Shown: one piece after another, positions 1 to 64,000 of the stretch
How the letters are laid out: every line of letters starts with the position of its first letter
How positions within the stretch are numbered: position 1 is the first letter of the stretch
DNA from: Candidatus Micrarchaeota archaeon
GTDB taxonomy: Archaea; Micrarchaeota; Micrarchaeia; Micrarchaeales; CABMGC01
Assembly (NCBI GenBank): GCA_021803945.1
Contig: JAJZKW010000004.1
Span: forward strand, 310-64,309
DNA: 64,000 nucleotides
Direction of reading: 5' to 3'
Translations under genes and position numbers: made by a program
The notes under the pieces: generated by a model
Told to the model about the DNA's origin: nothing
What the model saw: the letters and a program-made list of their open reading frames with translations, nothing else
Database searches by the model: none

Positions 1-1225
1 ACCCGGGTATCTGCCACCCTACTGACTGAAGTTGCTCTGAGACATGCTTTGGGCTCTGGCCTGTCATCTCTATCCAGAAGGTGCCGAATATGACGCAGAG
101 GACAACGAGCATAAGCGTATACGTTATTATGTGCACCCACTCGGGTATGTAGGTTATGCCGCCCCATGGCATATAGAGCGGGCTTGACGCGGTAAGCAGG
201 TATGATACGTATGGACCGTATCCCCCTATCCCGTACGGAGCCGAGTAAGGAAGAGGGAAGTTGGGAGATATAAGATAAAGCAGGCCGCCGACAAGGGTCG
301 TAGACGTGCCTGTGCCAGTGGACTGCTTCTGGTAAAAGGCTATGAAATGGGCTACGTTTGCGAAGGATCCTCCGGCGCCTGCAAGAAACGAGAACCAGAC
401 AGTCATGGATATTATCAGGGATGTAGCAAGTATGACAGGAAGCACGCTCACGTAGAGGAACGGTATCGGCAGCCTTCCTCCTATTCCCCTCAGCTGGCTG
501 AATGCAAGAGGCAGCTCTACCTTCATGTCGTATGCATATATGCTTATCAGCATCACTATGATCGCGAAGAATAACGGGCCGAACGCCTCTATTGCGGCAG
601 GAAGCGCCCCTGCGCCTCCGGCTGCCAGGGCAGCCATGGCCTCAGGGACCAGTATGTTTACTGTTCCCCCTATGATCGAATATGCTACGCCGCCTGCGAT
701 GAAGAGATTTATCCCTGAAGTCAGGCCGTACTTCACCATGGTCTCGTCCAGGAATATGACTATTATCGCGCTTATCGTCAGCTGAAGCACGACAATACCG
801 AAGAAGCTCGGGTTGGCAAGCGGAACATACCCTGTTGAAGTGAATATTATTGACTCTATTATTGCTATGGCTATGGCCGCCATCTTCTGTATCGACTGGA
901 ACTTGCCCTTCTGCTGCGGGTCGTTCAGGTCTATCTTTATGAGCCCTGTGCCCTGTATCAGCTGGAGGACTATGCTGGATAGGACGATTGGACCTATGCC
1001 TACGGTGATTAGTGTGCCTGTCCTTGCGGCAAAGATTATGTTGATCAGCTGAAGCACTGGCTGCTTAAGTATGGTTATGTTGACTCCAAGCGCAGGGGTG
1101 CTGAACATTGCGAAGTAGATTATCATTATGGCTGCGGTCCACTTTAGCTTGTCCTTGAATGAGAGCGGCTTGGCTGGCTTCTTTATCTGAGGTATGAGAT
1201 TCCCTATAGTGTCCATTAGCCCCAT
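1..1225 (-). CDS. secY: Preprotein translocase SecY, 3'-truncated by window edge (about 408 N-terminal codons present)
   Basis: Own translation of the minus strand from the ATG at 1225-1223 gives MGLMDTIGNLIPQIKKPAKPLSFKDKLKWTAAIMIIYF...ARTGTLITVGIGPIVLSSIVLQLIQGTGLIKIDL... This is a multi-TM pattern with the GIxPxxxxxIxxQL signature of SecY/Sec61alpha. The frame stays open to position 1, so it is absent from the ORF track. Plus-strand ORFs 347-1052 are its antisense shadows. Confidence 0.85.
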   Translation of the reverse strand, partial: MGLMDTIGNLIPQIKKPAKPLSFKDKLKWTAAIMIIYFAMFSTPALGVNITILKQPVLQLINIIFAARTGTLITVGIGPIVLSSIVLQLIQGTGLIKIDLNDPQQKGKFQSIQKMAAIAIAIIESIIFTSTGYVPLANPSFFGIVVLQLTISAIIVIFLDETMVKYGLTSGINLFIAGGVAYSIIGGTVNILVPEAMAALAAGGAGALPAAIEAFGPLFFAIIVMLISIYAYDMKVELPLAFSQLRGIGGRLPIPFLYVSVLPVILATSLIISMTVWFSFLAGAGGSFANVAHFIAFYQKQSTGTGTSTTLVGGLLYLISPNFPLPYSAPYGIGGYGPYVSYLLTASSPLYMPWGGITYIPEWVHIITYTLMLVVLCVIFGTFWIEMTGQSPKHVSEQLQSVGWQIPG

Positions 1226-2206
1226 TTAATCCCTTTTTCTCCAGATCCCTATCACGGATGTATAGCTTTTGTCCTTGTTCGTAATGAAGTCGATATGCGT
1301 CTTCATCCCCGCAGACAGCGCAAACCCTGAAAGCAGCGCTGCGGGCACTGCGACGAAAGCCTGCATTGAATTATAGCTCTCGTATCGCAATTTTATAATG
1401 CTTTTGATTCCTCTCCGCTCGACCTTGGCGTCCTTGGCTCCGAAGTAGTTGGCTATGTTGGAGACGACTGAAGAGATGTGGGCGTTTGGCGAGATAGAGC
1501 CGAGCTTCTCCCCGGCCATGACCATAACCTTGAGTATCTGCTCTGAAATAGCCGAATCTGTAAGCGGCAGGTATGCCAGTATCCTGTAGTATTCCTCGCT
1601 CTGCTTTTTGTAGCAGCCTTCTTTGAGCGCATAGGCTATTGAATATGCCGCGTCATCTATGCCACAGCCCCGGAAAGTCTGCTTTGATGAGAGCGGCTCT
1701 GATATGAACTGGCATTCCGAGGAGCCGTTGTATATGCACCTTTTTTCTTCCGTGCATATCTTGGTCCCGGTATAGGTAGATAGGTATCCAGATATTACTC
1801 CGGACTCGTAGATGTGTATGTTGTGGTGTATCTGGGGAGGTCGGTATTCCTGATGTGGCTTTGAGGTGATTATGACCTTTTTTTCCGAAGGATAATACAA
1901 GGAGTCGTGGAGGCCGATGTTGTCCAGCACAGAGGTAAAGCCCTTTTCAGTGCCTGTCTTTAGAGTCATTGCCCTGCCTACAGAGAACCCGAACCCGTAT
2001 CCGAGCTCCGACATGCTCGGGGTCATGCTGTATATCAGGTTCTCGATGTCCGTGCCATTGGAGGCCTTTGCACCCTGCCTTATCACCATGTCTATCAGGA
2101 GGTCTTCGATGTCGGGGTTCGATGCGCCGGGCTTTGCAGTTTTAGCCCTTCCTTTTACTGCCGCCCTGTAGCCTTTGGCCTTTATCCTTGGCTTTTTCTT
2201 CTGCAT
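1226..2206 (-). CDS. V4R-domain protein (two V4R-like halves) with a basic N-terminal tail; function unknown
   Basis: YESGVISGYLSTYTGTKICTEEKRCIYNGSSECQFISEP matches the Cys-containing V4R (4-vinyl-reductase-type ligand-binding) pattern. The second half, LRYESYNS...PAALLSGFALSAG..., resembles V4R without the Cys. The stop (1226-1228) abuts the secY start (1225). Confidence 0.5.
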   Translation of the reverse strand: MQKKKPRIKAKGYRAAVKGRAKTAKPGASNPDIEDLLIDMVIRQGAKASNGTDIENLIYSMTPSMSELGYGFGFSVGRAMTLKTGTEKGFTSVLDNIGLHDSLYYPSEKKVIITSKPHQEYRPPQIHHNIHIYESGVISGYLSTYTGTKICTEEKRCIYNGSSECQFISEPLSSKQTFRGCGIDDAAYSIAYALKEGCYKKQSEEYYRILAYLPLTDSAISEQILKVMVMAGEKLGSISPNAHISSVVSNIANYFGAKDAKVERRGIKSIIKLRYESYNSMQAFVAVPAALLSGFALSAGMKTHIDFITNKDKSYTSVIGIWRKRD

Positions 2207-2276
2207 GTGCCACCCTTTTCAGTGCAATAATAAATTTACGCAAAGACATATATTATCTCTTCAATCCTTATTTAGC

Positions 2277-3839
2277 ATGGACTTTTTAGGGCTTGTGCTG
2301 ATGCTGCTTGTAGACACGTCGGCATCGTGGGTCAGGATGTTCATAGCCTTAGGAGCGTCCGTTGCAATAAGCATATTTGTTGGAATATATGCAGCGACAT
2401 CGCCCATAGGGGAGCGTATAATAATACCTGTGGTTGATGTGCTGCAGACAATCCCCATACTCGCATTCTTCCCTTTTGCCATATTCGTTTTTGTGGCAGT
2501 GCTTCCGGGATACATCGGGATAAACGCCGCTGTGATATTTTTGATCATAACGAGCATGATATGGAACATAATATTCGGGGTTTATGAGGCGGTAAAGACA
2601 ATCCCGAACGAATTTATTGAGCTTGCGGGCATCTATCACTTCGACTTCTGGAGCAAGCTGAGGAGGATATACCTGCCTGCGAGCATGCCCAGGATAGTGG
2701 AACAGTCCATACTCTCATGGGCGATAGGGCTTTTCTACCTGGTTACCAGCGAAATATTCTCAACTGGGAACGCGAGCTATAAGGTCACATACGGGATAGG
2801 CAGCGCGCTTCCTGGCCTGGCAGCGCAGGGAATAGTTCCGTACATCACTGCAATTATAGTATTCGTAGCCTTTGTGATAGCGACAAGGTTCCTCTTCTTC
2901 AGGCCGTGGGAAAACTATGCCACTAGGTACATGAGAGGCAGCGGAGCAGGAAAAGGCAGGCTAGACTTTCCTAGGTACGAAAAGATGGCGCTTGACTGGA
3001 TAGGACAGAAGATTCCGAGGAATCGCGCCGTGTTTGACAGGGAAGGGTTCAGCGTGGGCGCAGTCAGGCGCACGCGGCGGGTTCAGGCCGCAGGCTCGGT
3101 TGCGGCGGGAGGAGGGAGGCTCTATCCCGCTATTGCGGTCGTTATCGCGTTCCTGGCAGGATACGCAATAATGTCGAACAGCACATTGAGAGGATACGAG
3201 ATGACAGTGCTGCCTGCCCTGGCCGCATCGTTCGCTAGGGTCTGGGCGGCTTTTGTGATAATGCTGGCGATAGCGATCCCTGCCTGCATCTATCTCATTT
3301 TTGTGGCAAAAAGAAGCTCGAACTACATGGTATTTTTCCAGATAGTGGCGTCTATACCGGCTACAATATTGCTGCCTGCAATAGTGCTCGAGGTGCCGCA
3401 CGGCGAACCTGTCGCTTTTGCGGTGTTCATACTCAGTGGGATATGGTATGTGATATTTGGCATCATGGCAAGCGCAAGGACGCTCCAGAACAGCGTGTTT
3501 GAAGTCAGGAAGATGTTTGGGGTGACTGGTAAGAACGCTTGGAAGAGCATATACCTGAAGGCGATACTTCCAGGCCTGATAACCGGCTCTGTTACTGGAA
3601 TCGCGGCGGAGTGGAACGCCAGCATAGTCGCAGAATACTACACCTCCGGAGGCATATCAGGTACTACTGTCATAAGCAGCGTTGGAACAGGGATAGGGAA
3701 GCTGCTTGACACTGCAATAGCAAGCGGAGGCCTTGAACTTATGGCTATAGCCCTTTTAAACCTAGTCGTTATGATAATCCTGATAGATACTTTCGTATGG
3801 AAAAGGTATTACAAGAAGATAGCAAAGATGTATAGTTGA
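2277..3839 (+). CDS. ABC transporter permease, fused double BPD-type domain (NitT/TauT nitrate/sulfonate/bicarbonate-like)
   Basis: About 12 TM segments in two similar halves. Each half has the permease EAA-like loop (VYEAVKTIPNEFIELAGIY... and MASARTLQNSVFEVRKMFG...). The start was moved to the ATG at 2277 because TATA-like CATATATTAT (2247-2256) lies inside the track ORF and 2175-2206 overlaps the divergent gene. Confidence 0.75.
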   Translation: MDFLGLVLMLLVDTSASWVRMFIALGASVAISIFVGIYAATSPIGERIIIPVVDVLQTIPILAFFPFAIFVFVAVLPGYIGINAAVIFLIITSMIWNIIFGVYEAVKTIPNEFIELAGIYHFDFWSKLRRIYLPASMPRIVEQSILSWAIGLFYLVTSEIFSTGNASYKVTYGIGSALPGLAAQGIVPYITAIIVFVAFVIATRFLFFRPWENYATRYMRGSGAGKGRLDFPRYEKMALDWIGQKIPRNRAVFDREGFSVGAVRRTRRVQAAGSVAAGGGRLYPAIAVVIAFLAGYAIMSNSTLRGYEMTVLPALAASFARVWAAFVIMLAIAIPACIYLIFVAKRSSNYMVFFQIVASIPATILLPAIVLEVPHGEPVAFAVFILSGIWYVIFGIMASARTLQNSVFEVRKMFGVTGKNAWKSIYLKAILPGLITGSVTGIAAEWNASIVAEYYTSGGISGTTVISSVGTGIGKLLDTAIASGGLELMAIALLNLVVMIILIDTFVWKRYYKKIAKMYS

Positions 3840-3843
3840 TTTT

Positions 3844-4590
3844 ATGATTATGATGTCTGTCGAGAATGTTTCGTTTGTGTTCAAGAACAGCAATCTTGAG
3901 ATAATGGATGATGTATCCTTTTCTGTTAACAAAGGCGAATTCGTGTCTATAATAGGGCCATCCGGATGCGGCAAGAGCACGTTGCTCAGGATAATGGCCG
4001 GGCTCATAGAGCCGAGCTCTGGGCGCGTTGTGTTCATGAAAAAGGAGATACACAGCCCGAACAGCAAGATCTCGTTCGTATTCCAGGACTTCGCTCTGCT
4101 TCCGTGGCTCACGAACCTTGAAAACGTGAAGCTCGGGCTGTCGTTCTCAAGGATAAGCGAAGCGGAGAAGAACAAGAAGGCTTCTGAGATACTTGAGAGG
4201 TTCGCCCTGGGCGGCTTTGAGGACCACTATCCGAACGTGCTCAGCGGAGGCATGAAGCAGAGGGTAGGAATTGCGAGGGCTATAGCATCTGAGCCGCAAG
4301 TACTGCTCATGGACGAGCCATTCAGCTCGCTTGACGAGCTCACTGCAAATACCTTGAGGTCGGATATAATACAGATGCTTGAGAACAAGAACATATCCGT
4401 CAATTCGGTGATCATGGTCACCCATAATGTTGAGGAGGCGGTTGAGCTGTCTGACAAGATAGTCGTCCTGTCCGACAAGCCGTCTCGCGTGAAGAAGATA
4501 ATAAAAATACGCTCCGGCAGGCCGAGGAACAGGAAGTCCGAACAATTCCTGGAGTTGATAGACGAGATATACGCGGTGCTTGCGCAGTAG
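3844..4590 (+). CDS. ABC transporter ATP-binding protein (NitT/TauT family, SsuB/TauB-like)
   Basis: Walker A GPSGCGKST, Q-loop, ABC signature LSGGMKQRVGIARA, Walker B LLLMDEPFSSLD and H-loop VTHN. Lies 4 nt downstream of the permease. Confidence 0.9.
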   Translation: MIMMSVENVSFVFKNSNLEIMDDVSFSVNKGEFVSIIGPSGCGKSTLLRIMAGLIEPSSGRVVFMKKEIHSPNSKISFVFQDFALLPWLTNLENVKLGLSFSRISEAEKNKKASEILERFALGGFEDHYPNVLSGGMKQRVGIARAIASEPQVLLMDEPFSSLDELTANTLRSDIIQMLENKNISVNSVIMVTHNVEEAVELSDKIVVLSDKPSRVKKIIKIRSGRPRNRKSEQFLELIDEIYAVLAQ

Positions 4591-4608
4591 GCTGTGGGCG
4601 GAGCTTTT

Positions 4609-5082
4609 CTAGGCCTTTTTCCATGTATCTTCTTCTACGTTGTATCTCAGAAGCCCCGCTCTGACCCCCCAGCGAATCAGGAGCTTCTTAAGAAGCGCTT
4701 CGTTTGTCAGCTCTTCCCCGTGAACTACTATCGACCTGCTCTTCAACTTCGAGAAGAGCTCCTGTGATGGGATTTCCTTGTTTCCGAGTATCTTTACAGT
4801 GCTCTTGAACGGTTCTACGTTGACAAGCCCGGCTTTTATTGACTTTGAAAAATTTGAAAATGTCAGCTGCGCGCCCTTTTCTGTGAGCCTTAGCTCTGAC
4901 TCGTCAACATTGACGAAGCCTAGTAGTTTGCATGCCTCTATGAGGGGCAGGAGGTCGTCTATATCCTCTTCTGACTCTTCGGCCAGCTCTGACATCTCCA
5001 TATGCCCGTTGTTCTGCTTGACCAGGCTTATGATGCCGCGGACCCTGCTTATTCCTGTGTTTAAAGGGAAAAGGTCATCCAT
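4609..5082 (-). CDS. AAA-associated-domain protein (stand-alone version of the C-terminal domain found on NitT/TauT ABC ATPases)
   Basis: MDDLFPLNTGISRVRGIISLVKQNNGHMEMSELAEESEEDIDDLLPLIEACKLLGFVNVDESELRLTEKG... is the pattern I recognise from the ABC-ATPase-associated domain. The start is set at internal Met156 (ATG complement 5082-5080). The upstream 155 codons of the track ORF are low-complexity and run through the divergent promoter. Confidence 0.5.
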   Translation of the reverse strand: MDDLFPLNTGISRVRGIISLVKQNNGHMEMSELAEESEEDIDDLLPLIEACKLLGFVNVDESELRLTEKGAQLTFSNFSKSIKAGLVNVEPFKSTVKILGNKEIPSQELFSKLKSRSIVVHGEELTNEALLKKLLIRWGVRAGLLRYNVEEDTWKKA

Positions 5083-5236
5083 GCTCTCTATTTGGATAAT
5101 AAAGCTTTTAAGCGTGTGTCCTAACGACAGTTTGGGGTTTCGGGGCCTTGCATGCCGCAGGGCTTTGGCTTGGCAGGAAGGAAATGCAGGATACGGGAAC
5201 TTATATTTAATACGAACTCCTATTTTAACTTGACGG

Positions 5237-5273
5237 TCTGGTTTTGTCTGCAGATTAAATTTAAATAACCAGA
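5237..5273 (+). promoter_or_regulatory. TATA-like ATTAAATTTAAATA (5254-5267) bracketed by the 7-bp inverted repeat TCTGGTT/AACCAGA
   Basis: Read directly. The TATA centre is about 21 nt upstream of ATG 5281 (leaderless-type spacing). Confidence 0.4.
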
Positions 5274-5280
5274 ACAGGTT

Positions 5281-8043
5281 ATGGATATATCGTGGGTGAC
5301 ATTTATGGACAACAAAGCGGAGCTTGGGAATGGTGAATTTAGAATATTTACTATATCTGAGATTGGCGGCGGAACCAGATATATGTTTGGGGATGGCCTC
5401 ATAGGCCTTGCTCAGATCTTTAAAAGTATGTCTGAAAATGAAAAGCCGGACATGTTCGTGATAAGCGGAGGTGTGCTTCCAGAGATCCCTACAAAGGGCG
5501 GACCGCGGAATGACGACAGATTGCGTGTGCTTATTGATGGTGTTCAAGACTTTTCAGGAGCAGCGGCAGTAGTAGAGCCTCACATGGAAAGACTCTTCTC
5601 CGTACTTCCTACAACAACTGAGATTGTTTATGTAATGGGAAGCTCTGACAGGATCAATAAAGAAAGCATAAAGGATTATTATAATTTATTATATTCTAAG
5701 GTAAAGGAGACTATAAAGAAAAATGGTGAGTTAAACCTTTTTACACTTAGCGTAAAGGAAATAAAGACAGATATTAACTCAAGAGAAGAAATGCTCAAAG
5801 CAACCAGAGAGGGAATAGTGCAATTTGAGGCACAGCTTGCTTCTGCCAATAATCAGGAAGAGAGGGATCGTGTTTTTATTGATCTGGGAAAAGCTAAGGC
5901 CAGTTTCAAACTGAACAAGGAGAGAATTCATGAGCTTGAGGAAAAGAGAGTGCTTTTTGGGAAACTCGAGGAAATCATAAAAAACGCTGTTGGGCCTGAT
6001 GACTGGCAAAAACTCATAGATAGTACTAGAAAGCAGTTATCGGCAGTTACAGCAAAACGGAAGAAACTGAATAAAGTTAAGAAAGAGAAAGAAACTGCGG
6101 AGCAAGCCTCAAAGAGAATGGCAAAGGATGCTCAATTGCAGAGTGAGGCAAAAACCCTGAGCAATAAGCTAAAGCAGCTCCAACATAGGCTCAGGGAAAG
6201 CATAGACAGGAATGTGACTGATGACAGAGACTCACGGCTAGGGAGCATAAACAGACACAATCATAGGACACCAACGCCAAAGGATGCGACTGATATAATT
6301 GACAGGATAGTCGAGATAGAATATATGACGCATATAAGAGATGCGTTTGGGAGGAAGAGGGAAATAAGGATACAGGAAGATACCACTGACATATATCAGA
6401 AGAGAGTAGGATCGTTTAATTTTAGTGTGGTGTTGAGAAATGTGCTTGCGCAGGAGAGTAGGACAGCATACAATATAGGAAGCAATGATAACGTTCCTGT
6501 AAAGTTCTACGAAGAATTTCAAGACGGCGGAAGGCGAAAGGAGATTGAAAGTACTGGGCTGACTGTGGTAGTTGAGGGAGGTCATGGACATACTTCGTTT
6601 GCAATGGATCTGTTGCAAGATCAAGACCCTGGAATTATGGCGGTGCTTGTAAAGGGTCCTTTCCTTGATAAGAAAGTGGTGAGTAAACTCTTTACTAAAG
6701 GGGTGATAACAACAATAACTAGTGGGTCACGACAAAAAATTGATGTGTGCGCGAGTGAAATTACAATACACGGTGATGGAGGATTGGAACATAGAATAAT
6801 AGGAGCAGAGGTATTCCGTGATGAACGGATTAAAAGTGATAAAAAAGAAGCGGAGAAACTTGAAGAAATAGTTACTAAAGTACGTGAAGGGACTGGAGTA
6901 CCAGTAGGGGGAGAGAACAGCGAACTTTCAAGAGCAATTGCAAAAAGTTTTAGAATTAGTGAGCTTCCAGATACCATCACGCCGTTTTTGGATGAACAAC
7001 TGGTGAAGGCGCTTGTGCCTTATTTAGATGCTGCAGATCCACAGAAACTACGAGAAGTCACAATGGCACTTTTTAATGATATTCATATGGGGCATTATAC
7101 AGACCTTGATCTTTTAGAAGCGTCTGTGGCGGATGCGATCAAAAAGAAACCAGATGTGCTTGTATTTGGAGGCGATAACCTAGACGGGAAGTTGAGAGGT
7201 CAGCATGATGAAGCAAGACCAGAGAATATACTTTACAATATGGTAATGTATGAAAAATGGTTAAAAGCACAAGGATTTGATGAACTAAATGTGCTTAGAA
7301 TTTTAGAAGACAGGAGAAAAAAGCAGGACATTAATGAAATACTAAATGTAGACGCCCAAGCAAAAGCGTTGATAGACAGGATGGCACCTTTGATAATAGA
7401 TGTTATACGGCGAGGAGGCAATATTGTGCTGGTGTCAGGCAACCATTATAATGGGTCACTACCAAACGATTCGACAAGAGATGAAGCCACTGTCTTAGAT
7501 GGTGCTGTAAAGCTTTTTCTTATGGGTCAAGAGGGTCTTCCACAGGACTGGGAAGACCATATAAAAACAGTTAGGGGAGGTAAATCGGTGGCAGAGCCAT
7601 TCAAACTAGAGGTAGCGCCTGCAGAAGGCGAAGAGGAGCAGATTAGATATAGTACAGATATTAGTATTAGGCATGCACTTGCAGCTAGTTTTAGGGGAAT
7701 GGTTGGGCTTGTAAATAGGAAAAGGAGTAAGGATGCATTGACAGTATTTGGCGATAAACACTCAATAAGAGGAGTATTAACTGGGGAACAATTAATAGTG
7801 GAGGGGCAGAGCATGCAGAGGACAGGTACCAGCCCGTATGTAAAAACACTAGGCGTTCCTACAACAATAGAGGATCCGCTTGCGGGTTACACTAGTTTGA
7901 AGTTGAAGATAAAAGGAGAGAATATTGTTGAAAGCGTTCAGCAGCCTGTAGGCAGGGCACAACTTGTGAGGAGAGATTGGGATACGCTGTGGGCGCGGTT
8001 CCAAAAAGAAACAAGCACAATAAAAGTAAAGGCAATGGCTTAG
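5281..8043 (+). CDS. 920-aa tandem calcineurin-like metallophosphoesterase: N-terminal degenerate copy with a coiled-coil insertion, plus a C-terminal copy with intact motifs
   Basis: The C-terminal half carries motifs in canonical order: FNDIHMGH (D600/H602), VFGGDNLDG (D632), VSGNHYN (N721/H722) and FGDKHS (~H827). The N-terminal half has the same spacing with catalytic residues replaced: ISEIGGG, VISGGVLPE, VMGSSDR, EGGHGH (H435/H437). About aa 150-330 are heptad-like and K/E/Q/L-rich (coiled coil). G+C is clearly lower than in the neighbours. Confidence 0.6.
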   Translation: MDISWVTFMDNKAELGNGEFRIFTISEIGGGTRYMFGDGLIGLAQIFKSMSENEKPDMFVISGGVLPEIPTKGGPRNDDRLRVLIDGVQDFSGAAAVVEPHMERLFSVLPTTTEIVYVMGSSDRINKESIKDYYNLLYSKVKETIKKNGELNLFTLSVKEIKTDINSREEMLKATREGIVQFEAQLASANNQEERDRVFIDLGKAKASFKLNKERIHELEEKRVLFGKLEEIIKNAVGPDDWQKLIDSTRKQLSAVTAKRKKLNKVKKEKETAEQASKRMAKDAQLQSEAKTLSNKLKQLQHRLRESIDRNVTDDRDSRLGSINRHNHRTPTPKDATDIIDRIVEIEYMTHIRDAFGRKREIRIQEDTTDIYQKRVGSFNFSVVLRNVLAQESRTAYNIGSNDNVPVKFYEEFQDGGRRKEIESTGLTVVVEGGHGHTSFAMDLLQDQDPGIMAVLVKGPFLDKKVVSKLFTKGVITTITSGSRQKIDVCASEITIHGDGGLEHRIIGAEVFRDERIKSDKKEAEKLEEIVTKVREGTGVPVGGENSELSRAIAKSFRISELPDTITPFLDEQLVKALVPYLDAADPQKLREVTMALFNDIHMGHYTDLDLLEASVADAIKKKPDVLVFGGDNLDGKLRGQHDEARPENILYNMVMYEKWLKAQGFDELNVLRILEDRRKKQDINEILNVDAQAKALIDRMAPLIIDVIRRGGNIVLVSGNHYNGSLPNDSTRDEATVLDGAVKLFLMGQEGLPQDWEDHIKTVRGGKSVAEPFKLEVAPAEGEEEQIRYSTDISIRHALAASFRGMVGLVNRKRSKDALTVFGDKHSIRGVLTGEQLIVEGQSMQRTGTSPYVKTLGVPTTIEDPLAGYTSLKLKIKGENIVESVQQPVGRAQLVRRDWDTLWARFQKETSTIKVKAMA

Positions 8044-8048
8044 CACGT

Positions 8049-8558
8049 TTATTTCTTCGACTTCCTTGAAGAGATGGGTGTGATCTTTCCTAGATAGTAG
8101 TATACAAGAATTACATTAAGGGTTATCATTGATGATAAAATCCATATCTGGTACGAATTTATGGCTGACGCTATTCCTGCGGCCTGAAGCACGCTGACCC
8201 CGAAGAAAAGCAGAACAGACTCGAGGAGAGGGAAGGCGCAGCCGCAGCTTGCAACCAGGCCGCCGAGGGACGGAATGAGTATCCCTTCTATGCTGCCTAA
8301 TTCACCCATCCTTCTCGAAGCGATGGAATGCCATATGGCATACAGGCTTATCGAAAAGATTGCGCCTGAAGTGATGACAAGCGCGTATATTATGTACATC
8401 GGTATTAGGACAAGGAAGATTCCGTGGTTGTTGACTTCTATCAAGTATCTGAACAGGTAGAAAAATAATATTGATGCTGCAGCCGCGATCATCATATATG
8501 CAGGCTTGCTGAATATCCGTATTGCGGTGTCCAGCCTTGTGCCTGTTCTATGTTTCAT
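8049..8558 (-). CDS. Small integral membrane protein (4 predicted TM) with an intramembrane SCGCAFP motif
   Basis: Four hydrophobic stretches. The only cysteines form C-G-C followed by Pro inside TM3. Starts 7 nt downstream of the DUF929 gene, so it is probably co-transcribed. Confidence 0.5.
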   Translation of the reverse strand: MKHRTGTRLDTAIRIFSKPAYMMIAAAASILFFYLFRYLIEVNNHGIFLVLIPMYIIYALVITSGAIFSISLYAIWHSIASRRMGELGSIEGILIPSLGGLVASCGCAFPLLESVLLFFGVSVLQAAGIASAINSYQIWILSSMITLNVILVYYYLGKITPISSRKSKK

Positions 8559-8565
8559 TTTCAGC

Positions 8566-9603
8566 TCACTTCAATAATGCCTCCATTGAGATTATTGACG
8601 GGAGAGTGCAGACCTTGGCAGTGTTGTTTATTGACTTGCATATTGCCGCAACGTAGAGGTCGGCTGCAGCATACTCGCTGAAGGCGAACTGGTCATTGGG
8701 AGCAGCAAGCTGCGAAAGCACCTGCGCGTGCGTCATGTATGTCAATGCTACAGAGTTACCTGAAGGGGTGGAATTACCGAATACCGCTGCGTCTGCTCCG
8801 CTGAACTGGTAGTTGCCCCATATCGTATATGGAGTGCCCTGGAACGCCGTTGTCTTGTTGCTGCTCAGGTTAAGTATGTATCCAATGGCGTTTGTGTATG
8901 TCTGGTTCTGGTACTTCCTTACGTTGCTCACTATTACGGGCATCGGATTAAGGGCGAAGCCGCCAGTTATCGGATTTAGGTCCTCTATGGAGATGAACGA
9001 GATTATGTTGCTTGTATAGTAATTGCCTATGGCCGTTCCTGATTTGTTGTAGTCCACGGCAGTCCAATATAGGGTCGGTACGTCTGAGTCGCCAAAAGAG
9101 GAATATCCATTATAAAGTCTTGAGAAGCTGCCGAACCTTGAAAGCGCCAAGGCCATCGCCCACCTGTTCTCTCCGCAGAATATGCATGTTATTGAACCAA
9201 GATAGACTACTGCGGGTTTACCGTTCACTGAGAAGGGGTGCACCATGTTGGCGTCCTGGGGGAAGACTGGATTTGCGATCGACCCGTTCAAGTACATCGC
9301 CCCTGCAGTCTCGAAAAAGGCATTGGGAGCGGAGTTTATGACTGAAAGCGCCGTGCTGTTGAGGGGCGTGTCAATGCCTGCAAGCGTATGGCCAAATGTG
9401 GAGTTGGACTGGTTGTTGGTTGAAGATGAATTTGATGCATGCAACCCTGCTATGTCGCTGGATAGGAGTAATGCAATTGCAATTGAAGAGAATATTGCTA
9501 TTATGCCAAGCATCAATGCAGCTGATGATATTATCCTGAGGCTGCGGAGGGTCCGTTCATACTTCTGTACTGTGTCTTTTTTTGATAGTTTTGCTGAAGG
9601 CAT
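8566..9603 (-). CDS. DUF929-family extracytoplasmic thioredoxin-like protein with CxxC, N-terminal membrane anchor
   Basis: N-terminal TM (IISSAALMLGIIAIFSSIAIALLL), a Ser/Asn-rich linker, then VVYLGSITCIFCGENRWAMALALSRFGSF, which is the DUF929 signature as I remember it. There are many NxS/T sequons. Confidence 0.6.
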   Translation of the reverse strand: MPSAKLSKKDTVQKYERTLRSLRIISSAALMLGIIAIFSSIAIALLLSSDIAGLHASNSSSTNNQSNSTFGHTLAGIDTPLNSTALSVINSAPNAFFETAGAMYLNGSIANPVFPQDANMVHPFSVNGKPAVVYLGSITCIFCGENRWAMALALSRFGSFSRLYNGYSSFGDSDVPTLYWTAVDYNKSGTAIGNYYTSNIISFISIEDLNPITGGFALNPMPVIVSNVRKYQNQTYTNAIGYILNLSSNKTTAFQGTPYTIWGNYQFSGADAAVFGNSTPSGNSVALTYMTHAQVLSQLAAPNDQFAFSEYAAADLYVAAICKSINNTAKVCTLPSIISMEALLK

Positions 9604-9755
9604 TGGAATACACCATTGATAATCACCATATTATTAGCATTGTTATTTAAATCCGTTATGCATTCTGCACGCATGTTTGGGGGTTTTGCCTGGCCTTAAA
9701 AAGATGTCGGATAGAGTTGGCTGGCTTATTTAAATTTGGAGGGTAGAGTATTATC

Positions 9756-10529
9756 ATGTCATTAGCTGAAGATGCGCCGATCAGTATGGAGGGAATAATG
9801 AGGCTTGTAGACCACACTTTACTGAAGCCTTATGCTGACATGTCCCAGATTGATGCCTTTGTCAAAGAGGCTAGCGTGCTAGGAGTGTATTCCGTCTGCA
9901 TCCAGCCTTTGTACGCGGAGCGTGTGAGAGAGTTGATAAACAGCAATGGTTACGGATTGAGGCTTGCAGTAGTGGTAGACTTTCCGCACGGGTCACTGGA
10001 CACAGGGGAGAGGATATCAGTTATAAGGTCGCTAAAAGGGATTGCAGATGAGATAGACGCAGTCATGCAGGTTGGCCTTGCAAAATCTGGAAGGTTTGAG
10101 GACATCAGGGAAGATTTGGGCATGCTTGCGGAAGAAGCGCATGGGGGGAAGATGAAGCTTAAGGTGATAACCGAGGATGCTTATCTCATAAGGGCTGAGA
10201 AGGAAAAGGCGTATGAAGCGGTCTTTGGATCTGGAGCGGATTTCATAAAGACAAGCACTGGATTTGCGGAGCCTAAGTTTTCAGAATCAATAGGAAATAG
10301 GATGACCGGAGCGGACCTTAACTATGTACGGCTTATGGCTGAGGTTTCGGAGCGAATGGGTAAACAGGATGTTGGAATAAAGGTGGCTGGAGGTATAAAG
10401 ACCTTGGCGCAGGTCATGGATTTCCTGAAGGTTTCTGGAAGAAAGGCGGATCCAGATCATTTCAGGGTTGGAGCAAGCTCATCCAAGGCAATATACGAAG
10501 AACTAAAACTTAGGCATCTGCCGGGGTGA
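9756..10529 (+). CDS. deoC: Deoxyribose-phosphate aldolase
   Basis: LVDHTLLKP, the Schiff-base region ADFIKTSTGF and KVAGGIKT are typical class I DeoC motifs. TATA-like CTTATTTAAATTT lies at 9725-9737. Confidence 0.85.
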   Translation: MSLAEDAPISMEGIMRLVDHTLLKPYADMSQIDAFVKEASVLGVYSVCIQPLYAERVRELINSNGYGLRLAVVVDFPHGSLDTGERISVIRSLKGIADEIDAVMQVGLAKSGRFEDIREDLGMLAEEAHGGKMKLKVITEDAYLIRAEKEKAYEAVFGSGADFIKTSTGFAEPKFSESIGNRMTGADLNYVRLMAEVSERMGKQDVGIKVAGGIKTLAQVMDFLKVSGRKADPDHFRVGASSSKAIYEELKLRHLPG

Positions 10530-10595
10530 TTCCGAGTAGCAGAGCCTGGTTGCAGGCTTGATATACTTTCTTGTCCATTGATAATTGGTGTTTTT

Positions 10596-11939
10596 ATGTG
10601 GCTTGATTCTGTCAGGGAAGATGACCCTGAGACATTTGGGTTGATAGTGGAAGAGCTCGGCAGGCAGAGGAATGGGCTTGAGATGATCCCTTCTGAGAAT
10701 TTCACAAGCATTGCCGTGATGCAGGCTGTTGGCTCTGTGCTGACAAATAAGTATTCTGAAGGATATCCAAACAGGAGGTATTACGGAGGCAACGAATTCA
10801 TAGACCGCGTTGAAACGCTGGCTGTGAACAGGGCAAAGGCGCTGTTTGGTGTTCCGCATGCGAACGTGCAGCCTTATTCAGGCTCTCCGGCAAACCTTGC
10901 AGTTTACCTTGCATTGTGCAAGCCCGGAGATGTGATATGCGGCCAGGGGCTTACCGACGGCGGCCATCTTACGCACGGATGGAAGACCAGCGTGACTGGG
11001 CAGATATTCAAGAGCGTGCAGTACGGGGTTAACGAAGAAGGATACATAGACATTGACAGCATGAGGAAGATCGTGCTTGAGAACAGGCCTAAGCTCATAT
11101 GGGTGGGATCTACAGCCTACACCAGGCCATTCCCGTTCAGGGAGACTTATGAAATCGCAGGCGAGGTTGGGGCTTATGTTGCGGCTGACATATCTCACAT
11201 ATCGGGGCTTGTGGCAGGAGGAGTGCATGAGAGCCCGGTTAATTATGCGCATATAGTAACTACAACGACACACAAGACGCTGCGCGGACCCAGGGGCGCT
11301 ATTATAATGGTAACTCACAAGGGCATTGAGAAGGACCATGACCTGCCGGACAAGATCGACAAGACCGTCTTCCCTGGTATGCAGGGTGGGCCGCACGACA
11401 ATACCACTGCCGGAATCGCAGTAGCATTGCTTGAGGCTTCAAGGCCTGAATTCGGAGAATATGCAAGGCAGGTAGTGAAGAATGCGCAGGCTTTGGCCGA
11501 AGGCCTGAACAAAAGGGGGATGAAGCTCGTTACCGGAGGCACTGACAACCACATGTTGCTTGTGGACTTGACCAAGTTCGGAAAGGGAAAGGGGGTGTTT
11601 GCGCAGTATGCCTTAGATGCCGTAGGGATAACAGTTAACAAGAACACTGTGCCAAAGGACCAGAGCTCGCCGTTCTATCCCAGCGGGATAAGGCTGGGTA
11701 CGCCTGCACTGACTACAAGAGGCATGAAGGAGGAGGAGATGGAGGTCATTGCAGGGTTCATAGCCGAGGTAATAAATGAGGTGAAAGGCAATGAGCTTCC
11801 TGAAGACAAGGAGTCCAGGGTAGCATACCTCAAGGAGTTCAGGGAGGGGATAGGGAAAAACAGCAAGCTTGCAGAGATAAGGGAATCGGTGGTCAGACTG
11901 AGCAGCAGGTTCCCACTGTATCCAGAACTCACTGCCTAG
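10596..11939 (+). CDS. glyA: Serine hydroxymethyltransferase
   Basis: LEMIPSENFTS, YSEGYPNRRYYGG and the PLP-lysine region VTTTTHKTLRGPRG. First ATG at 10596; the track start 10578 is a TTG. Confidence 0.95.
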   Translation: MWLDSVREDDPETFGLIVEELGRQRNGLEMIPSENFTSIAVMQAVGSVLTNKYSEGYPNRRYYGGNEFIDRVETLAVNRAKALFGVPHANVQPYSGSPANLAVYLALCKPGDVICGQGLTDGGHLTHGWKTSVTGQIFKSVQYGVNEEGYIDIDSMRKIVLENRPKLIWVGSTAYTRPFPFRETYEIAGEVGAYVAADISHISGLVAGGVHESPVNYAHIVTTTTHKTLRGPRGAIIMVTHKGIEKDHDLPDKIDKTVFPGMQGGPHDNTTAGIAVALLEASRPEFGEYARQVVKNAQALAEGLNKRGMKLVTGGTDNHMLLVDLTKFGKGKGVFAQYALDAVGITVNKNTVPKDQSSPFYPSGIRLGTPALTTRGMKEEEMEVIAGFIAEVINEVKGNELPEDKESRVAYLKEFREGIGKNSKLAEIRESVVRLSSRFPLYPELTA

Positions 11940-13668
11940 TCTCGAACTTCTTCTGCGCGTCCCTCTTCTTTTGGGCTATCCTTATCTCGGACTCAAGCCT
12001 ACCCATCTGCTTTGGCTCCATGTTCATAAAATTCATGTATTTTGTAACAGATGGAAGGACTTTGGAAGCGGCCAGATACACTTTCTGCGCCAGATCCCTG
12101 TAGTCTGGGTGGCCCCCCATCCCTGTCCTTAGCTCGCAGAAATGGAACATCTGCCTTGCATTCAATGAATAGTACCACCTTATGTTGAACCCGAATGTGA
12201 CAACATACTGGGCCTGGTACGGCATGGCCTCGCTTATCCTGTTGTAGAGGCTTATTACCTGTTCCATCTTGCTTTTGTAATCGTCCTCTATGCCTATGTC
12301 CTTGAACTGGTCCCTCATGTTGTATCCGTGCTTCACGGTGAACATCTGCCTCTCCTGCGTGCCCACCCTGTGCCTCTGCAGATCCCTGTATATGCCTATC
12401 CTGCTGCAGAAATCTAAGGTAAGGGAGATATTTTCGAAGGCGCGCCCGGGCTTGTGCCTGCGGTTTTTCCTGACGCACACGTAACTGGATATTACCGACT
12501 CCCTTTCTGCCTGCGACATAGAATCCGCGATGGCGATCGACTGGGATAAGGAAAAGCCCTTGCCGAACCTGTATACTATGAACGAGGCCAGTTTTATGCT
12601 TGCGGCCATGTCAGGATCTTTGCTTCCCATGCCGGTATAATCTATGAGCCTGACCAACTCCCTGTCATTATCAGGCTGTATCCTTTCTGAAAGCCCTGCG
12701 ACTGCTAGGATCGAGTTGTCCCTTGAGTTGCTTATGAACTCGCGGCCGTAAGCGCCGTGGCTGTCGTTTATCCTCTTCAGGAGCGATGGGACCACTTTTG
12801 TCAGCTCCCTGTGCATCCTGCTACCTATGAAGTTGCATTCTGACAGCGGCGAAGCGAGCAGTTTGGTTATGGCGGATTCATAAGACCTCGCGTTCATGCT
12901 GATGCCGACGTGGGTGAGAAGAGACATTGGAAGATAGTCCCTCATGAAATCCAGGGCGTTTGCCTTCGTTGCGTTGTCGTAGGATTTCTGGAGGTCATTG
13001 ATTGTGACTCCAAGACGCTCTTCCATTGAGCTGCTCATTTCCTGCGAGGTTACTGTAGTGCTGCGCACGCTGAACTTCTGCTCCTCGAACGGATTGCTCT
13101 CTCTTATGAAGGCCGTCATCTTATCCATGTTCTTGGCGTAGGAGTCGAATAGGCTGCGCATGAGCTCCAGGTATTCGTCCCCGAACCTCGAGGAGAGTAT
13201 GTCCCTGTCCTTGTAGAACATGTAATCTCCGTTCTTGAGCTTCATGTCAAAAGGGACGTACCTTGTCGACTTCTCTATATAAGAGCCGAACCTCGAGTCC
13301 TCTATCTCCTTTGCTGCTATGTTTGATATGAACTCGCAGGACATGGGCATGCCTCCTGCCATTTCCTGTATTGAATCATCGCCGTAGTCCACAAGCCACG
13401 ACTCGAAGAACTCCTTTCCTCTAGACTTGTTAGGCAAGAACTCCTTCAGGAACAGCCTGCGCCCTGTGAGCGAGGTCCTGCTATACCTTGAAAGCAGTGC
13501 TCCGGACTGCTCTGCGGAGAGGTCTTCACCGAGTTTCCACGCATATATGTTGTCATCAGCATTTGTAACAACCTTTGACAGTGACGCCTCTTCACTATCA
13601 ATGAATTCCTCTACAAGGATGCAGTCGTCCTTGGCATCTGTCCTGATGAAACTTTCAATCATAAGCAT
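11929..13668 (-). CDS. thyX: Flavin-dependent thymidylate synthase, double-length (pseudo-dimeric) ThyX-like
   Basis: The N-half GDDSIQEMAGG...FISNIAAKEIEDSRFGSYIEKSTRYV resembles the GHxSvxEH...RHRxxSxxxxSxRY region, with RHR lost but S..S.RY kept. The C-half IYRDLQRHRVGTQERQ keeps RHR but loses the serines. The C-terminal ARQMFHFCELRTGMGGHPDYRDLAQKV resembles the R..hF..LR...AQxEIR region. Confidence 0.6.
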   Translation of the reverse strand: MLMIESFIRTDAKDDCILVEEFIDSEEASLSKVVTNADDNIYAWKLGEDLSAEQSGALLSRYSRTSLTGRRLFLKEFLPNKSRGKEFFESWLVDYGDDSIQEMAGGMPMSCEFISNIAAKEIEDSRFGSYIEKSTRYVPFDMKLKNGDYMFYKDRDILSSRFGDEYLELMRSLFDSYAKNMDKMTAFIRESNPFEEQKFSVRSTTVTSQEMSSSMEERLGVTINDLQKSYDNATKANALDFMRDYLPMSLLTHVGISMNARSYESAITKLLASPLSECNFIGSRMHRELTKVVPSLLKRINDSHGAYGREFISNSRDNSILAVAGLSERIQPDNDRELVRLIDYTGMGSKDPDMAASIKLASFIVYRFGKGFSLSQSIAIADSMSQAERESVISSYVCVRKNRRHKPGRAFENISLTLDFCSRIGIYRDLQRHRVGTQERQMFTVKHGYNMRDQFKDIGIEDDYKSKMEQVISLYNRISEAMPYQAQYVVTFGFNIRWYYSLNARQMFHFCELRTGMGGHPDYRDLAQKVYLAASKVLPSVTKYMNFMNMEPKQMGRLESEIRIAQKKRDAQKKFETRQ

Positions 13669-13839
13669 CAGCCTAGATATCTTATCTCTCCAGTTAATTA
13701 TTAATATGTATTAAGGGATGAGACTGCACAAATATATTGGCTTACTAAGCACATGCAGAAGCAATTATATCCACATTTTCTTATTAGCGGAGCAGGGTGA
13801 TTGGATTATTTTGTTTGCATTAGATAATTTATCTTATGT

Positions 13840-14577
13840 CTACCTTCTTGCAGCTTCTGCAAATTGTCTGAAGGTTAGATTGCCTGTTTTTATACCTGTT
13901 TGGCTGTCGTGAGATTCTACTAATACCGCTGGGGAGGCGTACGGCTGATAATCACACACATCTACACATGACACTAGGTCGGCGTAAAAATAACGAAGAA
14001 CCGGGCTGACTTTGTCTTCCTTGTCGGATTTAGTTAATTTCCTTGTGTGGGCCTTGTCTCCTGTACCTATAAGCACAAGCCCTGTTATGGGGTCTATTAT
14101 CCCTTCAGAATTATCTAGTGGCGCTGCATTGGGCAAGAATACAGGAGGACTTATTGACGTTACGAATGCAAATGGCCCTGATATTATTATTTGTGGGTGT
14201 TCAATGAAGATTAGTCCGCCGGTATTTCCTATGGCTGCTTCTGGTATCATTTGGTATGGTAACGTTAACTTTACCCCCTCTTGATTTGGAAAGGAGTCAT
14301 AAATATTATATCCTTTCCTGAATTCTTTGCCTGAAGCAAGGTATGCTACAATGGAACATGATCTGATCCATCCATTTCCATTCCAAAGGAAATTTGCCAG
14401 TTGTGCCCGGGTTGATTCATCTGTTACTATCTTCTCAAGCTCCGATGATGTCGGCAACCTTAGCTTTGATGGGAGTGCATCTCTTATCATGTCCAAATAA
14501 TATTGGTTGCGTTTCAGAACTGTAAGTTCGCCTACTGGAGAAGGTATTCTTATGGCTTGTGCTTCTTTTATGGTCAT
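13840..14577 (-). CDS. Hypothetical protein (245 aa), no recognisable motif, in a low-GC patch
   Basis: Long ORF with plausible non-repetitive composition and AT-rich flanks on both sides. I recognise no family. Confidence 0.45.
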   Translation of the reverse strand: MTIKEAQAIRIPSPVGELTVLKRNQYYLDMIRDALPSKLRLPTSSELEKIVTDESTRAQLANFLWNGNGWIRSCSIVAYLASGKEFRKGYNIYDSFPNQEGVKLTLPYQMIPEAAIGNTGGLIFIEHPQIIISGPFAFVTSISPPVFLPNAAPLDNSEGIIDPITGLVLIGTGDKAHTRKLTKSDKEDKVSPVLRYFYADLVSCVDVCDYQPYASPAVLVESHDSQTGIKTGNLTFRQFAEAARR

Positions 14578-14705
14578 ATTATCATACTGGAGTCTAATTG
14601 GTCAGATATATAAAGTTAACTTTTAGAATCAATTCGGTAGAGACGGATGTTGTTTGCAACTTTTATGAAGACAGATATTGAGATATGCAATTAAACAACT
14701 ATATA

Positions 14706-14717
14706 TTGAATATTCAA
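14706..14717. promoter_or_regulatory. Perfect 12-bp palindrome TTGAATATTCAA just upstream of the chaperone-operon TATA (candidate operator)
   Basis: Read directly; it lies 24 nt upstream of the TATA. Confidence 0.4.
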
Positions 14718-14740
14718 CTTTTTATTGAAAAAAAGCAAGT

Positions 14741-14750
14741 ATTTATATAT
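14741..14750 (+). promoter_or_regulatory. TATA box ATTTATATAT for the wHTH-grpE-dnaK-dnaJ operon
   Basis: Centre lies 27 nt upstream of ATG 14773. The same 10-mer occurs at the tfe promoter (45351-45360). Confidence 0.5.
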
Positions 14751-14772
14751 TAGTTTGTATATAGCCTTGGAT

Positions 14773-15201
14773 ATGACGAGCGGAGAACGGATAGTGCTAA
14801 AGGCTGTCAACAAGCCCTCGAAGACCGACCTGAAGGACCTTGCTGACTGGTTCTGCAAGGTATTCGACCTGAACAGCAGGGACGACTGGCTTGAGCCTGC
14901 TATATTCAGGGAGATAGTCAGCAACAACATGAGCGGCAAGGGAGTGACCAGCAAGAGCCTGAACAAGAAGCTTGACGTGCCTAGGACTACGGTGATATAC
15001 CACCTTAACAGGTTCATATATTCAGGGCTTGTGATAAGGAGGGGGACAAGGTATTACCTAAGGTCGGAGGATATGAAGAGCACGCTTGAGGAGCTGCAGG
15101 CAGATATGGAGAGGGAGTTCGGAAGGCTTATGGAATTTGCGGAGAAGATGGATGAGATGTTCGAATCTGATGTTTATGGGAGAAGAAGACAAAAGGAGTG
15201 A
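14773..15201 (+). CDS. Winged-helix DNA-binding protein heading the grpE-dnaK-dnaJ operon (candidate heat-shock regulator)
   Basis: KSLNKKLDVPRTTVIYHLNRFIYSGLVIRRGTRYYL is an HTH plus wing pattern, followed by a C-terminal helical acidic region. The ATG at 14773 lies 27 nt after the TATA ATTTATATAT (14741-14750). The 3' end overlaps the grpE start by 26 nt. Confidence 0.5.
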   Translation: MTSGERIVLKAVNKPSKTDLKDLADWFCKVFDLNSRDDWLEPAIFREIVSNNMSGKGVTSKSLNKKLDVPRTTVIYHLNRFIYSGLVIRRGTRYYLRSEDMKSTLEELQADMEREFGRLMEFAEKMDEMFESDVYGRRRQKE

Positions 15202-15682
15202 GAAGGTAGGCGCATCTGAAGAGGGAGCTAAGTCAGAGTCCAGCGAGTCGGACAACCTCAAGGACAGAGTGTTGAGGATGGCCGCGGAGTTTGATAACTA
15301 CAAGAAGCGCGTGGCAAAGGAGATAGAAGGATCGAAGGAGGCGGGGAAGGCAGACATAATAACAAAGCTGCTCCCGACAGTGGACGAATTCGAGCTTGCG
15401 CTCGACTCGTTCGGGAAGGACGATGAGCATAGGAAGGGCATTGCGCTGATATACTCGAACCTGATGGGCACGCTTAAGGGATGCGGCCTCAGGGAGATAG
15501 AATCGCGGGGAAAGTTCGACCCGTACAAGCATGAGATAGTATTGACAAGGGAGAGCAAGGAGGAGGATGGAGTGATAATAGAAGTCATAAGGAAGGGATA
15601 CATGCTCAACAACATAATGCTGAGGCCGGCCTCTGTCATAGTTTCTAAGATGGAGGAAGGGAAAAAAGAGAATGGTGAATAG
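15176..15682 (+). CDS. grpE: Nucleotide exchange factor GrpE
   Basis: [17 protein letters not shown], then the C-terminal beta domain FDPYKHEIV...[18 protein letters not shown]. The start is chosen at ATG 15176 (MGEEDKRSE); the upstream part of the track ORF overlaps the regulator. Confidence 0.85.
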
Positions 15683-15684
15683 AT

Positions 15685-17541
15685 ATGAAAATAATAGGGA
15701 TAGATTTGGGCACATCGAACTCAGCAGCAGCCGTACTTGAAGGAGGAAGGCCAGTGTTGATACCTAGCGCGGAAGGGACATCGCTTTACGGGAAGTCTTT
15801 CCCAAGCTATGTTGCGTTCACAAAGGACGGGGACAGGATACTGGGAGAGCCGGCGAAGAGACAGGCCGTAGCCAATCCGGAGGGTACGGTTAGCGCATTC
15901 AAGAGGAAGATGGGCACGGATTTCAAGTACAAGGTGTTTGGAAAGGAGTATACGCCGCAGGAGCTGTCTGCGATGTTGCTCCAGAAGATAAAGAAGGATG
16001 CTGAGGCATTCCTTGGCGAAGAGGTTAAGAAGGCGGTAATAACCGTTCCTGCATATTTCAATGACAACCAGAGGCAGGCAACGAAAGACGCAGGGGAGAT
16101 TGCAGGGCTTGAAGTCATAAGGCTCGTAAACGAGCCAACTGCAGCGGCGCTTGCCTTCGGGATTGACAAGACGAAAAAGGACATGAAGATACTAGTCTAT
16201 GATTTCGGTGGAGGGACACTTGATGTCACAATAATGGAGTTTGGAAACGGCGTGTTTGAGGTCAAGTCTACGAATGGGGACACGCAGCTGGGAGGAACTG
16301 ACATGGACAACGCCATTGTCAGCTTCCTTATCGATGAGGTCAGGAAGAGCGCCGGGACCGACGTCTCGAAAGACAAGCAGGCCCTGCAGAGGGTGAAGGA
16401 GGCTGCTGAGAAGGCCAAAATCGAGCTATCGACTACCATTGAAAGCGAGATAAACCTTCCTTTCCTTGGGATGGGGGCTGGTAATGCTCCGATACATTTC
16501 ACTTACAGGCTAACCCGCGCAAAGCTTGAGGACATAGTAGTGCCGATAGTAGAAAAGACTACAAAACCGGTGATACAGGCATTGAAGGATGCACACCTTG
16601 AGCCTGCGCAGATAGACAAGATAATACTTGTAGGAGGGCCTACGAGGATGCCGATAGTCCAGAGGTATGTGGAGCAGCTGCTCGGAAAGAAGATTGAGCG
16701 CGGAGTAGACCCTATGGAAGCTGTCGCGTTCGGAGCTGCGATACAGGGAGGGGTGCTTACTGGAGAGGTTAAGGACATTGTCCTGCTCGATGTTACGCCG
16801 CTTTCCCTTGGCATAGAGACAATGGGGGGAGTGATGACAAAGATAATAGAGAAGAACACCACCATACCTATAAAGAAGTCGCAGATATTCACTACCGCTG
16901 AAGACAACCAGCCTGCTGTCGACATACGCATACTCCAGGGCGAGAGGGCGCTTGCGAAGGATAATGTCGAGCTTGGGAAGTTCGATCTCGTTGGGCTGCC
17001 TCCGGCAAGGAGAGGCGTGCCGCAGATAGAAGTGACATTCGATATAGACGCAAACGGGATACTTCATGTGAGTGCAAAGGACAAGGCCACAGGAAAGGAG
17101 CAGCGCATGCAGGTGGTAGCGCCGAACAAGATGAACAGGGAGGAGATAGAAAAGAAGGTGAAGGAAGCCGAGAATTATGCGGAGGAGGACAGGATAAACC
17201 TTGAGAACATACAGGCTAAGAATGAGGGAGAGACGCTCGTGTACACGACAAACAAGACGCTGGCAGACTACAAGGAGAAGATACCGAAGGAGCTGTATGA
17301 CAAGGTTGAAGGGGCGAAGAAAGAGCTTGAGGAGGCGCTTAAGGGAGAAAACTTTGACAGGATAAAGACCTCTGTAAGCAAGATGAAGGAAACGCTGCAG
17401 GAGATAGGCTCAAGCATGTACGGGCAGGGAGGAGGCCAGGCAGGAGGTCCGGGGCCAGGTGCAGGCCCTTCTGGAGATGGAGGCGGAGAAGGGAGCGGGG
17501 ACGGGAATACAGTAAATGCTGATTTCAAAGTAGACAAATAG
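15685..17541 (+). CDS. dnaK: Chaperone DnaK (Hsp70)
   Basis: [40 protein letters not shown] and a G/P-rich C-terminus. Confidence 0.97.
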
Positions 17542-17550
17542 TGGTAATAG

Positions 17551-17703
17551 ATGGCCGGAGAGGAATATGCATACTGCAAGAGCATATTCACGCCCCTCAA
17601 CAGTGAACTCAAAAGAGGTTATGGCAGATTTTGCAGTAGGAAATGCGCTGGAAAATACAATAGAGTGGAAAGACAGATTGTTGAGATGGTAGATTATGGA
17701 TAA
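17551..17703 (+). CDS. Unannotated 50-aa ORF between dnaK and dnaJ, with an FCSxKC (TRASH/L24e-like half-motif)
   Basis: Own translation: [50 protein letters not shown]. It starts 10 nt after the dnaK stop, and its stop overlaps the dnaJ ATG (ATGGATAA). It is below the 60-aa track cut-off. Confidence 0.35.
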
Positions 17704-18814
17704 AGATTATTATGAAGTATTAGGTGTGCCGAAGAATGCGTCGGAGGAAGAAATAAAGAAAGCCTATAGAATTATTGCACTAAAATATCACCCTGATAGA
17801 AATCCAGATAAGAATGCAACTGAGATCTTCAAGCAGGCAAATGAGGCCTATGCGGTTCTGAGCGATCCAGAAAAGAGGAAGCAGTATGATGCCTACGGCC
17901 CTGAGGGATTCAGCCAAAGATACACTGCAGACGACATCTTCAGAGGGTCGAATGTGCAGGACATCCTCAGGGAGATGGGCATCAACCTGAATTTTGGGTT
18001 TGGCAACGATGACCTGTTCAGCTCTTTTTTCGGCGGGGCGCAGGGGCAGCAGCACGGGCAGGATGTTCTTTACAGGATGGACGTGACTTTACAAGATGTG
18101 GCAAAAGGCGTTTCTAAAACCATTTCGGTCAGGCATGTTAAGGTATGCGGCATGTGCAGGGGAAACGGAGCCGAACCAGGCACAAGGCAACTGAAATGCG
18201 CAGAGTGCCGCGGATCGGGTTACGTGAATGTCATCAGGAACTCCTTCTTCGGCAGGATACAGACGACGTCAGTATGCCAGAAGTGCATGGGAGAGGGGAA
18301 GGTTTACGAGAAAAAGTGCAGGGAATGCGGTGGCAAGGGAGGGATTGTGGCCAACGAGAGCGTGCAGGTCAACATCCCGCAGGGAATAGGGACGGGAATG
18401 AGGCTCAAGCTTGACAACATGGGCGATTTTGTGAAAGGGGGCGGGAGCGGAGACTTGTATATAGAGATCAAGGAGCTTCCAGACAGGCTGCTGAAGAGGG
18501 AGGGGAACAATATAATCGCAAATGCGAGCGTGCCGTTCTACACTGCAATACTTGGGGGAGAGATATCTGTTCCTTCAATAGATGGTATGAAGACAATCGA
18601 CATCGCCCCTGGAACTGCTCCTGGGACTAGGATAGTGGTGAGAGGAGCCGGAATAAAGAACCTGAACTCCAGTTCGAAGGGAGATGAGATAGTTATAGTG
18701 AACGTCAGCATACCAAAAAGCATTTCTGCGAGCGAACGCGAGCTCATAGAGAGATATAGGGACTGGGAGAGAAAAGCCGGAGGCCACAGCGACAGGAAGT
18801 TCGGCATATTCTGA
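17696..18814 (+). CDS. dnaJ: Co-chaperone DnaJ (type I, with Zn-finger CxxCxGxG repeats)
   Basis: J domain YHPDRNP, a G/F region, and four CxxCxG repeats ([32 protein letters not shown]). Confidence 0.95.
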
Positions 18815-18853
18815 TCCTGTTAGTTGATGCGCATGCCAGTCATTTCATGCCTG

Positions 18854-19393
18854 TCAGGAGTATTCTGCAGTGAATGTCGCTATCTTCTGCGTCTGCGATC
18901 CGTAGCTTCCTATTGTGTAGTTGAGCCATAGGAATCCGCTGAACTGCCTGCCTAACGACCCAGTTGCTATGTTGCCGCCTTGGGCATAGCAATATACGTA
19001 GAATACGTAGTACGACCCGCTGTAGAAGACGTTTCCTGGAGGGTAGTGCCCGGTTTCGCTGAGAGGCGCAGGATAGAACGTTGTCATTGAATTGACATTG
19101 ACATTGCCATATAATGGAGTGTCATAAGTGTAGTTCTGCTGGTTTGCGCACCCTACCCCATTGATCGTTATCTGCGTTCCGAGGGCCTGCGACATCTTTG
19201 CAGTAAGGACCCCGCTGGTCGAGATCGCTATGAAATTGCAGTTGAAGCCTGGCGGTGCGATGCACGAAGGGGTACGCGGCTGCTGCAGGGCCAGGGCCCC
19301 GACCGCAACAAGGGCCACTGTTATTGTTATGAGCACGAGTCCGTAGGATGCCAGGAAGTCTACAGCTGGTTGAAGTTTGAGATTCCCTGCCAA
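18854..19393 (-). CDS. Class-III-signal (type IV pilin-like) secreted protein
   Basis: The N-terminus MAGNLKLQPAVDFLASYGLVLITITVALVAV fits the archaeal prepilin Q-x-[SA]-x-[ED]-x-L-x-x-YG plus hydrophobic helix pattern. The globular part begins CIAPPGFNC. The TTG start follows the rps2 stop directly. Confidence 0.5.
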   Translation of the reverse strand: MAGNLKLQPAVDFLASYGLVLITITVALVAVGALALQQPRTPSCIAPPGFNCNFIAISTSGVLTAKMSQALGTQITINGVGCANQQNYTYDTPLYGNVNVNSMTTFYPAPLSETGHYPPGNVFYSGSYYVFYVYCYAQGGNIATGSLGRQFSGFLWLNYTIGSYGSQTQKIATFTAEYS

Positions 19394-20008
19394 TTACTTC
19401 GCCTTCATCTCCACTTTGGCCTCAAAGTCGGAGACTTTATAATTAAACTCTTCGTTAGATTTTATTAACCCTTTCTCCTTCAGGTACTCCCTTGCGAGCA
19501 GGAAGTACACAAGGGCCAGGGCCCTCCTGCCCTTGTTGTTGCACGGGATGACAAGGTCCACAAACTTTATCCAGTTGTCCGTGTCGCAGAGCGCCACTAT
19601 GGGCACGTTTGTCGTGCTTGCCTCCTTAACCGCCTGCCTCTCGTTCCTCGTATCGCTTAGTAGCACTATACCTGGCTCCATGAAGTCGCCCCTGTTAGGA
19701 TTGGTGAATATGCCTGGAACAACCCTCCCTGCTATGAGCTGCGACTTTGTAATCTCTGCGAACTTGGAAGCGGCAGCTATGGCATAGATCCTTGACGCGG
19801 TCACGACTATGTCCTTCGGCTCGTACTGCGCAAGGAGCTTCGCCGCCTCCCTTATCTTCTTGTCTATAAGGCCGAGCTCCAGGAGATAAAGGCCGTCTTC
19901 CCTTATCTTGTATATGAACATCTTCATTCCTGGAGTCTTGATCTTTGTTCCTATGTGCGTACCTGCCTCTAGGTATGTAGTCTGATCGATCAACAGTTCG
20001 TTTGCCAT
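19394..20008 (-). CDS. rps2: 30S ribosomal protein S2 (uS2)
   Basis: LLIDQTTYLEAGTHIGTKIKT..., IVVTASRIYA and VPIVALCDTDN are typical uS2. The start is set at Met27 (ATG complement 20008-20006). Confidence 0.9.
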   Translation of the reverse strand: MANELLIDQTTYLEAGTHIGTKIKTPGMKMFIYKIREDGLYLLELGLIDKKIREAAKLLAQYEPKDIVVTASRIYAIAAASKFAEITKSQLIAGRVVPGIFTNPNRGDFMEPGIVLLSDTRNERQAVKEASTTNVPIVALCDTDNWIKFVDLVIPCNNKGRRALALVYFLLAREYLKEKGLIKSNEEFNYKVSDFEAKVEMKAK

Positions 20009-20159
20009 ATAAACACCATTCGGGGTCGCCGAGACTTTCATAAGCGTGGGCTTATTTTGAACTCGGGTCTTATGCTCCCTAAGCACAGAGCCTAACCAAG
20101 CTAGCAGACGACCCCTTCTAATTTATTATACATTGTCTCTTTTTAATGTTTCTGACCAC

Positions 20160-20360
20160 TCATTTCCTGCTGTAATTTATAATGTCATCTATAAGGTCTA
20201 CGTGGCTTATCAGCATCCTCCTGCAGCAGTATCTCTTCACTCCCATCTCCTCGAGCACCTTGTTCGGATCCTCTTTCTTCGCGTTGACCCTTTCATTGAA
20301 CTGCTCCCACTTGTCCCCTACCACTGCTCCGCAGGAGAAGCATCTTATTGGTATCATCAT
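20160..20360 (-). CDS. rpoN: DNA-directed RNA polymerase subunit N (Rpo10)
   Basis: [20 protein letters not shown]...[16 protein letters not shown] is the canonical Zn-binding RpoN/Rpb10 sequence. Confidence 0.9.
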
Positions 20361-20369
20361 TGTATCACA

Positions 20370-20933
20370 TCATCTATATGATTTCTGGAATCTTGCACGG
20401 GCCTTTGGTCCTTTGAACTTCTTCGGCTCCACCCTTCGTGTGTCGTCTATTAGAAGGTTCCTGTCGTATTCCATATAAAAGTTCCTGAGCGAGTCCGGAG
20501 ATGGGGAGGCCTTAAGTATCACCTTTGCTATGGCAGTCCTTACTGCCTGCGCCTGGCCACTGAATCCGCCGCCATAGGCGCTTACCGAGATGTTGGCTCC
20601 GCTCGCTATCTGCTGGGCCACCTTTGTGACTTTTATAGCTTCGAGCATCAGTTCCCTTATCTCCTTCGGCTTTATAAGATTGACATCCACTCCGTTGACC
20701 GTCACCCTTCCGCTGCCTCCAGGTATCAAGGACGCTCTTGCAACAGCCCTCTTTCGCTTGCCCTTGGACAGGATTGGTTTTTTGATTACCGCTTTCTTCT
20801 TTGCTGACTTTGGCCCTCCGGTACCCCTCCTCGAGCTCGGTTTTGCCTGCTGCGGCTTCGGCTGGTACAGAGCGCCTAGCTCCTTGTCAAGGTTTTCCAG
20901 CGCTCCTTTTGGTTCATTTGCCATGCTCTTCAT
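20370..20933 (-). CDS. rps9: 30S ribosomal protein S9 (uS9) with an N-terminal basic extension of about 55 aa
   Basis: GKRKRAVARASL...GGGFSGQAQAVRTAIAKVIL...RRVEPKKFKGPKARARFQKSYR. There is no internal Met before the conserved core, so the extension appears to be real. Confidence 0.9.
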   Translation of the reverse strand: MKSMANEPKGALENLDKELGALYQPKPQQAKPSSRRGTGGPKSAKKKAVIKKPILSKGKRKRAVARASLIPGGSGRVTVNGVDVNLIKPKEIRELMLEAIKVTKVAQQIASGANISVSAYGGGFSGQAQAVRTAIAKVILKASPSPDSLRNFYMEYDRNLLIDDTRRVEPKKFKGPKARARFQKSYR

Positions 20934-21366
20934 CCCTGTCGTACCCTAACTTCTGGGTCAGTTCCTTTATCGTGATCGTGCTTTCGAATATCTCATGCGA
21001 CTTCCTTGACTCTGCATCGAACTCCTTTGCCTTCTTGAGCTCTTCTGGGAATCCCACATAGACCCTGAGCCTCTTGAATGCAGCCTTTCCCCTCGGTTTC
21101 TTGTAGGGCAGCATGCCCCTTACAATCCTCTTGACGAACATGTCAGGCCTCCTGGGCCAGTACGGCGAGTGTTCTGGATTGGCCTTGTCCTTTAGGTCGA
21201 TCAGCCTCTTGTATTTTTCTGTTATGTCCTTCTCGTGGCCGGTGATTATCATCCTTTCAGCGTTGACGACGGCGACAGTATTCTCATTGAGCAATAGCTT
21301 TGCGGCCTGGCTCGCTACCCTTCCAAGCACCTTGTCTGTTCCGTCTATCAGGTATTCCATGGGCAT
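20914..21366 (-). CDS. rpl13: 50S ribosomal protein L13 (uL13)
   Basis: IDGTDKVLGRVASQAAKLLLNENTVAVVNAERMIITG...RIVRGMLPYKKPRGKAAFKRLRVYVG. Confidence 0.9.
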   Translation of the reverse strand: MPMEYLIDGTDKVLGRVASQAAKLLLNENTVAVVNAERMIITGHEKDITEKYKRLIDLKDKANPEHSPYWPRRPDMFVKRIVRGMLPYKKPRGKAAFKRLRVYVGFPEELKKAKEFDAESRKSHEIFESTITIKELTQKLGYDRDEEHGK

Positions 21367-21710
21367 CAGATTATTATCCTTGAATTCTTGTCAGCTAGCA
21401 TCTCCTCTATCCTGACTACGCTGCATTTCGAATCCTTCAGCTTCTGCGCTGCGCTCTCCGAGAAGTCTATGGCCGATATGCTTATCCTCTTGCTCATAGA
21501 CCCCGAGCCCAGCACCTTGCCAGGCACTATTATACTCTCGCTCTCCTTTACCAGCTTGTCCAGCCTGCGCAGGTTTATGTTTGGCCTGCTCCTCTTTGGC
21601 TTCGAAGCCAGCTTCAGGAGGTATGCGACCTTCTTCGAATTGGCCGACTCTGACCTGGCCTTCTCTAACGCATGGATCCAGCCGCGTACGTTTGCGTTTT
21701 CAACCTTCAT
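21366..21710 (-). CDS. rpl18e: 50S ribosomal protein L18e
   Basis: PNINLRRLDKL...IIVPGKVLGSGSMSKRISISAIDFSESAAQKL. The start is set at MKVEN (ATG complement 21710-21708) so that it does not overlap tRNA-Leu. The TGA shares one base with the L13 ATG. Confidence 0.75.
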   Translation of the reverse strand: MKVENANVRGWIHALEKARSESANSKKVAYLLKLASKPKRSRPNINLRRLDKLVKESESIIVPGKVLGSGSMSKRISISAIDFSESAAQKLKDSKCSVVRIEEMLADKNSRIII

Positions 21711-21727
21711 TACATCACTTTTTCGCT

Positions 21728-21814
21728 TGCAGGGGGTGAGATTTGAACTCACGCAAGCACTAAAGCTACTGACCCCTCAAGCCAGCGCATTTGACCAAGC
21801 TCTGCCACCCCTGC
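21728..21814 (-). tRNA. tRNA-Leu (anticodon GAG), long variable arm, no intron, CCA not encoded
   Basis: Reverse complement GCAGGGGTGGCAGAGCTTGGTCAAATGCGCTGGCTTGAGGGGTCAGTAGCTTTAGTGCTTGCGTGAGTTCAAATCTCACCCCCTGCA. It has a 7-bp acceptor, anticodon stem CTGGC/GTCAG, loop TTGAGGG and T-loop GTTCAAATC. Confidence 0.9.
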
Positions 21815-21822
21815 ATGTAGGG

Positions 21823-22389
21823 TCATTTAATCTCCTTACTTACCTCTTTCAAGCTATTGCTTATTATATTTAGTGCCCGGTGCACTATCTCCAATGGCGT
21901 CATCTGGCCAAAAGTCTCAACATAAAACTCAAACTTGTCGTCGCCTATTGCCTTGTACGTCACGAGGCCGGCCTGGAACTTCGAACTCTTCATGGCATTT
22001 CTGAATATGGCCTTTCCGTCAACCTTGATCGTTTGCCCCTGGGCCAGCTTGATTATCGGTATGTTCTCGTTGGCCACCTTTATCCCTTTAGCCGTGCTTT
22101 CCAGCTCCTTTGACATGACTGTGGAAGGGCCTTCTGCCGAGAGAGAGAACACCACTTCGTCCTTCTCGTCGTAGTCCTTGGGCGTGTGTATTGGCACAAG
22201 GCCTATCCTGTGCGCTATGTACTCGTCGAACATCGCGCTCGAATTCTCGTAGAACGTCACCTTGTCTATCGCCAGGGTGCCTACTCCGTTTATCATCGAC
22301 CTCCTGAGCGCATTCGCAAACGAGAAGTTTGTGCCTTCAAGCCTGAAGCTCACTGACTTCTCGTTGCTTTCAAGGATGGACAGTTTCAT
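21823..22389 (-). CDS. rpoD: DNA-directed RNA polymerase subunit D (Rpo3), short Cys-free form
   Basis: FSFANALRRSMINGVGTLAIDKVTFYENSSAMFDEYIAHRIGLVPI is the Rpo3/RpoA-like dimerisation domain. It is only 188 aa with no cysteines, so the Fe-S/domain-3 insertion is absent. Confidence 0.8.
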   Translation of the reverse strand: MKLSILESNEKSVSFRLEGTNFSFANALRRSMINGVGTLAIDKVTFYENSSAMFDEYIAHRIGLVPIHTPKDYDEKDEVVFSLSAEGPSTVMSKELESTAKGIKVANENIPIIKLAQGQTIKVDGKAIFRNAMKSSKFQAGLVTYKAIGDDKFEFYVETFGQMTPLEIVHRALNIISNSLKEVSKEIK

Positions 22390-22485
22390 GTTAAATATTC
22401 CTCCTAAAACTAGCTATTAGCAGAATTGATTTAGATGTCAATATTTATAAACTTTGGCAAGAAGTGGCACTGCGGATGCGTCTGC

Positions 22486-23430
22486 CTAGCCGACGGCTTG
22501 CACCGTGGCGGTTGCCACTTCCTTGGAATAGAATGCTCCTCCTGCATTGAGCTGATACCTTGCCCATATTGCCCCTGAAGCGGAGCCTCCCGAAGGTACG
22601 CTTACATACAGCTGAACAGACACTGTCTGGCCGCTCTGAAGTCCAGCAGCAACGCTGTGTGTAGAGCTGGAGTTGAACGAAGGCTGGGAGATTCCCGTCG
22701 GCACGAACTGGAATGCAGCATATGTCCAGTTCACTCCTGTGTCCTGCGCAAGCATAAACGTTGCATTGCCTGTTGAAGGGTTAAACGATGCTCCTGAGCA
22801 CACGAACCCTGCTTCTGGCAGGCAGGAACTGAAGTGAGGTGAACTGCCGAGCGTGCTTCCTAATATGCCCAACGCGAAGAACGCGACAAGAAGAACCACG
22901 ATAACCCCTATTATTATGGCGGAGAGGAGGACTACAAGGAACGCTTTTAGCTTCGTGGTGTTTTGCTGGTTTGAAAGCGCTGCTGAAAGGATGTAGATTG
23001 ACCACAAAGACACTAGGGACGCCAGGAGCCCGATTATCGGTATTGGGAGGAGCCATAGCAGCAATAAAGGCAGGAAGGAGGAAAACGTTACTGCGGTGAA
23101 TGTGTTTCTGTATCCGTTCTTGAAGATGCCAAGGACCTTGCCCACTGCGTGGTAAATTGCTGAGTCTATAGCTATGCCTATTGGTATGAACACCAGGACG
23201 TATGCGGCGGCAAATATTGCTGCGAGCACGGCCCCGTATCCAAGAAGGAATGGAAACACTGCTGAAAGCAGGCTGCTGGCGATGAGCGCCATCATGACTG
23301 CCAGTATGAGTGGTATTATAGAGAACTTGTAATACATCCTTAGAGCGTCTCCTGCGCTCATGCTTGCCTTGGTTGTAGTGGCTGGATGCAGGATTACGTC
23401 TATGCCTTCCTTGAAATCGTCCAAAATCAT
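22486..23430 (-). CDS. Yip1-like polytopic membrane domain fused to a C-terminal pilin-type globular domain
   Basis: The N-terminus MILDDFKEGIDVILHPATTTKASMSAGDALRMYYKFSIIPLILAV plus 5 TM is paralogous to 34398 and 35154. The C-terminal ~115 aa start CLPEAGFVC and resemble the globular part of 18854. Confidence 0.5.
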   Translation of the reverse strand: MILDDFKEGIDVILHPATTTKASMSAGDALRMYYKFSIIPLILAVMMALIASSLLSAVFPFLLGYGAVLAAIFAAAYVLVFIPIGIAIDSAIYHAVGKVLGIFKNGYRNTFTAVTFSSFLPLLLLWLLPIPIIGLLASLVSLWSIYILSAALSNQQNTTKLKAFLVVLLSAIIIGVIVVLLVAFFALGILGSTLGSSPHFSSCLPEAGFVCSGASFNPSTGNATFMLAQDTGVNWTYAAFQFVPTGISQPSFNSSSTHSVAAGLQSGQTVSVQLYVSVPSGGSASGAIWARYQLNAGGAFYSKEVATATVQAVG

Positions 23431-23584
23431 CGTAATCCAAACAGATATGCTGATAGCAAGCTTTTAAACATGATGCTTATGACGCCTTGTGTGGCTTTTG
23501 TTAGCGTGGTTTCAGAACTACCATGAAAATCCTGAATTCCTTCCATAAATCTACAAAAGCCTTTTTATAATATAGAGGGCCTTT

Positions 23585-24496
23585 ATGATAGATGACATGA
23601 TTCAAAAAAACCCTGGGGCAATGCGTGTTTTGGCTACGCTGGCAGTCCTTATTGTGGTTTTCGGGTCGGTCGCACTGGCCGCATTGAGATTTGGGTTGGT
23701 GCCAGTGGATTATTTGTCTGTATTTTACGGTTTTGTCGCTCTTGTTGCTGGGATTTTAATAACAACGTTCGCTTCTAAGGTAATCTATGACTGGATGGCA
23801 AAATTTTCAAACCAGCAGAATGCGGCGTCGCTTAGTTTTATAATAAAAATAATAGGATATGCATTGACGTTTATAATCTTCTTTTCGTATTTTAAGATTA
23901 GCGTGACCACGGCGCTTGCTGCTGGAGGCTTTTCTGGATTGATACTTGGATTGGCATCCCAGAATGTCCTGTCAAACCTTTTTGGGGGAGTAATGCTCCT
24001 TAGTACTAGGCCATTTAAGGTTAATGACAGGATAACCATATCCACCTGGCAATACGGCCTCGACGCTCCGGCATATCCGCCAAAATTCTGGTCGAATGAT
24101 TTTATAATTCCAGGCTACACGGGGGTAGTGAAAAACATATCGCTCATATACACATACTTGGTTACAGATGATAATGTTCCTTTAAGGATACCAAACAGTG
24201 TGTTGGTGCAGGCGGCAATATTCGTCCAAAGCGGGAGCGATGCGCGGTTAGTAAGGACAAAATATGAAATACCTAAGAGCGTTGATCCTGGCGATGCTAT
24301 CAAAAGCATAAAGAAAGGCCTTGGAGAGCTTAAATTTATAAAAGAGGCGCCAACGATAAAGATACTTGAGTCGACGCTTAGCACATACATTATTGTGATA
24401 GATGCGTTATGCAAAGGACAGAATGAGGAAGCGCCAAGGAGCGATATAATAAGGGTGACGATGAAGGCTGTGAATAGACTGATGGAGAAGAAATAA
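23585..24496 (+). CDS. mscS: Small-conductance mechanosensitive channel (MscS family)
   Basis: Three N-terminal TM, then the pore helix and beta domain LASQNVLSNLFGGVMLLSTRPFKVNDRITI. Confidence 0.8.
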   Translation: MIDDMIQKNPGAMRVLATLAVLIVVFGSVALAALRFGLVPVDYLSVFYGFVALVAGILITTFASKVIYDWMAKFSNQQNAASLSFIIKIIGYALTFIIFFSYFKISVTTALAAGGFSGLILGLASQNVLSNLFGGVMLLSTRPFKVNDRITISTWQYGLDAPAYPPKFWSNDFIIPGYTGVVKNISLIYTYLVTDDNVPLRIPNSVLVQAAIFVQSGSDARLVRTKYEIPKSVDPGDAIKSIKKGLGELKFIKEAPTIKILESTLSTYIIVIDALCKGQNEEAPRSDIIRVTMKAVNRLMEKK

Positions 24497-24648
24497 GTAG
24501 CATATCTAAACAACAATTGCTCGCTGAGCTGCGGCAAAAAGCGCCAATGGCCCTGTTTGCCTTGTATGCAGGTATTGCTTAGTGGCCGATTGACATCCTA
24601 TTTTTATGTTTTGCCAGCACTATTTGAGGCATAGGAGGGTGTATTCTG

Positions 24649-25233
24649 GTGGATCTTTGGAACTCTTACAAGGAGCGCGCGTTGGGAGATTATGCCGCTT
24701 CCGCATTTAAGCTGAATACTGGGGAGAGAAAACATACATCTCTGAATATGGTTGCGGGGAAAGCGCGTGAGCTGGAGATGAATACTGCTTTCTTCCAGCA
24801 TTATGACGAATCCAGCAGGTATGTGACTGTGAAGGACCTGACTTATGACCTTTTGCTCACGGTGTATGACGTGAATACACGCAGCACTATGGCGGCAAGG
24901 ATAACAAGGGAACTTGGCAAGAATGACTGGGAAAGGCTGCTCTCTCCTGTCAAAAAGGTGAGGCACCCGAATTTCGAAATGAGGATTATAGGACTGCAGA
25001 ACAATTTCGTTGCGCCGTTGTCTGGGCTCGACATGTTTTACAAGGTCCTTGGGGGGATGCTCATGGAAGTGGACCTGTTCGGTAATAACGTGCGGCATAT
25101 AGCATTTGACACGAAGACAGGGATGCCATACGACCTTCTCCTTGAGAATAGGCTTTATAGGCCTGGTGAGCTTGTCTGCAAGATCAGCAGGGAGGACTTT
25201 TCAAGCAGGGAAGGTCAGCTTCTTTTCGTATAG
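24649..25233 (+). CDS. Hypothetical protein (194 aa)
   Basis: GTG start preceded by GGAGGG 10 nt upstream. No family recognised. The 3' end overlaps the convergent ligT-like gene by 33 nt. Confidence 0.4.
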   Translation: MDLWNSYKERALGDYAASAFKLNTGERKHTSLNMVAGKARELEMNTAFFQHYDESSRYVTVKDLTYDLLLTVYDVNTRSTMAARITRELGKNDWERLLSPVKKVRHPNFEMRIIGLQNNFVAPLSGLDMFYKVLGGMLMEVDLFGNNVRHIAFDTKTGMPYDLLLENRLYRPGELVCKISREDFSSREGQLLFV

Positions 25234-25749
25234 TGCAACGTACTCCGAGCCTCCGCTTGACAGGTAGCTTTTGTATACAGAGATGGAGCTGGCGACGAAG
25301 GACCCGAATTCATCCACTGAATGGGCATTTATGAAGTCGTCTGTTTCGGGTTTCTGCACCGACTTCATCCTCCCTATAGTTATGTGGGGGGTGTATCTGT
25401 TTTCCGCTTTGGTTTTGATCCCTTCGGCAGCCAACGCGTTACTTAGGCCATTGTGAATGCTGAAGATGTTTCCTTTGTCTATTACGTTGGCGAAGACCAC
25501 GCGTGCGATCCCTCTGCTTTTGAAGCAGGATATGCCCTTAATCCGTGCCGTGAACTGCGACTCTTTGATTGACCTGACTGCGCCTATTGCCTTTGCAAGC
25601 GCGTCTTCGTCAATTTCGCCCAGAAACTGGAGAGTTATGTGAAGATTGGGCTCTGCCACCCTGGACATCCGGCCCGGCACCAGGCCTCCTGTTTCGAAGA
25701 GCCTCTTCTTTATTTCTCCTGGGAGTCCTATGGCTATGAAAACCCGCAT
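25201..25749 (-). CDS. thpR: 2H phosphoesterase (RNA 2',3'-cyclic phosphodiesterase / 2'-5' RNA ligase, LigT/ThpR family)
   Basis: Two HxT/S motifs at the expected spacing: LHITLQFLG and PHITIGR. Confidence 0.8.
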   Translation of the reverse strand: MRVFIAIGLPGEIKKRLFETGGLVPGRMSRVAEPNLHITLQFLGEIDEDALAKAIGAVRSIKESQFTARIKGISCFKSRGIARVVFANVIDKGNIFSIHNGLSNALAAEGIKTKAENRYTPHITIGRMKSVQKPETDDFINAHSVDEFGSFVASSISVYKSYLSSGGSEYVALYEKKLTFPA

Positions 25750-25788
25750 ACAATATATAGTTAATCTCTTTAACTTATTTGTGCTTTC

Positions 25789-26118
25789 ATGATCAACATC
25801 GAGGCTTTTTCTGAGGTTGACATAAGGATAGGGAAGATTGTTGAGGCGGAAGTCCTCGAAAAGGCCAGGAAGCCCATGTACAGGCTTGTAGTGGATTTCG
25901 GGGCAGACATAGGAAAAAAGAGAATAGTGGCAGGCATAAGGGATTATTATTCGGGAGAGGACCTGGTCAATAAAAAGGTCGCATGCGTGGTCAATCTCAG
26001 CCCTAAGGTCATCGCGGGCGAGGAATCCGAGGGGATGATACTTGCTGCAGGAGAAGGAGAGGCGCTTGCCCTGCTAGTGCCGGACAAGGAAATTGCGGAA
26101 GGCTCAAGAGTGCACTGA
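25789..26118 (+). CDS. tRNA-binding domain protein (CsaA/Trbp111-like OB fold)
   Basis: VDIRIGKIVEAEVLEKARKPMYRLVVDFG...VACVVNLSPKVIAGEESEGMILAA is the typical tRNA_bind pattern. Confidence 0.8.
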   Translation: MINIEAFSEVDIRIGKIVEAEVLEKARKPMYRLVVDFGADIGKKRIVAGIRDYYSGEDLVNKKVACVVNLSPKVIAGEESEGMILAAGEGEALALLVPDKEIAEGSRVH

Positions 26119-26125
26119 TGGTTTT

Positions 26126-26719
26126 ATGGCTAAGAAGCATGTCGTACTCATGGTGGTCGGACTCCCGGGATCAGGGAAGAGCATTACTGCCAAGATGCTT
26201 GAAAGGAGAGGTTTCGAGGTGATAGAGCTTGGAGACATCTGGAGGGAACTGCTTAAGAAGAACAACATATCCAGGTTCGATCCCATCGCTACGAGGGAGT
26301 TTACGAGGAAGGTGAGGCAGAGGTTCGGAAAGGATATATACGCAAAATATGCGTTCAGGAAGATACAGAAGAAGAGGAAGAAGATAGCGATAATGGGCGT
26401 CAGGAGCACTTATGAGATGGATTACCTTAGAAAAAGGATAAAACACATAAACATAATAGCCCTCCTTGCCCCGATGAGTGTGCGTTTCGGGAGACTGAAG
26501 GCCCGCGGCAAGCCAGAGGACCCGAAGGACCTGAAAGGCTTCAAGTGGCTTGAGACCAGGGAGAAGAGGGGATTTATGAAGGCGAGGTCTGAGGAGAAGC
26601 ACGGGATAATGCACATAATAAAAGAGGCGGACTTCGTAATAGCCAATACCTCAACCATGGCGAACCTCGACAGTAACATTACAAAGATGCTGAAGGAAAT
26701 AGAAAGGAAGAACCCATAG
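26126..26719 (+). CDS. P-loop nucleotide kinase-like protein (archaeal UPF0200 / dephospho-CoA-kinase-like family)
   Basis: P-loop VVGLPGSGKS, ...GDIWRE..., IMGVRSTYEMDYLR and RFGRLKARGKPEDPKDLKGFKWLETRE match my memory of the UPF0200 layout. ATG at 26126. Confidence 0.55.
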   Translation: MAKKHVVLMVVGLPGSGKSITAKMLERRGFEVIELGDIWRELLKKNNISRFDPIATREFTRKVRQRFGKDIYAKYAFRKIQKKRKKIAIMGVRSTYEMDYLRKRIKHINIIALLAPMSVRFGRLKARGKPEDPKDLKGFKWLETREKRGFMKARSEEKHGIMHIIKEADFVIANTSTMANLDSNITKMLKEIERKNP

Positions 26720-26793
26720 GAATGAAGGCCTTGCAGACTTGGCTTTGGCACACTGCCAGGCAGGCCCTTATCGCGTATATCATTTTTCGAGAC

Positions 26794-27126
26794 CTATATT
26801 CCCACCTGGGCAGAGACAATGCGGTGGTACTGCCTGTGGTCCACGTCCATTATCTTGCTCCTTATCACCTTCATGCCGAATTCCGTCAGAGATAGCGGCC
26901 TTGGCTGTTCCCCCTTCTCTGTGAAGTCTAATGCGCCTTCTTTTTTGAGTTTCTTAAGCGTGTACCATATCCCGCTCTGCGACACCTGATACTTTTCCGC
27001 CATGGATTCGACGAAGTCTGTGGCCGTAGGGATCAGGTTCAGCCCTATTTCATACAGGACTGTCAGCTCCTTGTCAGTGACTCTGAGCTGTCCGACATTT
27101 TCAATACTACTAGTTTGTATAGGCAT
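26794..27126 (-). CDS. Small winged-helix transcription regulator (MarR/TrmB-like)
   Basis: DKELTVLYEIGLNLIPTATDFVESMAEKYQVSQSGIWYTLKKLKKEGALDF. The start is set at Met22 (ATG complement 27126-27124). Confidence 0.5.
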   Translation of the reverse strand: MPIQTSSIENVGQLRVTDKELTVLYEIGLNLIPTATDFVESMAEKYQVSQSGIWYTLKKLKKEGALDFTEKGEQPRPLSLTEFGMKVIRSKIMDVDHRQYHRIVSAQVGI

Positions 27127-27340
27127 AAGAGCACCACGAAAAAAAGATTTTTGTTTTGCTGCCCTTATGCAACAAAAAGGTAGTTGCATGTTGTGTGCTT
27201 ATTTATGTAATTTGAGTTTCCTATGAATAGAGCTAGGGCTGGCATAAAGCACTGCCATGTCATATCCTCTAGCTTTTCCTGCATAAGCGACACTTTCATA
27301 GTTGATGATTCATGTCACCTATTTAAATCTTTTCTGCAGA

Positions 27341-28213
27341 ATGATGTTGTTTGAAATGCTTGGCTATCGGGAAATAGATATCGCTGTCCTTGTCCTAGTG
27401 GCCCTAGTTTATGCCATATACGACGTGTTCAACAAGCGGAACGTGCCGAATTTTTTCGTTTACGCCACTGTGGTAATCGGGATCGTGGTTGCAGTGGTGT
27501 TTAACAGCAACTTCCTGGGCCTTGACCTAGGGGTCGCTGCGGTCGTGGGCCTGATAGGATATGCATTCTACAGGTCCGGCCTCCTCGGAGGCGGAGACGT
27601 CCTCGAGTTCGTGTTCATAGCGCTGGTCATGCCGGTGCAGATACAGCCGCTGCTTGGAGGGCCGTACCAGTTCAACATACCTTTCATACTCTCAGTGCTT
27701 ATGGCTGCTGGATATGCCTCCATTATCTTCATACCTGCATATTATCTCGGATTCAAGAAACCTAAGAGAAACTCGGGACCTGGCAGGAAGGGCATTGTGG
27801 TTGGGGCAGTGTTCTTTGTTGCATATGTGGCATTGATACTGGCTCTGGAATTCACTTTCGGGATAAGCCTTCTTGGAGCGGCGCTGGTGCTGGTGCTCGC
27901 AGTCATGTCTGCAATAACCATGGCTTATGAGAAAAGAGTGTATCTTGGTATGGTCTCGTTCATCTATCCCAAGCAGCTTGAAGACGGGGACATGATAGCA
28001 ACTAACCTTATGGACAAGAAAGACGTCGCATATTTCAAGAGCAGGACAGCGTTCGGAAGGCTTGCCACTGGGAAACTGATATCAGACCTTAAGAACGTCA
28101 GGAAGAGGATACCAGTTTACAGGGATTCTGTGCCGTTCTCTCTTTTCATATTCATAGGGATAATAGTGTCCCTGCTGTTCGGGAACATAATACTGGCTAT
28201 TATGGGGATTTAG
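27341..28213 (+). CDS. A24-family prepilin/preflagellin peptidase (PibD/FlaK-like)
   Basis: Polytopic, with a first catalytic Asp context AIYDVFNKRNVPNFF and a second in LLGGGDVLEF (GxGD). The start is uncertain (ATG 27341/27344/27356); TATA-like TATTTAAAT at 27320-27328. Confidence 0.65.
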   Translation: MMLFEMLGYREIDIAVLVLVALVYAIYDVFNKRNVPNFFVYATVVIGIVVAVVFNSNFLGLDLGVAAVVGLIGYAFYRSGLLGGGDVLEFVFIALVMPVQIQPLLGGPYQFNIPFILSVLMAAGYASIIFIPAYYLGFKKPKRNSGPGRKGIVVGAVFFVAYVALILALEFTFGISLLGAALVLVLAVMSAITMAYEKRVYLGMVSFIYPKQLEDGDMIATNLMDKKDVAYFKSRTAFGRLATGKLISDLKNVRKRIPVYRDSVPFSLFIFIGIIVSLLFGNIILAIMGI

Positions 28214-28793
28214 TCTTTCTGCTTTGCCTGCTGAAGCATCCCCTGCATCTTGTTTCGTAGTCCTCGGCTCCTCCCACATAAGAGGGCTTTCCGTCCACCA
28301 TCTTGTAAGGGGTGGTCCTTTTCGTGAATGACGCCCTGATGCTGCATACCGAGCATTTTGAGTTGAGCAGATATATATTGTCTGCAAGAGGGAGTATGTC
28401 CTTTGCTATTTCCAGTGCGGTACCGTCATCGCTCGACCTTGAGAGCATGGACACGTATACGGTCTTTGATTGGAATGCGAGCTCATTCAGGGCCTGCGCG
28501 AAGCCTTTTGTATCCTCCCAGAAGTGGGCTTCGTCTATGCCTATAACGTCATAGTCGCTTGCCGCCTGCTTCAGGGCAGCGATGCCCTCTTCCCCTTTTG
28601 GAAGCAGAGAGGCAGGGGCCTTTGTGCCGTCATGGGACACAACATCAGAACTGCTGTACCTGTTATCTATGACGGATTTGAAGAGGACGACCCTCTTGGT
28701 CTTCTTGAGCTTGTTTAGGTCTTTGATAAGCCTTGTGGTCTTCCCTGAGAACATAGGGCCAGTTATTACAATAAGCCCACCTCTTGTTTTCAT
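28200..28793 (-). CDS. tdk: Thymidine kinase
   Basis: P-loop ITGPMFSGKTT, IGIDEAHFW and the C-terminal Zn lasso CSVC...CRGC. Confidence 0.9.
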   Translation of the reverse strand: MKTRGGLIVITGPMFSGKTTRLIKDLNKLKKTKRVVLFKSVIDNRYSSSDVVSHDGTKAPASLLPKGEEGIAALKQAASDYDVIGIDEAHFWEDTKGFAQALNELAFQSKTVYVSMLSRSSDDGTALEIAKDILPLADNIYLLNSKCSVCSIRASFTKRTTPYKMVDGKPSYVGGAEDYETRCRGCFSRQSRKTKSP

Positions 28794-28795
28794 TC

Positions 28796-29479
28796 TTACC
28801 CCACCCTTTTCCTTGCCTTTCTCGTACTTTTGGACCTTGCAAGGTCTATTAACATCCTTATTGCTTCGCTGGCAGTTGCAACCCTTGTCACCCCTTTCCC
28901 GTCCTCTATGTGCCTGTTGTATGGGCTGTCCACAAGGAACAGCTTTGCCTGCCTTGTATTATGCTGTATGCTCCTTGCCAGCGACGGGGAGTCGTCTATG
29001 TACACATCGTAATCGAAGTTTGTTGACTTGTCTCTTGCAGGCGGGCAGAGCACCAGATGTATCTTGTCCTCTCCTATCCCATGCATATTGCGCCATTCGT
29101 TAAGGGCGTCCACTGTGCCTGCAGTAAGCCCGTCCTCCGACGCGCTCCTTGACGTAAGCAGATGGACAGTGTAATAATCTGCCAGGGAGTTTATCAGGTT
29201 TATGTCTACTGTAAATGGTATCTCCTTCCAGCGTTCGCGCCACAATTCAACATATATCTGCATCATTTCGGCATACGAAGAGCCTATTGATTTGAAGCCC
29301 CAGTCCTTGCAGTCCTCTAGGGTGAAGTTGGTGCCTTTCGCCTTGTTGAGGCGCTCTATCATCAGCCCGTGGATCGAGGCCAGCGTACCGTCTATGTCTA
29401 TTGCAACCTTAGGTTTGGAGGCGTCGCTTCCCCTCAGCAGCAGTTGTAGCTCCCCCATAAATATCATACTTATTTGCAA
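28796..29479 (-). CDS. HAD-superfamily phosphatase, 5'(3')-deoxyribonucleotidase (NT5C)-like
   Basis: HAD motif I VAIDIDGTLA, motif II LLTSRS and motif IV DVYIDDSP. Lies 2 nt upstream of tdk. Confidence 0.55.
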   Translation of the reverse strand: MQISMIFMGELQLLLRGSDASKPKVAIDIDGTLASIHGLMIERLNKAKGTNFTLEDCKDWGFKSIGSSYAEMMQIYVELWRERWKEIPFTVDINLINSLADYYTVHLLTSRSASEDGLTAGTVDALNEWRNMHGIGEDKIHLVLCPPARDKSTNFDYDVYIDDSPSLARSIQHNTRQAKLFLVDSPYNRHIEDGKGVTRVATASEAIRMLIDLARSKSTRKARKRVG

Positions 29480-29779
29480 AAGGACTGCTTAAATTACTTT
29501 TCTGCTGATCTTGGCGTTGCTGCGGGCGGCATTATGGTTGAGCCACAGCGATGGGGATCTCTGGCTGTGCGGCTATTTTTTAAAATGTTTGAATGTTGTT
29601 TAATATTGTAATTGTATGGTAGTGCGGTATTGCGCCAAACTGCTGTAATCAAAAAGGGCCGCTTCCATAGGTAAGAGATATTACAGTTAAATGCCTACAT
29701 GGCATCTGATGACATACAACGCTTTATTATGATGCTGTTTTGCAAAACAATTAAAACCAGGCGCTACGAATAGTTGCGT

Positions 29780-30259
29780 ATGGAGCAGATGGCGATTGAA
29801 GAAATAATTTATAGAGCCAGAATGCTGAAAAAAGAAGGTGGCCGGTGGCATTTTCACATGTTAGGAAGAGCTTGCAGGTTCAATAAAAACCGCGGTAAGT
29901 TCAGCGTGATATTTGAGGATGAGAATGGCACTAGTTATTGCCTCTTTGATGAAATGCCTGCAAAGGAGTCCAAGATGCTAGCTGAGTTAGCATATGGCAA
30001 GGGCTTCCTTGAAAAAGAGGGAGCTGGTGTCCACAATCCTGACTTTGAGGTTATATTAGAAAGGGCCAAATATCTGAAATCCCACGGTGTAGAGTGGCAC
30101 CATCATCATTTCCCACCAGAATGCATCTTCAACGAAGACAAAGCAAAACACTGCATCGTATTAGAAGATCCCATACTCAAAAAGGTGTTTGTTGCGGTTT
30201 ATGATGGGATCCATATGCATGACCTGACAAAAATCGAAGCATTATTCCATAATCTCTGA
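29780..30259 (+). CDS. Hypothetical protein made of two tandem ~65-aa repeats with WHxH...C.FN motifs
   Basis: Repeat 1 is IIYRARMLKKEGGRWHFHMLGRACRFNKNRGKFSVIFEDE. Repeat 2 is VILERAKYLKSHGVEWHHHHFPPECIFNEDKAKHCIVLEDP. First ATG at 29780; the track start 29774 is a TTG. Confidence 0.5.
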   Translation: MEQMAIEEIIYRARMLKKEGGRWHFHMLGRACRFNKNRGKFSVIFEDENGTSYCLFDEMPAKESKMLAELAYGKGFLEKEGAGVHNPDFEVILERAKYLKSHGVEWHHHHFPPECIFNEDKAKHCIVLEDPILKKVFVAVYDGIHMHDLTKIEALFHNL

Positions 30260-30287
30260 CTAAGGTTGCACCTAAATGTTATTGGAG

Positions 30288-30362
30288 TGCTCCCATCGGG
30301 ATTTGAACCCGAGTTGCGGGGTTGAAAGCCCCGCGTCCTTGGCCAGGCTAGACGATAGGAGC
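30288..30362 (-). tRNA. tRNA-Glu (anticodon UUC)
   Basis: Reverse complement GCTCCTATCGTCTAGCCTGGCCAAGGACGCGGGGCTTTCAACCCCGCAACTCGGGTTCAAATCCCGATGGGAGCA, with anticodon stem CGGGG/CCCCG and loop CTTTCAA. Confidence 0.9.
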
Positions 30363-30369
30363 GTTGTCT

Positions 30370-30936
30370 TCATTTGACTATTGAGAGGATCTCTTCTTTA
30401 ATTGTATCTATATCTTTTGATCCGTCTATCACTCTGCATCCGTATTCCTTCGCGAGCTTCTTGTATACCTTCCTCGTGTTCTGCAGGAACTTCAGCTTCT
30501 CAAAATATACAGTGCCTTTGGATCTTGAGGCTATCCTCTTCATCGCAACCTCCGGAGCCACATCGAACACGAAGGTTATGTCAGGCCTTATGAACCTCTC
30601 GTTTATCTGCCTGAGCCACCCCTCGTCCAGTCCGCTCGCCTTTCCATATGCTATTGTGGAGAAGAAATACCTGTCCGATATTACTGTGCAGCCCTGCTTA
30701 AGCTTCGGCTTTATCAGATTCTCGGTGTGGAACGCCCTATCCGCGGCAAAGAGGAGCTGGACAGCCATAGGGTTGATCCTCTTTCTCTTTATGAGCTTCT
30801 TTATGAAATTCCCTATGTCTCCTTGCGTCGGCTCCTTTGTTAGTATGCATTTCCTGCTCTGCCTTAATGTATCATAGAGGATCCTTGCCTGCGTAGTCTT
30901 GCCTGAGCCGTCTATGCCTTCGAATGAAATGAACAT
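30370..30936 (-). CDS. tmk: Thymidylate kinase
   Basis: MFISFEGIDGSGKTTQ P-loop, DRY motif (ISDRYFFST) and a LID region. Confidence 0.9.
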   Translation of the reverse strand: MFISFEGIDGSGKTTQARILYDTLRQSRKCILTKEPTQGDIGNFIKKLIKRKRINPMAVQLLFAADRAFHTENLIKPKLKQGCTVISDRYFFSTIAYGKASGLDEGWLRQINERFIRPDITFVFDVAPEVAMKRIASRSKGTVYFEKLKFLQNTRKVYKKLAKEYGCRVIDGSKDIDTIKEEILSIVK

Positions 30937-31032
30937 GAATAGATAATGAGGAGTATGGTTATTTTAGCCTTGTTGCGTGTCTTGGGCGGTGCCAGGTATT
31001 TAAATGTTTTATGCGGAGAGGATATTGATTTC

Positions 31033-31569
31033 ATGATACTTTCTGATTTTGACCTGGAGAACTACATACGTGAAGGGCGCCTTTCGATAAGGCCCTTTGA
31101 CAAGGAGATAATAAGGGAGAATGGCGTTGACCTTAGGCTCTCTGACGAAGTGGCAAGGCATAACTCAGGGAAGCCTGCCGGGATGATCGTAGATCCATCA
31201 GACTCTAAAAGCTTGAAGGATGAATACGTATTGAGGAAGAAACAGAAGGAGATAATCATAGGTCCGCAGGAACAGATGCTTCTTTCCACCTACGAATTCG
31301 TTGAGTTCCCTGACAATCTTATGGGATTCGTTGAGCTCAGGAGCACATGGGCGAGGCATGGACTCTTCATGCCCCCTACAATCATAGACGCGGGGTTTGC
31401 AGGGAACGTCACGCTCGAGGTCTTCAACAGCAGCAGGTTTTCAATCCTGCTGAGGCCAAAGGTGAGATTCGCACATATCATATTTGCGACAACGCTAAAT
31501 AGGGTAAGGAACGCGTACAAAGGCAAATACCTTAACCAGAAAGGCATTCACCTCCCAAAGCTTCTTTGA
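31033..31569 (+). CDS. dcd: dCTP deaminase (or bifunctional dCTP deaminase/dUTPase)
   Basis: MILSDFDLENYIREGRLSIRPF...NGVDLRLS...RSTWARHGLFM...IDAGFAGNVTLEV. The start is set at ATG 31033. Confidence 0.85.
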   Translation: MILSDFDLENYIREGRLSIRPFDKEIIRENGVDLRLSDEVARHNSGKPAGMIVDPSDSKSLKDEYVLRKKQKEIIIGPQEQMLLSTYEFVEFPDNLMGFVELRSTWARHGLFMPPTIIDAGFAGNVTLEVFNSSRFSILLRPKVRFAHIIFATTLNRVRNAYKGKYLNQKGIHLPKLL

Positions 31570-31571
31570 AT

Positions 31572-31850
31572 CTATCTTGTCAGGTCGTCCACTTCGTCCT
31601 TCCTGGCTTCCTGTGATGTGATCAGCGGGGATGATACAAGAACCACGTCGCTTACATTCTTCACGTTTTTGTATAGGATGCTCTTGTTCTTCAGGACTAT
31701 CTTTGAGTCTCCTTTTGCGGTCTTCCATGGGACCATCAGGAGCCTGCTCAACTCCCCTTTCTCTAAGTCTACAATGATGTCCTGGACTTCGCCGAGGTAC
31801 TGGCCAGCATCGCTATATATATCCATGCGATATATTTCTGAGAGTTTCAT
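31572..31850 (-). CDS. PRC-barrel domain protein
   Basis: MKLSEIYRMDIYSDAGQYLGEVQDIIVDLEKGELSRLLM is a typical PRC-barrel N-terminus. The start is set at Met24 of the track ORF. Confidence 0.5.
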   Translation of the reverse strand: MKLSEIYRMDIYSDAGQYLGEVQDIIVDLEKGELSRLLMVPWKTAKGDSKIVLKNKSILYKNVKNVSDVVLVSSPLITSQEARKDEVDDLTR

Positions 31851-32004
31851 GTTGTTCGCCTTTGATACTATTGCTTTATAAGCATTTATAAATCTTGTTA
31901 GCCGTCGGTGAACTTCCACTTATCTGTTTGCATTGGAAAACTGGGTGGGTTGATCGTGTGCGTTAAGGTTTTTAACAGGATATGTTGCATATTATAGTGA
32001 TTGA

Positions 32005-32265
32005 ATGACATCTGTAAAAACGATAGAGTATGTATCGGCCGGGAAGGTCTTCGCTGTTTTGGGCGGAATTTACGGCTTGATAGAGGGGTTGGTTGCCCTG
32101 GCTGGCGGAGCGTCGACCGGAGGTATGTTGGGGTCTGGGATAGGGGTCGTCGGGCTTGTGACGGCAATAGTGTTCGGGTTGATAGGCGGATTCATAGGTG
32201 GCCTGATAACCGCACTTCTATACAACTTCGTGGTGTCAAGGTTTGTGAAGCTCGAAGTGCAGTAA
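32005..32265 (+). CDS. Small Gly-zipper membrane protein (86 aa)
   Basis: Two hydrophobic helices rich in GxxxG (GGIYGLIEGLVALAGG, GLIGGFIGGLITAL). Confidence 0.4.
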   Translation: MTSVKTIEYVSAGKVFAVLGGIYGLIEGLVALAGGASTGGMLGSGIGVVGLVTAIVFGLIGGFIGGLITALLYNFVVSRFVKLEVQ

Positions 32266-32319
32266 GGTGCCTGTTTTGCGCCGCATCACCTGGTGCGGCG
32301 CCTTCTCTTTTTAAGTCCC

Positions 32320-33474
32320 TTATGGCTGCATCCAGTCTATCTCGTAATACTCGTTTTCGCTTCCGTGCAGCCGTATCTGCCTCACCCTGTAATATGTGAC
32401 TGATGTCTCCCTGTCGGCTATGGCGAGGATCAGCTCCAGTCTCATGGACTTTGCCGCCCTTATAGCTGCAGCGAACTCGCTACCGCCTATATATTCCTCC
32501 TCTCCTAGGGACAGCATTGCATACCTCGGGGTGCTGGTGTCCGGATTCTCCGCGTCTCCTCCCTTCCTGTGGTACAGCACATAATCTATCTCCGTCTTGC
32601 TGTCATTCAGGGTCCCTGGAACCGCCAGTATGAAAGTCTTCCTGACGGAATGGGCGACCCTTATCACCCTGGCCCATTCTGATATAAGCAGCTTCGATTC
32701 CTTTGGAAATACGTGTATTACGTGCTTTGAATGCATCCAGGAATGGTCGCTCTCGCTCTTCACTGGCCTGGCTCCTGGGAAGTATACCCTGAAGTGCGTT
32801 CCGAACTTGAATCCAGTCTTTATCACGTAGCCTTTCTCCCTCCAGTCGCTGTATACCCCGTAGAGCCTGTTGAAATCCTTCCTCCTCGAGGTGGCGAGCC
32901 TTATCACTTCTTTCTTGTCCGTGTTCTGTAGAGTCAGCGTGTTTTTTGACATCAGGAATACGGTCTCGTATATATCAAGCTTGTTGAGCTTGCCCCTGTC
33001 CGAAGCCTTGTAGGATCCGTACTGCCCGAACCACAGGCTTTCATATATGTCCTTTCCTTTCTCACAGTCGTCTATTATAGTAGTTAGGTCTGATTTGAAG
33101 AAAGTCCCGATCAGCTTGTATTCCGGTAGCTTTATGGTTGATCTGGGGTACTCCTTTGCCGCAGCGCTGCTTGCTTCGGGCTGCTTGGATGGCGCCTTTA
33201 TTATAAGCCCCCTGTCCCTCCAGTCCCTGTATGTGAAGTACCTTGCGATGAACTTGCGCTTCTTCCAGGACTTTGCAGCGAGTTCGTTGAATGATATGCT
33301 TCCTTTCGCAGACCTGCACTCGGCGTTCCTTACGTCCATCAGGTAAAGGGCCTCTTCCTGCGACAGCTCAAGGCCGCCTTTTGTGGGGTTTCCGAAATAG
33401 CCCTTCCTCAGTATGTCGATGCTTGACTGGTCCTTCACTATGAGCCTGCCGCCTGTGCGCTCTATGACTACCAT
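32320..33474 (-). CDS. endA: tRNA-splicing endonuclease, three-unit single-chain form (384 aa)
   Basis: The central unit carries the catalytic Y/H/K context GFKFGTHFRVY ... HSKHVIHV ... VAHSVRKTFILAV. The element Y-x-x-[YS]-[RS]-DWR-x-x-G-x-[IV]-IK occurs twice (YFTYRDWRDRGLIIK, YGVYSDWREKGYVIK). A third C-terminal-domain-like segment follows (PRYAMLSLGEEEY...LILAIADRETSVTYYRV). The start is set at Met197 of the 580-aa track ORF. Confidence 0.8.
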   Translation of the reverse strand: MVVIERTGGRLIVKDQSSIDILRKGYFGNPTKGGLELSQEEALYLMDVRNAECRSAKGSISFNELAAKSWKKRKFIARYFTYRDWRDRGLIIKAPSKQPEASSAAAKEYPRSTIKLPEYKLIGTFFKSDLTTIIDDCEKGKDIYESLWFGQYGSYKASDRGKLNKLDIYETVFLMSKNTLTLQNTDKKEVIRLATSRRKDFNRLYGVYSDWREKGYVIKTGFKFGTHFRVYFPGARPVKSESDHSWMHSKHVIHVFPKESKLLISEWARVIRVAHSVRKTFILAVPGTLNDSKTEIDYVLYHRKGGDAENPDTSTPRYAMLSLGEEEYIGGSEFAAAIRAAKSMRLELILAIADRETSVTYYRVRQIRLHGSENEYYEIDWMQP

Positions 33475-33509
33475 GGATATAAATGATGCGAGAACAATTA
33501 ATAAATTGG

Positions 33510-34346
33510 CTATCTCTTGCTCTTGAAAAACATTATGTAATACATAGGCACCATTATTGCTGCGAATGCTGCAAACGCGGCGTCTAGGATGAAGGAGATG
33601 ACTGCTCCGAGTATCGGAATGGTCTGTATTATACCTGCCACTACGACAAACCCTACGGTGATCAGTCCAAGCGAGAGCATGGTCAGGAAGATCCTGGTCC
33701 AGTCCTTTTTGCCTGCCGCTATGCTCGCTTTGAGCGCAGGCACTGCGGCTGCCCTGTCTATTACTATCATCGACGGCCCAAGCCAAAGCAGTATCGAAAG
33801 CGCTATCTCTGCTATTATGTATATTGCGCCTAGGATCAGCAGCGCTGCCAGGAACGCGACAAACCCTATGTTCCCGACAGGGATGTTGTTCATGAACGGG
33901 TAGATGACGCTGCTGTAGCCCAGGAAGACCGCGGGGAGAAGAAGAATCGCTGCCAACACTACATTCAGGGCGAACACCATGAAGCTGTATAGCAGAAGCT
34001 CCTTGTATCTTGCCTTCGCAGCCCTGAAGGCTCCTGAAAGCGAAGCTTTTTTGGATCTCCATTTATAGCAGAGGTCAATGTACATACCGTTGACAAATAC
34101 CGAGGAGAGAAAGATCGCTATAAACATTGCCGCAAGCCCTGGCCACATATAAGCCAGCATTGATGAAAGCTTGGTGTATATGCTTTGCCCTGCGGCTGTG
34201 TGGAAGGGCATTGAGGCAAGAAAGGCTATGCTGAGTATTATGCCGAGCATGAATCCGAGGAGCATTATGAAGAGAGCAGGAACAAGGTACTTAGGGTGGT
34301 TCTTCACAGCGGCGGCGCTGTTCGAGATCACGTCAAATATATCCAT
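33510..34346 (-). CDS. Polytopic membrane protein (278 aa, about 6 TM), unknown function
   Basis: MDIFDVISNSAAAVKNHPKYLVPALFIMLLGF... with regularly spaced hydrophobic helices. It is coherent, unlike the overlapping frame of the 580-aa track ORF. Confidence 0.6.
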   Translation of the reverse strand: MDIFDVISNSAAAVKNHPKYLVPALFIMLLGFMLGIILSIAFLASMPFHTAAGQSIYTKLSSMLAYMWPGLAAMFIAIFLSSVFVNGMYIDLCYKWRSKKASLSGAFRAAKARYKELLLYSFMVFALNVVLAAILLLPAVFLGYSSVIYPFMNNIPVGNIGFVAFLAALLILGAIYIIAEIALSILLWLGPSMIVIDRAAAVPALKASIAAGKKDWTRIFLTMLSLGLITVGFVVVAGIIQTIPILGAVISFILDAAFAAFAAIMVPMYYIMFFKSKR

Positions 34347-34397
34347 GGGTGTTTATTGCCTGCGCATGTTTAAAAGTCTAATTGGTATAATAGCTGT

Positions 34398-35039
34398 ATG
34401 CTAGAGGACGTGATCGACCAGTTCAAGGAAGGCATCGATTTGATACTTCATCCTGACACAGGCACGAGGCCAAGAATGGGGACTGCGCAGGCACTGAAGA
34501 TGTATTACATGTTCTCCTTGGTGCCTGCTGCGCTTGGGATCGTGGTTGGGGTAATTGCCATAGCCGCAGTGCCTGGCGCGGCGCAGGCGGCAGGGCTGCC
34601 TGGGCAGGCAGGCGTGTTCGAGCTTGCCGCGCTCGCAGTTTTGGCCCTGCTGCTGCAGCTCTGGATATTTATGCCTGTAATTATCCTTATATTGGCTGGC
34701 TTGCTGCACGCTGTGGGAAAGGTGCTTGGCATGTTCAAGGGCACATATTCAAACACTGCGACTGCTGTGGTATATTCTGAATTTGCACTGGTGTCTGTGG
34801 TGTGGCTCGCCGCAATACCGGTAGTCGGGCCGCTGGTGATATTTGTAGCCGACATTTACGGCGTCTGGATCTTCCTGTCTGCAGCAGCGAACCAGCACAA
34901 GACCACGAAAACGAACGCGTTCATCGTGGGCCTGGTAACTGTGATAATACTCGTTATAGTTATAGTCATGGTGGCAGGAGCCGCTGCGTTCGGCCAGATA
35001 GGGCATGGAGGATTGGCTTCCCCGTCTAGCGTGGCTTAA
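34398..35039 (+). CDS. Yip1-like membrane protein, paralog 2
   Basis: MLEDVIDQFKEGIDLILHPDTGTRPRMGTAQALKMYYMFSLVPAAL plus 5 TM, with ...HAVGKVLGMFKGTYSNTATAVVYSEF shared with the paralogs. Confidence 0.6.
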   Translation: MLEDVIDQFKEGIDLILHPDTGTRPRMGTAQALKMYYMFSLVPAALGIVVGVIAIAAVPGAAQAAGLPGQAGVFELAALAVLALLLQLWIFMPVIILILAGLLHAVGKVLGMFKGTYSNTATAVVYSEFALVSVVWLAAIPVVGPLVIFVADIYGVWIFLSAAANQHKTTKTNAFIVGLVTVIILVIVIVMVAGAAAFGQIGHGGLASPSSVA

Positions 35040-35153
35040 GGTATGGCGCTGGTCTTCGGCGGCCAGTCCCGGTTTCTCCTGCTGCGTTTTCATAGTTGCC
35101 AGGTATACATCACCTTTTAAAATTTGCTGTTGCAAATTATTACTGGGATTGAA

Positions 35154-35825
35154 ATGTTCTTCGATACCTTCATGGGAGGGATAGATGCTGTTCTGCATCC
35201 GGACAAAGTGACGAAAGGCGCAAAGACGGTTGGCGAAGCGCTGCTGCTGTATTACAACTTTTCTGTAATACCGCTGATATTGCTCGCGATAGTGGCCCTT
35301 GGGGCCGGCTTCTTCCTCGGAGGAGTGATCGCTGCGATGGGGTTGGTGCATAGCGTGTTCACAGGCTCTCTTGCCCTGCTCGCCGTTGCCGGAGTCATAG
35401 TGTATGTGTGGGGCCTTGTGCCTTTGGGTCTTCTTGTAAGCGCCCTGATACTTCATTATGTGGGGCGTGGGCTGAACCTGTTCAAGGTCGGTGATTATTC
35501 AAGCACGTTCACTGCTGTGGTATACAGCGCCATGGGCCCGCTTTCTGTATTGTGGCTCTCGGTTCTTCCTGTGGTAGGGGGGGTCGTGCAGCTTATTGCG
35601 TTTGTGTGGAGCATCTATGTGCTTGTGGCGGTCTTGGCTAACGTGCATAAGGGAACAAGGGTCAGCACGTTTGTTGCTGTACTTGGAGGCGCCCTGGCCG
35701 CGTGGCTTATAGTGGCCGTGGTTGCTCAGCTCTTTGCAATAGGGCTGTTCGGGACCTTGGTCGGACCGCTGATAGGAGTATGGAGCCACTTCACAAGCGG
35801 AGGGCTGATGAACAGCACAGTGTAG
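35154..35825 (+). CDS. Yip1-like membrane protein, paralog 3
   Basis: MFFDTFMGGIDAVLHPDKVTKGAKTVGEALLLYYNFSVIPLILL plus 5 TM. The start is set at ATG 35154 by alignment with the paralog N-termini. Confidence 0.6.
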   Translation: MFFDTFMGGIDAVLHPDKVTKGAKTVGEALLLYYNFSVIPLILLAIVALGAGFFLGGVIAAMGLVHSVFTGSLALLAVAGVIVYVWGLVPLGLLVSALILHYVGRGLNLFKVGDYSSTFTAVVYSAMGPLSVLWLSVLPVVGGVVQLIAFVWSIYVLVAVLANVHKGTRVSTFVAVLGGALAAWLIVAVVAQLFAIGLFGTLVGPLIGVWSHFTSGGLMNSTV

Positions 35826-35835
35826 CTTCCGCTCT

Positions 35836-35863
35836 CTTTTTTCCGGGCCGGAAGAGGATTCCG
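35836..35863 (+). terminator. Oligo-T run plus perfect hairpin downstream of the paralog pair
   Basis: TTTTTT at 35836-35841, 11 nt after the stop, then CCGGAA-GAGGA-TTCCGG at 35847-35863. Confidence 0.35.
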
Positions 35864-36007
35864 GTCCGGCGATTTTCCTGCGCTTGGGCACCATGCATGC
35901 TGCATGTGCGACGTGGCGGAAGCAGCATAAGCGCATTTTGGATTGGCGCTTTCAGGATGTTATATATTTGTTCCTGGATTATCTTTTCTTGAGGAATAGT
36001 AGATTTT

Positions 36008-37060
36008 ATGCCACGCGGGAAGGGCTTCGGCTTAAGAAACATCGAGAGCATAAACGATAAAAAATCCTATAATACCGCAGTAAGGTCCGCAAGGAAGGCG
36101 GTCCTGATAATACTGCTCGTCAGCTTTGTCATATTCGCCTCTATAGCGGTGATAGCGGTATCGAAAGAAGGATTCGGCAACTTCGTATCCACATTCGAGT
36201 CGATAAACCTCGGCTACTACCTCCTAGCACTCTTGATAATATTTGGGAGCTATACTATGAGATACCCGAAGTGGTCGATGTACCTCAGGAGGCTAGGGGT
36301 GCGCATCCCTGCGCGCAAGAACTACGTTATCTACATGTCCATGTATTCGATGGATATGACTCCGGGCAGGTGGGGGAGGGCCATAGTGTCATACACCATA
36401 AACCAGCTTTCGGGAGTGAGGTTTGCTGTTACGTTCCCTGCGGTAGTCGCCGACATATTCACGGATTTCCTTGGGTTTGCTGTTATAACAGACGCGATGG
36501 CGCTGGTTGTCAACAGGTTCGTCTTTGTCTCTTTCTTTCTCACTTTCCTGCTCATGGTCCCGTTCTTCTTCGTATACATACAGCGGCCCTTCAATTATGT
36601 AAGGAGGTGGTTCTGGAAGTTCAGGAAGAAGTTCAACGTGCTGAGGAGACTGGACATAATATTCTATACTGCTACCCTTTATTTCCGGCATAACAGGAGG
36701 CTCGGCGGAGGCGTGTTTGCATACTCCATGATGCTCACCATCCCGAGCATGTTCCTGAATGGGATGGCGCTGTATGTTACCATGCTCGCGTTCGGAGTGC
36801 CTGTGAATTTCTCTTACATACCAACAGTCATCTTCATCTTCTCATCCTCTCTGGTGCTTGGGATGATAACAGGTATCCCGGGCACGCTCGGGGTTACAGA
36901 CGCGGCACTGATCAGCCAGCTCCAGTATTTCTATCCGTCCACCATAAGCTTTGGGCTTGCCGCTGCCATAACCATATTCTTCAGGGTGGCTAGCGTATGG
37001 TTTGTGCAAGGCTTCGGATTCGTGGCCTTCTTGTATACGCTGAAGTACTGGAAGGATTAG
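36008..37060 (+). CDS. UPF0104 / LPG-synthase-TM-like (flippase-like) membrane protein
   Basis: Eight or so TM with the N-terminal pattern ...YLLALLIIFGSYTMRYPKWSMYLRRLGVRIP... that I associate with UPF0104. Confidence 0.5.
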   Translation: MPRGKGFGLRNIESINDKKSYNTAVRSARKAVLIILLVSFVIFASIAVIAVSKEGFGNFVSTFESINLGYYLLALLIIFGSYTMRYPKWSMYLRRLGVRIPARKNYVIYMSMYSMDMTPGRWGRAIVSYTINQLSGVRFAVTFPAVVADIFTDFLGFAVITDAMALVVNRFVFVSFFLTFLLMVPFFFVYIQRPFNYVRRWFWKFRKKFNVLRRLDIIFYTATLYFRHNRRLGGGVFAYSMMLTIPSMFLNGMALYVTMLAFGVPVNFSYIPTVIFIFSSSLVLGMITGIPGTLGVTDAALISQLQYFYPSTISFGLAAAITIFFRVASVWFVQGFGFVAFLYTLKYWKD

Positions 37061-37821
37061 TCGTGCCTGGCTGAAGCTTCCTCCTCTGCGAAGTTCATCT
37101 CTGCTGGGACTATGAGAGAGATTGTCTTGCCTTCAAGCTCTCCCTCGTGGGAGAGGACCTCTGAGAATTTCGTGCGGAATACCCTCTGGCCTTCCCTTCC
37201 TATGTCCGCAAGCACGATCACCGTGTCCTCTTCCTTTATTGTCGTGCCGTCCTGCTTGCCCTGGGCAGCGGCAATTATCTTGATAGCCTCTGCTATGTCC
37301 ATCGGGCGCGCTCCGTCCTTGTCTATATCCAGGAGTAGCAGTGTGTGCTCGCCATTCTTCCTGTTCTTGGCTACGGTGTCTATGAATGATGTCGGCTTGT
37401 AGTGTTCGCTCCAGAACGGGACCGTGGCGCTTGGACCGAACTTGTATATGTCTAACCCGCTTTCCCCTATAGCTGCGGAGAAGATTGACGAAGAATGGAA
37501 CACCGCGGTCTTTATCCCCTGCCTCTTTGCCTCGTCTAGGATTATGTGGTGTGTGGTGGCTATCAGCGGATCTCCTATGACGAGTATTGCCATTGTCCTG
37601 CTGGCTGCGGCCCTGACTGTCTCCTTCAGGCCCTCCTCGAATGCGCTCCTAGGCTCTTTTTTAGGCTCCTTGCCTGTCTCTTTTATAATGAATTCGATGC
37701 TCTCCTTCCCAATCGTCGACGTGTAGCCGTCCATGACCACTATGTCGGCAGACCTGATGAACTCTATTGATTTTACTGAGACGTCCCTTTCCCCGAGGCC
37801 GATTCCTATTAGGGCTATCAT
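37057..37821 (-). CDS. dph5: Diphthine synthase
   Basis: MIALIGIGLGERDVSVKSIEFIRSADIVVMDGYTS...VIGDPLIATTH is the tetrapyrrole-methylase fold typical of Dph5. Confidence 0.85.
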   Translation of the reverse strand: MIALIGIGLGERDVSVKSIEFIRSADIVVMDGYTSTIGKESIEFIIKETGKEPKKEPRSAFEEGLKETVRAAASRTMAILVIGDPLIATTHHIILDEAKRQGIKTAVFHSSSIFSAAIGESGLDIYKFGPSATVPFWSEHYKPTSFIDTVAKNRKNGEHTLLLLDIDKDGARPMDIAEAIKIIAAAQGKQDGTTIKEEDTVIVLADIGREGQRVFRTKFSEVLSHEGELEGKTISLIVPAEMNFAEEEASARHD

Positions 37822-37835
37822 GCAGATCCGCAGCG

Positions 37836-38786
37836 CTAGTCCTTTATCCCGTCAGGGGTTATCTTGATGACGGCCTCTCCCTCAGGCATGTTCGGCGAAT
37901 CCACAAGCCTGACTATCCTCTTGTCCTCCTTGCTCTTCCTCATGTAAAGCCTCGTCGTCGCTGCGTGGGCCACTATGTTGCCGCCTACCGGCGTTGTTGG
38001 GTCACCGAAGAGTATTGCGGGGTTGTCCATTACCTGGTTTGTTATGTATATGGCGAGGTCATATGTGTCTGCAAGCTTCTGGAGCTTGTGTATGTGGCTG
38101 TTCAGCTTCTGCTGTCTCTCCCCGAGAGCGCCACGCCCAAGGAACTCGGACCTGAACAGAGCCATGAGCGAGTCCACAACCACGAGCTTTATGTTGTTCT
38201 CCTTGATCAGCTTGTCGGCCCTCTCTACTGCGAGGATCTGCTGGTCTGTTGTGGTTGCCCTTACGACGAAGATGTTATCCAGCACTTCCTTCGGGTCGGC
38301 TTCCGAGGCCTTGGCTATCTGCTCAATCCTGTCAGGCCTGAATGTGCCTTCTGTGTCTATGAATAGGACCTTGCCTGAAAGACCGCCCTTCTCAAGCGGC
38401 CTCTGCACGTTCACTGAGAGCTGGAAGCCAAGCTGCGTCTTTCCTGCCGCGAATTTGCCGTAGGCCTCTGTTATCGCATTCGCCTCAACGCCTCCGCCGA
38501 GCATCTCGTCAAGGCTCTTTGCGCCTGTCTTTATCACACCGAGCGACTTCCTTTTGTCGTATACCTGGTTACCGGTCGAATATGAAAGGGTAGTAGCCTG
38601 CTTTGCTGCGTCTACGGCCTGCTTTGCTGCGTCTAGCTTCATCCCGGTAAGCTCTGCGAGCTCGTGGGGCGATGCAGTGGCTATCTTTTCCACATCGTCG
38701 TAGCCCAGCTGCTTGAGCTTTGCCGCTATTGTAGGCCCAACTCCTGGAAGATCTTCGAGCTCCTTGATGCCTTTTTCCTTTGCCAT
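37836..38786 (-). CDS. radA: DNA repair and recombination protein RadA
   Basis: N-terminal HhH LEDLPGVGPTIAAKLKQLGY, Walker A AYGKFAAGKTQ and Walker B KLVVVDSLMALFR. Confidence 0.95.
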   Translation of the reverse strand: MAKEKGIKELEDLPGVGPTIAAKLKQLGYDDVEKIATASPHELAELTGMKLDAAKQAVDAAKQATTLSYSTGNQVYDKRKSLGVIKTGAKSLDEMLGGGVEANAITEAYGKFAAGKTQLGFQLSVNVQRPLEKGGLSGKVLFIDTEGTFRPDRIEQIAKASEADPKEVLDNIFVVRATTTDQQILAVERADKLIKENNIKLVVVDSLMALFRSEFLGRGALGERQQKLNSHIHKLQKLADTYDLAIYITNQVMDNPAILFGDPTTPVGGNIVAHAATTRLYMRKSKEDKRIVRLVDSPNMPEGEAVIKITPDGIKD

Positions 38787-39035
38787 GTTATTACCGCTGT
38801 TTCAATAAGAAGAATAGCTCTTGATATTACTCAGGGAAAGATTATAAACGTCTTGTTCCTGCCCTGAAATCCGCATTTTTGGGCTCGCTGCAACGGCTCG
38901 GGGGAGGCTTGGTGCAAAACAGGAAGAGGCCAGCAACACACATAAATGCGTGTGCTGGCAAGGCGACCAGTTATACTCTTCCATGATAGAGAACTCGTAA
39001 GGATTATATTAAATTCTGCATTTAAAAACCTTCCT

Positions 39036-39048
39036 GAATAGTGGAACT
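39036..39048. repeat. Second exact copy of the 13-mer GAATAGTGGAACT
   Basis: Identical to 45020-45032 on the same strand. It lies in the 334-nt radA/DUF92 divergent spacer. A TTCCA-N6-TGGAA dyad follows at 39060-39075. Confidence 0.6.
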
Positions 39049-39120
39049 ATCTGCCCAAATTCCATCGGTTTGGAACGGTTTGGCCTGCTTTTTAATAATT
39101 TGCCTTTGTAAATAACCATC

Positions 39121-39795
39121 ATGGCTTCTGTGTTTACATTGGATCTGAGCGGGACCCTGCTTGCTGTGCTGTTTGGCCTTATTACCTTCTACTTCGGCCT
39201 TCAGCTATGGTGGTTCTTCATGGCCGTCCTTATAGACTTCCTAGTGCTGTCGGCCATAGCCACACAGGCAAAGGAGGAGGAAAAGAGGAAGATTAGGGGG
39301 TATGAAAAGGTCAGGAGCTGGAAAAATGTCGTTGCGAACGGCACTGTTCCTGTAGCTCTTGTCGTAATATACTTTGTTTCGGTCAGCTATGCCGGGATTT
39401 CGACGGCTGGCAGCCAGATAATAATATACGCCTTTGTTGCCAGCCTGGCTGCTGTAACTGCGGACAAGTTCGCCAGTGAATTCGGGGTTCTATACAACAA
39501 CCCGAAGGATATCGTTACGCAGACCAGGGTTAGGAGAGGGACGTCCGGAGGAATCACCTGGATGGGTACGCTGATGGGGCTTATAGGGGCTGTGCTCATA
39601 GGGCTTACGGCCCTGTCCATAGGTGCATCGCTGATGGTCTTTGATGTGATCGTAATTGCCGGTGTTGTCGGAAACGCCGTAGACTCTGTCCTAGGTCATT
39701 TTGAGGAGAGAGGGATAGGCAACAAGTACACCTCGAACCTCGTTTGTGCGGTGGCTGGAGCTGCTTTGTGCGCTTTGGTGCTCCTGGCAATCTAG
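39121..39795 (+). CDS. DUF92/TMEM19-family integral membrane protein
   Basis: Polytopic, with AAVTADKFASEFGVL and VGNAVDSVLG motifs as in DUF92 (TIGR00297-like). Confidence 0.55.
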   Translation: MASVFTLDLSGTLLAVLFGLITFYFGLQLWWFFMAVLIDFLVLSAIATQAKEEEKRKIRGYEKVRSWKNVVANGTVPVALVVIYFVSVSYAGISTAGSQIIIYAFVASLAAVTADKFASEFGVLYNNPKDIVTQTRVRRGTSGGITWMGTLMGLIGAVLIGLTALSIGASLMVFDVIVIAGVVGNAVDSVLGHFEERGIGNKYTSNLVCAVAGAALCALVLLAI

Positions 39796-40713
39796 TCAGT
39801 CAACAGGAGAGAGCCAGCCCCTGTATTTCTTGTCCTCTCCTCTAACGATTTTTGAATATCTTTCTCCCAGCGCCTTTGCTATCTGCCCTGGTTTTCCGTT
39901 CCCTACAGCCCTGGAGTCAACTGATATGATGGGAGTTATCTCTGCTGCTGTTCCGCAGAAGAAGGCCTCGTCGCTGACATAGAGTTCCTCCCTCCTTATC
40001 TCCCTCTCTGCCACTTCAAGGCCCATGTCTCCTGCTATCTTTATGATCGTGTCCCTTGTTATGCCGACCAGTATGTCAGACTGTTTGGGAGGGGTTATCA
40101 GGATGCCGTCCTGGACTATGAAGATGTTCTCTCCCGGCCCTTCGGCGACCTTCCCGAAGCTTGACATGAGGATGGCTTCGTCGTATCCGGAGTCGTTTGC
40201 CTCGATCGAGGCAATTATCGAATTCAGGTAGTTGCCGCTTGCCTTCGCGCCGACAGGGAGCGTCGAGGAGTTTATCCTCAGCCACGACGACACCTTGCAC
40301 CTTATCCCCTTGCTCACGCCTGCATGCCCGAACAGGTTTCCGAATGGGATTGCCGCTATGGCTACGCTTGTCGACTTTCCCTTGGTGTTGAAGCCTATGC
40401 CTATGTCCTTGTAGAACATGAACGGCCTTATGTAGGCTTCTTCCAGCCCGTTCTTCTTTATCGTTGATATTATCCCGTCCCTGAGCTCTTCGGCGCTGAA
40501 TTTCGCCGGCATCCTGTATATCTTCGCGCTGTTGAGGAACCGCCTTATGTGGTCCCCGAGCCTGAATATGGCAGGCCCTGCCGCAGTCTTGTAGCACCTT
40601 ATGCCTTCGAACATCCCGCTTCCGTACTGGAGGGAATGCGTGAGCACGTGCACTTTGGCATCCTCGAATTTCACCATCTTCCCGTCGAGCCATATGAATT
40701 GCTGTTTCTGCAT
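39796..40713 (-). CDS. ilvE: Branched-chain amino acid aminotransferase
   Basis: Class IV fold motifs: SLQYGSGMFEGIRCY, KASGNYLNS, EGPGENIFIV and LVGITRD. Confidence 0.85.
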   Translation of the reverse strand: MQKQQFIWLDGKMVKFEDAKVHVLTHSLQYGSGMFEGIRCYKTAAGPAIFRLGDHIRRFLNSAKIYRMPAKFSAEELRDGIISTIKKNGLEEAYIRPFMFYKDIGIGFNTKGKSTSVAIAAIPFGNLFGHAGVSKGIRCKVSSWLRINSSTLPVGAKASGNYLNSIIASIEANDSGYDEAILMSSFGKVAEGPGENIFIVQDGILITPPKQSDILVGITRDTIIKIAGDMGLEVAEREIRREELYVSDEAFFCGTAAEITPIISVDSRAVGNGKPGQIAKALGERYSKIVRGEDKKYRGWLSPVD

Positions 40714-40771
40714 CCTGTCATCCGGAGATATTTGGCATGAAAACTATATAACCATAGCTGGGGAGTGTGGA

Positions 40772-40844
40772 TGCGCCAGCCGGGATTTGAACCCGGGCTA
40801 TGGCCTTGGGAAGGCCAAGTCCTACCAGGCTAGACTACTGGCGC
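40772..40844 (-). tRNA. tRNA-Gly (anticodon CCC)
   Basis: Reverse complement GCGCCAGTAGTCTAGCCTGGTAGGACTTGGCCTTCCCAAGGCCATAGCCCGGGTTCAAATCCCGGCTGGCGCA, with anticodon stem TGGCC/GGCCA and loop TTCCCAA. Confidence 0.9.
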
Positions 40845-40897
40845 ACGGTTTTATTCGGGCAGTTCAACTTAATATATTTTCCTTGAGCTAGACTATC

Positions 40898-42640
40898 ATG
40901 AGACTTGGCAGCGTTGCGGCGTTCCTTGTCCTGTTTGGCGTGATACATGCCTACCAGACTCTCGGTGCTGGATATTTCTTCTATTACAACGTGAGCGTTG
41001 CGAACGGGTCTTCAATATTCGTCGGGCTGGACACCAACACCAGTGTGAGCCTGGTTGTGATCAAGAGCTCTGAATTCTGGGCCTGGGAGCATTATTCGAA
41101 TGTTGCGGAGATCTATAATTCTAGCGTAGGCTCTGGAATCTACAGGATTGGCGTTCCGCCGGGCAGATATACAGTATTGGTATCGGCAACCTCGGCTGCC
41201 AGGCTTTCTGGCGGAGTGATAGCTGCAGCCGACAATGAGGCCTCGGTGGTTAGTTTCAGGGGAAGCCATGCATACAACCTCACGCTTGACAACAACAGCG
41301 CCGTGAACGTGACAGTGCTGACTGATAGCAATTTCCAGGCATACCCGATGCGGCTGCGGCTGCTTTATTACAACAGCCTGATAAATTCTGACTCGAACCT
41401 GGAATTCCTAAATTTTACCCTGAGCAGGGGGAGTTACCAGATAATATTGGACTCTCCGGTGCAGGTAGAGGCGCTTGTCTTGACCAGGTCAGAGCCAAGG
41501 CTAGTAAACCCCATAGCCAGCCTGTCAGGGCCTGTGTCTGTAGGTGTGGCAAGCTATGGAATTTATAATAGGTCCGGCACGCTTATACCTTACCAGATTT
41601 CGGCTGCCGGTGTTGTCGGGACTGCAAACATAACCCAGATAAGCGCAGAGGGTCTGAACGCTTCGGGCAACAACTCTGCTGCGGGTGCGAGCCTGCAGCT
41701 AAACGCTATGCTCAATACAGAGTATGGAAGCCGGAAGGCGGTCTTTTGGATCCAGGATGTGGTGGATTTCAATACTGATCCGGGCAACAGGACCGTGTAT
41801 TTTGTAAGCAACATATGGAACAATACCTTGCCTTCTGCGGGCCTGTCCGGCTCTACGCTGAAGGGATCCGGAGGCATAAACACATGCTATTCGTGCAGCA
41901 GCAAGAGTTTTTATGCGTATTCGTATCCATACGGCCAGCTCGGATATGCTTTGCCTTTCAACGTGAAGCTCGTCATGCTCGAGAACCAGACCCAGAACGG
42001 CACTGTGATCTCTTTTGGGTACCAGGTACTGCAGAACGGCACCGGAGGCATGCAGCCGGTTGTGTTTTTTGACAAAGTCCTGTTGCCTGGCAGCCATAAT
42101 TCCACGTTTTTGGTGACTCCATACTATACAACACCTCCTGGGACAAACAACAGCGGGAACTTTTATGACACCGAGCTTGTGTTCGGGGGAGAGTCTGGGG
42201 GCGCGGAGTCGGTCTTCAGCAGGCTTAGCGCCGTCCTGTGGATCTACTACTACAATTCAAGCAGGGAGCTAACTCCCTTCCCGTCTTCTTGGACCTTCGG
42301 TCTGGATACAAAGGAATCTGCAGGGAACCTCAGGGTACTGCCGTATGGGAACGGGGAGGGGGCCTTTGTCACAACCGGGGCGCTCAACCACAAGGAACAG
42401 ATACGTGTGGGGTCGGCCATAGACACTTACACAGCGTTCGTATCCAATGCGTCAAAGTACATTGCTCCGGTAGCCAACCGGAGCGTAGGGGGCAATAGCA
42501 GCTCTGCGGGACAGCAGCTGTCAGCCCCATCCGTGCCAATAAATATTGGCTTGTTTTTATCGTCGATTAGACCATATGCCTTGGATTTGGTTGTGCTGGC
42601 TGCCGCCTTGGCTGCCCTCTTGGCCCTCAGGAGAAGGTAA
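40898..42640 (+). CDS. Thermopsin-like (peptidase A5) secreted acid protease with a C-terminal membrane anchor, heavily sequon-rich
   Basis: Sec signal MRLGSVAAFLVLFGVIHA. PVSVGVASYGIY, ASLQLNAML and VFWIQDVVDF resemble thermopsin family blocks. There are more than 25 NxS/T sequons and a C-terminal TM ALDLVVLAAALAALLALRRR. Confidence 0.6.
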   Translation: MRLGSVAAFLVLFGVIHAYQTLGAGYFFYYNVSVANGSSIFVGLDTNTSVSLVVIKSSEFWAWEHYSNVAEIYNSSVGSGIYRIGVPPGRYTVLVSATSAARLSGGVIAAADNEASVVSFRGSHAYNLTLDNNSAVNVTVLTDSNFQAYPMRLRLLYYNSLINSDSNLEFLNFTLSRGSYQIILDSPVQVEALVLTRSEPRLVNPIASLSGPVSVGVASYGIYNRSGTLIPYQISAAGVVGTANITQISAEGLNASGNNSAAGASLQLNAMLNTEYGSRKAVFWIQDVVDFNTDPGNRTVYFVSNIWNNTLPSAGLSGSTLKGSGGINTCYSCSSKSFYAYSYPYGQLGYALPFNVKLVMLENQTQNGTVISFGYQVLQNGTGGMQPVVFFDKVLLPGSHNSTFLVTPYYTTPPGTNNSGNFYDTELVFGGESGGAESVFSRLSAVLWIYYYNSSRELTPFPSSWTFGLDTKESAGNLRVLPYGNGEGAFVTTGALNHKEQIRVGSAIDTYTAFVSNASKYIAPVANRSVGGNSSSAGQQLSAPSVPINIGLFLSSIRPYALDLVVLAAALAALLALRRR

Positions 42641-43399
42641 TTATCTTATATATGGGAAATTTTCCTTGCGTGTGGGGCCTTCCTGCACGCTCTTCTGTGC
42701 CTCTTCGAGCTCTTTTATCATCCTGTCTGTTTCGTTCTTTATCTTATCTATGTTCTCAAGATTTATCTTCACTCCTAGTATGCTCTTTATGACTTCCAGG
42801 ACCGCCCTTGCCGCGTTTGCGTCTATCTCCAGCACGCTTGTCTCGCCCATTATGCATGCTCCGTGGATCCTGTTCTTCTTCGCGAATGACACAATGAGGC
42901 CTGCGGAACCCCATATCGCCCCGTTTGCCAGGCCGAACAGGATGCCTTTCTTCGAGAGCGCGTTTTTTGTATATTTGTCTGTTGCGACTCCGAATACTCT
43001 TGGGTTCTGTATGTAGTGGCTGCCTGCGCTGTACCCGCCTATTGTGTATATTGTCTTTCCTCCAAGATGCTTGAAGAACCGCACTATCTCTTCGTTAACT
43101 TCGTATTGCCCCTCTGGTGTTCCGGCCTGTGTGTCGCCCAACAGTATTATCAGCGTGTTTGCCTTCAGTTCTTTGTAGTAGAATCTGTTGCTTATCAGGC
43201 GTGTATATCCGCTTTTGAGCATGAGCGTCTGGTGTATGAAGTGTGGTGAATAAAGCGATGCGAATCTCTTTGCGCCGAGCTCGTTCTTCAAGTATTCCCC
43301 GACAAGGCTGCCCACGCTACCTATGCCTGGAAGGCCAACTATCATTATCGGGTCCTTGAATTTTATTTTCCTTTTATAATATATTTTTGTGTTTTTCAT
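42641..43399 (-). CDS. PAC2-family proteasome assembly chaperone-like protein
   Basis: DPIMIVGLPGIGSVGSLVGEYL...SPHF... is the typical archaeal PAC2 (COG1938) N-terminus. Its position downstream of aIF2alpha matches the conserved gene order. Confidence 0.65.
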   Translation of the reverse strand: MKNTKIYYKRKIKFKDPIMIVGLPGIGSVGSLVGEYLKNELGAKRFASLYSPHFIHQTLMLKSGYTRLISNRFYYKELKANTLIILLGDTQAGTPEGQYEVNEEIVRFFKHLGGKTIYTIGGYSAGSHYIQNPRVFGVATDKYTKNALSKKGILFGLANGAIWGSAGLIVSFAKKNRIHGACIMGETSVLEIDANAARAVLEVIKSILGVKINLENIDKIKNETDRMIKELEEAQKSVQEGPTRKENFPYIR

Positions 43400-44157
43400 A
43401 CCTGCACTTTTATGCTCTTCATATTGAATTCTATGGTTTTGTACTTTTCTAGTATGTCCTGGGCATGTTTTATCTTGTCTTCGGCTTCGGGATAGCTTGA
43501 GTCTGTTGCAAGGAACCTGTATTTCGGCGCGCCCATGTAAAGCACTTCCACTCCCTCCTTCTCTATGCTGCTGAGTGCTTCTTTAATCAGGTTTATCCCG
43601 GCTTTTGTGTCTGTCGTCGTCAGGTCAACGTTGTACGAAACGGTGTATGTTTTGGGTTTTATGGTCTTCGCGACGAGCTCGTATAGTGCGTCTTTGAAGC
43701 TTTTTTCCTTTATTCCGGCCAGGGGGTCCTTTCCATCTGATATGCTGTTTATGATTTCGTTGTATGTTGTTGCAAGTCTTGATAATTCTTCTACTATGGC
43801 CTGTTTCTTGTCTTCGTTTTTGGAGGAGGCCAGGGCTTTGTTGAACATGCCCTCTGCGCGCTTCTCGAGGCCGAACTCGTTGATCTTGTCCTTTTTAGCC
43901 TTGCTTGTGACCTTCTTTAAAGATATGTCTACGGATCTCTTCTCCTTGTCTGTAAATATTACCTTGGCTACGTCCTGCTGGCCCTCTTTGATGAATTCGT
44001 GTATGTTCTTTATCCAGCCGGACGACACTTCCGATATCGGCAGATATGAGTCTATGTTGTATTCTGTTATCCTGCAGTACGCGCCGTGCGGCATTATCTT
44101 GCTTATCTTTATGATTACGAATTCCCCAACGTCAGGAAGCTCTTTTGTCTTTATCAA
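43396..44157 (-). CDS. eif2a: Translation initiation factor aIF2 alpha subunit
   Basis: N-terminal S1 domain LPDVGEFVIIKISKIMPHGAYCRITEYN..SYLPISEVSSGWIKNI, followed by a helical domain and an alpha-beta domain. Confidence 0.85.
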   Translation of the reverse strand: MIKTKELPDVGEFVIIKISKIMPHGAYCRITEYNIDSYLPISEVSSGWIKNIHEFIKEGQQDVAKVIFTDKEKRSVDISLKKVTSKAKKDKINEFGLEKRAEGMFNKALASSKNEDKKQAIVEELSRLATTYNEIINSISDGKDPLAGIKEKSFKDALYELVAKTIKPKTYTVSYNVDLTTTDTKAGINLIKEALSSIEKEGVEVLYMGAPKYRFLATDSSYPEAEDKIKHAQDILEKYKTIEFNMKSIKVQV

Positions 44158-44161
44158 ACAC

Positions 44162-44452
44162 TTACCTTCCTATCTCTATTTTCTTTTTTGTGCGCATGCC
44201 CAGGACTTTCTCACTTATCTTCTTGCATTCTTGGCATTCTATCATCACTTTCTGCTTCTTTCCGAGTTTTTTGGGGTGGATCTTTGGTTCTACGCTGCCT
44301 ACATATCCTTTTATCGCCCTGTTGTGTCTTCTTGTTCCAAGGCTTTGGCCTCTTTGCGCTTTTTTGTTGTACGCCCTGGCGATGTGCTTTGTGTGCTTGT
44401 TGCAGTACCTGCAGAAGTTCATGTTCTCTCTTGGTATTTTCATATATATCAA
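44162..44452 (-). CDS. rpl44e: 50S ribosomal protein L44e
   Basis: MKIPRENMNFCRYCNKHTKH...GYVGSVEPKIHPKKLGKKQKVMIECQECKK is a Zn-ribbon L44e. The true start may be Met4 (44443). Confidence 0.85.
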   Translation of the reverse strand: MIYMKIPRENMNFCRYCNKHTKHIARAYNKKAQRGQSLGTRRHNRAIKGYVGSVEPKIHPKKLGKKQKVMIECQECKKISEKVLGMRTKKKIEIGR

Positions 44453-44453
44453 C

Positions 44454-44924
44454 TCAGTCTGTTGTTTCCCCTATCTTGTTTTCAACAATAAATTTTGTGT
44501 CTGTGTGGTCGTAGACGTAAACTATCTCGTTTTGCTCGTATGGGCCCACCTTGCTTCCCGATGGCGTTACTATCTGTGGTATGGTTTTGGTTATCTTCAC
44601 TTTTGTTGGCTTGCTTCCTTCGTTGTTGTTTATTATATTTTTTATCTGTATATATAAATCTTCTTCTTCTGATGGGACTGGCCTGGGGAGGTCTTTGTTG
44701 TATGCCAGGTAGACCAGTATCTTCTGGGTCCTCTTTTCTTTTATTGAAGATATTGTCTTGCTTATGTTTTTGTATTCGTCTGTGTCCTTTTCGTATGATC
44801 CGAGCTTTTCGTTTGTTTTCGAATAAAAGTCCTTTGGGAGAGTTATTACTTCTCCGCTTTTCCTCTCGTTCCTAAGCAATGTTAACAGCCCGTTTATGGT
44901 TATTTCAACGTCCATCCGTGACAC
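44454..44924 (-). CDS. GINS subunit (Gins51-like)
   Basis: The A-domain-like N-terminus LLTLLRNERKSGEVITLPKDFYSK...KRTQKILVYLA and the small B-domain-like C-terminus VKITKTIPQIVTPSGSKVGPYEQNEIVYV...FIVENKIGE resemble archaeal Gins51. The start is GTG 44924 or ATG 44915. Confidence 0.5.
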   Translation of the reverse strand: MSRMDVEITINGLLTLLRNERKSGEVITLPKDFYSKTNEKLGSYEKDTDEYKNISKTISSIKEKRTQKILVYLAYNKDLPRPVPSEEEDLYIQIKNIINNNEGSKPTKVKITKTIPQIVTPSGSKVGPYEQNEIVYVYDHTDTKFIVENKIGETTD

Positions 44925-44930
44925 CAGGGT

Positions 44931-44944
44931 ACAGTTCCAGTATT
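44931..44944. repeat. Left arm of 14-nt inverted repeat ACAGTTCCAGTATT
   Basis: Its reverse complement AATACTGGAACTGT matches 45021-45034 at 13 of 14 positions. It lies 7-16 nt upstream of the GINS start. Confidence 0.7.
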
Positions 44945-45020
44945 ATTTGACTCTTTCAGACTGCATATTGGATAATATGATTAAATATATACTATACTAT
45001 AATATAACAAGAGATGCACG
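44945..45020. other. AT-rich spacer between the inverted-repeat arms (candidate duplex-unwinding element)
   Basis: The core 44965-45010 (atattggataatatgattaaatatatactatactataatataacaa) has 6 G/C in 46 nt by hand count. It contains tandem ATACT. Confidence 0.4.
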
Positions 45021-45034
45021 AATAGTGGAACTGT
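45020..45034. repeat. Right arm of inverted repeat, GAATAGTGGAACTGT
   Basis: 13 of 14 complementary to 44931-44944. The 13-mer GAATAGTGGAACT is repeated exactly at 39036-39048. It is followed by GGGG. Confidence 0.7.
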
Positions 45035-45050
45035 GGGGCCTATGGTAGAA

Positions 45051-45125
45051 TAGCGGGAGGTGGATTTGAACCACCGATCTCCGGGTTATGAGCCCGGCGG
45101 GCACTCCAGGCTACCCTACCCCGCT
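45051..45125 (-). tRNA. Initiator tRNA-Met (anticodon CAU)
   Basis: Reverse complement AGCGGGGTAGGGTAGCCTGGAGTGCCCGCCGGGCTCATAACCCGGAGATCGGTGGTTCAAATCCACCTCCCGCTA. The A1:U72 pair and three G:C pairs closing the anticodon stem are archaeal initiator hallmarks. Confidence 0.9.
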
Positions 45126-45280
45126 TCATTACTAAATAAAGAAGCAACAAAATATAAAGGACACACAAACTATTATATAAGAAAATATACAAAATACTGC
45201 TGGTGTACAGCTGTGTTGCCTTTGCCAGGGTCTGTCAGAAGCAGCAGCCATTCCTCGGCAACGCCAGCTTTCAGACGACA

Positions 45281-45600
45281 CACAAGACACACAAAACAAC
45301 CGATGCACAAAACAACAACCCCTCACACAAATATTGCTAAAAATTGTTAGATTTATATATGAGAAGCGCATTAACACCATTACAGACAACCAGACACAAA
45401 CAGTGATAGTAATGCCAAAACACACACAAAAAAATAGAACAAAGGCCACTAAACTCAAAAACAACCCCAAACAGCACAAAAACAACACAAAACACATAAA
45501 AAACCCAAACCACAAAACGAAACATAACACAACAACAAAACAGCAAAAAAAGCAGCCAAAGCCAATACAGAGGGACAAAGAAGAGGCATTGGCGCGCAGC
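45281..45600 (+). repeat. Low-complexity A+C-rich tract (locally above 90 % A+C)
   Basis: Hand count for 45481-45540: 57 of 60 nt are A or C (1 G, 2 T). It spans the tfe promoter/leader and the first ~60 codons from ATG 45412. Confidence 0.8.
45351..45360 (+). promoter_or_regulatory. TATA box ATTTATATAT for tfe
   Basis: It lies about 55 nt upstream of the first ATG (45412) and downstream of the TTG used by the ORF track. Confidence 0.45.
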
Positions 45601-46116
45601 AAACAATTGGAAGAGTCAAGACAGATAACAGAAAGGCTTCAAAACAAAACATTCACACAGCACATAGACACGAAAGTTGGGGCCAACACGTCAGACATAC
45701 TTAAGGTCCTTGCCAAGGCACAAAAAACAGACGAGGACATAGCAACGCAACTCAACATGAAGGTAAACGACGTGAGGAGGGCCCTCAACATAATGAATGG
45801 CTACAGCATAGTCAAATACGACGTGAACAAGGACAGCAAGGGCTGGCTTATGTTCAAATGGAAGATTAACAGCGAGAAGCTGGAAGACTACATAGCCAAC
45901 ACAGAGAAAGAGCTCAGCGCCGAGGCCGAACCGGAACTCCCAAGCAACTGCAACGACTTCTTCATATGCAAGAAATGCTACACCAACCAGAAGATAGTGC
46001 TGCCTTTTGAGACAGCATTCGATTCGGGATTCAACTGCGACAACTGCGGGAAGCCCTACGCCATACTCAGCCGCAACGAAGCAATAGATCTTTTCAAGAC
46101 ATCACAGGAGCAGTAA
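45412..46116 (+). CDS. tfe: Transcription factor E alpha (TFE) with a ~65-aa K/N/T/Q/H/P-rich N-terminal extension
   Basis: Winged helix SDILKVLAKAQKTDEDIATQLNMKVNDVRRALNIMNGYSIVKY...WLMFKWKIN and Zn ribbon CKKC...CDNC. The track start (TTG 45334) lies upstream of the TATA ATTTATATAT (45351-45360), so the first ATG 45412 is used. A later TTG start (45589 or 45607) cannot be excluded. Confidence 0.65.
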   Translation: MPKHTQKNRTKATKLKNNPKQHKNNTKHIKNPNHKTKHNTTTKQQKKQPKPIQRDKEEALARSKQLEESRQITERLQNKTFTQHIDTKVGANTSDILKVLAKAQKTDEDIATQLNMKVNDVRRALNIMNGYSIVKYDVNKDSKGWLMFKWKINSEKLEDYIANTEKELSAEAEPELPSNCNDFFICKKCYTNQKIVLPFETAFDSGFNCDNCGKPYAILSRNEAIDLFKTSQEQ

Positions 46117-46119
46117 TTG

Positions 46120-46446
46120 CTACAATCCGGCCTTTCTGGACAACTCAACAAGCTTCTTTAACGACCCAGAAGTCCTCAACGTGAAGAATCCCACAGGAGA
46201 GCCGTCCAAGTCCTTTATAAAAGAAAAGGCAAGGGCAATGCCCCCTTCATAACCCCTATTCACACGCACTATGAAAGCGCGCTCCCCGGCACGGCACACG
46301 ACCTTAGGGTGGCCCCTTACATATCCAATAGCGCCAATCTCAGCGCAGAGGAGCGAAATTATCTTGTTTGAAACAACCTTATCCCCAACATCGAGCGGAG
46401 CGGTGGCCTCCACCAGCACGTATCTGTTCTTCGGCCTAGCTATCAT
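46120..46446 (-). CDS. RNase P protein component 2 (Pop5)
   Basis: KNRYVLVEATAP...IGYVRGHPKVVCRAGERAFIVRVNRGYEGGIALAFSFIKDLDG...TLRTSGSLKKL follows the Pop5 pattern. The start is set at Met42, which overlaps the Rpp30 stop by 11 nt. Confidence 0.65.
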   Translation of the reverse strand: MIARPKNRYVLVEATAPLDVGDKVVSNKIISLLCAEIGAIGYVRGHPKVVCRAGERAFIVRVNRGYEGGIALAFSFIKDLDGSPVGFFTLRTSGSLKKLVELSRKAGL

Positions 46447-46930
46447 AAAACATCCCCCCAAACAACCCCGGCACATCGTCAAACAGAAGCCGGGAAACCT
46501 CAGACATCTGCATCGCAGAGAGGAGCATATGTTCTGAATCCGCAAAGGAGACCAGCGACACCCTAGCACCCATCTTGCGCGAAGCTAATATTATCTTGCG
46601 CATCCTGCCCACTCTAACCCCCCTTTCCTTAACCGTCGTTTTCATAAGCTGGCCAACCACCAAAAAAACAGTCTTCCCCATTTCGGCAGCTTTCTCCACA
46701 ACCTTTTTGGCAAGCTCATTATCCTCAAAAACAATGCCCGCAACGCAACTATCCCTAACCGCCCCGATAAGGGTCCCAGGGTCCTTGCTAATAACGATCA
46801 AAGGCAAGTCCGTCTTCTCCGTGCGCCCGGAAACGACGAGGTCTTTCCCGACACAATAAATTTTTTTGTAACCGAGCCTCTTGCAAAGGTCTTCACCAAC
46901 ACCAAAACGCGCAATGTCAAAATACCCCAT
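46436..46930 (-). CDS. RNase P protein component 3 (Rpp30), shortened form
   Basis: The C-terminal half LAKKVVEKAAEMGKTVFLVVGQLM...RVGRMRKIILASRKMGARVSLVSFADSEHMLLS matches the Rpp30 TIM-barrel C-terminal strands. The prefoldin-Rpp30-Pop5 order is conserved in archaea. Confidence 0.55.
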   Translation of the reverse strand: MGYFDIARFGVGEDLCKRLGYKKIYCVGKDLVVSGRTEKTDLPLIVISKDPGTLIGAVRDSCVAGIVFEDNELAKKVVEKAAEMGKTVFLVVGQLMKTTVKERGVRVGRMRKIILASRKMGARVSLVSFADSEHMLLSAMQMSEVSRLLFDDVPGLFGGMFYDS

Positions 46931-46964
46931 TTTGGACCTCTCCTTTAGCAGAAACTACCAATCA

Positions 46965-47318
46965 CTACGCTCCTTGGGAAGCTTTATAGATTTCGGTTAT
47001 CTTTTCACTAAGCTGCTTCTCCTTTAACTTCAGTTCATCATACTGTTTCGTTATGGACTTTATCCTTGTGTCGGACAGCTCGCCCCTGTCTTTCAGGTCG
47101 GCCAGAGCCTTCTCCTTCGTAGTTTCAACTACAATACCTCCAACGCTCATGTAGACCTTGCCAGTCGAGCCAGTCACTTCCTCAGAGGCCCTCTCAAATT
47201 CGGCTTTCTGGACCTTTAGCTGCTCAAGCTGTATCGCGTACATCCTCAACTGTTCCTGTACCATCTGATAATCCCTGACCATCTTCTCCACTTCCTGCTC
47301 GTCCGGCTGCTGCACCAT
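46965..47318 (-). CDS. pfdB: Prefoldin beta subunit
   Basis: Two heptad coiled coils flank the beta hairpins ...GKVYMSVGGIVVETTKEKALADL... Confidence 0.75.
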   Translation of the reverse strand: MVQQPDEQEVEKMVRDYQMVQEQLRMYAIQLEQLKVQKAEFERASEEVTGSTGKVYMSVGGIVVETTKEKALADLKDRGELSDTRIKSITKQYDELKLKEKQLSEKITEIYKASQGA

Positions 47319-47374
47319 ACAATCACTTATATAAATTTAGGGTAATATGTAGTTATAACATTAATAATATAGCC

Positions 47375-47385
47375 TTATATTTATA
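47375..47385 (+). promoter_or_regulatory. TATA box TTATATTTATA for the 47405/47876 gene pair
   Basis: Centre lies 25 nt upstream of the TTG start at 47405. Confidence 0.4.
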
Positions 47386-47404
47386 GCAGCAGGCAGGTGG
47401 GTTT

Positions 47405-47875
47405 TTGGATCTTAACGAAGCGTCCTTGATAGAGAACGAGGTGACCATCAGAAACCTCAGGCTCACGGACGAAGTCCTTGAGACAAGGAGGGCTGCAATA
47501 CGGTGGCTTGCGCTCTCCCTGGGTATAATAAATCCCGGAGAGTCCAGGCAAAGCTCTTTGGCTGTCCTTGACGCCCTTGTGAATTTCCAATTCATAAAAA
47601 ACATAGACCCATCAGTCAAGGACATCTCCGAATACATAAACGCAAACTGGGAGAAGATAAACGAGAAGACGCTCAGATATCACCTACTGAAAATGAAGAA
47701 TATGGGTTACATCGACAATTCAGCAGGCAAGTTCTTCTTCAGTCCGCCGAACACCGGAGACAGGTATGACCCGCACAACTGGGCAAGGCACGCATTCGAA
47801 TCCAATTACCTTAATATAGCAAACAAAATAGGGCAGGTAATAAAAGACATCAAGACCAAATCAAGAGGCGTATAG
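47405..47875 (+). CDS. Winged-helix protein (156 aa), probably leaderless with a TTG start
   Basis: KDISEYINANWEKINEKTLRYHLLKMKNMGYIDNSAGKFFF is a wHTH-like pattern. TATA TTATATTTATA (47375-47385) lies 25 nt upstream. The stop directly abuts the next gene's ATG. Confidence 0.45.
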   Translation: MDLNEASLIENEVTIRNLRLTDEVLETRRAAIRWLALSLGIINPGESRQSSLAVLDALVNFQFIKNIDPSVKDISEYINANWEKINEKTLRYHLLKMKNMGYIDNSAGKFFFSPPNTGDRYDPHNWARHAFESNYLNIANKIGQVIKDIKTKSRGV

Positions 47876-49462
47876 ATGAAACAAATAAAAGAGAGATACC
47901 TATGGGCCGCATTTTTCATAGCGGTTATTGTCATCTCGCTATACTTCAGACTGTATTATCAGGCGCCAATCTCGCTGAATATAAGCATGCCTTCCTACAA
48001 CACAACCAAGGTATACCCCTACCAGCAAGTAAGCATACCCATAACAATATCTAATACTGGGTCATCCTCATTCTCTAACCTGACCTTCGGTCTGTATATA
48101 AACGGCAACGTAAGCACGGTGTACAAGGCGTCCATACCAGGATCGAAACAAGCCTTAATGCACTTCAATTTCACGCCAAAATCTGCAGGCACATACAAAA
48201 TCTCCTTCATAGCCGACCCAAGCAAGCTGTACAACATAATAAACCGCCGCACGGCCAGGGCAAACACCACAATCACGGTTTCTCCGCAGCAGGCGGCAGC
48301 TCCGTATGCCAACTTCAACAAAGGGGCTCTTGGCGTAGACACGTTCGAGCTAAGTCCCCTTGGCTTCGCAGTCTCAACTTTCCTGGTAAACAATTTCAGC
48401 ACCACAAGATTCTCGCTCACAACATCAACAAATGTAGACAACTTCATCTATCCCGCCGTGGACGTATACATGCCGTATATTAAAAAAATTGCCGTAGCGC
48501 ATGCATATTACACAAACTACAGCCTTGCCTCGATATGGATAAGCGGATACATAAACCCCGACTCATTGGACCAAGTGGCAATAGGTAAAGGGATCAACGT
48601 AACGCTTTCGGGAAACGTCTCCTTGATAAAACTTGGAAACAGCACTACTGCGTGCAGCTGGTATTCCGGAGGCTGGACAAAGGTCCTCATATCGATATTG
48701 GGGAACAGCTGCCTGTCCTATCTGAATAAGACCTCCGCATTTAACTATTCGGAGCTGTATAATACGCTAAACGACAAAAACACGTCAATACTAAACTACT
48801 CAGGGTATATCTCAAACCTTACCTATTCTGGAGACATACTCTACAAGAACAAGACCTTTTTGTACCAAAGCCTGATGCATGGTGGGAAGGGGGTGAACTT
48901 CAGCAACACCTGCTACGGAAACATACTCAACATATCAAACACCTCCTATTGCAGCACAAACCTGATAAGCGGGAACTTCATGCTTTCCAAAGTAACCAAG
49001 CTCATAGGTAACTACAACGTAAGCGTATGGGCCCTTACAAATACAAGCAACATAGAACAAGGCAGCAGCTACGCCCTTGGACTGGCCGAAGCCTACAACC
49101 TCACAGGGAACAAGACTGTCTTTGTCTCAGCGTTCGTGAACAAATGTTATCTCGAAGCAAGCCTCCCATGCAGCAGCCCGGCATTCAACTACAACAACAT
49201 CACAATATCTTTCTCTAACGATTTTAACGAACCTGTAACAATAAACACGCTTGGCTGCTTCCTAGCAGGAAATTACACTCCAAGCGAGCTGGGACTTACT
49301 GTGGCTCCAGGGAAAAGCGCAAGCATAAGCGCCACATGCTACAACAACGGGGCTACACTTTCAGGGATAGTCCCTCTCGGCCTCGAATTCAGCCTGGTCC
49401 TGAACTACACTGTAGGAGGCAAAACCGCAACCTCGCAGGGATACGCATACATAGCAAAGTGA
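47876..49462 (+). CDS. Large sequon-rich surface protein: N-terminal anchor, CARDB-like domain, C-terminal pilin-type globular domain
   Basis: N-terminal TM YLWAAFFIAVIVISLYF. ISNTGSSSFSNLTFGLYINGN...FNFTPKSAGTYKISFIADP is CARDB-like. The C-terminal ~115 aa start CYLEASLPC and end in a beta-rich segment like 18854 and 22486. There are more than 30 NxS/T sequons. Confidence 0.5.
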   Translation: MKQIKERYLWAAFFIAVIVISLYFRLYYQAPISLNISMPSYNTTKVYPYQQVSIPITISNTGSSSFSNLTFGLYINGNVSTVYKASIPGSKQALMHFNFTPKSAGTYKISFIADPSKLYNIINRRTARANTTITVSPQQAAAPYANFNKGALGVDTFELSPLGFAVSTFLVNNFSTTRFSLTTSTNVDNFIYPAVDVYMPYIKKIAVAHAYYTNYSLASIWISGYINPDSLDQVAIGKGINVTLSGNVSLIKLGNSTTACSWYSGGWTKVLISILGNSCLSYLNKTSAFNYSELYNTLNDKNTSILNYSGYISNLTYSGDILYKNKTFLYQSLMHGGKGVNFSNTCYGNILNISNTSYCSTNLISGNFMLSKVTKLIGNYNVSVWALTNTSNIEQGSSYALGLAEAYNLTGNKTVFVSAFVNKCYLEASLPCSSPAFNYNNITISFSNDFNEPVTINTLGCFLAGNYTPSELGLTVAPGKSASISATCYNNGATLSGIVPLGLEFSLVLNYTVGGKTATSQGYAYIAK

Positions 49463-49475
49463 CTCCCTGATCCTT

Positions 49476-52235
49476 ATGGAAGAAAGCCCATACAAACTAT
49501 TCCTTACAAAATTCAACGATTTTACAGATGTCCAAAAGCTCAGCATAGGTCCAATAGAGCAGGGGCACAACTGCCTAATAATCGCACCTACAGGCAGCGG
49601 TAAGACAGAAGCGGCAATACTCCCAACACTTAACAAAATATCTAAAGCCAAAAACAAGCAGGGCATATACTCCCTTTATGTAACTCCGACAAGGGCGCTG
49701 AATAGGGACCTTATAAAAAGGCTTGAATGGATTGGGTCGAAACTTGGCATAAGCATAGCGGTCAGGCATGGGGATACAACCCAGTCGGAACGCAGAAAGC
49801 AGAGACTATCCCCGCCGCAACTTCTAATAACCACACCAGAGACTATACAGAACCTCCTTCTATCTAAAGCGCTTCGGAAGAGCCTTGAAAACCTCAAGGC
49901 AGTCATTGTGGACGAGGTGCATGAGTTATATTATAACAAGCGAGGCGCGCAGCTGTCAATAGCCCTAGAAAGGTTGGAAGAGATAGCAAAAGGATACCAG
50001 CGGATAGGAATCAGCGCAACCATAGGTGACGTAGATGAAGCCTCAAATTTCCTTTTCAACGGGAAGCCGCACAAAAACATAGCATCAACAATACAAAAAC
50101 AGGTCGAGATAACCGTAGAGATGCCACAGATACCAAAACACGATGACAAAGAGTTCAGGCTGTCCTTCGGTCTGGATCTTCAGGCCTACGCAAGGATAAC
50201 GAGAGTCACAGAGCTGATAGCAGGCGCGAAGGCAGCAATAATATTTGCAAACACAAGGCAGGCAGTAGAGTCGATAGGGAGCAAGCTGATAATGTTAGAG
50301 AAAACGATAGACTTCGGGAAAATTGGCATTCACCACAGTTCTATAGACAAAGACGAAAGGATCAAAACAGAGAATGCATTCAAGAGCGGGGATATAAAAG
50401 CGATAATAGCCACAAGCTCCCTTGAGCTGGGCATAGATGTAGGCGAGATAGACCTTGTCGTCCAGTACGGGTCACCCAAACAGGTTACAAGGCTAATACA
50501 AAGGGTGGGGAGGGGAGGACACAGGCAGATGGCCAAGTCCATTGGAACGATCATAACACATAACGAGCTCGACTGCCTAGAATCGATTGCAATAGCCGAA
50601 GCTGCCATCTCATTAAGGCTGGAAAAACACAAAGTGGAGAGGTGCGCGCTCGATGTCCTCGCAAACCAGATATGTGCTATGGCAATGGAGTACGGGAAGA
50701 TAGGCAAGAGTCAGGCGTTCAGGATAATTACAAACTCATTCGTATACAAAGACCTCACAGAAGCGGATTTCGCAAGGACATGCTGCCTATTGTCAGACCT
50801 GCGCCTGATAAGGCAAGACAGCAGCAGCATATCCTTCAGTCCGAAGGGAAGAAACTACTTCATAAACGCAATAAGTGTAATACCAGACACAACGAGATTC
50901 CTAGTCAAGGAAGTTGTTGAGAACAAGATAATATCAACCCTAGACGAAGAGTTTGTATATAATTACATAGATCAGGGATCGGTCTTCATCACAAAAGGGC
51001 TCCCATGGAAAGTAGTGAGCATAGAAGAAAACACAATACTTGTCGAGTCCAGCGATGATATGTCTGCCGCAGTCCCGGATTGGGATGGGGAAGACATACC
51101 AGTTTCAAAGGATATAGCGTCGAAGGTGTGGTGGTACATGCAGAAAGGGGTGAAGGAGGAGAACGCAAAGGTAGAGCAGCACGCACTCTCAGAAATATCA
51201 AAATTTATACAAGAAAACTCCAGATACTTCGTCCCGAAAGAGGATACGATAACAATAGAGGAGCTTGACAACTGTGCAATTGCATACATGCCCACCGGAA
51301 AGCTCGCAAACGAGTTCATATCAAGGATTGTCTCAATCATGGCATCATCACACTCCGGTGCGAAGGTGAACGCCAGGGCCACCCCATATGCCATAATTTT
51401 GGACTATAGCAGCGTGATAAGGAGACCAGACACGGCAGCCATATTCAAGGAGCTAAAAAACATCCGCATAGATGACAAGTCTTTCATATTAGACACCGAC
51501 CTGTTCAGGTACAAATTCGTGCAGACAGCGAAGCTATTCGGAGTCGTTGAAAAAAAGACGACCGTGACAAAGAGCATGGCAAACAGGCTTATCAGCTTCT
51601 ACGAAGCATCCCCGATATTCGACGAAACAATGCGCGACCTTTACAAGAACTATTTCGACATTGGAGTCACCAGAAAACTCCTGGAGGGCATGAAGTCAGG
51701 CTCTGTCAGGATTGAGCTTGCCGAAAAGACTCCGTCCCCGATGTCAAAGGCGATATTGCAATCAGTTTTCAAGTACGGGGAGCTCCTCTCAACCCCCGAA
51801 AGGAGCACAGTCATAGACAAAATGTTCGACAAATTCGATGGAAGGAGCATAAAAATGATATGTACTTTCTGCGGCCACGTGTTCAATGAAAAGATAGACA
51901 TGAACAGCAGCGACAAGCTCCTGTGTACCTCGTGCAAAAGCCCGATGATTGTGATATACAGCGACAAATACGAAGAATTAATAAAAAAGAGAGCATTGCA
52001 AAAGCCACTCAAGGAGAAAGACAACGCACTATACAAGGAGATGATGAAGGAAGCCAGCATGGTAGACGCATATGGCTTCAGGGCGCTTGTGTCCCTCTCA
52101 GTCTACGGTATAGGGATAGAGACCGCTTCCAGGCTCCTCAGGTACATAAGGAAGGACTATAAAATGTTCTTCGTCGATGTCATAGATGCGCAGAGGAACT
52201 TCATAAAAAATAGGAAATTCTGGAAGATCGACTAG
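49476..52235 (+). CDS. lhr: Lhr-type superfamily-2 helicase (DEAD/DEAH box plus Lhr-associated domains, C-terminal Zn ribbon)
   Basis: Motif I APTGSGKTEAA, motif II VDEVHE, motif III SAT and motif VI QRVGRGGH. It has a long C-terminal extension with CTFCGH...CTSC. Confidence 0.8.
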   Translation: MEESPYKLFLTKFNDFTDVQKLSIGPIEQGHNCLIIAPTGSGKTEAAILPTLNKISKAKNKQGIYSLYVTPTRALNRDLIKRLEWIGSKLGISIAVRHGDTTQSERRKQRLSPPQLLITTPETIQNLLLSKALRKSLENLKAVIVDEVHELYYNKRGAQLSIALERLEEIAKGYQRIGISATIGDVDEASNFLFNGKPHKNIASTIQKQVEITVEMPQIPKHDDKEFRLSFGLDLQAYARITRVTELIAGAKAAIIFANTRQAVESIGSKLIMLEKTIDFGKIGIHHSSIDKDERIKTENAFKSGDIKAIIATSSLELGIDVGEIDLVVQYGSPKQVTRLIQRVGRGGHRQMAKSIGTIITHNELDCLESIAIAEAAISLRLEKHKVERCALDVLANQICAMAMEYGKIGKSQAFRIITNSFVYKDLTEADFARTCCLLSDLRLIRQDSSSISFSPKGRNYFINAISVIPDTTRFLVKEVVENKIISTLDEEFVYNYIDQGSVFITKGLPWKVVSIEENTILVESSDDMSAAVPDWDGEDIPVSKDIASKVWWYMQKGVKEENAKVEQHALSEISKFIQENSRYFVPKEDTITIEELDNCAIAYMPTGKLANEFISRIVSIMASSHSGAKVNARATPYAIILDYSSVIRRPDTAAIFKELKNIRIDDKSFILDTDLFRYKFVQTAKLFGVVEKKTTVTKSMANRLISFYEASPIFDETMRDLYKNYFDIGVTRKLLEGMKSGSVRIELAEKTPSPMSKAILQSVFKYGELLSTPERSTVIDKMFDKFDGRSIKMICTFCGHVFNEKIDMNSSDKLLCTSCKSPMIVIYSDKYEELIKKRALQKPLKEKDNALYKEMMKEASMVDAYGFRALVSLSVYGIGIETASRLLRYIRKDYKMFFVDVIDAQRNFIKNRKFWKID

Positions 52236-54649
52236 GCTGCAGGTTCCTGTGCCACCAGCGCCGCTCCAACCACGCGCACGCCAGGAGCAACATGCATGAG
52301 CCTAACTCCGCTTGCAGCCCTTCCAGTGACCCTGATCTCGTTTGTAGGGAACGTTATGCTCACCCCAGTGGAGTTTATCAGCACCACTTTCTGATCGCCT
52401 TTCAGATACATGGACTTTGCCACCTTGCCTGTTTTGGCATTGACCTTTATATTTATGACGCCTCCCCCGCCCCTTCCCTGCTCCCTGTACCTACCTATAT
52501 CAGTCATCTTTCCATACCCGTTTTCAGTAACTGTGAATACACTGCCATCCGCATTGGCTGCTATTATGTTTTTTGCGATGTCATCTCCCTTCACACGTAT
52601 TCCACGCACACCGATTGCAGTCCGCCCGGTATATCTGAGCTGAGATTCGTCAAATTTTATCGCCTTCCCGTTCCTAGTAGATATTATCAGGTATTTCTCT
52701 CCGGAATACATTATCACATCCTCTACATAGTCCTTCTCATTAAGCGTTATTGCCCGTACCCCGTTTGCCCTAGGCCGTGAGAAGAGATCTGCCCTTACCT
52801 TTTTAACAAGGCCTCTTGATGTCAAGAACGCTATCTTAGAGTTTGCGAACACGTTTATATTAAAGACATCTATTATGCGCTCCTCCTTGACATCCACAAG
52901 GTTGACTATGGCCTTCCCCTCAGAATATCTTCCGCCTTCAGGTATCATGTACGCCTTTATCCAATATGCCCTGCCAAGGTTTGTTATTCCTATAATAAAG
53001 TCCTTGTTATTGCATGTTAGTATCTGCTTTACGTAGTCCCCTTCCTTCAGATTTATAGATATTATTCCTTTGCCCCCCCTTCCCTGTTCCCTATAGTTGC
53101 TGAGTGCAAGCCTCTTAACGTACCCATTATTGGTAAGTATGACCGTTATCCTTTCGTTGCTTATTGTGTCCTCATCCGTTATGGTTTCGTCCTCCTCAGC
53201 ATATACAAGCTCCGTTCTCCTCTCCCTTCCAAACCTCTTCTTTATCTCGGAAGTCTCATCCTTTATTATCCTGTCAACTTCGTCCGGAGCTGCCATAACC
53301 CTGCTGTAATATTCGACTTTGGTCTCAAGGTCCTTCTTCTCCCCGCTCAATGAGTTATTCTCAAGATGGGTGAGCCTGCTAAGCTTCATGTCAAGTATTG
53401 CATTGGCCTGCTTTTCCGTGAGCCCCAGCTCCTCCTCCAGCTTGGTCCTTGCCTCTCCCACCTCTGCGCTCGCCTTTATCATGACTATCACAGAGTCTAT
53501 CCTCTCTATGGCTATCAGCAGCCCTTCCACAATATGCAGCCTGGCTTTCGCCACTCCAAGCTCATACTTGCTTCTCCTTAGCACCACCTCCCTCCTATGC
53601 GCAATGAACGTATCGATAAGCTGGAGTATGTTAAGGCTCTTCAAGCTCTTGCCTATTACTGCAAGGTTGATTACAGGGAACGTCACCTGAAGCTGGGTGT
53701 ATCTATAGAGCATGTTTAGTATCTGCTCCCCGCTGCCTTCCTCCCTGAAATCTATCACTATCCTGATACCTTCCTTATCGCTCTCGTCCCTTATGTCCTT
53801 CAAACCTGTGATCTTCTTCTCCCTGGCCAGCTCAGCCATCGTCTGCATAAGGACGGACTTATTGACATTGTATGGTATTTCCCTGACCACTATCTGCTTC
53901 TGTTTGTCGTCTATCTCCGCCTTGGCTTTTATGCTCAGCTGCCCCCTGCCGTACCGGTATCCGTTGTAGGCATTCTGTGACATGACTGCTATTCCTCCAG
54001 TCGGGAAGTCGGGGCCTTTTATTATGTCGATTATCTCGTCTATTGTAGACTCTTTCTTCTCCAGTCTATGTATTATTGCGTCACACACTTCTGCAAGGTT
54101 ATGCGGTGGAATGCTCGTTGCAACCCCCACAGCTATCCCTGTAGCACCGTTTATAAGCAGATTCGGCACCTTCGAAGGCAGCACCAACGGCTCGGATTCG
54201 GTGTTGTCGAAATTAGGTGCGAAATCTACGGTCTCCTTGTCCAGATCCTCAAGCATCTGCTCAGACAGCCTTGTAAGTCTAACCTCAGTATACCTCATTG
54301 CCGCAGGCGGATCGCCATCAACAGAACCGAAGTTTCCCTGCCCTTCAGCCAGCATATGGTTCATAGAGAAATCCTGGGCAAGCCGCGCCAGGGCATCGTA
54401 TATCGCCGTGTCGCCATGAGGGTGGAATTTTCCTATGACTTCTCCCACAACCCTCGCACTCTTCTTTGTAGGCTGGTCGTGGAAATTCCTAATATTATGC
54501 ATGGCATACAGGATCCTGCGCTGCACAGGCTTCAAGCCATCGCGCGCATCTGGAATTGCCCTGCTTATGATCACACTCATGGCATAATCAAGGTAGCTGG
54601 ATTGCAGCTCGTCCTCAAGTGAAACTTGTACCAAATCTTGCATAATCAC
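52232..54649 (-). CDS. gyrA: DNA gyrase subunit A
   Basis: YLDYAMSVIISRAIPDARDGLKPVQRRILY, the active-site region AAMRYTE and a C-terminal beta-pinwheel repeated-GRGG region. It overlaps the gyrB stop by 4 nt. Confidence 0.95.
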   Translation of the reverse strand: MIMQDLVQVSLEDELQSSYLDYAMSVIISRAIPDARDGLKPVQRRILYAMHNIRNFHDQPTKKSARVVGEVIGKFHPHGDTAIYDALARLAQDFSMNHMLAEGQGNFGSVDGDPPAAMRYTEVRLTRLSEQMLEDLDKETVDFAPNFDNTESEPLVLPSKVPNLLINGATGIAVGVATSIPPHNLAEVCDAIIHRLEKKESTIDEIIDIIKGPDFPTGGIAVMSQNAYNGYRYGRGQLSIKAKAEIDDKQKQIVVREIPYNVNKSVLMQTMAELAREKKITGLKDIRDESDKEGIRIVIDFREEGSGEQILNMLYRYTQLQVTFPVINLAVIGKSLKSLNILQLIDTFIAHRREVVLRRSKYELGVAKARLHIVEGLLIAIERIDSVIVMIKASAEVGEARTKLEEELGLTEKQANAILDMKLSRLTHLENNSLSGEKKDLETKVEYYSRVMAAPDEVDRIIKDETSEIKKRFGRERRTELVYAEEDETITDEDTISNERITVILTNNGYVKRLALSNYREQGRGGKGIISINLKEGDYVKQILTCNNKDFIIGITNLGRAYWIKAYMIPEGGRYSEGKAIVNLVDVKEERIIDVFNINVFANSKIAFLTSRGLVKKVRADLFSRPRANGVRAITLNEKDYVEDVIMYSGEKYLIISTRNGKAIKFDESQLRYTGRTAIGVRGIRVKGDDIAKNIIAANADGSVFTVTENGYGKMTDIGRYREQGRGGGGVINIKVNAKTGKVAKSMYLKGDQKVVLINSTGVSITFPTNEIRVTGRAASGVRLMHVAPGVRVVGAALVAQEPAA

Positions 54650-56571
54650 ACATCAAGCCATTTTACCTGTTCCGAATGCTCATGCAGGAATTTCCTCCTC
54701 GGAAGGACCTCTACCCCCATAAGCACCCTGAAAAGCTCCTCGGCCCTCTGAGCATCAGCTATCGTAATCCTCTTGAGCTTCCTGTTCTCAGGATTCATAG
54801 TAGTCTCCCAAAGCTGGGTGTCATTCATCTCCCCAAGGCCCTTGTACCGCTGCAGTCCGTCAAGCTCGCCGAGCTCCTTCCTCTTCGCTTCGAGCTCGTC
54901 GTCGCTGTAGCAGTAGTATGTTGACTTGCCCTTGGTTACCTTGTAAAGGGGCGGAACTGCCGCATATACGTAGCCAAGCTCTATTATCCTCTTCATATAC
55001 CTGTAAAAGAACGTCAGTAGAAGTGTGCGTATGTGGCTACCGTCCACATCAGCATCGGTCATTATTATTATCTTCTTGTACCTTATTGCCTCAGCATTGA
55101 ATGTTTCATTGATCCCAGTCCCAAAAGCAGTTATCATGGTCTTTATCTCCGCATTGTCAAATATCCTGTCAATGCTCGCCTTCTCAACATTAAGTATCTT
55201 CCCCCTCAGCGGAAGAATCGCCTGTATATTCTTATCCCTTCCCTGCTTACTCGATCCGCCTGCGCTCTGGCCTTCAACTATGAAGAGCTCTGTCTTCTCA
55301 GGGTCGTCATCTATGCAGTCGGCCAGTTTCCCCGGAAGCACGGCGCTGTCGAATATGCTCTTCTTCCTGACCATCTCCTTTGCCTTCCTTGCGCTCTCCC
55401 TGGCCATAGCGGCCGTTATCACCTTGCTTACTATCGCCTTCGCTTCGGCGGGATGCTCTTCCATGTACCGCGACATGTATTGGTAGACCGTCCCCTCAAC
55501 CACGCTCTTTATGTACACGTTCCCAAGCTTTTCTTTTGTCTGGCCCTCAAATTCAGGGTTCTGCATCAAGACGCTTATGACCGCGCTCAGCCCTTCCCGC
55601 GTATCATCCCCCGTTATTTTTACCTGAAGCTTTGCATTTAACTTATTCTTCTCTATGTAATTCATCACGGTTCTAGTTATTGCGGTATGAAACCCTGCAA
55701 GATGCGTGCCGCCTTCGCTGGTTTTTATGTTATTTACAAACGGCTCGATCTTCTCATCATAGGATTCAACATACTGCAGTGCAAAGTCAACGACGGTGTT
55801 GTCCTCCTCTTTTTTCGACCCTATTATACCAGTAAGCGCAACCGCTCCCTTGTTTATGAATCTTACAAAATCCTTTATGCCCTCCTCCGAAACGAAAACC
55901 TCCTCCTCATGCGCACTAAATCTATCATCTATTAAAGTTATCCTGAGCCCGGGGTTAAGGAACGAAGTATACCGCATCCTCTCCTTGATCAGCGCAGAAT
56001 CAAAGGTAACCACGCTGAATATCTCTTTGTCAGGCTTGAACTTTATCGTAGTTCCGGTCCCTTCAGACTCTCCTACCACCTGCATCTCTGTTGTAGGAAC
56101 GCCCTTTGCAAAGGTCTGCCTGTAAGAATGCCCATTTTTCCTCACGACAACCTCTGTAAATTCCGAAAGGGCGTTGACCACAGTCAATCCGACGCCATGC
56201 AGCCCCCCTGACACTTTGTAGACATCGCTATTGAACTTCGCGCCTTTATGTATGGTCGTCATTATGACCTCCACAGCGCTCTTATTGTATTTTTCCATGA
56301 TGTCAACAGGTATGCCCCTGCCGTCATCAGTAACTTCGGCGATGTCTCCCTCCGCATCCTGCGTCAGGCGCACGACAATGTTCCTGCAGAATCCTGCCAC
56401 CGATTCGTCTACAGAATTGTCTATAACCTCATAGAGCAAATGGAGCATCCCGGCCGCCCCCGTAGACCCGATGTACATCCCTGGCCTCTTCCTGATGCCC
56501 TGAACTCCCTCCAAAACTATAATTTTCGAAGCGTTGTAACTGTCTCCGTTCGGTTCCTCCATGCAAATCAT
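54646..56571 (-). CDS. gyrB: DNA gyrase subunit B
   Basis: GHKL ATPase EVIDNSVDE...LHGVG, Toprim ELFIVEGQSAGGS and IMTDADVDGSHI. Confidence 0.95.
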   Translation of the reverse strand: MICMEEPNGDSYNASKIIVLEGVQGIRKRPGMYIGSTGAAGMLHLLYEVIDNSVDESVAGFCRNIVVRLTQDAEGDIAEVTDDGRGIPVDIMEKYNKSAVEVIMTTIHKGAKFNSDVYKVSGGLHGVGLTVVNALSEFTEVVVRKNGHSYRQTFAKGVPTTEMQVVGESEGTGTTIKFKPDKEIFSVVTFDSALIKERMRYTSFLNPGLRITLIDDRFSAHEEEVFVSEEGIKDFVRFINKGAVALTGIIGSKKEEDNTVVDFALQYVESYDEKIEPFVNNIKTSEGGTHLAGFHTAITRTVMNYIEKNKLNAKLQVKITGDDTREGLSAVISVLMQNPEFEGQTKEKLGNVYIKSVVEGTVYQYMSRYMEEHPAEAKAIVSKVITAAMARESARKAKEMVRKKSIFDSAVLPGKLADCIDDDPEKTELFIVEGQSAGGSSKQGRDKNIQAILPLRGKILNVEKASIDRIFDNAEIKTMITAFGTGINETFNAEAIRYKKIIIMTDADVDGSHIRTLLLTFFYRYMKRIIELGYVYAAVPPLYKVTKGKSTYYCYSDDELEAKRKELGELDGLQRYKGLGEMNDTQLWETTMNPENRKLKRITIADAQRAEELFRVLMGVEVLPRRKFLHEHSEQVKWLDV

Positions 56572-56834
56572 GACAAAATAGCCAATATACCTCTCTTATA
56601 AAGAATATAAACCTTTTCTGACGGTTTTGTCGTCGTGATAGCCTCGTCGTAATCTAATCCCACAACATAATCCAATGCCTGCTGGCCGCGACGGTGCTGT
56701 GTGCGCAACCCTACACGCTACAACCGCAGATTCCGGCAAACAGCAACTCAAGCTGCAAGCAGTTGCTGGATAACCTTCGGTCCTATTGAAAGCATAAAAA
56801 GATAAACTGTACTTACCCTAATTATATCCTGCTT

Positions 56835-56909
56835 GGGCCCGTAACTCAGCTTGGTCAGAGTGGCTGGCTCTTAACCAGCAAGTCGAGGGTTCAAATCCCT
56901 CCGGGCCCG
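56835..56909 (+). tRNA. tRNA-Lys (anticodon CUU)
   Basis: GGGCCCGTAACTCAGCTTGGTCAGAGTGGCTGGCTCTTAACCAGCAAGTCGAGGGTTCAAATCCCTCCGGGCCCG, with anticodon stem GCTGG/CCAGC and loop CTCTTAA. Confidence 0.9.
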
Positions 56910-57014
56910 GTACATCCCACAGTAGCTTCCAGGACTGCCCCTAATCCTGTACACAATACCAACAGAGACATTTTATTAATCCTTTTCGCCAACTAGTAAT
57001 GTATTGGTCTCTCA

Positions 57015-58304
57015 ATGCCATTGGCTTTGTCAAAAAAAGTCGAAGGGAATGACTACATAAAACAGCTTGGGCGCTGGGCAGACTATCTAGCGCGCCAAGT
57101 GTCCCCCACCGGTTTCATTTCCGCGTCAGCCACATATCCTCCGTATTCACCGCATTGGATAAGGGATGCGTCATTCATCTCAATCGGCCTTCTTGATTTT
57201 GCATCGTTTGCGAAGTCTCATGGAATGGCATTCGAGGATTCAAGAGACGCGGCCCACAGGATAAACAACTTCAACTGCAGCATCATAGAGCACTTCCTAA
57301 ACAACATAAATACGGCACTATTGACCCCGCTGGAAGACCCGGATTTCTTCAAATTAAAGACCCATATACCGGCAAGGGTAAACAAAGACAGGGATTATTA
57401 TGCGGATGCATCCACCAATGACGCAAGCCAAAAGGAAAGCAAGAGTGCGCTAATCCAACACGATTCAATACCTCTTATACTACACGCGCTATACAAGGAA
57501 TCATCCACCTTCGGGCTAGATTCCTATCAGAAAGAGTTCCTTGAAAAAAACATCAAAACACTCCTCAAATACATGGGGAAAACGTATTTCACAGCCTCGG
57601 CAGACATGTGGGAGATGGAAACCAACGCGCTGCATTCCTACGATGTGGCAGTGATATATTCCGCGTTTCAGGTGGCGAAACGGTTTGCGGAAGACGGAAT
57701 CATATCAATGTCAAAAACAGAAATAGATGATATAGCCAAGGCAAGTTTTGTATCAGGTCCTCTCGAATTCCTGAAAAAATTCTTCATAAAAGACAGGGTA
57801 ATATACAGGGAAAAAGAGACCTTTTCTGACACGCCTTCAGTATCAAAAAGCGTAGACAGCGCACAGATATACTTCTTTACCATGTTCGGGATAAGCGACG
57901 AGGCCCTAGGGACAACAGGCGTCGAAGAAGCGACGATGGCAAAAATCAAAGAAGAGCTCTTTTCGTCAAACACGCTTCCAATACGGTTCCTCGGAGACGA
58001 ATACTTCCTCGGCGGACGCTGGCTGAACGTGGGAGCAGAGTACAGCAAATACCTGGTCCAAAAGGGCAAGATAGGAGAAGCCCAAAGCATAATAGACTAT
58101 ATAATTGAAAAATACGGAGACAGGCTCCCAGAGCAGGAGATCGTAGATCCTGCGAGTCCAGACGCACACTGCCCATACCATTCAGGAAACGGCAACATGC
58201 CAATCAGCGAACTGGCATGGTCATATGCCGCAATGATAAGCGCCACCTCTTTCTTGATAGAAAACAACGAGAAAGACCACTTCCAGGCGTTTAAACGGCC
58301 CTGA
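57015..58304 (+). CDS. Glycoside hydrolase family 15-like protein (glucoamylase/trehalase-related catalytic domain only)
   Basis: HWIRDASFISIGL, SADMWEME and LPEQ... resemble the (alpha/alpha)6 GH15 blocks (W-x-RD, D-x-WEE). Confidence 0.55.
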   Translation: MPLALSKKVEGNDYIKQLGRWADYLARQVSPTGFISASATYPPYSPHWIRDASFISIGLLDFASFAKSHGMAFEDSRDAAHRINNFNCSIIEHFLNNINTALLTPLEDPDFFKLKTHIPARVNKDRDYYADASTNDASQKESKSALIQHDSIPLILHALYKESSTFGLDSYQKEFLEKNIKTLLKYMGKTYFTASADMWEMETNALHSYDVAVIYSAFQVAKRFAEDGIISMSKTEIDDIAKASFVSGPLEFLKKFFIKDRVIYREKETFSDTPSVSKSVDSAQIYFFTMFGISDEALGTTGVEEATMAKIKEELFSSNTLPIRFLGDEYFLGGRWLNVGAEYSKYLVQKGKIGEAQSIIDYIIEKYGDRLPEQEIVDPASPDAHCPYHSGNGNMPISELAWSYAAMISATSFLIENNEKDHFQAFKRP

Positions 58305-58425
58305 TTTCTCAGGCACAGTGGGGCATACGCCATACACACATAAGGATAGCACGCAAACCGTGCCACTAATAACCGAAGATTAATATAGTTTATCTAAATA
58401 ATACTACTGTAATAACGGCGATAAT

Positions 58426-58764
58426 ATGAATATAAGCGATCTAAAGGCAGGAGCGTCTGATGTTGAACTGGAAGCTACAGTTGCAGAGAAGCAGGAACCA
58501 AGAGAAGTCATAACAAAGTATGGCAAGAGGCTAAACGTAGCAAGCATAACACTAAAGGACGATACTGGCACAATAGCAATGTCATTGTGGGGCAAGGATA
58601 TAGACACTGTCAGCGTAGGGGACAGGGTTAAGATATCAAAAGGATACGTGGGTGAATTCAAGGGAACGCCGCAACTGTCCACAGGCAAATACGGCAAAAT
58701 AGAGGTTCTTGGGAAAGGCGAAGCTCCAGAAGAAGAAGCAGTAGACCTTCCAGAAGACGAATAA
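58426..58764 (+). CDS. ssb: Single-OB-fold ssDNA-binding protein with an acidic C-terminal tail
   Basis: VELEATVAEKQEPREVITKYGKRLNVASITLKDDTGTIAMSLWGKD...GDRVKISKGYVGEFKGTPQLS is OB-fold-like, followed by the tail EEEAVDLPEDE. Confidence 0.55.
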   Translation: MNISDLKAGASDVELEATVAEKQEPREVITKYGKRLNVASITLKDDTGTIAMSLWGKDIDTVSVGDRVKISKGYVGEFKGTPQLSTGKYGKIEVLGKGEAPEEEAVDLPEDE

Positions 58765-58862
58765 AGTCCGGCATCCGATTTTTAACGAAAATGCAACATT
58801 TTTCTTGAAGCCCAAGCGACGCTCAATCAGTTCCAGCCTGCAGCACCAACGATGCAGGCGTC

Positions 58863-60149
58863 CTAAAAGACCCCCAAGTCTATCTCTTCTCCGACTTTAG
58901 GCGACCTCGCGTCAAAACCTTCTAGTTTCAGCTCCTCTGCCAGAAGCGCAGTGTTCTCTGCGCTTCCATGCACGCATACCACTGTCTGCGGATTACTCTC
59001 CTTCACATATCTATGCAGATCCGTCTTGCCGGCATGCGCCGAGAAGTCATATACTGCGAACGGCGTCTTCACCCTGTATTTCCTCCCGTCTATGTCAAGC
59101 GGCAGCCCATTCATCAGCTTATGGCCGTTGGTCCCCTCGACCTGGTAGCCAGTCAAGAATATCTTAGAGTGCCTGTTGAGTTTCGTTATATAATCCAGCA
59201 CAGGGCCTCCGTTCAGCATCCCTGATGTCGTTAGTATCACGCTGCCTCCGGAGAGCGCGCTGCTCCTGTTGCGCGGGTTTTCAACCCACATGGCCTTATT
59301 TATGGCGCCCTGGAGGAGCTCCTGGTTCTTGACATATTCCGGAAACATCTCGACGATTTCAGTTGCGGCTTTAGCCATTCCGTCTATATAAGTCCTGTTT
59401 ATCAGGCCATACTTGTTCATCATCGCAAGCATCTCCTGCGACCTTCCTACGGCGAACACGGGCAAAAGCGCAATACCTCCATTATCCACCACTTCCTTCA
59501 CCTCTTCTATGAACCGCTCCATCATCAATTCCCTGTTCGGGTGGTCCTTGCCTGCATAAGTGGATTCGAGTATCAGCACATCGCTCTGCACCACTTCCGC
59601 ACCGCCTTCAAGCAGCTGCCTCTCTATCTTGAAATCCCCGGTGTAGACAAGCCTTTTCCCCGAATGATACTTTTCAACCAGCGTTATTGCACTGCCGCAT
59701 ATGTGTCCGGCGTCGTACATCGACACCTCGTATTCCCCAAACGCGTACTTTTTACCGTAATCGCAAGGCACATACCTGTTCATCAGCGTCTGGAGCTCGG
59801 ATCTATATATCCTCTGGTGTTCATGCTTCCTCCTGTGTATCTTTATAGAGTCCTCTATGAGAAGCTCGGCAAGCTTCATCGTAGGAGAGGTTGCATAGGT
59901 CTCAGGAAACCCATCATGATAAATAGAAGGGGAATAGCCGCTATGGTCAAGGTGCGCATGGCTCACAAAGCACGCGTCAATCTCTCCCGCGCTCAAAGGA
60001 TATTCTGTGGGATCCTCTACCTTGATGCCATAATCAAAGAGCATGGTCTTGTCATCCTCAACAAGTATGCCCGAACGCCCAACCTCACTAGCCCCACCCA
60101 GGAATTTAATCTTCAAATAACCACAAAACCAAGCCATTATCTTATGCAA
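58863..60149 (-). CDS. Beta-CASP metallo-beta-lactamase RNase (aCPSF2-like, no KH domains)
   Basis: FLGGASEVGRSG, the motif 2 region VSHAHLDHSG, and beta-CASP motifs with a C-terminal VHGS. Confidence 0.75.
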   Translation of the reverse strand: MHKIMAWFCGYLKIKFLGGASEVGRSGILVEDDKTMLFDYGIKVEDPTEYPLSAGEIDACFVSHAHLDHSGYSPSIYHDGFPETYATSPTMKLAELLIEDSIKIHRRKHEHQRIYRSELQTLMNRYVPCDYGKKYAFGEYEVSMYDAGHICGSAITLVEKYHSGKRLVYTGDFKIERQLLEGGAEVVQSDVLILESTYAGKDHPNRELMMERFIEEVKEVVDNGGIALLPVFAVGRSQEMLAMMNKYGLINRTYIDGMAKAATEIVEMFPEYVKNQELLQGAINKAMWVENPRNRSSALSGGSVILTTSGMLNGGPVLDYITKLNRHSKIFLTGYQVEGTNGHKLMNGLPLDIDGRKYRVKTPFAVYDFSAHAGKTDLHRYVKESNPQTVVCVHGSAENTALLAEELKLEGFDARSPKVGEEIDLGVF

Positions 60150-60191
60150 CCAATGTTTTTAATTATTATTATACAATAACTGATAGATTAA

Positions 60192-60842
60192 ATGCCGGAC
60201 GAAGTTACATTTATCGATTTATCCTGCCTCCTAAGGATAACCCCGGACACCACCCTCGAGAAACTCGGCAGCGCCATCAACGCAAGCATATTTGATGCGT
60301 CCAACATAGCCGGATCGCTCAAGCAGAAGGGCCTGATAGATTTTTCGGCATATTATCCAGGACCAAACACCATCTCAGTCACCGACGCAGGCAGGGCCCT
60401 GATAGCAGAATCCGACGCAAAGGCCACGGAGCCATTCGATGACCTCGACGAAGCCATACTGGCGCAGCTCTCAGGCGGCAAGCGCATCCCGGTAGACCTG
60501 CAAAACACTCTGGGAGTAAGGCCCAAGGACCTCGCGCTCAGGATATACAAGCTTGAAAAACAGGGATTCTTGTCATACGAGCTCAAGAGCGGCACAGCCG
60601 AGATACTCCTCACTGCAAGCGGATTCATCAAGTCAAAGTCATCAAGCGTGCACGGCCCTCAAAAGCCAGCAGCGCAGCCGCAGGCCGAACCGCAGCCATC
60701 GCAGAAAGCTCCTGATCAACTGCAAGAAACTAGCCAAGAGCTCCCGCAGCCCGGCGCACACAAAAGCAATAATGCATTGTATCTCTTGTTAATACTAATA
60801 GCAGTAGCCGCCTTGGCAGGCTATTATCTTAAGATAATATAA
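60192..60842 (+). CDS. Tail-anchored protein with two winged-helix-like repeats, a Q/P-rich linker and a C-terminal TM
   Basis: Repeat 1 ...LEKLGSAINASIFDASNIAGSLKQKGLIDF... and repeat 2 ...ILAQLSGGKRIPVDLQNTLGVRPKDLALRIYKLEKQGFLSYEL... The linker is PQKPAAQPQAEPQPSQKAPDQLQE and the TM is ALYLLLILIAVAALAGYYL. Confidence 0.45.
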   Translation: MPDEVTFIDLSCLLRITPDTTLEKLGSAINASIFDASNIAGSLKQKGLIDFSAYYPGPNTISVTDAGRALIAESDAKATEPFDDLDEAILAQLSGGKRIPVDLQNTLGVRPKDLALRIYKLEKQGFLSYELKSGTAEILLTASGFIKSKSSSVHGPQKPAAQPQAEPQPSQKAPDQLQETSQELPQPGAHKSNNALYLLLILIAVAALAGYYLKII

Positions 60843-60855
60843 ATCAGGTAAACCA

Positions 60856-61473
60856 ATGCCAGAATTGCTCGACTATTTCGAAGGTAATAGGCTCCTCAAG
60901 CGATACGGGATAAGCTGCATAGACAGCCAGTACGTATCTTCAGCAGAGGAAGCCATTGCATTCTCAAAAAGAGGGCCGATAGCGCTAAAGCTCATATCAA
61001 GCAAGGCTATACACAAGACAAAGTCCGGACTGGTCAAGCTGAACCTCACAGGAAGCGAGATAAAGGCTGCGTATTCAGAGCTTGCAAGGAAGGGGAATGC
61101 CCTAAAGCCGTACAAGATCATAGCCCAAAAGATGGCAAAGCCAGGGATAGAGATAATAGTAGGAGGAAAAACGGATCCCCAGTTCGGGAAGCTAATATTG
61201 ATAGGTCTAGGCGGCATATACGTGGAGGTGTTCAAGGACTTTGCGCTCAGGGTATGTCCTATAACAAAGAACGACACCATAGACATGATAGAACAGCTCA
61301 AGTCAAGGAAGATAGTGACCTTCAGCGGAAAGGACACAGACATGATAGCCGGCGTGCTCCTTAAGGTGTCGAAGCTGCTGATAGAAAACCAAGAGATAAG
61401 CGAACTTGACCTGAATCCCCTGATAATAAGGGCAGGCAGCTACGAGGCAGTAGACATAAGGATATTCAAATAG
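60856..61473 (+). CDS. acdB: ADP-forming acetyl-CoA synthetase, beta (ATP-grasp) subunit
   Basis: LLKRYGI...ALKLISSKAIHKTKSGLVKLNL...VEVFKDFALRVCPI...LDLNPLI is the typical ACD beta / ATP-grasp_5 layout. Confidence 0.7.
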   Translation: MPELLDYFEGNRLLKRYGISCIDSQYVSSAEEAIAFSKRGPIALKLISSKAIHKTKSGLVKLNLTGSEIKAAYSELARKGNALKPYKIIAQKMAKPGIEIIVGGKTDPQFGKLILIGLGGIYVEVFKDFALRVCPITKNDTIDMIEQLKSRKIVTFSGKDTDMIAGVLLKVSKLLIENQEISELDLNPLIIRAGSYEAVDIRIFK

Positions 61474-62867
61474 TGGCGTTTATGAAAAAGATCAATCTTA
61501 GACCAATGCTCAAGCCTGCATCAGTAGCCATAATCGGAGCATCAAGGGACCCGGAGAAAGTTGGCCACGTGATACTCCAGAACTATCTTAATGCAGGATA
61601 CTCTGGCAAACTATATGCAGTAAACAAGAACGCAGGCGCAGAGATAAGCGGCATAAAGGTATTCGGCAGCGTACTAGAAATAAAACAGGAGATAGACCTG
61701 GCAGTAATAGCAATACCTGCGCAGTTTGTGCCCGAGGCCATGGAGGAATGCGGAAAGGCAGGGGTAAAGACCGCGATTGTCGTGAGCGGCGGATTCGCAG
61801 AGACTGGAAACAAGGAGCTCCAGGACCGGCTCGTCAAAGTGGCGGAGAAGTACAACATGCCAACTCTCGGACCTAACTGCCTCGGAGTGATGGACCCGAG
61901 GTCAAGGATCGACACGCTCTTCCTCCCTACATACAAGCTTAGCCGCCCTTCTGTCGGAGGCGTTAGCTTCGTATGCCAGAGCGGAGCCGTAGGCAGCACT
62001 GTACTCGACCTGATATCTGGAGAGGGTTTTGGCCTGTCAAAATTCATATCATATGGGAACGCAGCCAACGTAGACGAAGTCGATATACTCAATTACCTGA
62101 TGGACGACGAAGAGACCAAGGTAATCATAATGTACGTCGAAGGGATAAAGCGGGGAAAGGAGTTCATAGAGATAGCAAAAAAGATCACCAAAGTGAAGCC
62201 CGTCGTGGTCCTGAAGGCCGGAAGGACGCCAGCAGGCATAGCGGCAGCCCACTCCCACACCGCAGCGCTTGCTGGTGACTACGAGACGCACGAATCAATA
62301 TTCAGGCAATTCGGCTTCACTGTCGCAGAAGACATAAACGACCTGCTGAACTACGCAAAGATATTCAGCTCAGAAAGCCTTCCCACCGGGAACAAGGTCG
62401 CCGTAATCACTAATGGCGGAGGGGTTGGGGTGCTCACAGCAGACGAGATAAGCATGTCAGGATGCCTTGAAATGAGCAAATTCACAAAGAGGAGCTGCGA
62501 CGCCCTGAGGAAAATTATGCCTGCGCTCGTAAATATACGGAACCCCCTCGACCTGGCAGGCGATGCAGACGGGGAGCGGTACAGCGACGCACTCTCGGTG
62601 CTCAGCACAGACGATAACATAGACATTTTTGTGATAATCACGCTGTTTCAGACTCCAGGGGCCGATTCGAGGGCAGCCGCGAGCCTTATAAGCTTCAAGG
62701 AAAAGACAGACAAGCCGATGATAGACATCAGCATCGGGGCGGAGTACACAAGGATGCACAGGATAATGATGGAAAGCTCTGGATTGCCGGTCTACGATTC
62801 TCCGCTCGCAGCGATAAGCTCACTATCAGCCCTGCTCAAGTACTCAATATACAAAAACAGAAAATAA
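61473..62867 (+). CDS. acdA: ADP-forming acetyl-CoA synthetase, alpha subunit (CoA-binding plus ligase-CoA domains)
   Basis: LKPASVAIIGASRDPEKVGH, GPNCLGVM and the phosphohistidine loop AAAHSHTAALAG. The likely ATG is at 61482; the track start 61473 is a GTG that overlaps the acdB stop. Confidence 0.8.
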   Translation: MAFMKKINLRPMLKPASVAIIGASRDPEKVGHVILQNYLNAGYSGKLYAVNKNAGAEISGIKVFGSVLEIKQEIDLAVIAIPAQFVPEAMEECGKAGVKTAIVVSGGFAETGNKELQDRLVKVAEKYNMPTLGPNCLGVMDPRSRIDTLFLPTYKLSRPSVGGVSFVCQSGAVGSTVLDLISGEGFGLSKFISYGNAANVDEVDILNYLMDDEETKVIIMYVEGIKRGKEFIEIAKKITKVKPVVVLKAGRTPAGIAAAHSHTAALAGDYETHESIFRQFGFTVAEDINDLLNYAKIFSSESLPTGNKVAVITNGGGVGVLTADEISMSGCLEMSKFTKRSCDALRKIMPALVNIRNPLDLAGDADGERYSDALSVLSTDDNIDIFVIITLFQTPGADSRAAASLISFKEKTDKPMIDISIGAEYTRMHRIMMESSGLPVYDSPLAAISSLSALLKYSIYKNRK

Positions 62868-62869
62868 GC

Positions 62870-63406
62870 ATGTCTGCCAAATCCGATTTCATAATAAGGG
62901 ATGTCCGAATACGCGATTCGGAAGGGATAATCAATCTATACTATTCATACTACGAAGAGCTGGGTGCAAACCCAAGTCTAGGCCTTGTCTTATACCGTCG
63001 CAAGCCAGACTTCAGGCAGGAATCGGAATGGTTCAAAGCAGCATACAAGCAGATAGGGCTGGGCAACAGCATAGCCCTCGTAGCAGAAGCAGACGGAAAG
63101 ATTGTAGGTCTGTGCGATGTAGTAAGGATAAAGCCTGGCACAAGCGCAGACCATGTGGGCCAGATAGGCATAGCCATAAAGAAAGAATACAGGTCACGCG
63201 GCATAGGCAGGGCCCTAATGTCCGAGGCGATAAAGCGGTCGAAGGGGAAATTCGAGCAGCTTATACTTAATGTATTCGAGAACAATAGAACGGCCCTTAG
63301 CCTGTACAAAAAGCTGGGCTTCAGGGAGTTCGGGACCTTAAGAATGTCGCAAAAGAGAGGCAACAGGTATTTCAACGAGAAATATCTCTATCTAAGAATC
63401 AAATAG
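62870..63406 (+). CDS. GNAT-family N-acetyltransferase
   Basis: Acetyl-CoA-binding motif A IAIKKEYRSRGIGRALMSEAI and C-terminal NNRTALSLYKKLGFREFG. Lies 2 nt after the acdA stop. Confidence 0.8.
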   Translation: MSAKSDFIIRDVRIRDSEGIINLYYSYYEELGANPSLGLVLYRRKPDFRQESEWFKAAYKQIGLGNSIALVAEADGKIVGLCDVVRIKPGTSADHVGQIGIAIKKEYRSRGIGRALMSEAIKRSKGKFEQLILNVFENNRTALSLYKKLGFREFGTLRMSQKRGNRYFNEKYLYLRIK

Positions 63407-63446
63407 ACAAACACGCAGGCTTGGCAGGCTCAATACATCTCCGCAC

Positions 63447-64000
63447 TCATCCGACTAGCCGCTCCAGCGCATTCTTCACTGCTTTATCCTTGTTCGCATC
63501 AGAGCCAAGTATCTCAAACAGCTCCGCAGCGCTAAGATTACCCAGATCAACCTTTGCACCGGCTATCTTTTCGATGAATACTGCCAGGCCGTAATCCCTG
63601 ACCGACATCCTCTCAAACATTGCAGATTCAGCCACAGTTGCTGCATCCGCTTCCTGACCACCGACAACAGGCTTCGATATCTCAATCACAGCAAGGTCCT
63701 TGTACCTCCTTGGTATGTCATTGAGCTCAAGCTCGATGTCCGCTGACCTCTTGCTCTTTCCTTCCACAACAATCCTTATCACCGGCCTTCCGTTCCCGGA
63801 TTTTATTACGCCATCAATGTCTTTCCTGAGCTTCTCAACGAACTCCCCGTCCTTCGCCGAGCTCAAACCCGCCCTGAGTATCACGAACCTCCTCGAATTT
63901 ATCTTTTCAAACCTGTAGGTGTAGGTTTTTGTATCGAAGAGCCAGAATCCTTTCGCCTCCTGCTCCCCTGGCTTTAGCTGCGTGAGCACCGTGCTGCCCG
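63447..64000 (-). CDS. mre11: Probable Mre11-family nuclease, C-terminal part only (gene continues beyond the window)
   Basis: The frame is open through position 64000; the track Met at 63989 is a GTG within the frame. ...GSTVLTQLKPGEQEAKGFWLFD... resembles the PGSxxxTSLxxGEaxxKxxxL block that follows the Mre11 phosphoesterase domain. Confidence 0.45.
   Translation of the reverse strand, partial: GSTVLTQLKPGEQEAKGFWLFDTKTYTYRFEKINSRRFVILRAGLSSAKDGEFVEKLRKDIDGVIKSGNGRPVIRIVVEGKSKRSADIELELNDIPRRYKDLAVIEISKPVVGGQEADAATVAESAMFERMSVRDYGLAVFIEKIAGAKVDLGNLSAAELFEILGSDANKDKAVKNALERLVG

Follow-up and report, generated by a model that had tools for sequence, protein, structure and literature searches.

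An apparently replaced low-GC allele encoding a probable single-chain metallophosphoesterase pseudo-dimer of DPANN archaea

What accounts for a low-GC stretch that is filled by one long gene, and what might that gene encode? The question is raised by a locus in a window of 64,000 nucleotides (the whole stretch of DNA analysed) from Candidatus Micrarchaeota archaeon, in which the mechanical ORF list contains an ORF of 920 aa at 5281..8043 on the plus strand. The original prediction described a low-GC gene with shifted codon usage, and both are borne out. Its hand counts of G+C (15/60 in 5641-5700 versus 37/60 in 4201-4260) are exact, with a windowed GC of 0.39-0.42 over 5250-7750 versus 0.47-0.56 on both sides. 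The gene has a GC3 of 0.372, compared to 0.587 on average (sd 0.073) across 37 long ORFs in the window; its GC1 and GC2 are normal. Therefore, the composition shift is synonymous and goes beyond amino-acid composition. Codon preferences are inverted between gene and window for GAT (0.67 versus 0.35), AAT (0.70 versus 0.32) and AAA (0.55 versus 0.31), and likewise for AGT (0.34 versus 0.05), TTA (0.14 versus 0.04) and AGA (0.42 versus 0.13).

Translation probably starts at ATG 5305 (M9), giving 912 aa rather than 920 aa, since this ATG is kept in the orthologues and preceded by a conserved GGGTGA, whereas ATG 5281 is not conserved there. The database protein P0001, which is 100% identical to the protein of the window, also counts 912 aa. 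All residue numbers given here follow the 920-aa version (start 5281). The gene and its upstream region comprise the following features:

5305 to 8043, plus strand: probable true CDS of 912 aa plus stop, with a start ATG at 5305 common to the orthologues
5294 to 5299, plus strand: GGGTGA, Shine-Dalgarno-like, 6-11 nt upstream of ATG 5305, kept in the related loci L001 and L006
5254 to 5267, plus strand: AT-rich TATA-like element ATTAAATTTAAATA, 38-51 nt upstream of ATG 5305
5237 to 5273, no strand: 7-bp inverted repeat TCTGGTT / AACCAGA, with arms at 5237-5243 and 5267-5273 bracketing the TATA-like element

By its sequence, the TATA-like element is a candidate archaeal promoter; it is unchanged in three syntenic genomes, yet not above the background identity of the flanks. 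The inverted repeat that was predicted to bracket it is indeed there, but it is no more than expected by chance (0.38), as shuffling the intergenic region produces at least one perfect 7-nt inverted repeat in 38% of cases. Changes in its arms among orthologues are non-compensatory, and the repeat was rejected as an operator. The stretch of about 110 nt upstream of the gene looks strikingly conserved among relatives. An RNA element was dropped as the explanation, since the flanks of these relatives share 82-91% identity genome-wide and Rfam returned only noise.

The gene is not solitary, as had been proposed, but sits at a conserved syntenic position, surrounded by housekeeping genes, in related Micrarchaeota. 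Its neighbours in the window are an ABC transporter, an AAA_assoc_C protein and DUF929. The gene order is identical in L001, L006, L013 and L016, with a homologue in the same slot. No direct repeats were found flanking the gene and no tRNA genes in positions 1-20000 of the window. An inserted genomic island was rejected, since the homologue fills the same syntenic slot in relatives and tRNA, flanking repeats and integrase are all lacking. The anomaly can be delimited as a single segment:

5300 to 8090, no strand: putatively replaced allele, with anomalous divergence and composition (DNA identity to L001, codon usage)

Compared to L001, the DNA is 86% identical at 5200-5299, about 70% over 5300-6399, about 50% over 6400-8099 and 91% from 8100 onwards. 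Both edges of the divergent stretch lie no more than about 100 nt from a border of the gene. At the protein level, the window and L001 share 86-94% identity for the neighbours and 51% for this protein. Between L001 and L006, the same gene reaches 76%, with neighbours at 78-93%. The gene tree thus contradicts the flank tree for the window, L001 and L006. At two- and three-fold synonymous sites, the window and L001 are 58.4% identical in the gene versus 81.0% in the flanks (p=4.4e-12), while L001 and L006 show no such difference (76.0% versus 76.9%, p=0.77). As synonymous sites are near saturation in the gene and not in the flanks, the comparison indicates that the allele is foreign: a resident copy appears to have been replaced by a deeply divergent homologue, with nothing inserted. 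Of the recent horizontal acquisition originally predicted, the foreign allele stands, but not an insertion, as a homologue was already resident at this slot.

Two other accounts of the divergence were weighed. Vertical inheritance with very fast evolution in this lineage, under positive or relaxed selection, would fit with the nearest known relatives still being the syntenic P0002 and P0003, and with no donor having been found. We nevertheless consider it very unlikely, given that synonymous sites are near saturated in this gene only, that the gene normally tracks its flanks between L001 and L006, and that the divergence is bounded so tightly and comes with inverted codon usage. An assembly artefact, in which a metagenomic chimera brought in the allele of another population, is conceivable because the sequence probably stems from a metagenome-assembled genome, and samples of this kind contain related populations side by side. 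It is the least credible account of all, however, as two switches exactly at the gene borders would be needed, the reading frame and start context are undamaged, as are both flanks, and the database places a protein identical to that of the window on 3 contigs from two sources.

Under the preferred reading of allelic replacement, the family would be inherited vertically as a gene in a housekeeping context, and homologous recombination at the conserved flanks would have swapped out the full coding sequence of the resident allele, start to stop codon. The donor allele would be deeply divergent and AT3-rich, and may have come from an unsampled relative. Such a replacement would make the locus look like a low-GC island, which implies that a ‘low-GC island’ can arise without insertion. 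A gene-precise and statistically supported allelic replacement in an uncultivated symbiont lineage also bears on the extent of recombination in DPANN archaea.

Next, the family was delineated. An exhaustive profile search retrieved 88 clusters among 1.8 billion representatives and a word-index search 5 matches among 5.8 billion clusters. With the 44-sequence alignment, the word-index search returned the same five proteins only, probably because it is swamped by helical low-complexity words, and a locus search with a 5-sequence alignment gave five loci, in Micrarchaeota only. With DUF929 as an anchor, a metagenome collection yielded no close relatives (best identity 65%); the MPE gene (encoding a metallophosphoesterase, see below) was present at only 1/80 loci, which gave no sign of functional linkage. 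The family is rare and restricted to DPANN archaea (Micrarchaeota, Woesearchaeota and Nanoarchaeota). The full-length architecture recurs in the Woesearchaeota/Nanoarchaeota proteins (hhalign E=2.6e-41, residues 21-895), and the known proteins closest to that of the window are its syntenic orthologues, P0002 and P0003. Database labels are limited to ‘hypothetical’ or ‘predicted phosphodiesterase’. In agreement with the original prediction, no described family with this architecture was found in Pfam, NCBIfam, PADLOC, PDB sequences, PDB/BFVD folds or the literature. A literature search on Micrarchaeota with metallophosphoesterase, Mre11 or Rad50 retrieved nothing relevant. Based on an AlphaFold model (pLDDT 87.2, pTM 0.86) and the 44-member family alignment, to which all residue-conservation counts refer, the protein is divided as follows:

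5329 to 5640, plus strand: N-unit, first half (aa 17-120), beta1-alpha-beta2-alpha-beta3, the best-conserved stretch of the protein, pLDDT 93-97
5641 to 6345, plus strand: all-helical insertion (aa 121-355, ~235 aa), six helices by DSSP of the model
6346 to 6810, plus strand: N-unit, second half (aa 356-510), beta-rich, with a conserved DAFGR motif and GGHGH 433-437 at the motif V position
6811 to 7044, plus strand: helical linker between the units (aa 511-588), from the secondary structure of the model
7045 to 7959, plus strand: C-unit, an intact calcineurin-like metallophosphoesterase (MPE; aa 589-893), from Pfam PF00149, Foldseek and conservation
7192 to 7410, plus strand: helical sub-insertion in the C-unit (aa 638-710), containing the invariant Q693

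The alignment shows that the C-unit has a complete predicted binuclear MPE site which is strictly conserved, with D600, H602, D632, N721, H722, H798, D825 and H827 as its proposed ligands. Both D600 and H602 of motif I (D-x-H) occur in 44/44 members. Motif II has G631 and D632 in 43/44 each (the one remaining member has E at 632) and E/D at position 635 in 41/44. In motif III, G720 and H722 are found in 44/44, whereas N721 is N in 38 members and Q in 6. The residue after H722 is Y/F instead of D/E, and a conserved N724 and D734-E735 follow. H798, the motif IV histidine, is present in 44/44, and motif V reads G824-(H in 25, D in 18)-x-H827, with H827 in 44/44. Seven of the eight metal-site positions are thus invariant or conservatively replaced, position 825 alternating between His and Asp. 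The motifs reported earlier (D600/H602, D632, N721/H722 and a late His) are all in place, with histidines at both 798 and 827. Pfam PF00149 recognises the window protein marginally (21.6 bits versus a cutoff of 21.5); across the 44 members, PF00149 Metallophos matches 19 (best 1.2e-10) and PF12850 Metallophos_2 matches 12.

The N-unit contains the motifs SEIGGG (26-31), SGG (62-64), GSSD (120-123) and GGHGH (433-437), just as predicted. The counterpart of DxH in motif I is E27-x-G29, motif II has G63-G64 in place of GD, and motif III has G120-S-S in place of GNH. These losses extend across the 44 members: the His position of motif I is G in 28 and H in 2, the D position of motif II is G in 24, E in 11 and D in 2, and the N-H positions of motif III are variable. 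Because its metal-ligand residues are replaced, the N-unit is, judged by these residues, catalytically dead as a binuclear site.

Whether the N-unit is an MPE at all can be disputed. Only 1 of the 24 spliced N-units matches Pfam Metallophos, a PDB sequence search with the N-unit gave no match, and the similarity of its second half to the C-unit is not significant (probability 1.4%). These results would suit an N-terminal half formed by an unrelated alpha/beta domain, the protein then being a novel domain followed by a helical domain and one MPE. This is an unlikely reading, as hhalign places the N-unit in register with the C-unit over motifs I-II, i.e. the first beta-alpha-beta (E=1e-4 to 2e-5, lowest 2.4e-5; probability 54-76%), and a relaxed profile-profile alignment runs collinearly through all five motif positions. 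Moreover, the order of strands and helices in the confident model parallels that of the C-unit, and one family member (sequence 20) still has GD at motif II of the N-unit. Sequence and model together support the N-unit as a probable motif-for-motif degenerate MPE copy of which the His ligands were lost family-wide. Of the two predicted phosphoesterase units, the intact C-terminal one is supported throughout, and the degenerate N-terminal one is probable from profile-profile alignment and model order.

The N-unit is split right after its third strand by the helical insertion, which runs outwards for about 114 aa, turns at G-P-D-D (aa 235-238) and returns over about 117 aa. Its length differs among family members, as does that of the G-P-D-D apex. 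A coiled-coil insertion of about 180 aa (~150-330) had been predicted; a helical insertion does split the unit, but it really spans ~121-355. A Fourier test for heptads (period 3.5) was no better than chance, with P=0.06-0.75 for single helices and P=0.17 overall, and so lends no support to a heptad coiled coil, while the model predicts long paired helices. Sequence and fold matches of the insertion are low-complexity only, to JetC/Rad50/CtIP/BAR-type helices. There are 0 cysteines in aa 121-355, the sole cysteine of the protein being C490.

A Foldseek search of the PDB and BFVD gave matches confined to MPE folds, with probability 1.0 to Rv0805, PolD DP1 and GpdQ. The best matches are Rv0805 (a cNMP phosphodiesterase, E=1.1e-4) and PolD DP1 (E=1.3e-4), together with GpdQ and Lmo2642. 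The Pol epsilon B-subunit (E=5.7e-3) and Vps29 (E=0.015-0.05) are also found, and Mre11 is mid-ranking (E=0.03-0.05). Neither Mre11_DNA_bind nor NCBIfam SbcD and Mre11 matched even at E<=10; SMC_N and AAA_23 did not match, and an NCBIfam Rad50 match (E=0.44) is limited to the helical region. A Rad50/SbcC partner gene is absent from the neighbourhood in the window and from eleven related loci. A specific Mre11/SbcD-like identity, as originally suggested, is therefore unsupported, with Mre11 ranking below Rv0805, DP1 and GpdQ and with the capping domain, Rad50 partner and zinc hook lacking. Taken together, the best full explanation, including the allelic replacement, is probably, though by no means certainly, that of an unnamed, DPANN-specific family of cytoplasmic proteins of ~850-1000 aa that form a single-chain MPE pseudo-dimer.

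In such a protein, the C-unit would hydrolyse phosphodiester bonds, while the dead N-unit would stand in for the second subunit of free-standing MPE dimers (Mre11, Rv0805, GpdQ) and provide a binding surface. The helical arm might serve oligomerisation or the capture of a partner or substrate. Nucleic acid is the foremost candidate substrate, which we put forward tentatively; the activity would then be exo- or endonucleolytic processing of DNA/RNA ends without ATP. The same architecture might also act as a small-molecule phosphodiesterase on cyclic or linear nucleotides or glycerophosphodiesters, with an arm only for assembly or localisation. Rv0805, GpdQ and Lmo2642 among the top PDB folds, a weak NCBIfam match to the phosphodiesterase YaeI and the Metallophos_2 matches of some members point that way. 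However, the PolD DP1 exonuclease fits equally well, and BFVD matches are mostly viral DNA polymerase II small subunits and SbcD-like exonucleases. A 235-aa arm and a conserved dead partner would be unusual for such enzymes, and neighbouring genes often appear to be involved in DNA or nucleotide metabolism, making this substrate class rather unlikely.

A role as a defence module had been suggested as well, but is unsupported. PADLOC produced only helical low-complexity matches (JetC at 3.6e-4, LmuB or PbeC in 1/44 each), and ten Micrarchaeota-type neighbourhoods contain housekeeping genes and no defence islands. A single-gene defence or conflict nuclease, with allele turnover reflecting an arms race, would agree with the replaced allele, its atypical codon usage and a somewhat faster evolution than most neighbours even when vertical (76% versus 78-93%). 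In one Woesearchaeota genome, moreover, the genes clustered with a homologue on the same strand include those for an IetA-like AAA ATPase (E=4.9e-38), a trypsin-like protease and a caspase-like protein, but IetA models may match generic AAA+ domains. Given also that no viral relatives of the family were found, and that its fixed syntenic position and wide retention are unlike patchy defence genes, this role is decidedly improbable.

Going further, the protein could be an ATP-independent nucleic-acid machine, a single-chain analogue of the Mre11 dimer with a live and a dead nuclease lobe and its own helical arm, which replaces Mre11-Rad50-type end processing in these reduced genomes or acts in genetic conflict, with alleles exchanged between lineages by homologous replacement. 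This proposal is speculative and we regard it as doubtful. Reduced DPANN genomes keep few genes without reason. The MPE superfamily is well known, while a dead and a live copy with an arm inside the dead one are undescribed in the libraries and literature searched. The family may thus offer a natural example of an enzyme homodimer turned into a single-chain pseudo-dimer, and its conserved metal-site positions and confident model make it a well-defined target.

Compared to known systems, the protein resembles Mre11/SbcD with Rad50/SbcC in its MPE fold, binuclear site and long helical arm on a predicted nuclease module. There, the MPE lobes form a homodimer, whereas a single-chain pseudo-dimer is proposed here, with one active site, an arm inside the dead MPE unit and neither an ATPase head nor a zinc hook (CxxC). 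The MPE fold is shared with PolD DP1, which is active as a 3'-5' exonuclease, while the MPE of eukaryotic DNA polymerase B-subunits (Pol epsilon) has lost its activity and serves as a scaffold, a known case of a dead MPE domain retained for protein-protein contacts. In contrast to both, the present protein lacks an OB domain, has neither DP2 nor a polymerase partner encoded nearby, and joins the dead and live units in one polypeptide. Rv0805, CpdA and GpdQ, which match the C-unit best in structure (E=1e-4 to 1e-3; target-based TM of 0.47-0.52), act as dimers, but are single-domain proteins of ~250-300 aa without a helical arm or degenerate partner and with an identity of 10-12%. Finally, Vps29 of the retromer uses the MPE fold as a non-catalytic scaffold, analogous to the N-unit, although it is a eukaryotic, single-domain component of a multi-protein coat, for which evidence of homology stops at the superfamily.

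The gene of the calcineurin-like metallophosphoesterase (MPE) differs in composition from the rest of the window, with a windowed GC of 0.39–0.42 compared to 0.47–0.56 on either side. The shift is synonymous, with a GC3 of 0.372 against 0.587±0.073 in 37 long ORFs from the window and ordinary GC1 and GC2. For GAT, AAT, AAA, AGT, TTA and AGA, the preference is the inverse of that seen elsewhere in the window, confirming the predicted change in codon usage. GC counts per 60 nt (15 and 37) are exactly those of the original prediction, whose numerical statements (GC counts and motif residues) are all correct, with every motif residue located where it was placed.

Gene and upstream elements in the window
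5281 to 8043, plus strand: MPE open reading frame (920-aa numbering), real according to the ORF listing
5201 to 5211 and 5254 to 5267: two TATA-like AT-rich elements within the divergent promoter region

Since ATG 5305 and a GGGTGA ahead of it are conserved in the orthologues while ATG 5281 is not, the product is probably a 912-aa protein starting at ATG 5305; the identical database protein (P0001) also has 912 aa. The divergent promoter region (5195–5305) that separates the MPE and AAA_assoc_C genes is ~86–90% identical across three genomes, no higher than the flanking background, and had no match in Rfam. The 7-bp inverted repeat predicted upstream is present, but does not exceed chance: such a repeat occurs in 38% of shuffles, and its arms show non-compensatory changes in orthologues.

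Judged by the flanks, the window and L001, a syntenic locus of another genome, are the closest pair, with 82–91% identical flanking DNA and 86–94% identical neighbouring proteins. The MPE protein of the window is 51% identical to each of its syntenic orthologues (L001 and L006), which share 76% with each other. DNA identity between the window and L001 drops at the start codon and again near 6400, and is back at 91% no more than about 50 nt from the stop codon. At conserved residues, two- and three-fold synonymous sites are 58.4% identical in the MPE gene versus 81.0% in the flanks (p=4.4e-12), and four-fold sites 42.7% versus 56.5% (p=9e-4). Between L001 and L006, the MPE gene is indistinguishable from its flanks. 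Faster protein evolution as the sole cause was rejected, as it cannot yield saturated synonymous sites; the window allele must therefore have diverged earlier than the DNA around it. These alignments are most simply explained by a clean, gene-precise allelic replacement, in which a divergent homologue would have recombined into the locus via the conserved flanking sequences. The predicted horizontal acquisition thus holds in substance (a foreign allele of deeper history), but not in form, as nothing was inserted and the slot is occupied in relatives.

A lowish GC3 relative to the neighbours is also observed in vertically inherited orthologues:

MPE orthologues with lowish GC3
L001, 10001 to 12697: z=-2.8
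L006, 9532 to 12231: z=-1.7
L003, 10001 to 12727: z=-1.4

A single replacement in the window lineage gives no explanation for this; either alleles were exchanged repeatedly, or the MPE gene has its own codon-usage regime.

In contrast to the MPE locus, a ~945-nt segment at 13737–14682 looks like a true lineage-specific insertion. It is missing from the otherwise collinear L001 (alignment jump from 18394 to 18388) and holds an orphan 245-aa ORF (13840 to 14577, minus strand; GC3 0.355) without a Pfam match, with local GC down to 0.35.

The Pfam Metallophos match is marginal (residues 596–649, 21.6 bits versus a cutoff of 21.5), searches of NCBIfam and PADLOC gave nothing real, and a PDB sequence search gave no match. 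A word-indexed search of 5.8 billion clusters retrieved five proteins, the named ones labelled Micrarchaeota, and an exhaustive profile search covering 1.84 billion representatives retrieved 88 clusters (43 below 1e-30), nearly all of 850–1000 aa. Source labels read ‘hypothetical protein’ or ‘predicted phosphodiesterase’. Based on a 44-member family alignment, the C-terminal unit retains the full ligand set of the binuclear MPE site: D600, H602, H722, H798 and H827 occur in 44/44, position 632 has 43 D and one E, 721 alternates between N and Q, and 825 between H and D. Invariance extends to Q693, E735, G766 and G869. All five MPE motifs tested are present, and this unit belongs to the MPE superfamily.

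The predicted second, degenerate calcineurin-like unit is probable: the first beta-alpha-beta of the N-terminal unit aligns in register with that of the intact unit in profile-profile comparison (E=1e-4 to 2.4e-5). A relaxed alignment is collinear and pairs all five motif positions (N- to C-terminal unit: SEIGG–NDIHM, SGG–GGD, GSS–GNH, LRN–IRH and GGHGH–GDKHS). The AlphaFold model made from the 44-member alignment is confident (pLDDT 87.2, pTM 0.86), and its strand and helix order in the N-terminal unit parallels that of the C-terminal unit. Directly after strand 3, at the expected start of MPE helix 3, the model begins a long helical insertion. The predicted coiled-coil arm is a helical insertion in this model, with its extent corrected to about aa 121–355, its heptad periodicity being statistically undetectable.

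The His ligands of the N-terminal unit are missing family-wide. This unit is nevertheless functional rather than decaying, as its conservation suggests: it is the best-conserved part (80% identity versus 26–40% at the C-terminus) and possesses near-invariant residues that are specific to it (G42, P56, G63, P67, A94, R104, Y117, D123 and N126), several of them unchanged also in homologues from Woesearchaeota and Nanoarchaeota. As the full architecture also occurs in proteins of these two groups (hhalign E=2.6e-41, residues 21–895), the design is old within the DPANN archaea.

In the window, the MPE gene has an ABC-transporter/AAA_assoc_C cluster on one side, transcribed divergently from it, and on the other a small membrane protein with DUF929, beyond which come DeoC, SHMT and ThyX; L001, L006, L013 and L016 repeat this order. 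In other Micrarchaeota it adjoins a tRNA-splicing endonuclease, PRC barrel, dUTPase or dCMP deaminase, and thymidylate kinases. Further settings are TatD with DUF929 and SecY; a HerA-like ATPase with AP endonuclease; and an SSB-like OB protein with RNase HII and RNR. No defence genes, tRNA or flanking repeats surround the window gene, and no viral relatives of the protein were found. The suggested defence module is not supported by the neighbourhoods, which are of housekeeping type with one exception, L097 4383–12115 (Woesearchaeota, GCA_018671815.1). There, a same-strand cluster encodes an IetA-like AAA ATPase (PADLOC E=4.9e-38), a protein of 153 aa, a trypsin-like protease, the MPE homologue, a protein of 170 aa whose gene shares 8 nt with that of the MPE, and a caspase-like protein (E=1.2e-8); the setting may be that of a conflict system. 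That the MPE protein is a conflict-system nuclease is improbable.

Other genes of the window were inspected as well.

8049 to 9603, minus strand: DUF929 protein (345 aa), in a pair with a multi-pass membrane protein of 169 aa
11929 to 13668, minus strand: ThyX (Thy1) homologue, 579 aa
32323 to 34062, minus strand: unusually long tRNA-intron endonuclease, 580 aa

By eye, the DUF929 protein carries a membrane anchor at its N-terminus and a CxxC-type motif, CIFCGENRW, and the pair could be a candidate thiol-disulfide oxidoreductase pair. In the distantly related L013, L014, L016 and L096, the pair is no more than 3 kb away from the MPE gene; as the MPE gene occurs in only 1/80 DUF929 loci, DUF929 as a dedicated partner was rejected. 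ThyX (577 aa in L001) is about twice the Thy1 of L003 and L005 (264–300 aa), perhaps through duplication or fusion. The endonuclease, with two catalytic-domain matches and one N-terminal domain match, presumably resembles the multi-unit splicing endonuclease of ARMAN-type archaea, as would be expected for a window from the Micrarchaeota.

Foldseek of the model against the PDB returned MPE folds only (Rv0805, PolD DP1, GpdQ, Lmo2642, Pol epsilon B-subunit, Vps29 and Mre11), and against viral models DNA polymerase II small subunits and SbcD-like exonucleases. Neither set held a full-length match, and the matches of the helical part (BAR or three-helix-bundle) are non-specific. The proposed Mre11/SbcD-like identity was rejected, since a capping domain, a Rad50 partner and a family profile match are all missing; likewise a Rad50/SMC-type arm, there being neither ATPase heads nor a zinc hook.

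The protein is cytoplasmic, without a recognisable partner. For its biological role, we infer that the C-terminal unit would be an active phosphodiesterase, the N-terminal unit would stand in for the second subunit of free-standing MPE dimers and offer a binding surface, and the arm would serve assembly or capture. A small-molecule phosphodiesterase seems rather unlikely. A nucleic-acid substrate is tentatively favoured on account of the arm, the fold similarity to DP1 and SbcD-type proteins, and the DNA- and nucleotide-metabolism genes often found next to the MPE gene. As far as the libraries and literature searched show, a single-chain dead-plus-live MPE with an arm inside the dead lobe is undescribed, as had been claimed. 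The family is rare, lineage-specific, structurally distinctive and experimentally tractable. The nearest functional analogy for its two lobes and arm is the Mre11 dimer. For the dead unit, it is the polymerase B-subunits and Vps29, in which an inactive MPE domain persists as a scaffold.

Follow-up and report, generated by a model that had tools for sequence, protein, structure and literature searches.

A conserved two-box module beside the GINS gene as a probable, orc1-unlinked replication origin in Micrarchaeota

In a contig from a Candidatus Micrarchaeota archaeon, the base composition of the plus strand flips abruptly in the gap between a GINS gene and the initiator tRNA gene. Does this point mark an origin of replication, a terminus, a transcription signal that merely lies near a skew landmark, or a fault of assembly? 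We addressed this question in a stretch of 64,000 nucleotides, hereafter the window, and at the corresponding loci of related genomes. Homologues of the window's GINS protein carry Micrarchaeota labels. Micrarchaeota are DPANN archaea, tiny symbionts that are uncultivated or grow only in co-culture.

The strand-composition flip and the module in the window

The cumulative keto skew of the plus strand (G+T minus A+C) rises near-monotonically from 0 to +3254, reaches its maximum at 45068 and drops beyond it, to +1206 at 64000. The cumulative TA skew has its maximum at 44956. Third-codon-position skew was computed with ORFs as gene proxies and all values were referred to the plus strand. Left of the site, the third-position keto skew was positive in nearly all ORFs on either gene strand, with values of 0.30-0.40 in the last three; right of the site, it was negative in every ORF (-0.09 to -0.43), again on either strand. 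The original prediction, a plus strand that is G+T-rich on the left and A+C-rich on the right regardless of gene orientation and at synonymous sites too, was thus confirmed by both measures, and the hand counts given with it were exact (T35 G11 C8 A6 at 44581-44640; 57/60 A+C at 45481-45540, where the bases are A40 C17 T2 G1). The features on which the following text draws are listed below.

1..44944, no strand: left skew domain, plus strand G+T-rich (cumulative and third-position skew)
44454..44915, minus strand: GINS subunit gene, one of the two conserved flanks (Pfam and homologues)
44926..44948, plus strand: Box B, on the GINS side, AGGGTACAGTTCCAGTATTATTT, ORB-like and inward-reading (PWM score 25.8 bits; inverted-repeat arm)
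44945..45020, no strand: A+T-rich spacer between the box cores (76 nt, 74 % A+T)
44981..45016, minus strand: asymmetric inner element beside Box A, consisting of CGTG, about 8 nt and a TATA-like TTATATTATA(G)TATA (alignment of 70 oriented modules)
45017..45039, minus strand: Box A, on the tRNA side, GCCCCACAGTTCCACTATTCGTG (PWM score 31.6 bits; 0 mismatches to the consensus 15-mer)
45051..45125, minus strand: initiator tRNA-Met(CAT) gene, the other conserved flank (tRNA search and sequence features)
45126..45600, no strand: A+C-rich low-complexity tract, containing the most skewed 300 bp of the window (57/60 A+C at 45481-45540)
45126..64000, no strand: right skew domain, plus strand A+C-rich (cumulative and third-position skew)

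The bias had also been described as strongest next to the flip. This holds within the window, since the two 300-bp stretches with the largest keto skew in all 64 kb flank the site directly (+0.38 at 44562 and -0.61 at 45272), but as a real gradient it has only partial support: when species were pooled, the excess of skew near the site extended over no more than 1-2 kb, and this on the GINS-operon side, and in the closest clade part of the near-flip skew stems from an A/C-rich tract. In the window, this tract (45126-45600) reaches 95 % A+C and contains degenerate CACAAAACA-like repeats; a comparable tract was found only in the closest relatives (L009, L011 and L012). It is probably non-coding. 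The 5' third of the TFE ORF overlaps it, and since the TFE Pfam domain begins only at residue 114, the start of this ORF is probably over-called.

The gap holds a 14-nt inverted repeat, ACAGTTCCAGTATT at 44931-44944 and AATAGTGGAACTGT at 45021-45034, whose arms are 13/14 complementary and 76 nt apart, just as first described. Each arm lies within a longer box. The outer G/C-tract of Box B is GGGT and adjoins the GINS start, and Box A reads ...AATAGTGGAACTGTGGGGC on the plus strand, with its G-string pointing outward. The spacer is proposed to be the duplex-unwinding element and the helicase-loading zone. Its core had been put at about 87 % A+T, a value that fits the best 40-bp stretch (87.5 %); the spacer as a whole is 74 % A+T. 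This 40-bp maximum is also the maximum of the window, tied with five other places, so the spacer is not uniquely A+T-rich.

Both flanks were borne out as a GINS gene and an initiator tRNA, by homology, by the tRNA search and by the initiator features in the sequence, A1:U72 and GGG/CCC in the anticodon stem. GINS is the first gene of a GINS-L44e-eIF2alpha-PAC2 row that is transcribed away from the module. The intergenic length of 126 nt given originally matches a GTG start at 44924; with the likely GINS start, ATG at 44915, it becomes 135 nt. An Rfam scan of the window returned tRNAs only. A box-like 15-mer, GATAGTTCCACTATT, also occurs at 39037-39051 between radA and the DUF92 gene; it has two mismatches, scores below the PWM threshold and may be due to chance.

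The original prediction had allowed that the junction might be an assembly or inversion breakpoint. In keeping with an assembly chimera or a recent inversion, several short contigs of other assemblies terminate in or beside the locus: contigs of five of them (L002, L005-L008) end in or near 44600-46140 of the window, in the GINS gene, in the tRNA or at the TFE end. The skewed low-complexity sequence at the locus may be hard to assemble. Against it, three independent assemblies span the junction with 99.8-100 % identity across 43900-46200, and hence the flip is not an assembly artefact. The same junction and skew step recur in about 60 other species, and the architecture in about 70. A chimera or breakpoint as the cause of the flip is thus excluded for practical purposes. 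The PAC2 protein of the window also has identical copies in MAG GCA_021811465.1 and in several ENA and Logan assemblies.

A two-box module conserved across Micrarchaeota

An alignment of GINS proteins led to 80 species-representative Micrarchaeota loci, in which the 240 nt upstream of GINS were read. Almost all of them share one architecture, although the identity of their GINS proteins falls to 31 %. The usual order is the initiator tRNA, Box 1 (CCCCACAnTTCCACTATT(CGTG)), an A+T-rich stretch with TTATATAATATA, Box 2 (AATAGTGGAAnTG(T)GGGGT or ...ACCCT) and the GINS start. The two boxes are about 20 bp long and inverted, with their C/G-tracts outward, and their consensus is A-CCCC-ACA-n-TTCCACTATT. 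The pair was present in 74 of the 76 loci that have enough upstream sequence, with a TTCC core that is conserved at 94-100 %.

The inner spacer has a median length of 75 bp (range 72-91 in 67 species; 72-76 bp in 44 of the 67). It is 76 % A+T, compared with 53 % for the surrounding loci, and exceeds its own locus in 67/67 species. The distance from box to GINS start varies from 2 to 116 nt, and that from box to tRNA varies too. In 56 of the 67 species, a tRNA-iMet signature is found no more than 260 nt from Box 1, and the boxes are retained without an adjacent tRNA in some, for example L014, L074 and L079. In six loci (L021, L023, L031, L037, L054 and L077), the initiator tRNA upstream of GINS has an apparent intron right after the anticodon, and ARAGORN misses or miscalls such genes; a long tRNA-intron endonuclease, of 580 aa, is encoded in the window at 32320-34062.

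A PWM was built from 148 boxes and used to scan 1.52 Mb at a threshold of 14 bits. Hits at or above this threshold fell almost exclusively at the GINS-adjacent module, and none lay near orc1. A scan of metagenome contigs found only about 13 loci that score high on both boxes, all of them GINS-adjacent where the flank is present; copies beside cdc6 or on plasmids did not turn up. The box is thus no motif of promoters in general, and the 14-mer did not turn out to be common near promoters genome-wide, an outcome that would have weakened the original prediction. A loose pattern for box pairs gave at least 120 matches in viral contigs; we estimate that chance alone would yield this rate with so degenerate a pattern and a collection that large, and the matches were dropped.

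The module is asymmetric. Exactly one box per module bears the CG extension, that is, CGTG followed after about 8 nt by a TATA-like run, while the other box continues into A/T; positions 19-20 are anticorrelated between the two boxes (z = -4.8 and -3.1). In 42 species, and likewise in the window, the asymmetric side is turned toward the tRNA, and in 23 toward GINS, which means that the module was flipped relative to its neighbours and stayed intact. The polarity of the skew is unchanged between the two orientations. This inversion, seen in about a third of species (23 versus 42; loci L009-L088), may be due to recombination between the module's own inverted boxes. The outer tract (positions 1-4 of the 27-mer) is CCCC, or GGGT in about a third of boxes, so that either strand can carry the G·C run, which can switch strands as a block; the type of tract can differ between the two boxes of one species. 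A requirement for a hairpin or cruciform was considered and rejected, because variation in one box of a species is largely independent of that in the other.

The skew follows the module in the relatives. For about 70 species together, third-position keto skew was computed in 1-kb bins, separately for each gene strand. On the tRNA side it was positive in every bin except the sparsely sampled minus-strand bin that adjoins the module, and on the GINS side it was negative in every bin. To within the 1-kb resolution, the step coincides with the box centre, and it does so in the close clade as well as in the remaining species. In individual loci, the skew was higher on the left than on the right in 60/61, and 57/61 were positive on the left and negative on the right. 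The TA component of this replication-associated third-position skew is about +/-0.12 and the GC component about +/-0.06. The site is a conserved replication landmark and not a local quirk. In the complete 853-kb chromosome OY969902.1, which was sampled at two places, the skew is weak, and near zero at the orc1 locus.

The initiator gene and known origins

As originally stated, the 64-kb window has no orc1/cdc6 gene (tblastn), and a Pfam search of about 55 window ORFs found no integrase/XerA, MCM or Orc1. A Micrarchaeota Orc1/Cdc6 was found in L043, and the family is 67-83 % identical across the phylum. Its closest relatives are Sulfolobus Cdc6-1/Orc1-1 (2QBY_A, E = 5.6e-66), which is an ORB binder, and Aeropyrum ORC1; the phylum has a single conserved Orc1, of the Orc1-1 type. 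On shared contigs, orc1 lies 9.7 (L041), 24, 28 and 38 kb from the module. It lies 6 kb from the GINS site in L043, which is without boxes, and 147 kb from the module in OY969902.1, where the module is at 566.8 kb. The skew around orc1 has the same sign on both sides, as a single flip at the GINS site predicts, and no flip at orc1 was seen in the loci examined. Hence neither an origin nor a terminus adjoins orc1.

Other replication genes are close by: GINS is adjacent to the module, RFC is adjacent in L050, gyrase and RadA are in the window, and PolD is near orc1. In three species, a gene for a ParA/MinD-like ATPase lies directly upstream of orc1 and is co-oriented with it (L092:9185-9988, L093:9195-9986 and L094:9200-10000), which suggests a parA-orc1 operon there. 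In other species (L089, L092), orc1 is followed by a gene of about 170 aa and Rpp14, with a block of beta-CASP, a gene of about 230 aa, ATP-grasp and CoA-ligase nearby. The window has Rpp14 with a 164-aa gene, and the same beta-CASP block, at 46120-46930 and 58863-62867; here prefoldin, Lhr and gyrase occupy the place of orc1-parA, and orc1 seems to have moved out of this neighbourhood.

Next, the module was compared with known systems. The ORB/mini-ORB consensus is GTTCCAGTGGAAAC-AAA----GGGGG, in which TTCC and GAA are invariant. The Micrarchaeota boxes share with ORB-type origins AGTGGAA, one TTCC/GGAA core (94-100 % conserved) and a G-tract. The original prediction had pointed to such a resemblance, which agrees with the published consensus in part: AGTGGAA, the TTCC/GAA core and the G-string are shared, the second half of the dyad is absent, and the G-tract lies closer to the core. 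Like the oriC1-type origins of archaea (Sulfolobus oriC1, Pyrococcus oriC and haloarchaeal oriC1), the module has two inverted boxes with outer G-strings around an A+T-rich region, an Orc1-1-type initiator, a skew switch at the site and replication genes nearby. In the minimal oriC1 of Haloarcula hispanica (oriC1m), neither ORB and neither G-string is dispensable, and it is the AAA+ domain that reads the G-string; the geometry of that origin, C-tract, box, A+T-rich region, box and G-tract, equals that of the module.

The module also departs from oriC1-type origins in several respects. It is not adjacent to orc1/cdc6, such adjacency being usual in archaeal origins, though not universal. It has only two boxes and no mini-ORB cluster; its box is a half dyad, AATAGTGGAA as compared with TTCCAGTGGAA; its G-tract is about 4 nt from the core rather than about 10 nt, and sometimes on the opposite strand. 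It adds the asymmetric CGTG and TATA-like element, and it is embedded between tRNA-iMet and GINS. A search of the literature found no described Micrarchaeota or DPANN origin of this kind. The module is best placed with the ORB-type origins of archaea, as a variant that is unlinked to orc1 and has two boxes at a fixed spacing, a divergent half-dyad box and a reversed, A/T-dominated skew.

Origin, terminus or transcription signal

One reading is that the boxes are transcription signals only, an operator/promoter pair of the GINS operon or a terminator of the tRNA, and that the landmark behind the skew lies nearby. Box B stops 2-60 nt short of the GINS start, with an A-rich run ahead of it; the conserved TTATATAATATA element resembles an archaeal TATA box; and Box A comes after the 3' end of the tRNA. 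However, the internal spacing is kept (72-76 bp) while the distances to the GINS start and the tRNA vary, and the box pairs persist in the three species named above that have no adjacent tRNA. The TATA-bearing side can face either neighbour, with the tRNA and GINS counts given above, and so the module cannot be one fixed promoter. Moreover, no other promoter in 1.5 Mb has the box, and in both clades the position of the skew step agrees with that of the module to within 1 kb. We regard a transcription signal as very unlikely, and purely transcriptional or artefactual explanations taken together as scarcely more credible.

The polarity of the skew is the main difficulty for an origin. By the convention of bacteria and Pyrococcus, converging G/T-rich strands are the sign of a terminus, and the strand running 5' to 3' toward the site is G- and T-rich. 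The original prediction had correctly cautioned that an origin here requires C/A-rich leading strands. This polarity counts against an origin and agrees with a fixed terminus, at which canonical G/T-rich leading strands converge and the boxes would be a protein-bound polar fork trap, by analogy with bacterial Tus/Ter or RTP/IR sites, or a recombination site. The flip is sharp, as it is at bacterial dif and Ter sites, and the inverted boxes resemble the terminus of Bacillus, where inverted protein-binding boxes lie a few tens of bp apart; these features, a sharp switch, converging G/T-rich strands and inverted protein-binding repeats, are common to bacterial dif/XerCD, Tus-Ter and RTP traps and to archaeal XerA/dif. 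The genes for tRNA-Lys and tRNA-iMet beside the module are aimed at it in most species. In Forterrea (Diapherotrites), a related DPANN lineage, a skew-predicted origin has been reported next to cdc6, which hints at canonical polarity in that lineage. The orientation of these two tRNA genes and the polarity in Forterrea speak for a terminus and against an origin, as against an origin do the lack of an adjacent orc1/cdc6, found at nearly all characterised archaeal origins, and the half mini-ORB dyad with its shorter and sometimes strand-switched G-tract.

Other evidence is contrary to a terminus. We know of no fork trap or fork-trap protein in archaea, and no candidate contrahelicase protein was identified for the boxes; their geometry and the bacterial-convention polarity fit a fork trap, while the context, namely the position of orc1 and the orientation of genes, does not. 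Conservation of a site's flanks across a whole phylum, as seen here, is typical of origins and, to our knowledge, not of termini, those of bacteria included. A terminus would place orc1 only 6-38 kb from it in 5/6 genomes and, in the 853-kb chromosome, far from antipodal, with no opposite skew flip at orc1. The ORB-like boxes stand in the geometry of a minimal oriC1. A terminus would also set the ribosomal-protein rows and 57 % of the coding sequence head-on to replication. At distances above 3 kb, transcription runs away from the site for 57 % of coding bases, and for more than 50 % in 47/62 loci, a mild co-orientation; in the window, all ribosomal-protein genes (the RpoD-L18e-L13-S9-S2 row and L44e) and 4/5 tRNAs (three left, one right) point away. 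The orientation of tRNA genes was tried as a proxy for fork direction in 60 loci and was uninformative, as tRNA-Lys and tRNA-iMet point toward the module and tRNA-Gly away. As for the dif site suggested as an alternative in the original prediction, none was found: the consensus WTKDSMTATAATVDDYMTTATATSHMAA had no match with up to 3 mismatches in the window, although this consensus is that of Thermococcales and a divergent dif could escape it. A dif site is 28 bp long (11-6-11 bp), with two 11-bp inverted arms and a 6-bp spacer, whereas the boxes of the window are 76 nt apart and the usual spacer of the module is 75 bp. Termination in Sulfolobus occurs by stochastic fork collision, and if this held here too, the skew change at a terminus should be gradual. 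A fixed terminus therefore appears unlikely, and a phylum-wide, site-specific one with the two inverted ORB-like boxes as a polar fork trap rather improbable.

The polarity objection to an origin is not fatal, because reversed polarity is documented at the experimentally mapped origins of four haloarchaea (Norais et al. 2007). Their chromosomes have C-rich leading strands and a cumulative G-C peak at the origin (Norais et al. 2007), the polarity that is required here. The Micrarchaeota differ from them in that the T/A component dominates the skew, and in being small-genome acidophilic DPANN symbionts with apparently one flip per contig and not multiple origins.

We consider it likely that the module is a conserved, orc1-unlinked chromosomal oriC, in this archaeon and across the phylum. 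The reading first put forward, an origin in which inverted repeats of ORB type enclose an unwinding element where the skew is extreme, remained the best supported after these tests, backed by the phylum-wide module and by a skew step that coincides with it in 60/61 species. A sharp, site-specific skew switch in the window and about 60 other species, flanks conserved at phylum depth, an ORB-like box, an oriC1m-like geometry, an Orc1-1-type initiator, a loosely linked orc1, the near-uniqueness of the box in 1.52 Mb, the replication genes close by and the mild bias of transcription away from the site all argue for it. The inversion of the module relative to its flanks at constant skew polarity accords with a self-contained element that acts in both directions, but not with a fixed promoter.

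Herein, we describe how such an origin might work. We infer that one molecule of the single Orc1/Cdc6 of the lineage, which is of the Orc1-1 type, would bind each box, head-to-head with the other. Its winged helix would lie on the TTCCAC core beside the spacer and its AAA+ domain on the outer G/C-tract. Facing inward, the two initiators would then load MCM onto the spacer of about 75 bp, which would melt; the fixed length of the spacer suggests a steric constraint, and about 75 bp is roughly the expected footprint of a double MCM hexamer. The CGTG and TATA-like element could be the site of first melting or a site for another factor. Forks would leave the module in both directions, and through a replication-associated mutation bias the leading strands would accumulate C, and especially A, over G and T.

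The 110-bp signature marks the same replication landmark in about 70 species, and can thus serve as an anchor for orienting and checking metagenome-assembled genomes and for estimating growth rates from read depth. The module is also a minimal substrate, with two sites at a fixed spacing of about 75 bp, for studying Orc1-directed helicase loading. If it is an origin, the Micrarchaeota are a second archaeal lineage with reversed replication skew, here A/T-dominated, which bears on the cause of strand asymmetry, and origins can part from orc1 and yet stay tied to GINS and the initiator tRNA. If it is a terminus, it would be the first defined termination site in archaea, and orc1 would lie near the terminus.

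Two further observations concern the left part of the window. Within 35 kb of the site, at 9756-13668 and 28200-31569, lies a cluster of deoxynucleotide-metabolism genes, encoding DeoC, SHMT, thymidine kinase, an NT5C nucleotidase, thymidylate kinase, dCTP deaminase and a 579-aa ThyX with two Thy1 stretches. At 5281-8043, a 920-aa ORF with no Pfam match lies within strongly purine-rich sequence, with a GC skew of up to 0.30 and an AT skew of up to 0.22.
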